Shown here: piece by piece, positions 1 through 64,000 of the stretch
Layout: each line of letters begins with the position of its first letter
Position numbering within the stretch: the first letter of the stretch is position 1
NCBI GenBank assembly: GCA_028023455.1
Contig: JAQFVV010000010.1
Coordinates: 4,154,001-4,218,000 of the forward strand
Length of the DNA stretch: 64,000 bases
Direction of reading: 5' to 3'
Source: Epiperipatus broadwayi
Taxonomy: Eukaryota; Animalia; Onychophora
Notes under the pieces: generated by a model
The model's database searches: none
The model's input: the letters and a program-made list of their open reading frames with translations, nothing else
What the model was told of the DNA's origin: nothing
Translations under genes and position numbers: made by a program

Positions 1-2673
1 TGGTGGAGAAAGATGGAATGAATAAAGTACGGAAAATTAAGGTAGTTTGATAATGAAAAGAGAGTATGTAATAGTGATCACAATTTCTTTGTATTTGAAA
101 TGGTTAGTAATGTGATTGAGAATAGAAATAAAAGTACAAACCATAATGAAAGATGTGGATGGAGAGTGAATGACAAGAATAAGTTGGAAGAATATAAAAT
201 ACAAGTTGAAAAAACCATGGAAGCGTTAGTTAGAAATGAATATGAGGATTGGTGTGTTGAAATAGAAAAAGTGGCAAATAGGGCGGGCTTAAAGTGAGAC
301 TATTTAGAAGAATAAAAGTAATAAAAAAAATAAGAGTTAGTAAAAGTGTAAAAGAGAGGAAAAAAGCAAGCAGAGAATATAAGTGTGCTATTAAGGACAA
401 AGAAAGTGAAAAAGATATTAATGCTAAATGGGAAAAGTACTTAGAAAAGTTAGCTAAAATAGATAATTATAGAGAGAGAATGAAACGAAATAGTAAATTA
501 TTGGATGATATTAATAAAAGTGGAAGAGATGGGAGTAAAAAATTTTGGCATTTCATTAAAAGGATAAATTTAGAAAAGAGATAGTATTACTGGATGAGGA
601 TGGAATAGAGTGTAGCTCTAAAGAAGAATTAGAGAGAATATTGAATAGTTATGTAATGGATGTAGAAAAGATGTTAGATGTGAAAGACAGAGGGATAGAA
701 AATAGGAAAGCATATAGTAATGGGACTATTAGGTTTACAGAAAATGAACTGAATGAGGCAAGGAAGAAATTGAGAAGTGGTAAGGGAAGTGTTTAGATGG
801 ATGGGCAGCAGAGATGGTAATGAAGTTAGGGCATAGGGCAAAAGTAAAGTTATTATCATGTTTTAATAAGATGGCACAGAAGAGAGTTTTTCCGGGTAGT
901 TGGAGTTATGCAAGAGTAAGATTATTATTTAAAGGAAAAGGTAAGGATCATAGAAAGTTAAATAATTATAGACCGATAGCAGTAGCATCTGTTTTATATA
1001 ATGTTTTTTAATATATGGTGGCTGGAAGAGTTTCAAAGTGGATGGAAGAAAATAATGTAATTCGGGACTTTTATGGATATAGGAAGGCATATGATAGAGT
1101 GAATAGAAATAGATTATGAATAAGTTTAGCAAATCTGGGAATGAATGAAGCTGTAGTGGATGTTATTAAGAAATTATATGAAAATAATTACTATACATAT
1201 CAATTATGGAATATAGAATCAGTTGAAGTTAAAAATGAGGTGGGACTAAGCAAGGATACCCTATGTCACCTATTTTGTTTTTGTTGTATTCGAGTGAAAT
1301 GGAGAGAGCAATAGGAAGACTAGGAAGAGGGATAGAGATACCGTTAATAGGTGGCAAGGGAGTATATACATTGTTGGGTCCTTTTTTTTGCGGATGATGT
1401 CTTTTTGGGTGCAGAAAGAAGAGAAGATATGGAAGTTATTCTGAGGACATGTGCAAGGGTGGGTAAAGATATGGGGATTAAATTTAGTGAAGAAAAATCA
1501 AGTATAATGATGGTGAATACTGGGGAAAGAGAAGATTTCTTATTGGGGATATAAAGTTAAGTGTGGAGGATGGATTTAGTTATTTGGGAATCATCTTGAG
1601 TAATCAGAAAAATTGCTTGGATGAACACGAAAAAGAATTGATAAATGAAGCAAAGAAAAGAAAGGGATTGATAAAGAAATTAACAGTGTTTTCATATAAA
1701 AAATATGTAGCTAGAATTGTATGGAAGGGAGTGGCAGTAGTAGGTGTTAGTAAAGGGGTATTAGATTACTTAGAAAAAGTTCAAAGGGAAGTAGGAATAC
1801 AAGCATTAGATGCAGAGGTATGGACAGCAAAGGGGGCAATTCAAGGAGAAATGGGATGGTCAAGTTTTTATATGAGGGTTGCAAAAAGCAAATTGAAAAT
1901 GTTCAGTAGATTGCAGTTTATCGATAATAAAAGAATAGCTAAAATAGTATTTAATTGCAAGTAAAGGGCAGGCAACAAGATGGGTGAGAAAAGTAATATG
2001 GTATGCAGAAGATTTGGATAAAGAATTTGTGTCAGTATACTTGTACAAAAGGTGAGATGATTGTGTTAGGAGGATTGTTGAGGTTATAGTGGTATGGAGT
2101 GGGATAGAAGATTAAATGCATTAATAAAGAATAGGGAGTTGGAGAGATCGAGAACTAGTATGGAGAATAAAACTAGTTTAAATATATATAGAAGTAAATG
2201 GAACATTGGGTGTGAGTTAATTTATGATAATAATAACGAAAGTGGTTTATTGCTTAAGGCTCGAACGGGATCTTTACCAACAAGGGAATGTTCACGTAAA
2301 TGGAAAAATATGGGTGATTTAGTCTGCAAGTTGTGTAAGGAAGGCATAGAAAATATTAGGCATCTGTTATGCTTGGCAGCAGAAAAGGTTCAAATAATGA
2401 AGTTATGGGAGATTTAATATGAACAAAGTGATTATACAGAAAATGAGTTATTGGTTTTTATGCTAGGTTTGGGAAAAGATAAGGAGTATTAGATATCTGA
2501 AGGTCATGGCGTCGACAAAGATTATGTTGTGGAAATGGGATGGAGCAGATTATGGGAAAACTTAGGGTGGAGACTGGAAAGGGAAGATAAAGTGGCTAAC
2601 AGGTTTCTCTGGGCATAGTTCCGGAGAGATTCCTGACTACATATAAGGAGAAGTCACAGTGCATCACATCACA
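1..2673 (+). mobile_element. Decayed non-LTR retrotransposon (APE endonuclease end, RT, C-terminal Cys/His motif), running off the window start, with a (CACAT)n tail
   Basis: Fragmented frames give SDHN (~74), NYRPIAVASVLYNVF, YRKAYDRVNR, LFFADDV, FSYLGI, GEMGWSSF, KARTGSL and CKLCKEGIENIRHLL. There are many stops and frameshifts. The 3' end matches fragments at 42451 and 62445. Confidence 0.93.
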
Positions 2674-2685
2674 TGGAAAATTTTC

Positions 2686-5105
2686 ACAGGGAGAAGCCAG
2701 AATTCTTATTTATTGTTCAGATAATTGAGAAATAAAAGTACTAAGACAAACAGCCAAATTATTTGAGATAAATATAAATTATAAAATAAAAGCTTATAAT
2801 ACAACATATAGAGTTATATCAGGCTTGTACCAGAAATAATAAAATTCAACACTCTGGCAGACAGACTAATTTTCTAATAGTGAATTAAAAAAAAGGAACA
2901 AATTTTCTTCAGCTGACCATTCATCTATAATACTGGTTTCCTTATTCAAGGATATGAAAACAATAAGTTCTGGAAATAAATCAACGAAACAGTGTCGGTG
3001 AGCGTTTTTTGGCCTGGAAAAATGTGTCCGGACCAAGACCGTCATAATGCCGGTAGAACATCCCGCGATAATATCACGTTTAAGATTATGCACGGTTGAT
3101 TTACCCCATGAACAAAAAAAATAAATGAATAAATACGTCTGCATATAAATTATAAAACAGGAGGAAATTTACATCTCCATTTCAATGAAATAATAAAATC
3201 AGAAAATACCCCGACGTAAATGATTTCAAATTAATAACATATTAATTCTATGATTAAAGGAAAACAGACCTTTAAAACTGGTGAATCCCCAACCAAACGA
3301 TTGGCCAATACTAATAATTAGTGGTCTCAGTAGAAGACAAATAATTAGAAAACCAGTTACGTCTACCCAAGCATTTCAAGACAGTGAAATAATTATAATT
3401 ACAAATAAATTGATAAAGCAAGTTCTTAGTACATGCTCTGATAAAATTTGAAGCAACACATAAAAGACAAAATAAATCTAGTAAGCAAATATAAATGCTG
3501 ACCTAGATTTTTATCAGTCAATTTATCAGAGAGTGTATAAGAGTAGAAAATATTAAGACATTAAATACTTTAGCAGAAAGAAACTCTTTCATCTATAATT
3601 TACAAGGGGATTAATGTTATCTTCCTGCTGGCGATTTATAAAATTACAAAGAACAATTCCAGTTTCCCATTTTGGAGACATAAACACAAATACGGTCTTG
3701 CAGGGAATCAACGAAACCAGCACGGACAAGCTCACATTAGTTTATGGACTAATGAGGTCATAATGCCGTAGGACTGTTGCACGTTATACTACATTTAAAA
3801 CAAACATGATTGATTTCCAACAAGATGAGAAAAATATGATTACGGCCTTACGTAATCTAGGAAAAGAAGAAACAAAATCTCTAAAAACGGAAAACCAAAA
3901 CAATAAACCGCCAGCCAAAAGATTTTGCGGTTTTATAAAAGTGCAAACACAAAATTTTAAATCAATTATTGGACAGTAAAATAAATACAGGTGAGCAAAT
4001 TAAAATTATGCAAGACTGCTAAAGCATTTAGAAAAAGTTAGGCATATAAAGAGATATGTTAAGCCTATAAAAATATAAACTCACAAGACACTCTCCGATA
4101 AATAAAATTGAAAGCAAACTTGGAATCTTAAAACTAAGACTCCAAGACACTATAAATACAATGCAAAGCAAATACAGTTAATAAATAGGAGATTAAGTAA
4201 TTATAAAGTCTACAAATTTATTTTAGATTGAGCGGAGATTTAAATAAAAGAATTTACCTTCAAAAGAATAAAAGAAAGTATTTACCGTATGGTAAAGCAA
4301 AGTTCGCTTAGTTTTCCTAGCATGCACACTTTTGTTTAAGTTCATATGTTAGATGTTCCATCCTTTTACAGCAGGAAGTGTAGAGGTATATTGGGGGTCC
4401 GGTTTATTTTAGACTTATAGCATGACCGGAGGACAGCTGGCAGACATGGATCCGTCTTGGTTTAAGCTAGCAACGCATATTGTTGATTACAAACGTACAG
4501 TAGTATATTTTGACATCTTGTGAAGAAACCAAAATCTTTTAACAACTGCAAGAAATTAAATGTCCGAACTGCTACCAATATGGTATGAATCTCAGCAGCA
4601 TAATCGAAAAACTATTGTCCAAAATTTGCGAGGTTATTTATACCCACACTACATTTCCTGCGTAAACTTTTCTTGTTTTCGAATTCTACACCTTAGGGCA
4701 GGGCAAATCTCAGCCTTCTGCTCAAACTAATTAGGAATTCTAACCAGGGATTATTTTAAAAAAAAAACAACAACACAAAATTAAATCTTTGCTTTTAGAA
4801 TTAACTTTAAAATGATTAAAATAAAAGAGACAGTAATGTAATTAAAAAAGTTTTTTTGTTTTTAATCAATTTGATTAAAAAATAAAATAAAACAAGCAGT
4901 AACAGAAAACTATTTTAAAACCAATTTTATGTAATAAAAAAATAAAATGATATATTTTAAACATAAACCAGTATGTGTTCTAATACACATACTCCTATAA
5001 ACAATTTTTTAAATAGTTATATAAATTTAACTTTAATCAAACCAAAAGTTAGTTTTATTTTTAGTGAAGCAACTTTTGAGATGGTTGATATGCGGTTCAA
5101 TACAT
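2686..5105 (+). mobile_element. Unclassified ~2.4-kb interspersed element, copy 1 (decayed coding remnant of an unknown protein)
   Basis: Colinear by eye with 55559-57985 along its whole length. It has an internal duplication (~2800-3160 vs ~3520-3860). The 3' part translates as SVEVYWG..SWFKLATHIVDYK..QNLRGYLY..EFYTLGQG. Confidence 0.75.
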
Positions 5106-5644
5106 TCAAAAAATAAAACATTAATTCTATGGTATTGATTTTAAAACCAAGAAAGCATACAATGGATGCAAAAAAATGATGTGTGCCAATAACCAAAAGT
5201 TAACATTTTATATTAAAATAAAAAATTATATTTTTGTTAGTTTTTTTTAATGAAATGAAGTTATATATTTTATAAATTCGCATAAACATAAAAAAATAAT
5301 AAATTAAAAAAAAATAGAAAATTAAAAACATCTTGTAGGTATTGCATCTCCATATTAAAAATAGAATAAGTTATGGCAATGAGAAATGACATATCTAAGT
5401 TCATATTAAAATCATTAAATATGACTTTTGATTTGGAAATATATATTATATAGTGCTTTCCTAATGTAAATTTAAAATAAACATTTTAAAATTAATTTTT
5501 ACCTTCTAACATTAGATTGAATTTATATGCAATGGTTAAATATCCAATATAAAAATAATTATTTGTCCACAATGTTGTTATTGATATATACTTAACATAA
5601 TAATCAATCTAAATAAAATTGAAACAATGAATTATATTTACAAT

Positions 5645-7095
5645 TATTTAATTGTCAACCCAGTTTTCATCTTTTATTGAGACCGTTTCAAGATATAAAG
5701 TTTTATACATCTCACGATCTATTAATTACATTTACTCCACCTGTTAGATATTATTTTACCTTCAACAATATAAACATTATACGTATAAACATAAATAGAT
5801 GACAAAATAAAAATACATAAAAATAATAATAATAACAATACATATACATATATTTTAATATAGCTATATAAATAAATATTCTATTCCCCTCTTCTTTTAT
5901 AAACCCTCATTCACAATTCTACCATGACTTTTTTGCCATAACTTTTAAATCTTCCAATTATCTAATAACACCTATTTCCCACTTAAATTTGTTAGACTTT
6001 TAACTATATTTACACATCTATCCAAATTTTTCTGAATGTATCAAGTTTCATAATATATCCATTTTCAAATAATCTTTAACATGTTTTGTAACTTTAATAT
6101 TCTTTTCACACTCCATTTTATGACCAGTATCTAAATAATGTAAATATAGTCCTGACCTAATATCTCTCCTATTAATCGTCTATCACTTATCATTCGTCCT
6201 GTCTGTCCTATATATAACTTGTTACAACTTCAACATTCAATTTTATAAACCATTCCTCGCTTACTATTAATATTATCTATCCTATTTGTATTACATAACC
6301 ATCTACCCAAAGTCTTACTATTTTCCCCAATATATTCTTATATTATCTGGTAACGTCTCTTTTACTAAATTTTTATGTACTTCCCTTGAATACTGAATAG
6401 GCATCCACCTACAATGTTTATATTTATTCTTATCATACTTATTTCTACTATTTGTATTTTGATTTCTAAAAATAGTTTTAATTACTTTTTTTTTATATCC
6501 TATTTTAACATAATCATTTTCTACCTCTAATTTTTACTTATATGCCTCTTTCTTATCTAATGTAAGTTTATCATTCTTTAACTTAAATCTCTTTAAAACT
6601 TCTATTTTTTGACACCAGGGCTGATATCTATCTTTAATATAATGTGTTACCACTATTTCATTCATCATTCCTTTCTTCTCAAAATGTATTTTAATCCATT
6701 TATCTCTTTTTCCAACCTAATTTTATACTTATTATTATTCAATCCATTAAACACCTTATTAATACTTTTACTATTTCCAATAACAATAATATCCATATAC
6801 CTATAATAATCTATAATTCTTTTATTCCTTAGAAATTCAGCTACTATACTATCCTCTACTCTACTTACAACTATTGATGGTAATATCCCACTTATCGAAC
6901 ACCCCATGACCCATCCTTTTCTGTACTTCAAAATTTTTCCTTATATTTAAAATGCAAAGCCTCATCTACCATTAATAATGTTTCATAAATAATATATATA
7001 CAATCATCTGACAAAACATTACATATTTTCAATTTAATCATAACTATTTCTATACTATCCTTTCTAGGTACACTTTGGTTCATTTTCTCAATATC
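5645..7095 (-). mobile_element. Penelope-like element remnant (RT + GIY-YIG endonuclease)
   Basis: Minus-strand DIEKM..SVP, GWVMGCSISGIL and YYRYMDII (PLE RT motifs); GMVYKIEC..CNKLYIGQTGR at ~6256-6195 (GIY-YIG). Confidence 0.92.
5677..5720 (-). ncRNA. Heavily decayed hammerhead-like motif in the PLE 3' region
   Basis: Minus strand cgTGAGAtg-tataa-aact-ttata-tctt-GAAACG-GTC. The GAAAC..GUC part is retained but CUGANGA is broken. The position matches where PLE pLTR hammerheads normally lie. Confidence 0.3.
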
Positions 7096-9259
7096 ATGGT
7101 TTTTTTAAACATTTTTATCTCTGTATTATATTGTATAAGTTGTGTCTTTGTGTGGATTTTTTTTTTTTTTGAGAATTTATATATGATTTTTTAGACATAA
7201 TTTATTATTGTATTGTATAGTTGTTTTAAAAAAATTAATTGTTAATATATATATATTGGAGTAATATTGGTCTTATTAGGTTAGGAAGGATAGAGTAGAG
7301 TGTAATTTAGAATAAGAAACAAAGTAAAATAATATGAGAATTAATAGTATAATATCCAGGATAAAAAAGGATTAAAAGTAGGTATAACCTGCATAAATAA
7401 TGTGTAAGTGAAGGAATGACATGTTCTGTATAGAACCAATAATTATTTATTTCAATAGCTAATATAACTTATGAATTGAAAGGAGGTAAAGAATTATTAT
7501 ATAATAAACTAATATTGTTGTGGTCAAATAGGATGGGTGTGTGTGTGATGTTCTAAAATTTATTATTGCTGCTTTCAAGTTGATAAAGATCTACAAAATG
7601 AAAAAGATACTGATATAAAATCAACATGTAAAATAACACATATACTTATATCCCAATATATGCATTATAACAATAGAGGAATATCTTTGAAACCTCAGGA
7701 GTAAGAAAAGTAGAGTAGGTAAATGATTTTAATAAAAGAAAAGTTTCACAAAGATTATTCATCTACTGAATGCTTTATGATTAATCATCATTAAATATTG
7801 ATAAATATGAAACATTTGTATCTACTGTATTGTACTTGACCAATTTTGATAATATTTTGAGAAGTTGGTCTTGATGAATAAATTTAAACACAAATAAATT
7901 TTGTAATTCTGACTTGTATATAATTATAAATGAAAGGAAATAGAGAAATAATAATTTAGTCAATTTGGAATTTAACTGATAGAGAACTAAGTTTTACAAA
8001 ATTTTAATTGAAAAAAAAAATTCAGAAAACTTATGAATAAATATATTAATCTGTTAAGCAAAGCATATTAAAACGTTGAATAATTCTTGAATATATTGGA
8101 AATCAAACTAGCGATTTACGAATACAGATAAATCTAGATGTAAATTGAAATATATAAGAATTGATTGCATTCTAAGCCATAATTTATTAACATTTATAAA
8201 TCAAAATTTAGTGGTTTTCTTTAAGAAAGTGTAGAAACAAAATGATTTGGATTATGTACGTACATGATACGTCATATATATATATTTTTTTTCAATGGAA
8301 TTTTCAAAGTATTTAGTTTTTACAATTTTTTATTTTTTAAACATTTTTTTTTATAGAAAATAAAAAAAAAAAGCCATAGAGAAGTTATATATCAAGTTTT
8401 TTAAAGTAAATTGATAAATGTTTTAAATTATTTACAAAATTAATAGTTGCACTTTTATATTTAATTAAATTATCTCTATGTTAAATTATTTTCAATTGTA
8501 AATAAAAAAATAAGTTTATCAGCACAATATCAATTAAATTTTTAAATATTGGTTTGTAAAAGAAATTAACCATATAAAATATATGTTGTGCATGTTTTTG
8601 CTTTCAATATATATATATATGCACATGTATGTAAATAGACCAAATTCAATTATTGATATATCTATTTTTATCAATGTTATAAATACATATTTTGAAAACA
8701 AATTATTACATAATCATATATTTATATTTTTAAGAAGGAAAGACGTAAGTAGATGTTTTTTACCTAGAACTTTGATCCTGTTGAAACTGAAAATTCTTAT
8801 TTATATATTATAATCATATTAACCCAAGAGCAGCCCACATTGATTTAATTACTAATGATTTGAATAACATATGTATGTGCACACATATATGCAGTAAAGA
8901 AGTTGCCCACAAGTCTAAAAAAAATTATTACTGTATATTATCAACCATTTACTCTGTAATATGAGAATAAAAAAAATAATAATGAATGAGATTGTAAAAG
9001 AAGAAAAAGAAAGCATTTTTTAGATTTTTTTGGTTTTAGCTGTACTGAATCGATTTATAAATAAAATTTTGTTGGTTCCTATAGAAAATAGAATGGTGAA
9101 TTGAAATCTAAGATCAAAAATTAAGAATTAACAATATTGGAGAAATTAGAAATAAAAAAAGGCAGAGAAGAATTTTATATTTTCCTGCATTGGGAACGAG
9201 TGTAGCTATTTCTTCTTTTGATATAAAATAATATAATATTACAAGCTTGGTTCCGCCAC

Positions 9260-11700
9260 ATATTTTAAAAGAGAACTGGGGTCCGAGATATTAGAATGAT
9301 CTATATTATATTTCGAATAATAGTTGTATATATTATAAATACATATTTGTTTTAATTAATAAATATTTAATTGTAATTTTAAAAGTCTGTTTATTATAGT
9401 CACGCACAAACACACCAGTTTGTCGCAGTCACGACACAATCTTACCTTTGTTGCTTAGATCTTTGTTATTAAATATTAAAATTTGACAGCTAACATTATT
9501 AGTGCATTAATAAAATAAATTAAAGAATCAAATGTGAGTGATTATTCAACTATAAAGACAGGATCCCCCCTCCTTTGCATGACTTGTGACAGCTATTGAT
9601 AGTGTACCAATAGAATTTTTTTAAAAAATCAAACACAAGAGGTTACTATTTAAGTATAAAGAAGAGACCAGAAAAAATACTCGCTTAGAAAAAATATCAA
9701 AATGGCTAAAACTGACCCATTAGACCAAGGAGTGTGATCTGGCCTACCCTGGAAATTAGACACCCTACATGGATCGAGTGCCTTTCTATATGCAAACTAA
9801 TCAAATCAAAAAAATCTCATTTAAATTAGCCGCGTTTATGTCTGTGGTTCTCACATCTATGAGATATTACATGCAACTATTTCTGGTGAAGCTTCATTTC
9901 AATAAAGCATTATCTCTATTGTCAAACTTTTTCTGACCAAAACCCTTAACAGTAATGCAGGGATATCTCCTCAATCTCTGTGCACAAGGATAAGGGCAGA
10001 AAATTGAAGATTCAGAAAGCTAAACTCTTAACTGCGACTTTAAGGCTACCTCATTGAAGCTGCTAGAGATTGTTTCAGTTATGGAATGAAAGACCACAGC
10101 TTTAAGATCAAGCTCTTGGATGGACTGATATCACAGTTCATTCACCTGTCTCTCAGGCAATTGTTGACAGCGAATCAGACCATTCCATTGAAGAAAATGG
10201 ATTTCAGTATTAAATTTGTCTATGAAGAAAACTGCGTCAAACAAACATTCAGCTGATAATAAAAACACTGCCCAAATGCAAAAATCAAATGAAAAAAAAA
10301 TATTATAGATGTGATAAAGCACAACACGCATATACCAAATGTCGACACTAGGTTACAGTATGCAGATATGGTAGGCATGTTATTCACATAGAAACTGCTT
10401 GTTTTAAAAAGAAAAAGCAAGTTTCTCAAGAAAAAATGGAAGAGTCCATTTCAAAAAGCCAATAGGGCAATATAAAATCAACAATGTCTGTATAAATAAT
10501 GTGAGAGGCATTGATTTGGCTTTCGGTAACAAAATTATTATCAATGCCATTAACAATAGAACTGGACACTGGGTTTGCAGTGTCCATTGTATCAAAAATA
10601 TGTGCATTATCTTTAATAGAAAAAATAATCATCAACTGCATCCTAATAATTAAATAATTATTAACTATCAAGGCAATTAAATATTTTTGGATTAACAAGG
10701 TTTATAGTTACTGTTTCTGGTAAAACAATTTGTTTGCCTCCTGTTATTTCTGCTGATAAACATAATGTATTAAGCCGCAACTGGTTCAATTATTTGGGCT
10801 TTACAATGACTAAAGTGAAACAGCTCACAAAAATAAAATCAAAATGGGTCTATCCAGAAGTGGTTGATGATAAACTGGGTTTGAATTCTAGGAAAACCCT
10901 GGAAAATAAAAGTGCTGAAATGTGTATTGCTTAAGTACTATGTATTATATTTATCAAATCGGTTCCAGTAATTGTAATCAAATTAAAAGGATTACAAATC
11001 CACAAGCACAGAACCAGCTAAGATTGAACTTTACGTCACCACCCAACAGACTATAGTCACTAATTAACAGTAAAGAGTCACCTGCTTGCAATGATGAGTC
11101 TACAAAGTTACCAGATCAACAAATGGAGTCAACAGATCTGCTGATGAAATCTCTGAACCTGATGAAGCCAGAAAGCTATAAAGACATTCACCGAAGCATT
11201 TTAATGACTACATTCTCCAGGGCTAATTTTAGCCAGGAATAAGAAAGGTTATATTTCAACTTATCTAACTAATGGACTTGTCCAGATTCCATCTTATGTT
11301 GATTGATAGAACATTCATCGCTACAACCCAATAGATGTATGAATGGATAACATATATCTAATAGAAGAAACAAAACAATCAGTGAAAATGTTCAGTAAAT
11401 CTAAAATGGAAAAGAATCTAGCAACAAATAGTCAGTCCAGTTAAAGGTGAAGGGGACAACATACGTGTTATTCACTACATTGTTAAAGTACTTAGGCAAG
11501 TTCACATTAGAACTGGAAGTTTGTAGAACCTAAGTCAGTCATGAGGCAAGCTATCACAGTACAGCTGAAAGTGGTAGGTAAACCTAGATCACCTGACTCA
11601 CTTCGTTCTATAGTTGCATGGCTAGTTGTATATATTATAAAGACATATTTGTATATGTTTTAAGTAATAAATATTGACTCGTTATTTTACTAGTCTATTA
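9260..11700 (+). mobile_element. Internally deleted Ty3/gypsy LTR retrotransposon remnant (gag, protease)
   Basis: Gag-like PYMDRVPFYMQTNQI..KLAAFMSV (~9770-9850); protease ELDTGFAVSIVS (10559-10594); NVLSRNWF. A direct repeat tagttgtatatattataaa.acatatttgt..taataaatatt at ~9321 and ~11623 looks like LTR remnants. RT is not visible. Confidence 0.8.
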
Positions 11701-12539
11701 TAATTATGCATAAACAATATATTGTATAGTATAGTACATTTTCTACATATTTAAAAAGCATTTTTAATTATTCAACATTGAACATTAAGATAGAGTTAAT
11801 ACATTTTTATAATGTAGTAGGTACTGCCAGAAACTTTGTGTCCTTAGGTTATTGCATTTGTATGCCATCTAAAAAAAAAGATTTCTGTTATTCATCTTTG
11901 TATGATATAAAAAAGAATGCATAAATATTAAACCAGTGGCTATGCTCACTAGCATTTATTATAAACAAATATGCTGATAACCTAATATATACAATTAACC
12001 AACAGTGCTACCTAGTCTTATATAATCTAAATTACAAGCAGATGAAAAATGGTTTATTTGCTAACAATTTAGACTAATTTTAGATAACTTTGCCGATTAT
12101 ATATATATATATATGATTGTTATATTTGTTTATAAGAAACATCAGTTAGCTTTATTCTTGGGTTTAGTTTATTTGATTAGGTAATGGTAGTTCGTAAGAT
12201 AATTAAAACTTTCACATTAATGTTAATTTATAAATGAAAATTAAAAAATTGAGTTGCCATTGTAATATTTTTCATTTATTTTAATATTCAAAGGTAGTAT
12301 TTTAGCTGCAGTCTCATTACAAGATTAAACAAACAGAAAGAAAATGGGGCCACTGCTAGTAATTTAGATAACATTGCTTCTTAATTGTCCACGATGTGTT
12401 CTAGGGGAAAGGTAACTGGTTCTTTCTTCAAACTGCCTGCAACATTTCAGAATCATTGCACATATTATGTAGTGACATAGTTTAATTATTCACAAAAATT
12501 TTAAGGTATTAATATGTCTAGATTATGAATGACATAAAA

Positions 12540-15000
12540 TGTGATGGTGTTTCATATCTTTGTAGAAAACCCACCATAGAACAATGTGCTAATATTAAAT
12601 TTTGCTTTGATTTGAAACCATGAGTTGCAAGAACATTTTCATGTAATTGTCCAGATTTTTATTAAGGCAGGGATAGCACTGAAGATGATCCCAGTCCAGA
12701 TGCATCAAAAACCATTGGAAACATTATTTTAACTGATCACTATATGTCTGTCAGATTCATTAAGAAATTTACGCTCATTCCCAAAATAAGTATTCATCGC
12801 ATGTTAATGTAATATTTGAAAAAGTTGAATGTGTGTCCATATTTTGTGCCTTGCTGACTATTAATCAAAAAGACATCAACATAGAGCATTGCAGAGACTT
12901 GTAAGGAACCATATGGATTTGAAATTCTTGTCAAACCTCTTTGCAAAAAAATGAGCCACAGTGTTTTACACTCCTGAGCCATCTAATAAGTGGAGAATTC
13001 AAAATGGAGATCATCAGAAGGAAAAACAGTAAAATTGTGAATATAAAAGAGCCACATTAAATTATTGCTTGCTGGTTTTTTAATTCTAAGAGCATTATTC
13101 ATCTTGAAAACATTATCAAAAATCTGACAGCAAAAGTAAACTAACGAATTGTTTGTGAACCACAATTTTATGCAAGCAATCTCAATATACCAAAAGCAAG
13201 TTGCTTGATCATTGTTACATAAAAATGCTCTAATCTATAGTGCCAAAATTGTACAATTCTTTGGCTAAAAAAAACATTGTAGTACTTGGGATATATGGTC
13301 ATTTCCCTGATTTAGCTCCCACTGACTTTTGGCTTTTTTCAAAATTAAAGTTGGTCATAAAAGATGCATATTATGATTTAACTCCTGACATCCAGAAGCT
13401 TATGACAAAAGTTTTGTAGATGATTGTGCCAGAGAATTTCAGTGATTGTTTCAAACAGTTTTATGATTGGTTTTTTGTAGCACATCTGGGTCTCATTTTA
13501 TGCGATAGATAGGTTCTTCAGAAAACACGCACAAAAGAAATCGCACAAAAATAGACTTAACCTACCTTGAAAAATGGGGGATAGGTACTGTAATTTTCAA
13601 AAATCGCATAAAAGCAAAGCAACAATGTAAAATTACTTTAAAATTCGCATAAAAAAAAAAAATAAAGAAATAAAATATGACTAATAAAAAATTTCAAATT
13701 TGAAAAAATTGATACAAGACATACTTTTTATTTTTTTATTAACTACAGTATTTAATTTTATTCAAAACAATATATTTTTATGCGTAATTTACAGTATTTT
13801 ACATTTTTTCACACCTGTATAGTATTTTAATCTTTATCGCTATTTGACGATGTGTAGATTCGTTTGTGAATTAGTAAGACATCAGATTCATCACAAGAGG
13901 AAATACAACTAGTGTTAACTTCATTTTTTTTAATTGCTCTTATAGTGGATTCACCTAAACTAAAATGTTTTCTAATCGCTGTTGATCTTCCCATTTCGCT
14001 AAGCTATCTAAAATTGAAATTTTTGTTTCCAAAGAAATTAATTTTCTTGGGTGTTTTTTCCTCTCCATTAGGGTAAACTAAAAGTTTAAAATAAAAATAA
14101 GAACTTGGACTTATGATAATAAAAAGATACCTACTCACCACTGTTGGGCAAAATTTAATCAAAATTAAATTATTATTTTTGTCTTTAGTTCTCAGTTCCA
14201 TTTAAAAGTTAAATATCATTGTTTGACATCAAATTAATTTCAGATTACATTACGTAATTTTTAAATTGTTAATTGCAATTAAAAATCAGATTTTAATTTT
14301 TACTTGTCAAATTTAATTGTGCCCACCACTGTTACTCACCTTTTAAAAATAAACTTGTGGACACTAAATGTTTACGTACTCTTTTTTTAAAAAGCAAAAA
14401 TAGAATGTGATTTAAAATCCAAAAACAACAACGTGCATACGCATCTATAACGTTTATAATCTTGTAAAATTTATTTGCGGACACTAAATGATTAATTGAT
14501 TACGTACTCTTTTTTAAAAAGCAAAAATAGAATGTGATTTAAAATGCAAAAACAACGTGCATAGTATAGACATCTATAATGTTTGAACAGATTTACATTA
14601 TAATCTTGTAAAATTTAATATGTGTATATAAAATGCGGAAATCCTGATTTTAAATGAATTATGAACTTCTTTATTGCATAAAATCTATTACAGTACCATT
14701 ATAAAATGCTGAAAATATTGAAATTATTAGATGGAAGTTGAACTCTGATAATGCGCTGTTACTTTAAATATGACGTGAATGTGTGAAATTTATAATATTT
14801 AAAGTAATAGCGCATTATCGGAGCTCGATTTTTGATCTAATAATTTTTATCGCATAAAAGAAAACTACATACAAAAATATTAAGACGAAACATGAACCGC
14901 ATAACTTCAAAATCGCATTAAATAAATCCGTATAAAACGAGACCTGGGTGTGTATTGAGTCATAGGGAAATTAATTTGCATAATCAATAATAAAAATGAA
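12540..15000 (+). mobile_element. Decayed mariner transposase, interrupted near its C-terminus by the Tigger-like element
   Basis: EQCANIKFC, DSTEDDP, FVP..LT.NQK, HFPDLAPTDF (13300-13329; mariner YSPDLAPSDF motif) and CFKQFYDW. It resumes after 14952 as CIES*GN*F (a CI..QG.YFE-like C-terminus). Confidence 0.88.
13482..14952 (-). mobile_element. Non-autonomous pogo/Tigger-type DNA transposon, copy 1
   Basis: Imperfect TIRs cacatctgggtctcattttatgcg / ccgtataaaacgagacctgggtgtg, with TA at or next to both ends. The minus strand encodes a CENP-B/psq-like HTH remnant (..STAIRKH..GESTIRAIKKNE). Near-colinear with 41622-42746. Confidence 0.85.
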
Positions 15001-17666
15001 ATATAGATACCTTGTGTTTTATTTCACATCTGAATGTTTTTTTTGATGAGACACACAATGTATAAATTTTACATTGTCATCATATATATATTATCTTGAT
15101 TTGAAGGGAGTAATAGGTAAATGAAATTTATTATTTATAATTTAATAAAAAATTTTCTTTAAAACTTTTGTTTTAATTAATATATAAAAATTTTTTGTAT
15201 ACTTTTCCAAATTATATAGTCTACTGTTCCTAAGAATTATGCTATTTCTGATATCAATCTTGGGAGTGGGTCATTTATATAAACTTAAGATAGCACCAGT
15301 TAAAATTGTCTAAGTCAAGCATCACTGGCTATTTGAAATAAACAATGTATTAAATTGCCATCATTTTCTATAGATTATTTGATTACTATTTAAATTAATA
15401 GATTATATGTTTTTATTTACATACATTGAAACATAATTTTATGGATGCAAGAATCATAATTAATTGTAGGGAAGATATAATTTCACTGTTATAAAAATCA
15501 TGTAATTAGATGTATAGAAGCATATTGTTTCAATTTGGTGAACATTAAAATCAATTTACCAATTAAAGATCTCCTTTATTATATTTAAATGTGAACATTA
15601 AGTGTAACCTGTTCAAAGAAATTTAACATTTTAAAGATTTGCTCTAAATAGTTATAAAAATTTAAAGGAAAAATATAATGGATGATTTAATTTAAGAAAA
15701 GTGAGATTTGTTTACTTTTCTAATAAATTAATAATTGAAAATTAATATGTATATCATTGTATTAATAAATTAACATACAAAATTAATCTACATTTTGTTG
15801 GAAAAGTATTGAAAAAATTTATAGAGTATTGAGTTGTTGTTTTTTAATGCAATTATTATCTTAAAACTTTTCTATTATTATTATTTTTTTTTCTGGTTTA
15901 ATAGTGAGTTTACTATAGATTTGAGATTTGCTATTCATGATTTACAATCTTACCTTGAAATATATATTTGTTACATTATTTGACTATCAGTTTACCATAT
16001 TTATATTGTGATTCTATGATTTAAATTCATATTTAGTGTATTACTGTTATATTTATAAATGCTGAAAGTTTTTTTTTTTTAATTCTTGACAATTATTTAA
16101 ACAGGAATTAAATGTTGATTAATTGATTTAATGAGATTTGGGAAAATTTCAAGCACTAAGTTTATATAAGATGTGGTTTATGATATTTTTCAGATACATT
16201 TTTTTGTTATAGATGACCAATGTTTAACATTTTTCTGTCATATTTTAAAATTTAGCTTACTTCACATATTTAAAATGCAATAATGAAGTTGTTTAAATAT
16301 ATTTATTTTTGATTTTACTTTATGGCCAAAGATCATCATTTAATTAAAGATTAAGTAATTTTATTAACTAACATTTAATTGAATTTCATAGCTGCCATGA
16401 ATATAATCTTTCTTTTTTTACAAAACAATGTAAGAATATTAATTTGTAAATAAATCTCAGAAATAAAGAGGAAAAAAAAATTCTATTTATAATTTTAAAA
16501 TTTAAAAGAAATATAGTTATATAGAAAGCTGTGTGAGGTTGACTTATTGTATTGGGGTAATTTTAAACTATTAATTTAGCTTAAAAAATAAAATTGGATG
16601 TACTAAACACATCCACATATCTATGCTAAATGTAACTATTGTAAACATTTTTAATATATTGGGGTATTTGTAGACCTGAATTTAAATACAGATATTTTTT
16701 GTTATTAGTTATTTTATTATATGCTTAAAAAGTATAAATAGTATGGGTATTTATTAAATAATACTTAATAACATATGGAGAAAAGTGATTTATTTTGTCA
16801 GATAATTGAAAATATTCAAGATAGCTTCAAAATATCTATCTATATTATCATTTTAGAATATCTATTATCAATTGAACGCATTTGCTTGTTTCATACAAGC
16901 AATAGGAATATAAAAATGTAGAATCATAACTTTAAAAAAAAAAAAGCATTTTTATAAGCAAGCTCTCTTGTATGAATTGTTTTGTTTGTTTAATTTGAAG
17001 TTAACCTGTTATATAGATAAATTGTACAAATATCTCTCATTTCATGGGGGTGAATGAATTATTATTTTATAAAAGTTAAAAGAAAAAAATATATTAATAA
17101 ATTTATAATAATTTGAATGAAATTGCTTAATTACTTAGAATTTATCATATATTTACAAACAATTATTAATTTTCAAATTCTTATGAAATTTTTTTTTAAA
17201 AATCTAGTCATTCAATAAATATTAAGCCAAAGATTATACTAATTATAGATTACTTAGATATTTAAATAATTGGGTATCAAAGTTTTTAGACTAATTTTCA
17301 TTGTTCTCATTCTGAATATATGTAAATATATGTATATATATTACATATGTAATATATATTCTATATAGATATATAGATAAATATTAAAATGTAATGAGCT
17401 CATAAGACTATTTAAGTAATTACTATAATAAACAACTTATAAAATTATTGGTGAGTACATTTTTTATCTTTATTTGTTTATATGCATTCTTTAACCATTT
17501 AGACAAATTTTAATAATAATCGTAATAATAATTTTAATTTATATGTATTAAATTGATAATTAGATTTAGTAACATGCTTAGGGCTTAAAATGTGATGGGA
17601 GTTCGTTCAAAATTAAACTTTATTTTTACACCTTAAAAAGACACATTTCTTTTTTTTTCCTCTCAG

Positions 17667-17747
17667 GATTTAGATGAAATGGATTTAGAAGAAGATAAAA
17701 AGAATCTGATATCTCGAGAAATTCGCAGTTTCAGAGATACATATAAG
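17667..17747 (+). CDS. RBM25: Single internal coding exon of an RBM25-like splicing factor: DLDEMDLEEDKKNLISREIRSFRDTYK
   Basis: Strong acceptor tttcttttttttcctctcAG, donor AAG|GTAtat, 81 nt, phase 0-0, open frame. The peptide resembles, from memory, the RBM25 segment (E)DINAIEMEEDKRDLISREISKFRDTHK that precedes the RE/RD-rich region. Confidence 0.85.
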
Positions 17748-20700
17748 GTATATATTTCTTTACAATTATTTTAATGCATATAACAGTGGAAAATAAAGCC
17801 CAGTGTACTCACTTTTATCTTTTTTTTGTGAACCACAAATTTATTTTTCTTTTACATTTTTCAGCAAATATCAAGTAATCTACAGCATCCCTCCCTTTTT
17901 TTTTTTTTAATTTTAATGTTTTCTTCTTTTATTTTCTCTATTTAATATATAATACATATTTCATTTCACTTGCTTGTTTTCTATTATATATTTTTAACTG
18001 CAAGTTTTTTTTTTTTTTTTTTAAATAATTCATTACAGTTTGGTCTTGTAACCCTCCTTTTTTATGCTTTGGTATTAATATTTTTTAATTGATTAGATAG
18101 TCATACTTACTCATATATATAAAGATAATGTATAGTCTAAAAAAAAATTAAATACAAAAAAAAAAAAAGCCTTCTAATGTAAAATTACTTTATATAAGTT
18201 ATCACTCCCAATTAATAGGCATATTATTACTAAACTACACAATACTAGATCATTGTTGGTGCTAAACGCCAAGCTTCTTCATTCTTCACATGAATTGCTG
18301 TTTGTTTTGCTTTGGATTTGGTAAGTCCAATTCATATTTTTTTCTGCAGTGAAAAATATATATATTAAAAAATATTTGTGGGGACTTGAGCACCATTAAA
18401 ATTACAAGGTTAGTGTTTATTTTTAAAACTATGTCTTTTATTAATCTTAATTTTTTTTTTTTTTTCTGTCACCAGTTTTTATTATTTAACCATAGTTATA
18501 AATAAGTTATTTGTCTGAATTCATTCTCCAGGAATAAGAAGAAAGTCACTATTGTAAAAAAAAAATGTGATAATTTTTAATTATTATTAAGTTTTTGTAT
18601 GAGATAGTTAAATTAGACATTGTGACTTATATAATACCATTATTTTTGTTATATTGTTAAAATAAATAATTTCAAGTAATAAATTTTACAGAAATTTTGA
18701 AGTAAGTAGCTGCAAGCTACTCTGTATCAAAATACACATCATTGATGCACTATCCAAAAAAAAAGATGTAGACAAATAAACAAACAAACAAACAAAAATT
18801 AATACTAAAGTATAAATTTAATACATTTTACAATACTATCTATTTCTGAGTGCCACACATGATTATGTTTAAAAAAAATGTACATAAATTTTAAATTATT
18901 CCAACAGCCATTTTTCCATCTCAGAATGCTGAAAAGGTTCATATTCACTGATAAAAAAATTTGATTTATGTTGAAAGCACACACATTTTATTCTTCATTA
19001 TTTCTGAATTTGATGTGCAGTATTTCTCGTAGTAAAATATTTTTTAAGCATAATACTAAAAGTTTTACAAACTTTTAAAACACAGTTAAAGTTAATACTG
19101 GCTTAAAAATATCCAAACAATTATAGAAATCATAATTTTTTTCATAATGACATTAGTTTATTATTGTTTTATAAAAGAAAAAAAATATTGAAAAGAGAAA
19201 GAATATCAGCCAGAAATAATTAATTGTGATGAAAGTTAAACATTTTGCTATTTATTTTATTTAAAAATTTGATATAGTTTGGTTTGTTCTTCTTAGTTTT
19301 TCAGTTAATGTAAACTATATGTTTTCCCTCAATATATTGTTAATAACTATAAAAATTATTGTTTGTTAAGCATTTTGTTTATATTATAAATTTAATTTAT
19401 ATATACATACTATAATAAAAGCATATGTATTATTTATATGTACTTGTTGGAATCTATTATAAACTTACAGTTCAATAAACAATACATGTTTTATGCTATG
19501 TATGATGTATGTGATGTAGGGCATAGTGCTGCGCCACTGAATATACATGTTGTAAAAATTGAATTTGATGATATTTGTTTTAGAAATAATTTATACTGAT
19601 TGTGTAGTAAGTGATTTCCAAAATTTAAAGATTAAAAAAAAAAACCTCTTCCTGATTTTATATTTAATATTAATTATTTATTATTCTTCACTTAAATTTT
19701 TATATGGTGTTAAAATAATATTTATGATTGATATATTCTCTTTCTTTTCATTTCTATTTGTAATTGTAAAGTTTGAAGATATTGTTTTAAGGACAAATTA
19801 TTTCAGAATTGTTAAAATGATGAACCATACTCAATTTTGACATTATGACTAGATAGTTCAGTGATAGTTGTTTGTATGTGAAAAACATTTTCACAATTAA
19901 GAAAAATGTGCAGTATGGCTTTGTAAAGAAACTTATATTGCAGGATTTTTTTTATACCTAAAGTCATATCTGGAATAATTATTTAAAATAATAGAGAGAA
20001 TATGTTGATGGGAATATTTTATTATTTGAAAGTATCATAAGCATTTTAATGTAACATTTCTCTGCCAGAAATATATAGGAAATCATTCAGATTTTTTTGT
20101 GCACATTTCAGTTTTGTTTCTACAATCAAAGGAAATTATTTATCATCCAGATAATGCATGTCTCATAATCATGATATGTAAATCTGAAATATAAATCATT
20201 TGTATGGTTATTATATTTTTCAGACCATAATCTTTGTAAATGAATTTGATTTGTTATAAATTTGGAAAATTTTATTGCTTTATGTCACTATTTATTGTAA
20301 GACCATATAGAAAGTAAGAAATATTTCTTGATATAGGTCATTTTACAATATACATTTTTTAAAACAATATTGGAACTAGAAATTTTACTGGTTTTTTTTT
20401 TTTATTGTTTACTTTTTCTAATTAGACTATTTGGATAATCATTCATGTAAGCACATACTTAAATATGCATTTATATGTTTATGTGTTGTGCAAAAGTAAA
20501 TACCTACTTAGACAGATAAATAGAAATTTGAAATGAATTGAAATTGAGGATATAATGAATTCAAAAAAATCACAAATAATTTTTATAGCATATAATATTT
20601 TTGTCAATATAATTTAAGATAGCATATGTTTGTTTTGATTTTACTTTTGTGTCTACAATTACTTTAAAAAAGAAAAAAATAATAATATAAATAAAATAAT

Positions 20701-23700
20701 TTTAAAAATATATTGTCACTTATAAAGATTATTATTAAATATGAATTATGGCGTTATATAATTTCTTTTTTATGCTTTAATGCGCATATAAATGCATACA
20801 TATGTATTATAACGATCCAAAACGAAGTGAAGATCGAATCTAACCGCAAATTACGATATCTGCTCTACAAGGCGCCATCTAGGCATTTAAACCTAGAAAA
20901 ATTTATAGAGTAGGCAGATACGCGTTGTTAAGATTCCACTTTATTTAAATATTCAGATCGTTAGCCCAAGTCACTAGCTCAGTGGAGATGCAGAGATAAA
21001 AATCTATATCTTAATTTATATCTTAAATATAAATAAATAAAAGCCACTGCCAGAAATTAACACATAAAAATATTTATTTACGCACATATAAAATAACATT
21101 TAAATTTTGAGGAATAAATTGGAATAAGTTTAACATTTTAGATTTTTCTATTAATCTTTAGTTTTACATTTAACTAAGTTTCAATGAGTTTAATATTTTA
21201 TGTAGATAGTCGAGTATGAATAGACTACATAGATCTGCATTTGAAAAGAAAATATTCTTCCCTGATTTAACCTTAGGCAACAAATTTCGCAATCAAACCG
21301 GCGCCAATCCATCTGATACATTTATGTATTCAATGTAGCATGAAAATACGACAACACAAAATACTATACTGTCAGGAATGTACATCTGATCAGTAAGTAG
21401 AATTAGAGAAGACATTGTCTCTCCACCAACAGGAATGTTACATCTGTTGGCAAGTAGAACAATAAACATAAAACTCCATAGGAATGGACTGTGGTCCTTT
21501 GCCGTCTTACAAACCCATCCATAGGCAAACAGAAGGTGTGTGGCGTATATCTATAATCCTGCCCGTAGCGGATTTCATACTACATCTACAATTACACAAA
21601 TATATCCAATCCATTGAACCAATTCAACTACGAAATAAATAACCTAAGATTACCCTCCCTTAATATAACTTTACAAAACTATATAGCCATTCACGCCCGT
21701 CTTAAATTTAACATTTAAATACGTTTGCACAGATTATTTTTATAAATTTGTTTATAAAATGTTGAGTATAGATCGGCTGCACAGATTCCACGGTCAAAAA
21801 CATCCAAATTAAACACAATCGATCAAAATACAAAATCATCGATAACGTCAATTGCAAAAGGGAATACACAAGGCCCCATGGCATTCATCGTAAGATGCCC
21901 GCATTAACATCGTTGACCTATATGTTCTAATCGACTGTGAAAAACCACAACATAATCAACCGCTAATGAATCTATGCAATGTCTATACCCAACTTAAACG
22001 TAATGCATTTAATAATTTCTACAATAAATATTATTACAAATAAAATTAATAAAATGGAAATGATTTTAGCAAAACTTAACTATATAAATTTAAACAATCA
22101 ATTATTAATTTGAAAATCAAATAAAAGTTCATTTTAAAATTTAAATTAGCTGAATCTTTAAAAAAAACAATGACGAAAGTTCTTAATTACTTTTTTGTGT
22201 TGTTGTTAATTTGTAAAGTTCATAGCTCACGGTAGAAGAGTCCAGGTTTCTGCTTTTAATTCCCGCGATGCCTCCATTGGAAGATAATGTTCTGGAGATG
22301 GCAATAGCTGGCTCAAGGTATCACAGTCTTTTCATTTTTTTTTAAATAGAGAGAGTGGTATGTGCGTCCTACCACATCTCTCAAACACAAAACGCTGGAA
22401 CTGCCCAAAAAACTGTATTTCCCTTTTTATATTATCCACACGGATTCAATCAACAAAACGTCACTAATCCATCACTTTCGTTGGGGTCCGAGCCAAGGCT
22501 TAGTGCTTCCATTGGTCAAGCTAATTTCTCTTTATTTTCTTATCTATCTTTCATCAGATCATTTTAATTATACAAGAGCCCAAGGCTAGCTTGCTTTTCA
22601 AACAATTTACAATCATTTCCATTTACAGATTACAAGAATTAATTAATACCTGTTTTTATTTTTAAATCTTGTACTTTTTCTTATAAAAAGTACGTTCAAA
22701 TACTTATTTATTTATTTATTTTTTTTAAAAAAATATTTTAAAAGTTTGGCATCTGTGCGAATGTATATACGTTTAACAAAACATTTTAATTTTAGCATTT
22801 AGTTTTTTTACTTTTATTTGCGAACTTTTAAGTTTTTATTTTAAATTAATGTAACGACATATTTATATATCGTTACAGTATGTATATACATACATCTATA
22901 TAGAGAAAAATCATTACAACTAGTTGCAAAATTGATTGTGTTCCAATATGAAAAACTACTTAACATATATATGCTTGAAAAACTGTATTAATTAATTAAT
23001 CATTATATTCCAATCACATTTGCATTTTTATTATTTTTAATCATTTACGAATTGCTCTTTGTGTTTTAAGATATGTAAATACATTTGATATTACAATTTA
23101 ATTTTATAATATTTTAATCGTATTTTTTTTAATGTTATTAAAATGGAAACTGGAATACCTAAAAAGTTTAGGAGGAAAAAATGTATTAACAACTTATCAA
23201 ATAGTTTTGTTGTCATTTTTGTGCTGTTAAATAATTAAATAATAAAAGGAAAAATGAAATTATATTATGATTTTTTTTTTTTGATATATATATATATTTT
23301 TTTTCACATTTTGTTAAACTGAAAACCTACTATATTTCATAAAGAACTATTTTAATTCTTTTTTTTTTTTTCAATTTCTTTTATTTCTTTGAAAATTTGT
23401 TTTATATTTGTAATAATATTTATTTTGAATAACAGTGAAAACATTTAAGGTGCTTTTTTTTAAAAATGTAATGAATGAATAGAGTACTCTCTTTTAATAG
23501 AAGATTAAATTGGTGTATGTGAGCCAATAGGTTGGTGCAAGTACATTTTTAATTTTAAAATGTTTTCCTACTGTTTTGACTATCCATGATAGTCTTCAAA
23601 AGATTAAACTATATATATATAAACAGATTTTGAAATCACTTTAATTAGAGTACTTATTTATTTTTCAGTTCTTGTTTGTGTTTTAAAAACCGCCTTTTGT

Positions 23701-25058
23701 TTTTTTACTATTGTAACTATATTCATACAGTAGTCAGCCAGTTGATTGATCCTAACTTCAGAATAATATCACATTTTTTTTAGATCAATATTATAGGTTT
23801 TTTTTTTTAAATATATATATATTAACCTACTGATTATATTTCTCAAGAATTGAAAATATTTCAAATTTGTTTTTTTCTTCATGTGTCAAAGTATCGGCCA
23901 GTAAGTAAATCAGGACAACTGCTTGTAAGGCAGCTGTGATATGCTTGACAAATTTGGTTTTAAATTTGGTTTTATGTACATTCATTCAGTCTTTAAGATA
24001 TTTTTTTAAAGGATTAATGATAGTTTATTGGTGAGTTGTTGTTTGATGAAATTATTTCATATTTCAATAATAAATTAAGGGATGAGTTTAACAACTTGCT
24101 GTTCTATCACGCAGAATTCTTCAATACAATATAAAATTTTCATTTATGCCTCACTTTTTTTTTTATAGAAAAATGATTGTCTTCCATTTACTAGTGTGTA
24201 TTGTAGTTGGAAGTAATTGTAAATATTTATAGTTAACAATGTATTAGCAATTGATCATTGATTTGATAATCTTTAAATGAATAAGTTAATTGGATTTAAT
24301 TATTATTATTTCAATAAGTTTTTCATAAATTTAAAGTAATTGCAATATCTTTTTTCAAAAATATAATGTTAAAATAGTTTTAGAGTAATAATAATAATTG
24401 TTTTTACATACAATGATTTAATTTTATGGATTTAAATACATATAGATGCTACTATATGCATAATTTTTGAAACCTTTTGGTAATTCTACTCTAGAATATT
24501 AAAATTAGTTGCTGCAATAATTAACAGACTTCAACCCTCTGATTCATGTTGTGTTTAAATAATTCATTATCAAGTTTAAAGAAACAAGGTATGTAAGCAA
24601 TAAACCATTCTGTGGCTTTTCATGGATATCAACTGATAAGGACAATGATTTTTATCATTTCTTATTGTAGCAGGAGTTCTAGAAAGTTAGGTAATACATA
24701 CAAATAGTTCTAAAAGAATTGGATAAATGATAATGTTAAATGTGAAAAATCATAACTGGTTTAATAAATTAGGAAAATATTAAAAACCGTGGTTATTTTT
24801 TTCTGTAGAAAAAAGTCTTGCTAAACGATTGATTGTGCAGAAAAGTTTAATTATAGAATGTTTTAAATGATGCATTAAAAAGAATGTTTGATTTAAAAAT
24901 CAGTTGTTTCTACTCTTCTATATGTATATATAAAAACAAACTATAAATACAGAGGAAAAAAATTGTTAATTTAAAGAGAAAATAATTGAATTAGTTAAAG
25001 AAGTATACAATGAATTTTTAATATATATTTATTGAGCATGAATTTTAGATTATGCAGG

Positions 25059-25680
25059 TGCACTGACTTGGGCTGATATTACTGTGAATATTATAAATGA
25101 AATACTGTATTTATGTAATTAGTAGGAGCAATTTTGACAGTTTCTTCCTGGAAATAATTTACTCTAGAAACAGGTAATTAAAAGTATGAATAATTATGTA
25201 AATGAGATATAAACAGAACTCTCTCTCAAAGGTTTACAAGGCTTAGCATAACAGTGGCCGGCGACTGGTGCATGGCCAGGTGTCCAGTGGCGCTGATGAA
25301 AGTTAATAGCTTCTCTCATAAAGGGGAGAAAAGTGTACATAAAAAATATAGCCTAAATGGACTAAATTAAGTCATGTTAATGTACTATTGACAATGTCAA
25401 TTAAGTGCTTATTATTAATGAACTGTGAATAATAGTAGTGAGTGAAGAAATATATTAGACTATCTCTGCTTGCAGTTTATCTCCAAATTATTATAGGGAA
25501 AAATAGTTGTTTTTGTTAATATTATAATTGCTGTTTATACATATATATTATTAATAGTAATTCAGCTTAAGAATAAACTTGCTGAAATATAAGAGTTGTT
25601 TGTTCATGTTATTTTTAAGTTAGCTATTATGGCTGGGTAAAGATCTCCTATGAATACAGCAGTTGACACAGTCAATAACA
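25059..25680 (+). repeat. 5' LTR of the gypsy element
   Basis: Starts tgcactga, ends taaca. Aligns to 29103-29450 and 30325-30555. Confidence 0.8.
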
Positions 25681-28600
25681 AATGGCGCAATTATCTGCTT
25701 GAGGGTGCAAGGGAATTTGATCAAAGAAAAAAATGGCATTACCCAGTTAAAGTTTAAAAGAGTTTGATATTTGTAATCCCTCATATGGAACATTTATGAA
25801 TATATAAATCACTATATGAGTCTACTGAAGATAGATGATGATAGGGTGAAAGGTTTCACATTGTTATTTTTATTGGAGTGGAGGTATTATTAATAGAAAA
25901 ACAATAGTGCAATTCAAGAATTTTAGGTGATGTATTCTGAACTACTGTAAAATCAAATACTTATTTTCAATCAGCAGGAATAAAGAGAGTGGCACGTTTA
26001 CGATTTTGAATGCAGAACCAACTACCTTGAGAGAATTATTAGGATTATAATCTAGTTTTAAGAAGTGTGGCAAAACATTGTGAATTCACATCAATTTCTC
26101 TATGATATGTGGGACTATCATTTTCAGAAAATCTTGCTGAACAAAACTGATTTAATGTTTAAAGCATTCATCGGAAAGTGTATAGCTCACTATATTCTGT
26201 TGAAAAAAGCTTACAGAGTTTAAAACAGCCTTTGAAGGGGAAAGAAATTTGGCAACTGTCAATAAGACTAGTGTATAAGTTGCTTAAGAATCTGCAAGTA
26301 ATAGGTCCACATGTTATGGTAGGATTGGTCACATCAAGAAGTTATGTCGATTTAAAAATGAAAAATGTATGATATGTGGTATTAAAAGTCATTTAGCTCA
26401 GGTGTGTAAATAAAAGCAAGATAATGTGAAAAATAAGCCATGCCTGAACTTTAAATTGGGGGGGGGGGATTTGATAGGGTAGGGTTAAAGACATCAAAAA
26501 ACTTTACTAATGACCAAATTACATTACAGGTTGCTGTTCATGGATTTAAAGTTACGATGGACGTCGACATTGGAACTGGATTATTCATTATGTCATTAAA
26601 AGAGTGGAAAAGAGTTAGATCTGAATCTAAGAAGACAAATGTAGTGGCCACAGATGTAAATGGTAATAAAATACATATCTGTGTAAAAGTTTCTATTGCA
26701 ATGGTTGTAAATATTTAAAAATAAATAAAGTAAAAATGGAAATGGAAGTTAAAAATAAATTTCCTAAATTATTTAAACAGGAAGTAGCTGAGTTACGAGT
26801 ATGTCCTGTTAATATTGAACTGTCAAGAGAAGCACAGCCAATGGTGCTAAAACCACACAAAGTACGCTATGCACTTAAGACAAAAGTGGAAGAAACAATT
26901 GAAGAGATAGTGAAGAAAGGAGTGTTGGCACCAGTCAAAGATTCGATGTGGGTAATCTTGTTGTTTTAGTAAAACCAGATGGAACGATTCGTTTCTGTGG
27001 AGATTACTGGGTCATGGTTAACAAATTGATTAATAAAGGTGTGTATCCTTTTCTAAATGTGCGTGATGTGTTTGGCATTGTTACAGAAAACCTAGGTCTT
27101 AGCAAAAATTGATTTGAAATCAGCGTGTCATCAAATCCCAGTTACCAAGAGTACAACTGAGATGTTGACACTGAGTACTCATAATGATGCAACCAATTAC
27201 CTTATGGAACCATGGTGACTTTGAATATCTTCCAAGCTAAAATGGATTGAGGGAGTTATTCCATACTTGGATGATATTTTGGTTACAGCCCAGTCTGAAG
27301 AAGAACTGAAAAAACAGGTTATGGAATATGCTCTAAGTTAAATATTATAGGAACGAGATTGATGCTGCCAAATGTATTTGGGTATCCTCACAAATAACTT
27401 CTTTAGGGCATGTAATAAATAAGGATGGAAAATACCTGAATCTGGAAAAAGTAGTGAAAGAAGCGGTTTACTATCAGGAATGTAAAAGAATTAAATTATT
27501 TTGTGATTGCTTAACTTCTATGAAAGCTTTTTTATAGGGAAATTGCATAATTTAAAATCGTTGTATTATTTATTGCGGAAGGGCCAACAGAAGTAGAATG
27601 ATGAGCATGTAACAGACAAGAACAAAAGAATTACTGATGTCACACCAACTTTTAGTACCTTATTGTAGCGACCTGGAAGTTACTATTACTACTGACACAT
27701 CTGAATATGGAGTTGGGGCTGTTATCACACATTGTTGTCCTGGTAGAAAGCGTCTAATTGCCTAAACATTTAGCATTATCATCAGGTGCGAAAAACTATA
27801 GTCAGCTGGATAAGGAAGTTTTGACAATAATATTCATGGTAAAGATTTATATTCTTTACTGACCATCACCTATTGCTAGGAATTTTCGGGAAAGCTAAAA
27901 AGATATCTGATTGCACGAGCCAAAGGATGGATAAACTTATTAGCAGCTTATGACTGAACTGATCTATAAACCAGTCAAGAAGACTGTGCATGCCTGTTAG
28001 AGAAGGTATTAAAACAGGAAGAAGTAAATTTGCTAGATGACTTTAAAGTGATAAAATCATGAAGTGGATTTCTAATGATCCTGAGTATGGTATGCTGATT
28101 AGTGGATTTGAGAAAGATGGCCAGATAAATGTCCCTAGTTTTGTAGCTGTTGCAATTTGGAATGCACATCATAATATGTTAGTGTGTAATGGATGTATCT
28201 TAAATATTGACAGAGTGTTGATATCTATAAAAGGCTGTACACCAGTAATTAACTTACAACATCGGTGACATCCTGTAGTGATAAAGTGGAAGGCTATGGC
28301 TTATCCCTACATATGGGGGCCTAGAATAAATAATGAAATAGAGCAAAAAGTAAAGAAGTGCTCTGATTTTAAATCTACTGTGCATCTTGTAAAGAAAGTA
28401 TTCAAGCCATGCTTAGAAGCAAAGAAGCCAAGAGAATATGTTCTCATGGATTATACTGTAACAAGAAATGGAAAACATTATGCTAGTTATGGATGATTAT
28501 TCAAATTGAGCCAAGTCTAAACTAGTAAAATCTGTGAACACAAAGAATACCATAAAGACATTACAACCAAGTGCTCTGAAAAGTAAATCATCTGCTGAAT

Positions 28601-29102
28601 TACTTTGGGAAGAAAATGTTATATACATTTATTAAAACTTTTGACAACACATAGACTGGAGAGAAGGAATTCACGTCATGAAATAAATAAATGTAATTTA
28701 AGAAAATTTGTTATAGATGATGCTGTTTGGATTCAAAATATTGTAAAAAGACATGAACTTTATGTATCATTGTTGAAATTGTATCTAAAGGTATACATGT
28801 TGAATGGAGGGGGTGTAAGAAAGTACATTAATTCTTTGCACAAGAGATTTCGTGATATGCCAATAATAGTTGTTATTAGTCCTATTATGGCTAATCCTAA
28901 ATTAGAAAATTTAAAAAAGGATTTAAATGAGGTTATAGTCCCTCACACCCAAGATGAAACTTGGCCTATTGAACTAGTGGAGAAGGCCAAGAGAATGCTG
29001 ATGAGTTGTCTGGTTAAGCAGTTATCAGAAAAGGCAGATCAAAATAATTTCATTATAAGAAATTGGACAAATTCAGGGATTATTTTCTAAAATGAGGGGA
29101 GG

Positions 29103-30555
29103 TGCACTGATTAGCACTGATATTATTGTAAATAAAGTATTAGTTTCATCCCAGAAATAATTCATTCTACAAACATGTAATTAAAAGTATGAACAATTAT
29201 TATGCAAACGAGATATAAAAAGAACTCTCTTTCAAAATTTTACGAGAGTTCGCCCAGCAGTGGCCATCGAGAGGAACAAAGTACTGTTGAAAGTTAATGA
29301 TTTTTCTCATAAATGGAAAAAAAGACTGAATGAAGTTGTTGTGTTAATGTACTATTGACAATGGGAACCAAGTGCCCATTATTAATGAATTGTGTATAAT
29401 AGTAGCAAGTGAAGAAATGTAGTAAGCTCACTTTGCTTGTAATTATCCCAAAACCCTTGGATGTGTTCATCTATTCACAGTTTTTTTAATAAACCCTAGT
29501 GAGAATTTTTACAAGGTTTATATGAAATGTGCCTACATTTTATTATAATATAAAATTTTAGTTAAAAAAGTTAAGAGATGGCAAGAAAATTGAAAATTTT
29601 GCAAACATAACAGGGATTTAACTCCGTCTTCTAATCTAATCGCCTTGAGAAATGGTACTTTTGTAGTCTGTTTTTTTTAGCGTCACCATTATTACATTGT
29701 TTAGAGAAAATAGTTTATTTGCAATTTTATTACCATTCTAGGTACTTTTTATATAATAATTTATACAATATTCATTATAAATCAGTAAAATAAATTATTA
29801 ATAATTTATTTTGGACAGAAATACTTTATTTTCAAAAATAGAATGTTACATTACCATACAATGCAAATATACTGTGAAGCCAATTACAAGTTTAGCTTCC
29901 TACATAATCAGTCTAATTATAATGAGTATGAAAATATCGTAATTTTGTAATAAATATTGAAAAAAAATTAAACTTTTAAAGCATAATTCGTTAGACATAA
30001 GAGAAATAAATAAATATTCATTCAGATGTTTTAAAAAAATGACAAATAATGAAGATTTTGTTGATTTTAAAAAATCAAAATAATCTTTTTAGAAATGATA
30101 TAAGCTTTTGTTTTAATTACGATCTCATTTTTTAAAAATATTTTCAAGAACAGAATGTGAATATTTAGAATTTATATCAGTAGTAAACAAAAATTTCTAT
30201 CAAATGAAGTCAAATTTATTATTTTTTGATAAGTGATAATGATTTAATTTTAAACTTAATTTTGAATGTTTACAGTAACTGAGAACGAAGGAAATCGACA
30301 ACTTGCGAGAGGATTATAATGACTGTGAATAATACTAGCAAATGAAGAAATGTAGGCTCACTTTTTGTAGTTATCCCAAATTATTACGTGGGGGGTGGGG
30401 AATAGTTATTTTTATTAATATTATAATTTTCATATATATATATTACTGCTTGCAATTCCGCTTAAGAATAAATTTGCTGAAATATTAGAGTTGTTTATTT
30501 TATTTTAATGTTATGCTATCACAACTGGGTAGAGACACCCCCACCCCCCCGTGAA
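29103..30555 (+). repeat. 3' LTR in two pieces (29103-~29450 and ~30325-30555)
   Basis: Follows the PPT. Both pieces align to the 5' LTR, overlap each other by ~60 nt and are separated by ~870 nt of unrelated AT-rich DNA. Confidence 0.75.
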
Positions 30556-33500
30556 TATAGCAGCAGGCTTCATGGAAACTTGAAATAAAATTATTTTATT
30601 GCATAGATTAAAAAAACAACAATCCTCTAATAATTATAATACTAAAAGTCTTTATTATTTCTCTATAATTAATTTGTGATAAAAAATTGTGTCTTAATGA
30701 TCATGATTTGATTAATAATAAATAAACTAGGATAATGTGTGTGACTGACTAGAATCAGTAACTGTAAATTTAAACTGAAATTGGTCAAGTCATCAAAAAT
30801 TATTATATTTGGATTATTTAGTCTTTTAATAAAAAAAAAAAAACAATTAAAACATACAAATTAATCTATCACACTAATTAATAATGATAATATATGTTTC
30901 AATAAATAAATGGCTGATAATATATTTATATAAATGTTTATTGTTAATCTTGACCATAATTATGAACAATTTTTATTTTCCAAAATAGAAGCATTTTTAT
31001 TGAGAGAAGAACTTATTTTTTTAAGTGATTTGATTTTTTTTTTTTAATATGCAACTATTCTTTTAATCAATATCATTTTTAAATATATTCTTTAGTTGGA
31101 AAGCTGATTGGCTTTCTAATTGAAGATGTTGAACAGTTCTACATTTATATTTATGTGAGAAAATAAAAGTATATTAGAGTTTTGAAGCATTGCCCTTTTA
31201 TAAAATTAAAAAACCAATTCATGGATAATATCATAAGTTTTACAGTTTCTTGCAGAATACTTATCATTTGACAATGATGAAATAAATAAAAATATGAATA
31301 TTTAAGAAACACTATATTAAAAAAAAGTAATGCCTATCAGTAAATGAACAATCTTTTAAAACAGTGTTGGTTTTTTAAAATTAAAAAAAAAGTAAATAAT
31401 TAATAATAATATTTTACAATTATCCTGCTTTTCTTCTTGGACTTTTATTTCTTTCTGTTTCAAGTGAATTTTAAGTTGTCACTAGTGATTTGCTTAATCT
31501 TTTATATAGATTAAATAGATTTAATGAAGGCTACAAGTTAATCTGAAATAATTAAAAGGAAATAAATTTTTTCAAAAAGTGGAAAAAAGTATAGTAGTAT
31601 TATTAATTTTAACTGAGCAATAAAAAGATAATGTAAACATTAAAAAATATATTTTAGTTATAAATATATTATTTGTAAAAAAAGTTGGAAGAAAAAGTGA
31701 CTATGGCTTTATATTTTTTATTCTGAAATTATATAATGAATAAACTCATTTTAGGTAAGTATAGATTTTGTTCTGTTACTTTTATAAATTATTTTTTGTG
31801 TGTTGTGAGTAATTAGGAGCATTTCATTTCAGAGGTAAGAATTTATTATTTTCTCTTTTTATGTGTGTATATTTGAAATTTATATGCATACAAGTCTTGT
31901 ATAATAGAGAAATCTGTTACAGTGTTGTTTTTTGTTTTTTTTCTGGTTGTCATATCTAAGTATTTCTTTTATCAGGTAAGAAAGTTTAATTAAAGAATAA
32001 CTTGTGAATTCTTGATATTTTCATTCACATTATTTAATCATTATATGAAATTTGCAGGATTATTATGTTTTCATAATTATAAAATTGCTTTTTTTTTGTC
32101 TTCATTAGTTTTAAAATTGGATTCAGAAATACAAAAATTAATGATAAAAACACAAAAGATTCATTAATTAAGAGAAAATTATGTTCCAGAATTTATTATC
32201 AAAGAGTTTACATAGGTCAAAAAATGAGTACATAAATAAATACATATTGGAACTACGGGCACATTTTACATATGCATATATTTATTCAAATATATATATA
32301 TTATTATGCCCCTCTCTCTTTCATTATTGTGTAACCAACAAAATCAACAATGACCTTTGTAATAAAGCCAAATGAAAAAATAATTAAAAAAAAAAAAGTA
32401 TCAAAGTGAAATAGTTGAAAGGACACAAATATGATGCTTATTTTCAATAATTGTTAATGAAGGGGAAAAAAATAGTGGAAAGGTGTGGCATTGTTATATC
32501 AAAGAAGTAATTCTTGTGCAAATACAGCTATACAGTTTTTTTAAAAAAAATATTATAACCTTGTCTTGTTTTTTTTTTTTGCATTTTACAGAAATGACAT
32601 TTATCTTTCATTGTCAGCCTTATGTAAGCCCTAGCATAGTCATTGGACAATAAGGCTATATATGAAGATGGAAGACATTGTTTTATAATGCAAAGAAAAT
32701 ATTCTAATAGAAATTATGATTACCTACTTTGATATATATATATATCACATTATTTCCAAACGTTGAAACAACCTCACACAGCTTATTATTGAGATAGGTA
32801 AAATATGTAATTTCTTAACTAGATTCAGATTTGTATAGCTGAACTAGTACATGGCTTTAGTTAAAAATCTTACAAAGGTGTTGACATTTTATTTCTAGCT
32901 TAAACAGCTTAATAAAAGCAAAAAGACATCTTTATTTTGATATACTATTCCTTTGTTAAGTAAATCTCTTGTGCATATATAAAGTTGGGCAGGGAGCTGA
33001 TATTACTTTTCTGGTCACCTGATGAGATTTTTATCTTGGGATGAAACAGTATACAGTGATGAAAATGATAGTTGTATTTTTCAGTGCATTGACGTGAGTG
33101 GGTATTTAGTTATTTATACTTCTGTGGTTTGAGTATCCAACTTTGTTACATATATGTCTTTGTCTATATATATGTATGTACAGTAATATTTATAACATAA
33201 TAAACTCGAAATGCATATACTATTGAGATTTTTTTAGAATTGTTTTAACAGTCATCCAAATAAGAATCCCATATCAAATGCTAATCCACTAATCAGACAT
33301 AAAGCAATCCACTTTCAGTTAACTGCCATGCTATAGCAAACATCTTTGTAAAGTTTTAATCAAATCACTTCATTGATTTAAATAATGATTAAAATGTCAA
33401 TTCTAATAACCCTACAAAAAAAAAAAAAAACGCTGTTAATATATAATACTAAGTATATATGTTTATGAATTAATAAACTCTAAAAGCAGACATCATAAAT

Positions 33501-34707
33501 ATGCTAATGTTATAGTATATTTTAACTTTATACTTTGTAAAATAAACTTTATGCCTTCATAACAAAAAAGTTTATTATAATATTGAAATATATATTTTTA
33601 ATATTTTTGTTTGTGTGCACATCAGTGGTCAATTATTACTTTTGAAAGTGCAATATATATCTACCAATAAAAATATACAATATTTTATTACAAAAATGAA
33701 GGTATTCTAATATCATATTATTTGTGATTATTTTAATTTAAAAATAATAATAATAGTTCATCGGTCAGATCACCGGATGTATGTTCAAGCATTCAGAAGT
33801 GACAGGTTGAACTTAGTTCAAGGGACATTCTACTGTTTATTAAACCATATATGATATTGTAATAATAAACATTACCTTAAATGTTAATAAAGGGTTATTT
33901 AAATTCTTGTCTACTTTTAAAATAAATTCAAATAATTATTAAAACTTATATAAAAAAAAGAAGTATTACAAATATATAAATGAAATTTATAAATTCCACA
34001 TTGCATTGAGCAAGATGTTTTAGGCAATGCAATCTATTTCTTCATTTGTACATTGAGAATAAGTTCATTATTATATTTGCATATTCCGTTGTTTATTAAG
34101 ACAACAAATAGCAATTAGAATCACCAGTTAGACTAATTTTTTTTTAAATCAAACATAGTATATATTATTTATATGTTATAAGCAATGTATGTGAAAGAGA
34201 GTTTTTTTAATACTAATACTCCATACAGTTCACAATTTAACAATTCTGGAAGTTTTTCCTATGCATTAAAATTCCAGAGTATTGACTCAACATTAGAAAA
34301 CCGCAAAGAAATTTATGTTTATATTTTATTTGCAAAGGTATCTGATCGTTTGTGAAATTACCCTGGAATCTTTGGCTCAGTAAACTAATATACAGTCTCA
34401 AAGCAGCAGCCTAGAGTTAATGTAACCATTTATTTTGATAGAAATAAAATTTTTAAAAAAAATCTTTCAATATTGTTTCAAATCTAATGTTAGCAATAAG
34501 ATAAATTTATGTTTATGTCAGTATTTATATATTTAGAATGAAAAAAATTGAAACCTTTTATGTGAATTTGTATGTGCATAAGCATGTATAACATAAAGAC
34601 TAAAATTAAAAGAATTGCACATTTCTAATATGAATTGAATACAATTGTTTTAAACTAATTAATTTCTTTTTTAAAAAAGAAAGATTAAAAATAAAGAAAT
34701 TAATTAT

Positions 34708-34899
34708 TAGTTGCATTTTTATATTGGACTGTTTTCATCTAATATATATAGAATGTGTTTAGAAAAATTTAACTTTATTTAAATATTCCAAATACATTCA
34801 ACTGTTAGTAATAGCACATCGAACAGATTAATATATGCACTATTACTAACAGTTGAATGTATTAGATGATGGAAATAGTCCAATATAAAAATACAACTA
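34708..34899. repeat. Short fold-back element (family F3), related to the arms of the 58.2-kb PLE remnant
   Basis: tagttgcatttttatattggac...acattcaactgttagtaatagc is inverted against cactattactaacagttgaatgt...gtccaatataaaaatacaacta. The same sequence occurs at 58160-58293 and 58884-58946. Confidence 0.8.
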
Positions 34900-35196
34900 G
34901 AATACCATCATCACAAACTTTAAGGAAAACACAAATTAATTAATGCTCTTAATACTAAACAAGGGAAAACATCCATAGATTAAATTAGTAGAAAGATAAT
35001 ATATGGCTGGATAATCTAGATAGATGCAATGCCAATAATCCAGTTTCTTGGCTCCTGAGCAATTCTGAATTAGTGGTTTTTTCACATTAAGAATAATTTG
35101 ACAATTCATTTCTAATCTTTTCATACTTATAAACCACTGTGTTGTTATTAATTTAAAATAAATATTAAAAATAATATATATTGTACATACCTTACA

Positions 35197-35495
35197 TTAA
35201 AACAGGCAAAACTCTCTATATGTATTGCCACTCAATGCAAGCCAGAGTAATCAATGGATGCCGAAGGCTTGTGCATAAAATCCCCATCTAGTGCGTTCTC
35301 ATCCAATATCCCCAGACTAGTTTCTGGCTTGTGGCCTTCGTCAGTGAGAGGAGTCTTGGATCTGAGAGCACTGCACAAGCCTTCTGGCATCCATTGATTA
35401 CTCTGGCTTGCACTGAGTGGCAATACGTATAGAGAGTTTGCTGTTTTAATAACAGTTATAAGCAAGCATAAGAAATGGTGATCATGTGATGTTTA
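35197..35495 (-). mobile_element. Fold-back element (family F1), copy 1, with a hammerhead at the apex
   Basis: Arms 35197-35275 and 35372-35449 differ at about 5 positions in ~79 nt. The right flank to ~35495 is homologous to the 40.6-kb copy. Confidence 0.88.
35301..35361 (-). ncRNA. Type I minimal hammerhead ribozyme motif
   Basis: Minus strand atccaa-gactc-ctctca-CTGACGA-a-ggc-cacaa-gcc-a-GAAA-c-ta-GTC-tgggg-ata-ttggat. It has an intact core, a palindromic ACTAGT stem III, a GUC triplet and a stem I with an internal loop. Confidence 0.8.
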
Positions 35496-36153
35496 TATAC
35501 TTTACTTATATTTATACTTTTATATAGTAATTAAAATATAATACAGATCAGTAGATTTGATCACTTTAAGTAGAAATATATTTTAATAACTATTATCTTC
35601 ATGTTGTCAACTGATTTCATCTCCAGCCAACTGTTTTTCATTTTACTGGCTTACTTGATAAAAGTCTGTTTTTTTAGCAAAAAATAAAAATTGACAAAAA
35701 ATGTGATGCATATATTAATTTATTTTTTCTACAGTTATTCAGTTACATTCTTTATACTTTGTTTCAAGTTTCTTAGTCAATAGTGTAAATTAATTGATAG
35801 TAGATCACACTTTTTTAAAAAATATTTCATACTTATTGTCCTATACATATAGAGTATTTTTTAACATAGATAAATTTACAGCTTAGATATTGTTTTACTT
35901 TAAATTAAATTGCCAATAAAAATTAAAAAAAAAAAAAGAATAATGCAGTTATGAAAAAGACAATGAAATAATAAATCAAAAGCATATTTATTTATTTATA
36001 TGAAAATTAGTATATGAATGTGTTCATATTTTCTTAAGAAAATATATAAAATAGAATTTTTTTTTTTTTATGTTAAATTATTTTTTATTTTAACATTTAA
36101 AGGAGATATAATTTTTATTAGTCATTCATTAGAGTTGAGATTATCCAATAATG

Positions 36154-36750
36154 AATAATATTTCTGTAGTGTAAATTTCATTACACCACTCTCATGCAAG
36201 TGGGACTGGTTTCTATTCACTTTTTAATACTTTGTGGAGGAATGTAATTAATTGGAGACGTGACCAAATACATGTGCTGAAAACACTATTCATTGACCAT
36301 GACCACAATCTTTTGCACATATCTTTATCATTGTTTAGTGTATATATAGATAGCAAATTACTACAGTTTAATTGACAAATGTCAAGTATGCTGCCATCGC
36401 AACTTTGTCACAAATGACTTCATTACACCACTCTCACACAAGATAGGGACTGGTTTTTATTCAGTTTTAACACCTTGTAGAGGGATATAATTGGAAATAT
36501 ATGACCAAAGATATGAAAAAAATTTAAGATACCCAAATTATACATTTCATGTTGAACCAGCACTCATTAGTTGGTCCAGATCACGATCACGTACACATAT
36601 CTTTATCATTGTTCAGTATATATATAGATAGCAAATTTTTCATATCTTTTAGTCATATGTTTTCAATTACATCTGTCCACAGCAGATAGAAACCTGTCTC
36701 TACCTTGCGTGAGAGTGGTGTAATGAGATTTACATTACAGAAATATTATT
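36154..36750. repeat. Direct-direct-inverted repeat element (family F2) with a decayed hammerhead-like motif at 36535-36580 (-)
   Basis: Units beginning tcattacaccactctca at ~36178 and ~36419, with an inverted copy at 36628-36750. The minus strand reads ggaccaa-CTAATGA-gtgctg-gtt-caacat-GAAA-tGTA. Confidence 0.72.
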
Positions 36751-37356
36751 TAAAGGCAGAGTTTTACAATTTTTTTTTAAGTTTAGCATAATGAGGGGGG
36801 GGGGTAATTATTATGATTTAGATTGCTGTAACAAAATTAGTATGTTAAAGTATGAAGCTTGTGCAAGACTTAATTCAAGTTAAAATATTGACTAATTGTC
36901 TATCAGAAAATAATATATATAAATGTAAAATATACTATTTTCTAATTAATTTATGAATTTTAATGTTTGTTATTCTATTATTTACTTGGGGGGGGGGGGG
37001 TAGTGTTTAAGTAGCAGTTAAGCAGTTTTATTCATTGTATTGTATTTTCGTATCCAAATAATAAATTCTGGTGGTCAATAAAATTTAAAAATCTATCTCT
37101 TAAATTTTATCAAGATAATAGAAATTGTTGAATGATATTCTTCCTATATTAAATCAACAACCATTTTTATTGGTTTGATATTATATTTTAATACATCATT
37201 TATTGTATATAATATTTAACAAAGATAAAATAAAAAATGAGATGAAAAATTAAATCTTAAAAAAAAAATTAATTAAAATTTTGTATTAAACAAACTTTAC
37301 AGATTGTTTAATGAAACACACACAAAAAAAATCAAGAATAATGAGTTTTCATATAT

Positions 37357-37420
37357 TAGATAGAGTCAGTGACTGAAGGGAGCTTGAAAATCTGTGTTCA
37401 AATCTCCTTTAATTACATAT
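37357..37420 (+). repeat. tRNA-derived SINE-like fragment, same sequence as the ends of the 47.6-kb fold-back
   Basis: tagatagagtcagtgactgaagggagcttgaaaatctgtgttcaaatctcctttaattacat matches 48328-48390 and contains a B-box-like gttcaaatc. Confidence 0.6.
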
Positions 37421-39505
37421 GGCTTAAATATATACACTATACTTCAGTTTAAAATAATTTGTTTACAAAAAAAAAAATGGAATTAAATGAATGTAAAATA
37501 GTAAATTTAAATTATTTTTAAAAAAAGTCATTACTGTTAGCAGTGATCAAAAATATGTACTCCTAATATATATATACACACCCAGGCATTTTTATTTTTA
37601 AATTGTACATGATTGCAGATATGAAAAAAATTCTGGAAAATATTAAAATGAAAACCCACTTTCACTGTAAAGAAATTATAAGGAGTTGAAATGTCAAGGA
37701 TTGTATGTACTATTGTAAAAATATGAAATAATTTGCATCTTCTGATAATGTATTAAAAAGTCAGAAATTAATATTATCATTTAATAAATACAAATTCAAT
37801 TTATTTCAACATTTTGTTGTACAGAAATGTAAAATCATACAACAAAAGCATAATATATATAATGTTAACTTTGAATAATTTTAAAATTAAATTTCTATTT
37901 TTTTTTATATTATTAAATAAATGTCTAAGAAATTAAAAATATTATTTTAGATTTAAAGCATGAATATTATAGATTTATGTTACTTATATTTGAATACACC
38001 TTATTTAATAATTAGTGAATATTAAGTTGTAATAATTAAATATACCAATAATTAATAAAAAGATACTGCATTTATTGATTTATTTATTTTTTTTAATAAA
38101 AAAATTTGTTAAAGAAAACATATCAACAAAGATTTTTATTATTAGTAGTAAAAAGTTTTATTGCCATGTTTGATTAACAAATGATAGTTGATAAGGTTGT
38201 CTTAATTTTTGTATAATGTACGATCATGAACATTATGAATAAAAATTTTTTTAAATGTTTTCATTTTTATTCTACTCTTGTCTGACAGTCTGAATTGATT
38301 CTAATAAAATCCAAGAGTTGAATCTTGAGCAGTCAATTTAAGGTACAATTTTAAAAATAAAATTATAAGGAACTTTATTTCTTAACTCTTTTAATTATTG
38401 CAGGTTTAAAAATTTATTTTTCTCATCAGCCAAACAATTCTACATATTACTTCATTCTTATAAAAAAAATAACATATAGTAATTTTGGAAGATTTATTGT
38501 ATAATGACATTATTTTATTTTATTTTTAGCTTTAGTGCTGTTAACCCAGTGTCTAGTATAGAATTTCAAAATCTGTGTATGAGAATTGCCTCTTTTTTTA
38601 TTTTTTTCTTTGCATAACAATGTACTATTTTTATACCAAAATCAAATTAATAATTGTAGATTTTTTTTTTTGTATTCAAAGAAAACTAAAGCAAAAGTGG
38701 AACAATTAATTTTTTTATTTTTTATGGCCAATTATAAAGTAATTGTTTTTCTATACCACATGTTAGTGCATTTATATATGTCTTAGACATAATTTGTTAA
38801 ACAAAATTTACTTTTTTGCTTTTTAGATATAGTATTTTTTTTTTTTTATGAATTTGAAATGATTATTATTAAGAAAAATATTCATTTTTTTAGTATTCCT
38901 GTTTTTTTTATTTATGATAGTGTCTTTTTTAAATTTATTAAAGATACATTGAATTTGCATTCTGTTATGTCCAACATTTATAAGTTGTGGAATTTTGTAT
39001 TTAGGTTTTTATCACTTTGTAACTACATAACTTCTCATGATATTGAAAATAATTAAAGTTTTTCTATGTATAATTGATGTATTTGATTTAAAATGGATAT
39101 ATTCTCTTTCCTGAATGAATTTGATGAATGACTTATAAATTATAAATCATTTGAATTTATTCATAAATACTATTAATATTAAAATTTTAAGATTTACATT
39201 AGATATGAGAATGATATTTTAGTTTGTAGTAGGGAAATATTATTAATTCCTATATTAATTAAATAGTTAAATAATGTAAATTGTAATATAAGTAAAAATC
39301 AAAATAAAGTCTACATTTTTAGGTTTTTAGATAGGCTTATCCAATAATCATTTAAATTGTAAGTTATTCATTAAACCCATTCAGGGAAAAGAATAAATCC
39401 ATTTTAAATCAACTGTACCATTTATACATAAGTTGGCAAACTTTAAATATTTTCTATATTATAATGAAAAGCTATATAGTTACAAAAATAATAAAATGGA
39501 AATCC

Positions 39506-39635
39506 AACATATTTTAAATAAATTTAATAAAAAGTATTAATAACTTAAATTTATTATTATTTGATGTTAACATATATTAAATAAATTTAATAAAAAGTAT
39601 TAATAACTTAAATTTATTATAAAGTATTTGATGTT
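39506..39635 (+). repeat. Tandem duplication, ~63-nt period, 2 copies
   Basis: aaataaatttaataaaaagtattaataacttaaatttattat is repeated. Confidence 0.85.
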
Positions 39636-40260
39636 GTATATTGTTTCATTTTATGTTTCATTAAAATAAATAAATTAGTCAATAATTCAAAAAATGGTTT
39701 ATCTACAGGACAAAAATAACTATGGAAAAATGATTAAGCAAACACCAATAACTTTATAATTGCTTAAAAATTAATTTAAATAATTGTCAAATGCTGCTTT
39801 GAATTTAATCTATACTAGAGTATTGCATGATAAAAAAAATCATACAAAAAGAAAAAGTTAAGGAGGCAATGATCTTAATAACATTACATTTATTTAGCAT
39901 ATAGAACTTTTTTTAAATAATCCTATGAAGAAACTTCTATTTTCAAATCAGGACATAGATTCACTAGTGGCTTTATTAAGATTCTGTAATAAATAGGCAA
40001 TGCACCAATACTGTCATTCACAAGACTTGATGAATCACATATTTTCTGTTCAATAAATTTCATTTTTGTTGATAAAGATTACAATTAAAATAATTGAAAG
40101 TATTTCTGCTCACTCTTATTCTGTACATAATAATTGAATTAATTAAATATATTACATAATATAATTTAATGAGTATTTAATATATATTAATGATTTGTAA
40201 ATGAAATATTTTAAAAATTATAATTTTGATAGTTTGATTTTTCAATACATTATACAATTA

Positions 40261-40618
40261 TTAAAACATCACATGATCATCATTTCTTTATCCTCACACA
40301 AGCTCTTAAAATAGTAGCAAATTTTTTTTTATATTAGTGCCACTCATTGCAAGTTTTACTAATCATAGATGGTAGAAGATTATGCATCATAATCCCTATT
40401 TTGTGCCTTCCTATCCAATATTCTCAGATTCATTGATGAAAACCATAAGCTAGAAACTAATCTTAGAGATATTGTATGGAAGAGTACTGGATAGGGATTA
40501 TGATGCAAAAACTTCCAACATTTTCTGATTACTAGAGCTTGTATTGTAGGGAAAAAAATTGTGACTGTTTTAACAGCTTGGAGTAAGAACAAAGAAATGA
40601 TGATTATGTGATGTTTAA
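40261..40618 (+). mobile_element. Fold-back element (family F1), copy 2: a complete ~358-nt palindrome with a degenerate HHR at 40433-40462
   Basis: ttaaaacatcacatgatcatcatttctt...aagaaatgatgattatgtgatgtttaa; inner arms catcataatccctat / atagggattatgatg; apex tTGATGA-aaaccataagcta-GAAAC-ta-aTC. Confidence 0.82.
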
Positions 40619-41621
40619 TGGTTCAATACTAATCCTGATCAAACAATAAAAATGTCTAGTTATTTAAAAAAAAAAAACAAAGACACCAAACTATATAAAT
40701 ACTGAAGTGGATTCAGATTTGTATGTTTATACAGATAAATTAACTTGGATTGAATACAGTATTGTGTTTTGGTTTGGGTTGATCGCTTTATAGTTAAACA
40801 AAAAGCTAAAATGTGGGTAATATAAACCTGTATTTGATCTAAAGGTCCAAGTTGCACTGATTCTCGATCCAAGGTTCCTTATAGTTAGAAACTAGTCCAA
40901 GGATATTGAATAGAAAAACACTGGATACAGATTATGATGCCCAATCCTCTAGAATCAAGTGGTTACTATTGTTTGCAGTAGGTATCATTTTTGTGGGGAA
41001 ATTTTTTGCTACTGTTTTAAATTATATAACTTTTTTTCCCAAAAAGAATAATTTTTTTTAATGATAATGGATTTTAATGATAATTCTATATGCATATAGA
41101 TGTAAAAATAAATGATGTAAATGTATAGTATGATTTTCTATCAAAAATATTTTGAAATATATAAATATAAATAATAAAAATAAACTAGTCATTTTAACTT
41201 AAATATATTATTAGAAAGAGTATTATAATATTTACATTAAGAATATGCATTGTATGCTAAAATTTACAACTGCATTTTCATAATTGATGTAAGTTTACTT
41301 TACATTATGCACATTATTGTAAACTGTTGACCATCGAGGGCACAAAAATGTTTTGAAATATTCATAAAATAAGGTCAAAGAATATATATATTATTTATAA
41401 CTCTTCCATTAATTATGGTTCAATAATATCTTATTTTGGAAGAAGTTTTATTTGAACAATAAAACAATTAAATTTCTCATTTTATTCATTTGTAAAAGAA
41501 AAATAATAATATGATACAAATCTTAGAATGTGACTTAAAAAAGAATTTTAATCTTTTTTTAATTCATTTTTTTATTTAATTTAGGAGGAGTTCAAGATCT
41601 GTTCTTTAAAAGTATAAAGTA

Positions 41622-42746
41622 CACCCGGGTCTCATTTTATGCGGATTTATTTAATGTGATGTTGAAGTTATGTGATTCATGTTTCTTCTTAATATCTTTG
41701 TATGCGGGTTTCTTTTATGCGATAAAAATTATTAGATCAGAATATTATAAATTTCGCGCACTCACTTCATATTTAAAGTAATAGCGCATTATCGGAGTTC
41801 GACTTCCATTTTAATAATTTCAATATTTTCAGCGCTTTATAATAGTACTGTAATAGATTTTATGCAATAAAGAAGTTCATAATTCACTTAAAATCAGAAT
41901 TTCCCCATTTTATATACACACATTAAATTTTACAAGACTATAATGTAAATCTGTTCAAACATTATAGATGAAAAATACTATGTATTGTTGTTGCTTTTGC
42001 ATTTTAAATCACATTCTATTTTTGCTTTTTATAAAAAGAGTACGTAATCAATTAACCATTTAGTGACTGCAAGTTTATTTTTAAAAGGTGAGTAACAGTG
42101 GTCGGCACAATTAAATTTGACAATTAAAATCTGATTTTTAGTTGTAATTAACAATTTAAAAATTACATAACGTGATTTGAAATTAAGGTGATGTGAAACG
42201 ATGAAATTTGATTTTTAAACGGAATTGAAAATTCAAGACAAAATTTTGCCCAACAGTGGTGAGTCGGTGTCTTTTTATTATCGTAAGTCTAAGTTCTTAT
42301 TTTTATTTTAAACTTTTAGTTTACTCTAACTGAGAGAGACAAAAAACACCCAAGAAAATGAATTTCTTTGGAAACAAAAATTTCAATTTTAGATCACTTA
42401 GCAAAATGGGAAGGATCAACAGCGATTGGAAAACGTTTAGTGTATTTCCTCTTGACTTCATTTAAGGAGAAGCTACAGTACCTCACATCACATCACTTCA
42501 TGATTAATCTGATGTCTCAAATAGCGATAATGTTTAAAATACCGTACATGTATGAAAAAAATGTAAATTACGCATAAAAATATATTGTTTTGAATAAAAT
42601 TAAATATTGTAGTTAATAAAAAAAGTAAAAAAAGTTTGTCTTGTATCAATTTTTTTCAAATTTGAAATTTTTTATTAGTAATATTTTATTTTTTTATTTT
42701 TTTTTATGCGAATTTTTAAGTAATTTTACATTGTTGCTTTGCTTTT
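41622..42746 (+). mobile_element. pogo/Tigger-type element, copy 2 (one TIR, other end missing)
   Basis: TA|cacccgggtctcattttatgcg. It is the reverse complement of 14950-13610. The HTH remnant ETKISILDHLAKWEGSTAIGKRL lies in ORF 42368. Confidence 0.85.
42451..42496 (+). mobile_element. ~46-nt extreme 3' end of the 1-2673 LINE family, inserted in Tigger copy 2
   Basis: cttgacttcatttaaggagaagctacagtacctcacatcacatcac matches 2633-2673 and 62445-62485 (-). It is absent at the matching site of Tigger copy 1. Confidence 0.8.
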
Positions 42747-45700
42747 TAAACATATATATATTTTCTTTTGTGTAAAACTTCAGATTTTTGAACTGATCTA
42801 TCTTGCTCTTGATGATGTAAAATAATTTGAAATTTCAGACCATAGGATAAGCATTTTGCCATTTATTTCCAGATAGTGTCTTTCATAAGAATTTTATATA
42901 TTGTGATGATCACACATACTGTGATCACACATGTGTACATTTCATATATAATATCGCATAATATTAAATGTGAGTTTTATATGTAAATTAATACATAGAA
43001 AATTGGATAAGGAACGTAGGGAAGAAAAAAATTTATTTTAAGATAGTGTCAATTAAAAAATCAAAATGGAGTAGTTGAGGAATGCAATTAAAAGCAGAAT
43101 CAATTATAGTAATTAAAGAAAATGAAGGAAGGTAAGTGAACAAGATTCTTATCTTTTACCTTCCAAAGTCAACTTTTTTAAAAATTTAAGATTTGGAAAG
43201 TTAAGGGAATATTAAAATAGGATCATCGAAATTGATGATCAAGTCTTAAAGGGAAAAGTAAATAAAAAGAGGGTTAATGATTTGTAGAATTAGCAATCAT
43301 AAAATTCGATCGTTGGTATAAATAAAATAAATAGATTTATAAAAAAGATAAAGATCGTCTCTTTAAACTACACATTGGGACGTCTGAAAAATATGTATAG
43401 CTATGGAAAGGAAAGAAAGGTAGTGTGTAAATAAGAAAATTGTTTTATGGAAAAGTAACAAAAAACAAATATTATGGAAGTAAATAAAAAAAAAAAGAAA
43501 AAACAAGAAGAAAATTTATGCATTTTATGAGAGAAAGTAAAATAAAGAGTGTGAAATGTAATTAATGACTTTCCAATGAACAATAAAAGAAGATAAGAAA
43601 AGGATTCTGGGACAAGACAGTAAGAAGTTGTGAAGGAAAGGAGCCATGTTTGAGTTCTTCTTGAGAGTCTGCTGAGCCGAGACACAGATTAGTTTGTGAG
43701 CTGGTTTTTTTTTTATATATGAACAAAACGGACCAAGAATTTGAAGCATCGAGAATGCAGGGATAAGGGGCCACAAACGGACGCCAGTTGATCCACGCTC
43801 GCCCGGGGGTAATGTCATCTTCCTCATGAAGTAACAGCAGAGATAGCGCCTGCCTGATGGTTCACCCTCCCTGTCATTGAAGCTGCAAAGAATACGACAG
43901 AAGTAAGCTGCATGAAAGAATCCGAGCCGGATTCCAAGAATTTCCATCTCTCCAAAAGAAGTGGAATAATCCACATGATGGTTAACTAATTAGTTGTCCA
44001 AGTCCAGAAAAACCTAGGTAATTAAACTTTAAATATATCACGCGTGTATACACTTTCTTAAAATGGCCACAGAAATTAAAATGCAATTGTAACTGTAAAT
44101 ATTAGTAAATCAAATAATTAGTAGTTTTCTTTATCCAATAATACGTGGAGAAAGGGACTCCAAGCTCTAGAATATCTACATATAAATTAAGAACAATTAT
44201 TATTCAGGGTGAAGGGTTAAATTAAATATAAATTGTATTATTTTAGTGATTTCTTATTTTATGTTTAAATATTATATTTTTAGTGTGTATTTAATGTATT
44301 GTATAAAAAAGTATCTATGAATGAATAGCTCTTTACATCTCGTCTTTCTTTCTCCACCATACTAATTAGAATGATATACCTGTAAGGCTTATTATTAAAT
44401 ATTAAGTAGACATTAATTCTAGTAAAAGGTACACATGTCAATCTAGTACAGTAACGTTAAATCTCGTAAATTTTATAAATATTTCAAGCACTGGGTTGTT
44501 TTATTAATCATTCTTATGAATGGAGTATCCAGCAGCCAAGGAGCGTCTGGTCGGGAAAAATAATACTGGAATATTACATTGGTAATCCCACTGTTCGATC
44601 ACGAATATAGACTTAAATAATTAGTCTATATTGGCTTCTTGCTTGACGTGTCAGTTGTGTCGATAGTAAAAGTGTAAATTAAAACATTTTATTAAGAATC
44701 GAAAAGGTAATTCTGTTACAATATATATGCTGAATTCTTTCATGGTGATCAGATGGCATTGTATGTATTATCATATGATGTCATGACATATGTAAAAACT
44801 TAAAAGAGCTTGTTGAAAAAGATTGTTGCTATTAAAAAATAGTTCTCAAAAATGCTGGTCTTGCTATGTATTTTTTTTTTTTTACAGAACTTATAATAAA
44901 TTATACATAGATCGATTGATTTTGGACTCCAAATATTTTTTTATGTACATTAGAATAATGATGATAATACATTTTTTATTATTGCCAAAAATATATTTTT
45001 TAACCACACATATTCATAAAAATATATTTGAAGTATATTTGTAATTATGGTATACTGTTTTTATTATTATTGTATAGATTCATGTAATTGGGTTTAATAA
45101 TGTATTGGGAAAAATATTAAATTAGAAATGGTTTGTTTTTTATGTAGCGAATTCATTTTATAAACAAAAAATTTGAAATCAATCAAGTTATAAATTTTTT
45201 TAATGTATTGTTATTAGACAAAACAAATCTTATAAGTTGGCATCATAGGACAAAAACATGTTAAAGATGAAACAAAAGCTTTCTTTTAGTATTGTCAAAA
45301 ACAAATTTAGATGTTTTATTGAAACAATAGTATTAGGAATAATTTCATTTTGTGCTTCAGAAATGCAGTTTGTGCACTGGAAGTTTCAAATTGAACTCGT
45401 GGTCCATCAATCTTTAGTTCTAATGTTGTCATTTTTCAATATTTTTAATCAATTAAGTTATTTATGTCCTAATATTACTGTTTAATAATTATAATTTTTA
45501 TCTAAATATATATATTTACATTTATCAGGATCATCTTCATTTAATTAAATTCTGTAAAAGTTAAGATTATAACCACTATGAACCTTAATAATGGTAAAAT
45601 GTACTACTTTTAATACTCTGGTTCTGACAGACAATAGGTGAAGGCTTTTGGAATTTGTATAAAGATAGATAACAAACACAGTGTTATTAGTAGTCATTGG

Positions 45701-47160
45701 TCTTAACTGTCCACTGTCTGATCTATATGTATGGATTCTGTATTTTTAAATTTTGCAAGCAATTGGCTAACATAAACTCCATTATTAGTTCATGATCTAA
45801 ATGCAGTCAGTTGTTAATGTATTGTTTTTTTCCTTTTGATTTCTTATAATTAGATATTATGTGGGATTTGTGTTTATTTATTCAGATGCATCATAATCTG
45901 TAGAAATACAAAATTGTTTATGAATCTATTATTAGGCCTTTTAGGAAAAAGGAATTGAGAAAGTTCTATTAATATTCTATTCAAGATATCCTGTATATTG
46001 ACTCTGCTCAACTTTCCTTAAAATCCATCTCTGATAATGATAATTTTCAATTTTAAGAATGATTGTTTTATGTTGATTATGGATATTAATAATAAATCAG
46101 CAGTTAATAGTGGCTTTTTTTTTGTCAGAACAAAAGTCTTGCCCTTCTGAATAGAATGTTTTTTTTTTGTTGGTATTATAAAGAAAATGTATGTTTTTTT
46201 AAATCCATTCATTCTAAATTTGAGAATCTGTTTGATCCTCTTTGTATATTCTCAAAAGTTATTATAAGGATTAGAATTTCCTAATTATACAGAAGATATA
46301 GAAAGATCTGGAAGAGGATGGGTAAGGTCAGCTTGTAAATATTGCGTATATGAAAATTATCTATCGTAATGATAATTGCAATATCATTTGAAGTAGCTTC
46401 AATAGAAGTTGTTGACCCAACAAAGTGGTTTGTAACAAAGCCCTAGCTATTCCATATTTAGAACACATTCTGACATGAATTTTATGAAAATACACATTAT
46501 CAGAAGAATGATGAACTCCTGAAGTGTAGTAACATTACCATTGTGTTGAACAATTATTTTTTAGAGGTTCTTCGTTTTTTGATTTTGATATATCCCCAGT
46601 TATTAAGTTGAAATTATTTTATTGTTCCTAGGTGAAGAGAATATTACTTGAAAAAATATATCTGGCACTCAAGATGTTTTATAGTTGCCAAAAGCATGTA
46701 GTCATTTCTGTGGAACTGGCATGATTATTTCTTATGATATTGTTGGAGTTTACGCTAATAATTTTATTGTGTTTTCATAATTTTCTGCTAAGCAAGATTT
46801 CATTAAAATATTGTCTGATTTTCATGTGAAGACAATTTGTTCACATGCTAATGCATGCTACTTTGCAAAGTGGACTATACGAAAACTAACATCCATTAAC
46901 TCCAATAAATAATTATTTGTAATATTATAAATGTTTTTGAAAAGACAAAAAGTAAGTGAATCACTGTGAATAAATAACACTGATTTAAAAACAATTATTG
47001 TTTATATTACAGTCTTAAATTGTTTTTTTATTTTCTTTTTTGAATAATATAAGTATGTGTAAACATAATTTATAATTGTGGCAATTTTTAATCAGTGAAT
47101 TATTTCAACAACAATCTATTTTCTTCAATTTTAGATATAAAGATTAAATTTACTAAATAT

Positions 47161-47657
47161 CAAATTTATCTAGATTTTTATAAATTTATGTTATTTTTAT
47201 CCTTTTGTTTTATTATTATTCATGTGCATAATCTAATATCTTTGTAAATTATTTCTGTTACTACATTCACTTTTAAATACCCTATTATACATGTAAAATA
47301 AATAAATATTCTAATATGCAGATTGACTAGAGTCATCTCAATCTCTTTAAATAATCATATGTCATCCTTATGTATTTACATATGTGATGTAATTAGAGAG
47401 GATTTAAATTTATCAAATTTATCTAGATTTTTATAAATTTATATTATTTTTATCCTCCTGTTTTATTATTATTCATGTGCATAATCTAATATCTTTGTAA
47501 ATTATTTCTGTTACTACATTCACTTTTAAATACCCAATTATACATGTAAAATAAATAAATATTCTAATATGCAGATTGACTAGAGTCATCTCAATCTCTT
47601 TAAATAATCATATGTCATCCTTATGTATTTACATATGTGATGTAATTAGAGAGGATT
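47161..47657 (+). repeat. Recent tandem duplication, 253-nt period, 2 near-identical copies
   Basis: caaatttatctagatttttataaattta...gatgtaattagagaggattt starts at 47161 and again at 47414, with only a few mismatches. Confidence 0.92.
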
Positions 47658-48392
47658 TGAACCCAGATTTTCAAGCTCCCTTCAATCATTCACTCCATCT
47701 CATACAACCGATACACATAAACACATGTGTGAAAATATAAATCTCCAATATACATATTTTGTTATGAACCGGTACTCATTAGTTGATCTGGAACATCGTT
47801 TCCCACACACATATATAATTAGGGCTTGGTTTATATTAAGATAGCAAATCTGCAAACTCAAATAGCCAGGCTTCAGTTTTTTCCACTCTTCAACCATACA
47901 TATCATTGAAAATCTGATGATGGTATGTTCAAAGCATTTGTTTGCCAATTTTGTTATCATACCTGTGTTGACCGTAAGTCATCTGACTTGTATTTAAATA
48001 CAATGATACCTGTATTTAAATATTACAGATTCAGCTTGTATTCTGCTCATCTCTCTTCTGTGTATTGAAATGGACTTAAGATCCTACATATGATGGATCA
48101 GAATGACTTATGTTCAACATTGATATGACAGTAAAATTGCCAAGCAAGAGCTTTGAATATGCCATCATCAGATCTTCAGTGATATCGGTGGTTGGAGAAT
48201 GGAGCTTACTTATATGTATGTATGGGAGATGATGATTTGGACCGAATGATGAGTTCTAATTTAACCCTAAATATGTATATTGGAGATCATTTATTTTTTT
48301 CACATGTATGTGGTCATCTGTGTCAGTAGTAGATGGAGTACATGACTAAAAGGAGCTTGAGAGTCTGGGTTCAAATTCCCTCTAATTACATC
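47639..48392. mobile_element. ~750-nt fold-back element (F2-related) with tRNA-like ends and an HHR remnant on each arm
   Basis: Nested inverted pairs: 47639-47760 with 48270-48392, ~47905-47975 with ~48110-48185, and gtaagtcatctga with tcagaatgacttat. HHR remnants lie at 47741-47795 (-) and 48238-48288 (+). Confidence 0.78.
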
Positions 48393-51300
48393 TATCTTAA
48401 GTATATATATTGAAACAGTAATATCTGCTTTGCAGATCTTCATTTCACCTTTTCTCACCTCTTTCCTACCCTCATACCTTAGTTTAAACCCCAGTGTATC
48501 GTAGTGTATCTGCAATGCACTTATATGCTGAAAATCCTGCCCAATTTTAAATCACGAGTACAACGCTCGTGTTGAATATATATCTATTTCTAATTCCCAA
48601 TATAAATAAATATTGTAAATTATGTGTATGTACACGTAAAAGAGATTTGTTTCAAAAGTAGGTTATATGGGTCGTAATTGCACACACACTGTGATATATT
48701 TATTTTCAAAACCTTAGGTAAAATAATAATTTGTCCTTTAAAATTATTTCTGTTTAAATCTATTTATAAAAAGATATTACATTCGTAATATTTGTCTTAG
48801 TTTAAAATAAAATTATATTCATCCCATAAATAGATTTAAACATTGAAAATTAAAAGTAAAATAATTTTGTTTTAGATTTTAAAATCATGCCACATATTTT
48901 CTGTTTAAAATAAATGAGGGTTGGTAAGAAACAATAGCTTTAATTAATATGGTTCTAGGAGCTTATCTAGAAATACAGCAGACCTCCACTTAAGGTAGTT
49001 TTTTTTAATTAGCAAAAGTTGTTTTTATTAAATCAAAGTTTTAATCCGAATGTCTACAGGATAATTAACAATAGAAATTTAATTAAAATTTTGTTGAATT
49101 CATTTGGACATTCGGATGGATTTTATTGCAGTTTGATAAGATAGCAAATTTTGATATTTTGTAACGCTCCAGGGCAGTTTTATTGTACAGTTCGGCTATA
49201 TATAGAAGGGTTTTTTTTTGTTTGGTCATTCTATTCTTTCTGATTATTCTATTCATTCTGAGCTTTCTGATTGTCTTTTGAGCATTTTGATTTTCTGATT
49301 TTATTCTATTGCTGTCCTGACAGTTTGCTAGTAGCCTGCAAGTTTAAATATTTGAAGCCGAGTTTTCGTCTTCAAATAGATTTTACAGTTTTCTAAAATA
49401 TTGCTTTTAAAGTTCTCTGAAACATCCAGTCTTTAAAACTGCCATCTTAAAATGACCGAGTAGAGCCGGCAAGAGGGCTATTTTTCTTTCGGGAATGGCC
49501 ATCCGCTGCACATCAATGCACATGATGCCTTCACGTAAGAAGCTCTAAAACTGCCACCGCTGAGTGCTGCTACAATCAAGTTGGAACAAGTCTCCACTTG
49601 ACATTACCTGCAAATGCCTACTTCTGACGAGGTAACCCAAAATTAACCCAAGAGCTCTTGTGACCGTATCATCCTATTACTAAGCTATAGCTAACTCAAT
49701 TGTTTTCTATTTTGCTTTACCTTACAATTTGGTTTTATTCCTTTAAATGCTGTAATTTAATTAGTATGTTTTTATCTCTATACTTGGGATAATATTTTGT
49801 ATTTTAATCTGTTTTTCTTTTATTTTGATGGTGTGCCAGCATAGTCATCGATCCAGCGAATTACTCTTTTTTATTTAAATCAAGACGCCGTCATTAAGGT
49901 GTTTTAAATTATACATTTGGTCCCATTTATGATCTCATTGAATTGCTCGTTCGAGGGCTATCTCACTATTATTCAAATATATAATAATTTTACAGTTAAA
50001 ATCCACACGTTTATTGGTTTTAACCTAGTATGAGAATATGTGCGAGGTCAATGAGTAAATATTTAACAAATGCATGATTGTATAATTAACTTATATATTT
50101 TTTTAAAACCCCGCAATCATGCATTCTCCCACTTTAAAATGTTTTATTGTTTTGATTAATTTCCAAAGCTATAAATTTGAGGTCGAGAATGGACCACTTT
50201 TTTAAAATAAATATTTGGGGAATTGATTAGGCGCTTTCTTAAACTAAGTGAATCCTTGTTAAAATTTTTCTATACTTTATTCGAGTGTTGCTAGTAGGTG
50301 TATTGGGTTTCTGAGATCGCTTTGTTCCTCCTGAGGGCTTTAAACGGCTAAGATCATTTCCCCTTCACTTTCTGCGGTTCCCAGGCAGAGTGTGTACTCA
50401 AATTGTCATATCTGGGAATTCTACGCAGTTGTCACCCAGTCACTAAGATTTGGATGAGTCCAGACTTCGGCTGCCATGTGACACCAACTCCTACGGATTT
50501 AAGGCAAGCTGCCTTCCTGTATTTTTTTCACTTTTTTATATAATTATTTATCTGCAAAGTTCCAGTGGTTTAAACGTATCATACCCTCCATTCTTTACAG
50601 AAACTCCTCACTATCACCACCGACCTCCCAATAATTATTTTATAAATATAAATGCCTTAATTACGTCCCCACCTTATAGCTTAACAAGCATTAGTCCGTT
50701 CTATTCTCGAATTCAAGAAGTATTATATTAAACTTTAATGTTGCCAAATGTTTTATTCAACTATTTCTGATTTACTCAAAGCGCCTCGCATATCTTCACT
50801 AACTCTTAGGCACATTATCGTAATATTATATTAGCCCGACATATAGAGAATCCATTAATCACCCGTAAATGTAAATTGTCATTAATATAGTTTTAAATAC
50901 AATCTTAGTAAACGTCGCTGTCTAACATATGCAGACAGTGGGCGTATTATATATATTTTGATATTTAATAAATCTTTTAAATCTACTAACTTTTGATTTT
51001 TTATTTTCTTGATCCATATCACTGTCTCAGTCTAGTCTTTTTATACATTCCTTTTGTACCATCCATAGACGTTAGTTAGCAAACCCAAGCTTATATCGTA
51101 GTATAGAATCTCTTTGTTTCTCCCTGACCACCAGGCACTGGTAAAAGGTTATATTATTAGTAGCATCAGATGCATTATCATGTAGGTGGCGCTGTGGAAT
51201 TTAGACTTTAGATTCGAACGTAGGATATCTAGAAAGCAACCCCTCCTGGAACGTTCAGTTCTAAAATTGAGATCGAATTAAAATTCAAAATAATTTATTC

Positions 51301-53923
51301 GACCTGCACTGATTTGCCATATTCGGCAATTTCTGGTTCAACACAATGGTATCAAAACTTTATTCCTATGAACAATTTAACACTGGGATTTCTTTTTTTC
51401 TTAGTTTTATGAGTAATTTTTGTATCTATAATGTTCCGTAGACTGTTTTGTCTTCCCTGATTAGTTGTCAGCAATAGAAACTTGTTTAACATTTTTAATA
51501 TCTGATGCGAAGATAAAGTTCTTACACGTTTTTGTTAACATTTTTATTTTAAACCATTTTGATGAGATTTGATGTCCAAATGTTTTCTTTTTTATTCTAT
51601 CAATAATATTAGGATTTCTTGTGTCTCTATTCTTTTTAGAATTATTTGGTTTCATTTAAAACTATTTTTCAAAGATTTATGTTATTCTAATGATTCTAAG
51701 AATTACTTAACCTAGCTTTTGCCTATTTCCAATGACAGCTGTTTGCATAAAACGGAACAATAGGTAATTTCAATTATTCTTGAATGAAAACATTTAAAAT
51801 TTCTTGTAAGGATGAAAAAACAATAAAATAGGTATTCACTTACATTTTAGTAAACTTTTCTTCTATGAATTCAAAACTAGACTATAACTTTGGTGAATAA
51901 AACTGGGTGCCTGTAACAGCGTGAACTGGAGTCCCAGGTTCCCTCTAATGGACTAGAAGAAGTCTGGTTTATTTATAAAGATTTATAATATTCACATAAA
52001 TGTGAATATTACAATTACCCAGGAATAGAAAAAAATCTTTGATATTGAGTTGTAAAGATTTCATACAGGCAATGCAATAAAAGCAAATGAAATTTCGTAC
52101 ATATATATATATGATGTGGCTTTTTTTTTCTTTCATGTAGCATAGACAGGAGATTATTTATTAGAAAAATAAATCATTGGATGAATGGTATGGAAAGAAT
52201 ATTTACTGATCCCTAGGGACAATATTGTGACTGCATGGTATTCAATAATTTTTTATCAATGTTATAACATTACTATTTGAAAGCAATTTTGGTAATCATG
52301 AATAACCGCAATAATATTCAGGTTGTTTTTTTAGAGCTATGAACCTATTAATCTCTCTCTTATAAAATGATCTCTCTTTTTTTCATACATGGAAAAATCT
52401 GACACAAAAACAGTGATCTCTTTTATTATGAAGATATGTGTATCAGCATATATCTATATGTAATTAAAATATGATAATATAAATAATAATAAGTAATATT
52501 TTTTATAAAGAACTACATTTAAATTCTATTCAGATAGGAAATAAAAAATGTCACTTGATTTTCCAAGCATTCTGTATTTCAGTGTTATTGCATCATCTAT
52601 TTGTATTTGTTTTTTTTTTTAAAGTTTATCATTATTTTCAAAATTTTTTTAATTAATTATGTGTATAATATAATTTAGTGTTTGTTATTGTCATATATAT
52701 ATATATGTTAGTCAATATTACAAATGCTTGTTAAATTTTGAGATTTTTAAAAAAAAAAATTAAAAATTTGCTGCAGCTAATTTAATTTTATTTCTTCCAC
52801 ATAATATATAAATGAAGATCCATAGAGAGAAAGATAGGTAAATTAAACATTTTAAATTTATTTCTTGTTAATTGAATACATATATAAACAGGTTAAATGC
52901 TTATTAAAATTTGAGATATTTATTATATCAAAAAAAACTATTAAAATCCTAACAATAATATGCATATGTATTTTTGTCTTCACAAAATATAAGTAAATGA
53001 ATGAAGAGAATTAAAATTGAAGTAAACATAATTTTCAAGGAAGAAATTTTGTTGTTGTTACTATCTATTGAAGCAGAATATCTTAAATTTTATCAACAAA
53101 AAATTAATATTGCTAATTTTAACCATTTATTAGTACCAAGCACATTTAAACATATACATAGTAAGTACACAAGAAACTTGCACGCCCAGAATTATAGTGC
53201 AAATAATGAAAAGTTTTAGATTATTTTACATAAGAATTATTTTTACATTATTAAATGAAATGTAATCACAGTTATACATACACATAAAACATTTTTCCTC
53301 ATAAATTATATATATATATGTATTGAAAACTTCAAAATTCACAAGTTGTTCATTAATACTCGACTCCAAGTAGTAATTAAATGCATATATATATATATAT
53401 GTTTTGATGGTAAATAATATAAATTTTAGTTCAATTGAATGTGTTGTTTTTATAATTAGTTAGTGTGTATGTGCAATATAATTAAAGTTTATTTTTTATA
53501 GTTTTATTAATTTTAATTTTTGCTTTATATATAAATATGGGTTAATTAATAATTATTTAGGATTATTAATTATTTTTAGAACTGTACTTATTTCAGCCTA
53601 TTTATTAATTAAAAAACAAGCTTATTATTATTGTTATTGGCCCAAACATTATATCCAAATTAAGCAGGAGTATGCTGATAAGACTTGAAGTTTGAACTGC
53701 TGATTTGGTCCTGGATTCGCAAGATTTCCAAGTAAATTATTTAGTCATTGTTAGGACTATTTAGTATGCAAATATGAAATTATGTGAATGAATACATCTG
53801 AAATGTATATATGTAATTTGTTGGCATACTATTATAAAGTTGTCCATAGTAAATTTGTTGGTAATTGTATATAAATTATTAGGTGATTATACATACTATA
53901 TGTATATTTGAACAACATTTAAA

Positions 53924-53974
53924 TATTATTATTATTATTATTATTATTGTTGTTGTTGTTGTTGTTGTTGTTGT
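53924..53974 (+). repeat. Compound microsatellite (ATT)n(GTT)n
   Basis: Read directly from the sequence. Confidence 0.95.
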
Positions 53975-55460
53975 AACAATGTGAAAACATAGACATTATG
54001 TCAAAATTTTATAACTTTATCAGATTAGTTTTTGATTAATTGACTTTTCTTTTTTTATCTATATGTAATCAATTATTTTTAAAATATATATATACTTTTA
54101 AACCCCTACAATGCATTAATATTTTAAACTTAGAATAGCACTGCTTTGTTGTAAAACTTAGTGTTAATTTATTATTAAAAATAAATTCATTATTCTTGTT
54201 TAGACATATTATAGTCACAATTAAAAGATATTAACTAAAATTGTTTCTTTTTCTCAATATTCTTTATTTAAAAAATTAAATAACATAATGATTTGTATAT
54301 AATTTTTTTTTAGCCATTAGCCATCTTTGCTTTGTTTTATCAATATTTAATTTAAATTGAATTTGTTATTCTCTAATGAGAAATCAGTCTTTAAAATAGT
54401 TCAAACAATTCCAGAGATCAAAATATAGTATTAACTTTATATCCTAATCATTTTATTCATATTTCTGATTGTGTTTTTGTAGCTTTTTAAACAAAAGAAT
54501 ATTATAGAGCTAAAAAATAGATCAAGTGAGAAATGCATTCTCTAAGAATATTTTCTAGTTTTGCTGATCTTTATGACACAGTGAATTGCTGGTGGTGCTT
54601 ATATGGAAAAAGACTCCAATGCTGCAAAATCATTTTTGCAATTTATTCCACGTAAATTATAAACTAAGGCTAGTTTGATATGATGATGAAATACTTGGAT
54701 TATTTACCTAATTATATTTTAGAAATTAATGAAGAAACTCTCCTGACTGTTCAGATCATTGTGAATAAAAAAGAAATGGTGTAGCTTTTAATTTGCAGAT
54801 ATATTGAGAATTTGATTTTGTAGATTTTCATTCATTATTATTATTATGATTTAAGACTATGCTCCATCAGCCTATACAAATGAGGAAAAAATTAAAAAAA
54901 TGTATGAACAGATGCAATAAGAAATTGGTAAAAATTGCCAGCAAAACATGCTTTCTGTAATCAATGACTGATTGCCAAAATTGGAAATGGAAATAGTGTG
55001 AACAATTTGTACTTGGAAGCAGAAATGAAGTAAGAGAAGAGCTTTTTAAAATTTTTGTGAATTTATTGCCAACATATTTTTAAAGGAGTCAAAACACTAA
55101 TATTTGCAGTAATCAAATAGATTATATTCTAATACCCACTGATGGATGATTTCAGTTTTAATAGTGAAAACATTGTTTAGAACAGAATGATGAAACATTT
55201 TGAATTACGTGTAAATTTTGAGTAATGGTGAAAACTTCTGTTTTAGATGTAACTTTAACTATTGATACTGATTTTAGGAGTAAGATCTGATATTGATCTG
55301 AAGTTTTAAATGTTATTAATATTGAGTCGTATAAACCATGAATTTAAATGAAAGAAAGAATAAAATAAGGGAATTTTGTCCAAAATGAAACAACTAGATA
55401 ATTCAAAATGAATATCAGAAATTATTAATAGTTTTATATATTGTAATGGACATTCAATCT

Positions 55461-57985
55461 ATCCTGATCACAGAGGGCGCCACCAGATAACTACGTATCT
55501 GGAAAATTTATTTTCTGTGATCAAAATGGACGTGGAAGATGGTTTGCATCGACTAGATTCAGGGAGAAACAAGAGATCTTAAATATTGTTTAGACAATTG
55601 AGAAATAAAAGCACTAAGACAAATGTCAGCCAAATTAAGTTTAAACAAATTTTAAATTTTGTTTACGAGAAATATAAATTATAAGGTAAAAGTTTAGAAT
55701 TCAACAAGTAGGGTTATATCAGGCATGTACCAGAAAGAATAAAATTCAAAGTTCTGGCCGACAGACTATTTTTTTAACAATGAATTATAAAGGAAGGAAA
55801 CAATTTCTTTCAGCGGAGAATTCCCCAACAACACTGGTTTTCCTCTTTACAGATACGAAAACAATACGTTCTTGAAGTAAATCAACGAAACCAGCGCCAG
55901 CGAGTATTTCTTGGCCTGGAAAATGCGTCGGGACCAAGAACATCATACTGCCGGTAGAAGCTGCATTTTATACTATGTTCAAAGCAAAGATGATTGATTT
56001 ACCCCAAGAACAAAAGAAAAATATGATTAATACGTTAGAGTATAAATTATAAAACGGAGGAAATTTACTTCTCCAATTTAATGAAATAATAAACTGGGAA
56101 AATACTCTTAACATAAATGATTTCAAATTAATAAAATCTTAAACCTAGGATGAAAGGAAAACTGACATTTAAAACTGGCGAATCCTTAACCAAACGATTG
56201 GCCAAAACTAATCTAAGAATAATAATTAGAATTCTCAGTGGGAGACAAGTAAATAATTAGAAAACATGTTATGTCTGCCCAAGCATTCCAAAAAAGTGAA
56301 ATACTTATAATTACAAATAAACTTATAAACCAAGTTCTGAGTACATGCTCTGATAAAATTTAAAACCACAGTAAGGACAATAAATCTAGCAAGCAAATAT
56401 AAACTGTGCCCTAGATTTTTGTAAATTAAATTATCAGAGAGTGTCTACAAGTTGAAAATACGAAAACATTAAATACTTTAGCAGAAAGGAACATTCGTTC
56501 ACCTATAAGTTACAAAGGGGATTGATATTATTTTCCTGCTGGCGACTTATAGAAGAACAACAATCCTAATGTCCTGATTCAGTGATATATGAAAAATATA
56601 CGGTCTTGCAGAAATTGACAAAATGTCACCAGCGAACATTTCTTGCCCCAGAATAATGCATTAAGACAAGAATGTCATATTGCTGGTTGGACAGCCCTTC
56701 GATATACTACCTTTAAAGCAATTCGGAGTCGATTTACATGCAAGACAAAAGAAAAGTATGATTACGATCTTATGTAATCTAGAAAATAAGAAATCTCTAA
56801 CTACAGAAAACTAGAACAATAAACACGATAAACTGCCAGCTAAAAGATTTTGCGGTTTGCAAAAGTGCAAACACAGTATTTTAAGTCAATTATTGAACAA
56901 TAAAATAAATACAAGTAAACAAATTAAAATTACTCAAGACTGCTAAAGCATTTAGAAAAGTTAGGCATATAAATAGAGATATATTAAACATATAAAAATA
57001 TAAACTCATTAGACCCTCTGATAAATAAAATTGAAAAACTTGGAATCTTAAAACTAAGATTCCAAGTTACACTCCAAAATACACATGAAAAGCCAATACT
57101 GTTAATAAACTGGATGTTAAATAATTATTAAGGCTACAGATTTATTTTTGAGATAGAGTGATTTAACTAAAGAATATCCCTGGAAAGAATAAAAAAGAAA
57201 TATTTATGGTAAAGCAAAGTTTCATGGAGTGCGCACTTTTATTTGAGTTCATATTTCAGGTGTTCCATTTTGACAATGGCAAGTGTAGAGGCATATTGGG
57301 GAATCTGGTTTATTTTACTCCTTTATAGCGTGACTGAAGAAGGGCTGGCAGTCATGGGTCTGTCTTGGTTTAAATTAGCAACGCATCTGGTTGGTTACAA
57401 AATGTACAGTAGGATTTTTGACATCTTGGGGAAAGCAAAATGGTTTTAGGAAAATAAATGTCCGATCTGCTAACAATATGGTACGAATGTTGAAGGATTC
57501 ACTTGGACTAGCTTGTTGCAGCTAAGAATAAAAACAAAACTATTGGCCCAAAATTTGCGGGGTTATTTATACCATGCTACCTTTCCCGCAAAAACTTTTC
57601 CTGTTGTAGAATTCTATGCCTTAGGGCAGGGCACTCAATATAATGAGGAATTAACCAGGGATCATTTTAAACAACAACAACACAAAATTAAATCTCCGCT
57701 TTTAGAATGAACTTAGAAATTATTAAAATAAAAGCGACAGGAATGTAATTACAAGCTTGTTTGTTTTTTAATCAAATTGATTAAAAACAAGCGGTGAAAG
57801 AAAACTATTTTAAAATCAATTGTATAAAAAAAAAAAGAAAATGACCTATTTTAAATATAAATGAGTATGTGCTTTAATACACGTACTTTTTTTAAATTAT
57901 TACATTAGAAGTTTAATGAAAATTAAAGTTTTTTAATTTTTGGTGATCAAACCATTGAATCGGATATCAATCCGGTTCAATATAT
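55461..57985 (+). mobile_element. Unclassified ~2.5-kb element, copy 2, with terminal hairpins
   Basis: Homologous to 2686-5105 and located between RTE endonuclease and linker fragments. 5' hairpin at 55466-55522; 3' hairpin attgaatcggat-atca-atccggttcaat at 57954-57981. ORFs 57243 and 57513 are the best-preserved coding part. Confidence 0.78.
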
Positions 57986-58159
57986 ATATAAAAAAGAGGA
58001 GCTAAAATTAAAAAATTATAAAGGAAATTCTAAAAAAGCAGCCATAAAAAACAAGTCATATTTTAATAACAATTGTTACAACATTGAAAGTGGAAGAAAG
58101 TTTAGAGAAACAACAAGTGTTTTTTCTGGGAATTTTTTCGAAGGTTTGTGATGATATTT

Positions 58160-58946
58160 TAGTTGTTTTTATATATTGGAATATTTATATCATCTAATAT
58201 TAAGTATTGAATGTCTTTAGAAAAAATTAACTTTTTATTTAAATATTCCAACTACATTTAATGCTTAGTAATAGTACACAGGTTACTATATGCACAATGT
58301 TTCAAAGGATATTATTATCCTCTTGTTTTCAGGCATTGCTGGCCTGACCAATAACATTACTAACAAGGAAATTGAAAGTGAACCCTTAGATTCTTGAATA
58401 TTGAATTTTAAGATAATACTCTAACCAACTGAACCATTCTGCCAAAAACAACAGTCAGTAGAAATTTCATACACTTATCTATGAGGTTCCTCCTGATTTC
58501 TCCACTTTTTTGTAAGACTAAACATTATGTATAATCATACTAGGTTGACTTATGGGGTTATTTCCCATTGTCATTATGTGAGCACCTTTTTTGAATTTTC
58601 TTTGTACCTTTTCTTCTCAATCCAATATGTTTGTATTTCCCAATTGAACATATATTTATTGATACATACATGATCTGCTATCTTAGACACGTTTGCTTTC
58701 TCCTAATCATCAGTTTGTGCTCTTGCAGTCTCTTTTTAATGGGGCAGCTGGTCTCACTAATATACATTCTTCCACATTCACATGGTACTTCATAGATGCG
58801 CTTTTTACTTTTTAGTATTTCAAGTTTAGGCTTTGTAGATGTTAGAATTCTTCATAGTGTGCTATGACTTTGGAAAGGTTACACATATATTAATCTGTGT
58901 GCTATTACTAACACTTGAATGTAATTAGAATATTTAAATAAAGTTT
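58160..58946 (-). mobile_element. PLE GIY-YIG fragment enclosed by inverted repeats (F3 arms)
   Basis: IYEVPCECGRMYISETSC..KRLQEHK..IADH (58797 downwards). Arms are 58160-58293 and 58884-58946. A tRNA-like segment lies at 58380-58445 (-). Confidence 0.85.
58291..58334 (-). ncRNA. Decayed PLE-type hammerhead motif
   Basis: gcCTGAAAAc-a-agaggat-aataat-atccttt-GAAAC-attg: a 7-bp stem II, with G8 and the CpG of GAAACGTT mutated. Confidence 0.55.
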
Positions 58947-61900
58947 TTTTTTTTTTGGGAGTTTGTGAGATCAAAAAGAATCTCAACTATTTGCTGAAAA
59001 ATGCAATTGGACAGCTTATAACTGGAATAACAGTGTTCATAAATGAATGAAATATTCAGGATTTTTACAATGTCAATATCTTGTATATTTTATATCAACA
59101 ACCAAGAAAAACTAAAAATGGAGCATGAGATCAGATTCACATAAGAATATATGGCAATGCATCAGAAATTTTTACACAAAACTGAAGAATCAATAAAATT
59201 ACTGATGCAAATTATGAAGTCTGAAAAACCACACATAATGGCCTGTAGTTTTGAAAAAAATGAAGTTATATTTTTGTACAAAATAAAAAAAAATTATTTT
59301 TGGAAGACTGAAAACTATTGTATTTTATCTTTTAGAACACATATAAGTAAGATTTTTTTCTAAAAATGATACACCGTTAATTAGAGCCTTGTTGAAAAAA
59401 TATATCATTGCTAATGAACAAATAATAAACGAAAAGGATAAGTAGTGTTAAGAGTGAAATCAGCATACACCTTATTCATTTGATTTTGTTGACTACAGAA
59501 TATTCTTAGGAAATCGAATGTACCAGAACACCTCATTTTTTTTAATGAGGAATATTTCTAACAGACTAGAAGCTATATCTAAAATTGATCTGATTTTATA
59601 TTGACAAAGGAATGCAATGGTAATGAAAATTCTATCTATTTATTCAAGTATTATAAAAATTTATGATGTATAATGAGGAAAGCCAAATTGGAAGGCAATA
59701 TGACTATGGGTGATAAGAAAAATATCAATATCCTTAGATATACTGAAAATTTCATATTCAATAGCCAAAAAATGAGAAGTTTGAGGTTTGTGTTAATATA
59801 TTTAAGAAATAAAGTAAAAAGATGATAATAAGGCTAAATATTAAAAATATGTCTTTGTTATTTTTTTCCTATTTGATTTGATCATTTATCAACAACCCAC
59901 GAAGCCACCAGATTAATAGTAAAATAGTATGATAAAGATCTGAAGATGCGATAATATATATTTAAAAATAACGCTAAAATTGTTCAAATGAAGTATTGTC
60001 TGTAGATGTGAAAGTTAGACATTGAAATATCAGGTTAAAAAAAAGTATTGATGCTTTTATATTGCAGCCGAACAAAGGCTATTAAGATTGCTATTTATAG
60101 TTATAGTTGGAATATGAATTTATGTATACTATATATAATTAGATGTTTACTGTCTTATTTTCATCACATGAGGTAATTTAATTCATTAGAAAATTTATAA
60201 AGTCCAAAAAGTTGATGGTGAAAAACAATTAGTCAGGAGATGGATAGATTTTTGTCATCATTACAATAATTATTTCATTGGTCAACATATAAAATAAAAT
60301 TGATAATAGATTAAAATGCTGGAACTTGCCAAGAGTCAATATGTACCCAACTGAATTAAAAATATTGTTAGCAAAGGTGCACTCTACATATATATTTGGC
60401 TTTATTTTTTGGTTAAGGTATTTGGTTTGTTTAATCAAAAATATTTGCAGCAATGTTTATGATGAGCTGATTATCTGCTGAAGTTTATTTATTTTATACA
60501 GCTTGTGAAGAAATGAAGTGTTTTTATTGATGGTGAAAAATTTGAAATGAAAAATTGTATTAAACAAGAGTATGTACTTTTACCTTTGTTTTATATTTTT
60601 ATAACTGGTTTTTGAAACATTTTATAGGTAACTTATGAAATGGTCATCAAGATTTGATGTAAGTTTGATAATGCAGTTTTTAATTTGAACTGATTAAAAA
60701 CAAAAATAATTACAATATTTTCGCCAATTTAAAGGATGATTTATAAAATATTCTTAATTTTTTTAATGCAATTTAATAAATAATATTGGGGGGAAACAAT
60801 CATCAGCAACATTTAGCTTGTATTATTATCAGTTTGAGAATGTGAGAATCAATTTAAATATCTTGATATTAAGTACAATGAAAACTCCAAAATGCTGCTG
60901 CATAATTATTTTTACTAAATTGTCTTAGTATATGGCTGTTATTTTGCTCAATTTATTACATGAAAATGACCTTTTTATTAATATATAGATCCAGGAAATT
61001 TTTGGATGTGATAGTATTGAATCTATTAGTATAAAGGCACATTTTTATTGGATTGGGCATTTGAATTAAAAAAGTGATAACAGATTTCCCAAGAAAGTAT
61101 TTTATTGCGATCGATCGTGAGTTTGGTATTCATGGCAGAGACATTCAATACTTTATAATATAAAGTTTATGTCAAAAATACTTTAAAGAGAAGGAAGGCA
61201 TGGTTGATTACTTTCGTAATAATAATATGGGTAAAAATGTTCAAGTATTCTTAATTAAAAAATTTTGCATAACAATTAAATTTGAAGAAATCATTTGCAT
61301 TTTTTTTTTTTGTGGGATCACATAATATATACATATAATGTGAAATGAATGCAAACTCTCCAAAATAGACTTATTAATATATAACATACTGACACATGTT
61401 TTATTATAAATTTTAACAATTTAAATGACTTATTACCGGAGAACATTTATTTGAGTTATTATTATATGGTGTATAAAATTTCAAAAAATTTTTTGATACA
61501 GCTCAATCTTTTTCATTGGCTTAATCGCATGGTTTTCTAAGTTTTTTTTGTTTCTTCATTCATAGATTATATATTATATCAATCTTCGCCATTATTAAGT
61601 GTAAAATATATATCTTCTGATCCAATAAGTTATTTTATGCATTTGCCTTCAATATAGAATTGATTTTCAAAAGATGTTAATTTTCGTTTTGTTAATCTGC
61701 TGCATAATAATAAAAGTACCTGTAGCCTTTATTAATTTCATTGAGTTTTTTTATACCCCCAGTTTGGATAACAAAGTTTTCTATTTAGCATAATCTCATC
61801 TCAATTTTTTTCTTCACCAATTTTCAATTACATGCTAGCGTTTTCATTAATATTCATCATTTTAGTTTTGATATTAATTTTCAAATTAGTTCATTTATCA

Positions 61901-61963
61901 TTACCAAAATCACTTTTTTCTTTATTTTGCCAAACCATTTCAAACATACACCTACATTTCATA

Positions 61964-62009
61964 CATACACCTACATTTCGACTGTCCCGTAGTCTTCTTC
62001 AGAGCTATG
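61964..62009 (-). ncRNA. Near-intact type I hammerhead ribozyme motif in the PLE pLTR
   Basis: catagct-CTGAAGA-a-gact-acgggac-agtc-GAAA-t-GTA-ggtgtatg: a 4-bp stem II, an intact core, a GUA triplet and a 7-bp stem I with one bulge. Confidence 0.78.
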
Positions 62010-62444
62010 ATATAATGAACAAAATAAAATACATAACTATATAAATAATAACATAAAACAATAAACTAAAAACAACAAAATATATAAAATAAACCCAAAT
62101 AAAATAATCCAATTAATATAAAATAAAATATATATATAATAAATATAAATTATGCATGTGTATTCCTAACTGTATACATATATTCAAGAACAACTATTAA
62201 TCTAAATATATTTATTTTTATTATTATTAACAATCTCCTAATTGTTTCTATTTTTTTTATAAACTTAAACTTTATGGTTATTAACTATTCTTTTCATTTA
62301 CAATCATATAATAGCTACTATTTCTTTACTCATTCTTTTGTTTAAAATATTTTATATTTATTATTTTTTAATATCTAAAATCTATAAACATTAAAAGACC
62401 TTACCCAATTCACTTTAATCTCTTAAAAAAAATTTTTTTTTTCA

Positions 62445-62592
62445 ATGTGATATACTGTAGCTTCTCCTTAAACGAAGTCAAGAATCTCTCAGCAATTATG
62501 CCCAGAGAAACCTGTTAGCCACTTTATTTTCCATTCCCCAGTCTAAGTTTTTCCATATTCTGCTCCATCCCATTTCCACAACAATCTTTGTC
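62445..62592 (-). mobile_element. 5'-truncated 3' end of the 1-2673 LINE family, nested in the PLE
   Basis: The reverse complement matches 2513-2670 (gacaaag..ggaaatgggatggagcaga..aaagtggctaacaggtttctctgggcata..aaggagaag). Confidence 0.9.
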
Positions 62593-64000
62593 AAAAAGTT
62601 ATCTTATACCTTAGCTCTCTCTATTACATATTATTTAAACTAAATATATATATTCCCTACAACTTTTTATTTATATATTTTTATTTTATACACTTCAATT
62701 TTTATTATTATATAATTCTCAAATTTATATACTGCTTTATAAGTAAATATTATGCTAAGTTTTTTTCTAGTATATAATATCTATAAATATACCCATGTTT
62801 ATACTCCTATTTAACTTGACCATTTTTTATAACCCATAATTTATTTATAAACAATTTTCTCTTTATATATTTACCTCCATATATCTTATTTAATAACTAT
62901 ATCTACACCAATCTCATCCTAATCCCAGAATTCCTATTAAATTTTGGTTTTATCTTTCTTAGAATTGCTTTGTTTATTTTCCTTTCTTAAATATTTTCTG
63001 CATGTAACCACATTTTTATTGAACTTTGTGTAAATTTATGCTGTTTCTTTCATATATATATATATATCAGTGGTTTATTATCTGACATTATTTTAATCTT
63101 GTTTTTATATAATTTTTTGATTTTCCCACATATTTGTTATCAATCCCACTTTTTAGACATTGTTTGCATTTTATCATATATACTCCATTAATTATTTCTT
63201 TATTATCTTTATTCTATCCTATATATTTGTTATCTATCAAATTAGTAGGTTTTCTCTTTTTTTTGTTAACTATTTTTGTAGTAATTATTCTTTTGCATTT
63301 TTTATTAATCTTTTTTATAATTTTGTTAAACTTATTCACTATAATATTATTATTTGTTTTTATTCCTATATATCTATTGTCATCTTTTTTTTTCCTTCAC
63401 TCTTTTCATTTTTATTTATTTTATACTCTATTTTTAATTGATACTTCTTTTAATTATATGCACAGGGAAATCACTCATTTTAAACTCGTTGATTATTAAA
63501 TCTTTTTGTTTAATATAGTCTTCTTTTCTTGAACAATACATTGCAACCTTGTATATTTTTGAACATATACAATTGTTCTTTTTATTAATATTTGTCTGAA
63601 TATACCATTTTTAACTTGTTTAATGTCCAGGCTGCCATACTGAATTTTTAAAAAACTGGCTTGAGACACAATTTTCACAATAACTTCAGTTTTAATCATG
63701 TTAGAGCAAAAAGCTTTACATTGATAGAAACTAGAAAACTAAGGAAAACAATAAGGCTAAGATAAATAATGATAACCATTTAAAAAATAAGGAAAAAAGA
63801 AATTTCAACATCCGACATAATTATTACTTATTGTTTGTTTATAATTTCTAATTTATTATTAATTAAAGTTTAAATTACATCTTTATTGATAATTTTTTTA
63901 TATTCCTCACAAAATTATCTTTCAAACCATATATAATATTTCTTACCTGGGATGAATTATAGCTTCAGAATCTCCAAAACTATTCGCATAAGAATTCTTT

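What the first reader, a model, noticed from the sequence alone, without database searches (positions are those of the whole stretch)
55461..57985. Unclassified mobile element encoding an unrecognised protein
Seen: two diverged colinear copies. In the last ~470 nt, the differences concentrate at synonymous sites of one + frame (aag cta/aaa tta, cga/cgg, aca/acc, cct/ccc, gcg/gca, tac/tat). The reading is SVEAYWG..SWFKLATHLVGYK..FDILG..MS.LL..WYE..QNLRGYLYHATFPAKTFPVVEFYALGQG..KIKSPLLE. I see no RT, DDE, HUH or helicase motif. This copy splits an RTE LINE between its endonuclease and linker, so it was inserted there. Inference: an endogenous viral fragment, captured-gene cargo, or an undescribed transposon protein that evolved under purifying selection.
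Basis: partly seen in the sequence, partly recalled or inferred. Interest (0 to 1): 0.75.

Follow-up and report, generated by a model that had tools for sequence, protein, structure and literature searches.

The report
Rolling-circle-type transposon carrying dead unknown gene
This is a decayed, repeated 2.5-kb element with hairpin ends, likely a non-autonomous rolling-circle (Helitron2/Helentron-type) transposon, whose last third likely preserves a long-dead gene fragment that matches nothing in the databases searched and shows no sign of purifying selection.

Summary
The repeat is real: 55560-57993 and 2687-5113 are colinear at 75% identity, and public runs show many more copies. Five of the six cited pairs sit in one 27-codon block. 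There is a 5' inverted repeat folded into a hairpin (z -4.5), and a partial copy of that repeat 4 nt before a 12-bp 3' hairpin. This is the Helitron2/Helentron (DINE-1/HINE) layout; the TT target and the transposase could not be confirmed. A dead reading frame probably did exist: none of 8 stops in one 247-codon frame is shared by the other copy (P≤0.003; about 0.01-0.05 for the 184 codons that stay in the family's frame). No protein search found a relative, and the fold model was poor (pLDDT 38). The RTE flanks are in the right order, but only by recalled motifs. Verdict: likely a non-autonomous Helitron2-type element carrying an unidentified gene relic that is decaying neutrally.

The parts
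55459..57990 (+). Whole element, copy B. Both ends are approximate: the 5' end lies between about 55440 and 55465, the 3' end between about 57982 and 57995.
   Evidence: Similarity to copy A runs to 57993. Depth rises inside bin 55336-55502 and a unique flank contig ends at 55476.
55465..55474 (+). Candidate 5' asymmetric (subterminal) inverted repeat
   Evidence: Pairs 10/10 with 55514-55523; fold -13.3 kcal/mol, z -4.5, 0 of 200 shuffles as stable.
55483..55502 (+). Inner 7-bp hairpin inside the 5' fold-back
55514..55523 (+). Internal inverted repeat (IR) complementary to the 5' repeat, 39 nt from it
55741..56123 (+). Old internal direct repeat, unit 1 (present in both copies)
   Evidence: 63% blastn identity to unit 2, z 17.7; no codon-level constraint between the units.
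56465..56850 (+). Old internal direct repeat, unit 2
57037..57068 (+). Internal perfect 14-bp hairpin; possible earlier 3' terminator (inferred)
   Evidence: One of only two hairpins in 64 kb that pass the scan; largely kept in copy A; lies in a local depth peak of 118,583 in X1.
57177..57728 (+). Copy B has stops at 57210, 57447, 57471, 57708 and 57714.
   Evidence: The frame has no stop shared with copy A over 56988-57728. GC is 0.38 with AT skew 0.0, against GC 0.31 and skew +0.22 in the body. Divergence is neutral.
57940..57949 (+). Candidate 3' asymmetric inverted repeat, partial (8 of 10 bases; 7-base core exact); more degenerate in copy A
   Evidence: The sequence shows it directly; the 7-mer occurs 7 times on the + strand of the window; family D18.
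57954..57981 (+). 3' terminal hairpin, 12-bp stem with one G-T pair
   Evidence: z -2.85, 1 of 200 shuffles as stable. Decayed in copy A (z -0.8).
2687..5113 (+). Copy A; lacks the first ~100 nt, including the 5' hairpin
54855..55300 (+). Host LINE, endonuclease-like remnant (RTE-like by recalled motifs)
   Evidence: Motifs at 54858 and 55111; no database hit.
57995..58150 (+). Host LINE, linker-like remnant (recalled resemblance only)
   Evidence: translation
59490..59850 (+). Host LINE, RT-like remnant (RTE-like by recalled motifs)
   Evidence: Motif at 59733, translations; no database hit.

Best explanation
The stretch is a decayed copy of a multi-copy 2.5-kb element with hairpin ends, likely a non-autonomous Helitron2/Helentron-type rolling-circle transposon, and its distal third likely holds a captured gene fragment that was already dead when these copies diverged. 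SHOWN: the repeat, its multi-copy state, the 5' fold-back, the partial 3' inverted repeat just before a 3' hairpin, neutral divergence, and the lack of shared stops in one frame. INFERRED: a Rep-helicase encoded elsewhere in the genome would nick the 5' end, peel off one strand, stop at the 3' repeat-plus-hairpin, and paste the copy without a target duplication, here into an old RTE-like LINE. MORE WEAKLY INFERRED: an ancestor ended near the internal hairpin at 57037-57068. Read-through of that hairpin (end bypass) would then have added the compositionally distinct segment 57170-57990, which looks like the last coding part of a gene followed by an AT-rich tail. That cargo would have been copied passively, with no protein made.
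For: ENDS. The 5' repeat pairs with a downstream repeat (z -4.5). A partial copy of it ends 4 nt before a 12-bp hairpin, where similarity to copy A stops. This is the layout given for Helitron2 (PMC3627910 passages) and for DINE-1/HINE (PMC4067079, PMC2374699 passages). Only two hairpins in 64 kb pass the scan, and both lie in this element. Depth is far higher at the two ends than in most of the body, as expected if shorter relatives share the termini. No RepHel or other transposase domain is found.

CARGO. 0 of 8 stops are shared in the frame 56988-57728. In 57213-57710 that frame shares 0 of 3 stops, while each of the other five frames shares 6-8. P≤0.003 with three aligners and ≤0.002 under simulated neutral descent. 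Base composition shifts at about 57210 in both copies. Divergence is neutral.
Against: The 3' repeat matches only 8 of 10 bases and is worse in copy A. The 5' IR lies 39 nt away, outside the 3-22 nt given for DINE-1. No clear TT junction exists at either end, no empty site could be examined, and no DINE-1-type microsatellite is present. Copy A lacks the 5' end, so the 5' hairpin rests on one copy. No autonomous partner could be sought, because no genome is held. For the ORF: with copy A as reference the test is not significant (P 0.15-0.19). Copy B is one base shorter than most laid copies near 57177, which cuts the family-frame run to about 184 codons (P about 0.01-0.05 from the percentiles). 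Stop-poor frames in single copies do not beat shuffles (P 0.09-0.75). The shared-stop-free run starts 5' of the internal hairpin, so it does not itself mark a capture junction.
Confidence: 0.5

Rival explanations
1. The element is as described, but there never was a gene: the stop-poor frame is a chance feature of a GC-richer non-coding segment.
For: No homologue in any search. No codon bias. Single-copy frames lie within shuffle range. The test is not significant with copy A as reference. The model has pLDDT 38.
Against: 0 shared stops against 6-8 in each other frame; P≤0.003 with copy B as reference. The same test also flags a control repeat that looks like a Tigger/pogo transposase remnant (weak CENP-B_N hit, E 0.11). 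One 27-codon block has a synonymous excess.
Confidence: 0.2
2. The element is not rolling-circle. It is an internally decayed member of another or undescribed transposon group (Crypton-like or retro-derived), and the frame is its own former protein.
For: The TT target is not seen. Both copies end in a short A run. The body is strongly A-rich on the + strand (skew +0.22) and has a weak coding signal (P=0.027, one of four regions tested). A 6-base word occurs both just before the 5' repeat and in the 3' hairpin arm, which recalls Crypton terminal repeats.
Against: The asymmetric repeat-plus-hairpin ends are the Helitron2 signature. Depth is highest at the 5' end, the reverse of what 5'-truncated retroelements give. 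No recombinase, RT or DDE model hits. Animal Cryptons are reported to lack terminal repeats (PMC3212892 passages).
Confidence: 0.2
3. The cargo is a fragment of an insect-virus gene (an endogenous viral element) picked up and amplified by the transposon.
For: There is no host-gene or transposon homologue, which is common for divergent viral genes. The segment's composition is foreign to the rest of the element. A paper title (PMC4344730, listing only) reports a non-autonomous Helitron shared by insect and viral genomes.
Against: No confirmed relative in IMG/VR, PHROGs (best E 0.026) or phage records, and 0 hits among 1.84 billion representative proteins. These collections cover animal viruses poorly, so the blanks are weak evidence.
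Confidence: 0.1

Closest known systems
HINE / DINE-1 non-autonomous Helentrons (Thomas et al. 2014, PMC4067079: passages and section 6; Yang & Barbash 2008, PMC2374699: passages)
   Same: A 5' subterminal repeat with a nearby internal inverted repeat; a 3' repeat followed within a few bases by a stem-loop; internal direct repeats; no transposase; high copy number; occasional broken gene fragments as cargo.
   Different: The repeat is 10 bp with an imperfect 3' partner, against 12-15 bp. The IR is 39 nt away, against 3-22. There is no microsatellite, the TT junction is not seen, and the cargo matches no known gene.
Helitron2 / HLE2 group (Bao & Jurka 2013, PMC3627910; HELIANO, PMC11417382; FoHeli, PMC5148889; passages only)
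   Same: Hairpins at both ends and 8-15-bp asymmetric inverted repeats, the 5' one pairing downstream and the 3' one just upstream of the last hairpin.
   Different: No RepHel, DUF6570, RPA, OTU, UCH or endonuclease domain is detected. There is no Fanzor signature: only one CxxC-like motif, and no Pfam hit.
End-bypass gene capture by Helitrons (described in PMC6544945 and PMC5148889, passages)
   Same: An internal hairpin followed by a compositionally different segment and a second terminal hairpin.
   Different: No source locus is known and no shorter relative ending at the first hairpin could be retrieved. PMC6544945 itself favours a filler-DNA route for its own family.

Membership tests
Helitron2/Helentron non-autonomous (HINE, DINE-1) | 5' asymmetric inverted repeat that pairs downstream to form a 5' hairpin | tested here: met
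   55465-55474 pairs 10/10 with 55514-55523, z -4.5; one copy only
Helitron2/Helentron non-autonomous (HINE, DINE-1) | 3' subterminal copy of the repeat just upstream of the 3' hairpin | tested here: inconclusive
   8 of 10 bases, 4 nt before the hairpin, in copy B; more degenerate in copy A
Helitron2/Helentron non-autonomous (HINE, DINE-1) | 3' stem-loop near the end | tested here: met
   57954-57981, 12-bp stem, z -2.85; decayed in copy A
Helitron2/Helentron non-autonomous (HINE, DINE-1) | Insertion between T and T with no target-site duplication | tested here: inconclusive
   No clear TT and no clear TSD at either junction of a diverged copy; ends not fixed; no empty site available
Helitron2/Helentron non-autonomous (HINE, DINE-1) | Autonomous RepHel partner sharing the ends | not testable with these tools
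   no genome held
DINE-1 proper | GTCY microsatellite in block A; IR 3-22 nt from the 5' repeat | tested here: not met
   No tandem repeat called inside the element; IR is 39 nt away
Canonical Helitron (HLE1) | 5' TC and 3' hairpin followed by CTRR | tested here: not met
   No CTRR follows either hairpin (sequence)
Autonomous transposon or retroelement | Recognisable RT, DDE, HUH, helicase or recombinase domain | tested here: not met
   0 Pfam families in 12 frames
Endogenous viral element | Similarity to a viral protein | tested here: inconclusive
   All searches blank, but animal viruses are poorly covered
Protein under purifying selection | dN/dS well below the neutral expectation | tested here: not met
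RTE clade (host LINE) | Endonuclease, linker and RT in order on one strand, belonging to one element | tested here: inconclusive
   Order and strand fit by recalled motifs; no profile hit; a second RT-like piece lies further downstream

The most novel reading that the evidence does not exclude
The distal frame is the fossil of an undescribed protein family, either a new Helitron2 accessory gene or a gene from an unsampled arthropod virus. It was captured by end bypass and amplified to many copies across related species, and an intact source gene still exists in this lineage.
Probability: 0.2. Interest if true: 0.6.

Novelty: new member of a known kind. Interest (0 to 1): 0.3.

Why it matters
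As it stands the finding is modest: one more non-autonomous rolling-circle-type family in an AT-rich animal genome. The open point is the cargo. Gene capture by Helentron-type elements is reported as uncommon, and the authors note that detecting it depends on similarity to known proteins (PMC4067079, passages). A captured frame with no relative among 1.84 billion representative proteins would be an example of cargo that such surveys miss. If its source were found, it could define a new transposon accessory gene or virus gene. The case also shows how one 27-codon block can look like purifying selection when judged by eye.

Tried and rejected
GENOME: none is held, so copies could not be collected.

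PROTEIN SEARCHES, all blank.
- Pfam: 12 whole frames and 6 pieces (best zf_CopZ E 0.014, below its cut-off).
- PHROGs: 5 pieces (best E 0.026).
- Word-indexed database, proteins longer than the query only: 0 of 56 candidates; 0 of 1001. One search was sent in the wrong frame by my error and tells nothing.
- Full HMMER scan with the three-row profile of 57276-57707 plus copy A pieces: 0 hits at E≤0.001. The part 56988-57275 was not in that scan, and proteins of similar or shorter length were not searched in the word-indexed database.
- PDB sequences. tblastn on phages and plasmids.
- ESM Atlas: only a 71-aa stop-free stretch of copy A's body was searched (best score 0.87, a lead at most).

STRUCTURE: AlphaFold2 on the three-row alignment gave pLDDT 38 and pTM 0.25, so no fold search was run.

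RELATED LOCI: none confirmed in viral, metagenome or genome contigs. DNA patterns gave 0 hits. The 59 metagenome loci matching the 5' repeat pattern were unrelated (0 of 59 similar).

RNA: Rfam and tRNA scans were blank, which argues against a tRNA-derived SINE head. No RNA holder is listed; this says nothing about expression. Run X7 (organism C) covers the 5' end and the internal-hairpin bin but not 57173-57673. That would suit end bypass, but missing cover is not counted as evidence.

IDEAS DROPPED.
- A third copy of the internal repeat in the ORF region: z about 0.
- Codon constraint between the repeat units: P 0.29-0.96 in 12 tests.
- LTRs: the internal repeats are more diverged than the two copies are.
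- Recalled resemblances to CRAL-TRIO, Maverick polymerase B and Fanzor: no profile support.

No supplements were read. Terminal-sequence tables in the supplements of PMC4067079 could bear on the family assignment.

Full report
SETTING. The window is 26% GC and full of decayed repeats. No genome is held. The host is an animal, probably an arthropod; this is my inference from composition and repeat types.

THE REPEAT IS REAL. Self-comparison gives 55560-57993 against 2687-5113 at 75.2% identity over 2548 columns (alignment). Six of eight listed public runs hold part of it, from two studies, and the best holder may be the source sample. On DNA run X1 the flank bins have summed depth 54-173. Body bins have 2,190-30,369, the 5' bin 452,744, the bin 57006-57172 118,583, and the last two bins 133,550 and 65,209. 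The tool warns that depth is not a copy number, but the contrast with unique contigs of depth about 30 shows a dispersed family whose ends are more widely shared than its middle.

THE SYNONYMOUS BIAS DOES NOT HOLD. pN/pS is 0.53, against 0.69 for a null that keeps the substitution spectrum, P=0.21. Codons touching alignment gaps, and the stretches 57303-57323, 57429-57457, 57488-57548 and 57636-57674, were left out of that count. In copy B's single long frame, 143 codons give 25/26/25 and 0.67 against 0.72. One 27-codon block (57549-57635) gives 4/1/7, P=0.005; it was picked after the fact and holds five of the six pairs quoted. Of four regions tested with best-frame selection, only the 5' body reached P=0.027, and the last 470 nt gave P=0.92. 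The stop at 57447 is a stop in the laid copies too. The amplified subfamily therefore did not encode this frame intact.

A DEAD FRAME PROBABLY EXISTED. Single-copy stop-poor stretches do not beat shuffles (P 0.086; P 0.11-0.75). But the stops of copy B in the frame 56988-57728 are private: 0 of 8 are stops in copy A. In 57213-57710 that frame shares 0 of 3 stops, while the other five frames share 6-8 each. The 247-codon run has P≤0.003 under column shuffles with three aligners and ≤0.002 under simulated neutral descent. Against this, with copy A as reference the best run is 136 codons (P 0.15-0.19). Copy B is also one base shorter than most laid copies near 57177 (table 4), so only about 184 codons are in the family's frame, between the 95th and 99th percentiles of most simulations. 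A control repeat also scored (P 0.005-0.04 with one copy as reference, 0.06-0.19 with the other). It looks transposase-derived, but it could also mean the null is liberal. I put the chance that this frame once coded at about 0.7. Its region differs from the body in both copies (copy B: GC 0.38, AT skew 0.0, against GC 0.31, skew +0.22) and is followed by a 21%-GC tail.

NO RELATIVE FOUND. Pfam, PHROGs, PDB sequences, the word-indexed database (longer proteins only; one search was in the wrong frame), the full scan of 1.84 billion representatives, phage and plasmid records and three contig collections gave nothing significant. The model had pLDDT 38. The queries are decayed and partly out of frame, and animal transposons and viruses are thinly covered, so these blanks do not prove novelty. 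Earlier scan findings held nothing for this sequence or genome.

THE ENDS CLASSIFY IT. At the left, 55465-55474 pairs perfectly with 55514-55523 around an inner 7-bp hairpin (z -4.5, 0 of 200 shuffles). At the right, an 8-of-10 copy of that repeat (57940-57949) ends 4 nt before a 12-bp hairpin (57954-57981; z -2.85), where similarity to copy A ends. A scan for stems of at least 11 bp with at least 3 GC pairs found two in 64 kb: this one and a perfect 14-bp stem at 57037-57068. Bao and Jurka define Helitron2 by a 5' asymmetric repeat pairing downstream and a 3' repeat immediately upstream of a hairpin (PMC3627910, passages). DINE-1 and HINE elements have the same plan, with central repeats and a TT target (PMC4067079 passages and section 6; PMC2374699 passages). 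The fit is incomplete: the 3' repeat is imperfect and worse in copy A, the IR spacing is longer than in DINE-1, there is no microsatellite, no TT junction is evident, and no transposase partner can be sought. So it likely works like a HINE, but membership is not established. A 385-nt direct repeat at 725-nt spacing (z 17.7) predates the split of the copies and shows no codon constraint.

HOST SITE. Endonuclease-like motifs at 54858 and 55111 and RT-like motifs at about 59490-59850 lie on the + strand in order. After removing the insertions the spacing is roughly that of an RTE ORF (recalled). No profile confirmed them, and a second RT-like piece lies beyond, so 'one RTE element' is plausible but not shown.

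MECHANISM. Shown: dispersed copies, terminal structures, neutral decay, and one frame free of shared stops. Inferred: mobilisation in trans by a Rep-helicase through single-strand peel-and-paste, ending at the 3' repeat and hairpin. More weakly inferred: capture of the distal segment by bypass of the internal hairpin, a model described in PMC6544945 and PMC5148889 (passages).

LITERATURE. Five searches were for definitions of these element types. I did not search for this family or peptide in print and make no claim that it is undescribed. PMC11417382 and PMC3212892 were seen as passages, and PMC4344730 as a listing only. No supplements were read.

VERDICT. This is likely a non-autonomous Helitron2/Helentron-type element carrying a dead, unidentified gene fragment (0.5). 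Rivals: no gene at all (0.2), another transposon type (0.2), viral cargo (0.1). New member of a known kind; interest 0.3.

Noticed in passing
window 1-2680: Decayed non-LTR retrotransposon (RVT_1 E 2.6e-8; zf-RVT E 5e-4) directly abutting copy A where A's first ~100 nt are missing. Its 3' part recurs inverted at 62445-62592 (84%).
   Followed up: partly
window 13610-14951 and 41621-42746: Two inverted copies (79-84% identical) of a repeat that looks like a Tigger/pogo transposase remnant (weak CENP-B_N hit, E 0.11; label partly recalled).
   Followed up: partly
window 58140-58960: Very high-depth repeats in all four runs laid, with inverted arms 58220-58312 and 58864-58956; further insertions into the host LINE.
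   Followed up: no
window 60330-60850: A second RT-like remnant downstream of the first, by recalled motifs; at least two LINE pieces lie right of the element.
   Followed up: partly
window 47158-47658: Two-copy tandem duplication of 253 nt at 98% identity: recent, or an assembly artefact.
   Followed up: no
window 42904-42932: Short hairpin built on the same 7-base core as the element's terminal repeat; possibly the end of a related family.
   Followed up: no
window 28599-29090: Longest stop-free frame in the window (163 codons), with no Pfam hit.
   Followed up: partly
window 55453-55458 and 57976-57981: The same 6-base word lies just before the 5' repeat and in the last arm of the 3' hairpin; chance or a target mimic.
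   Followed up: no
window 57140-57152: T-rich stretch ending in AG just upstream of the relic frame, in both copies; it could be a splice acceptor of a captured last exon (by eye only).
   Followed up: no
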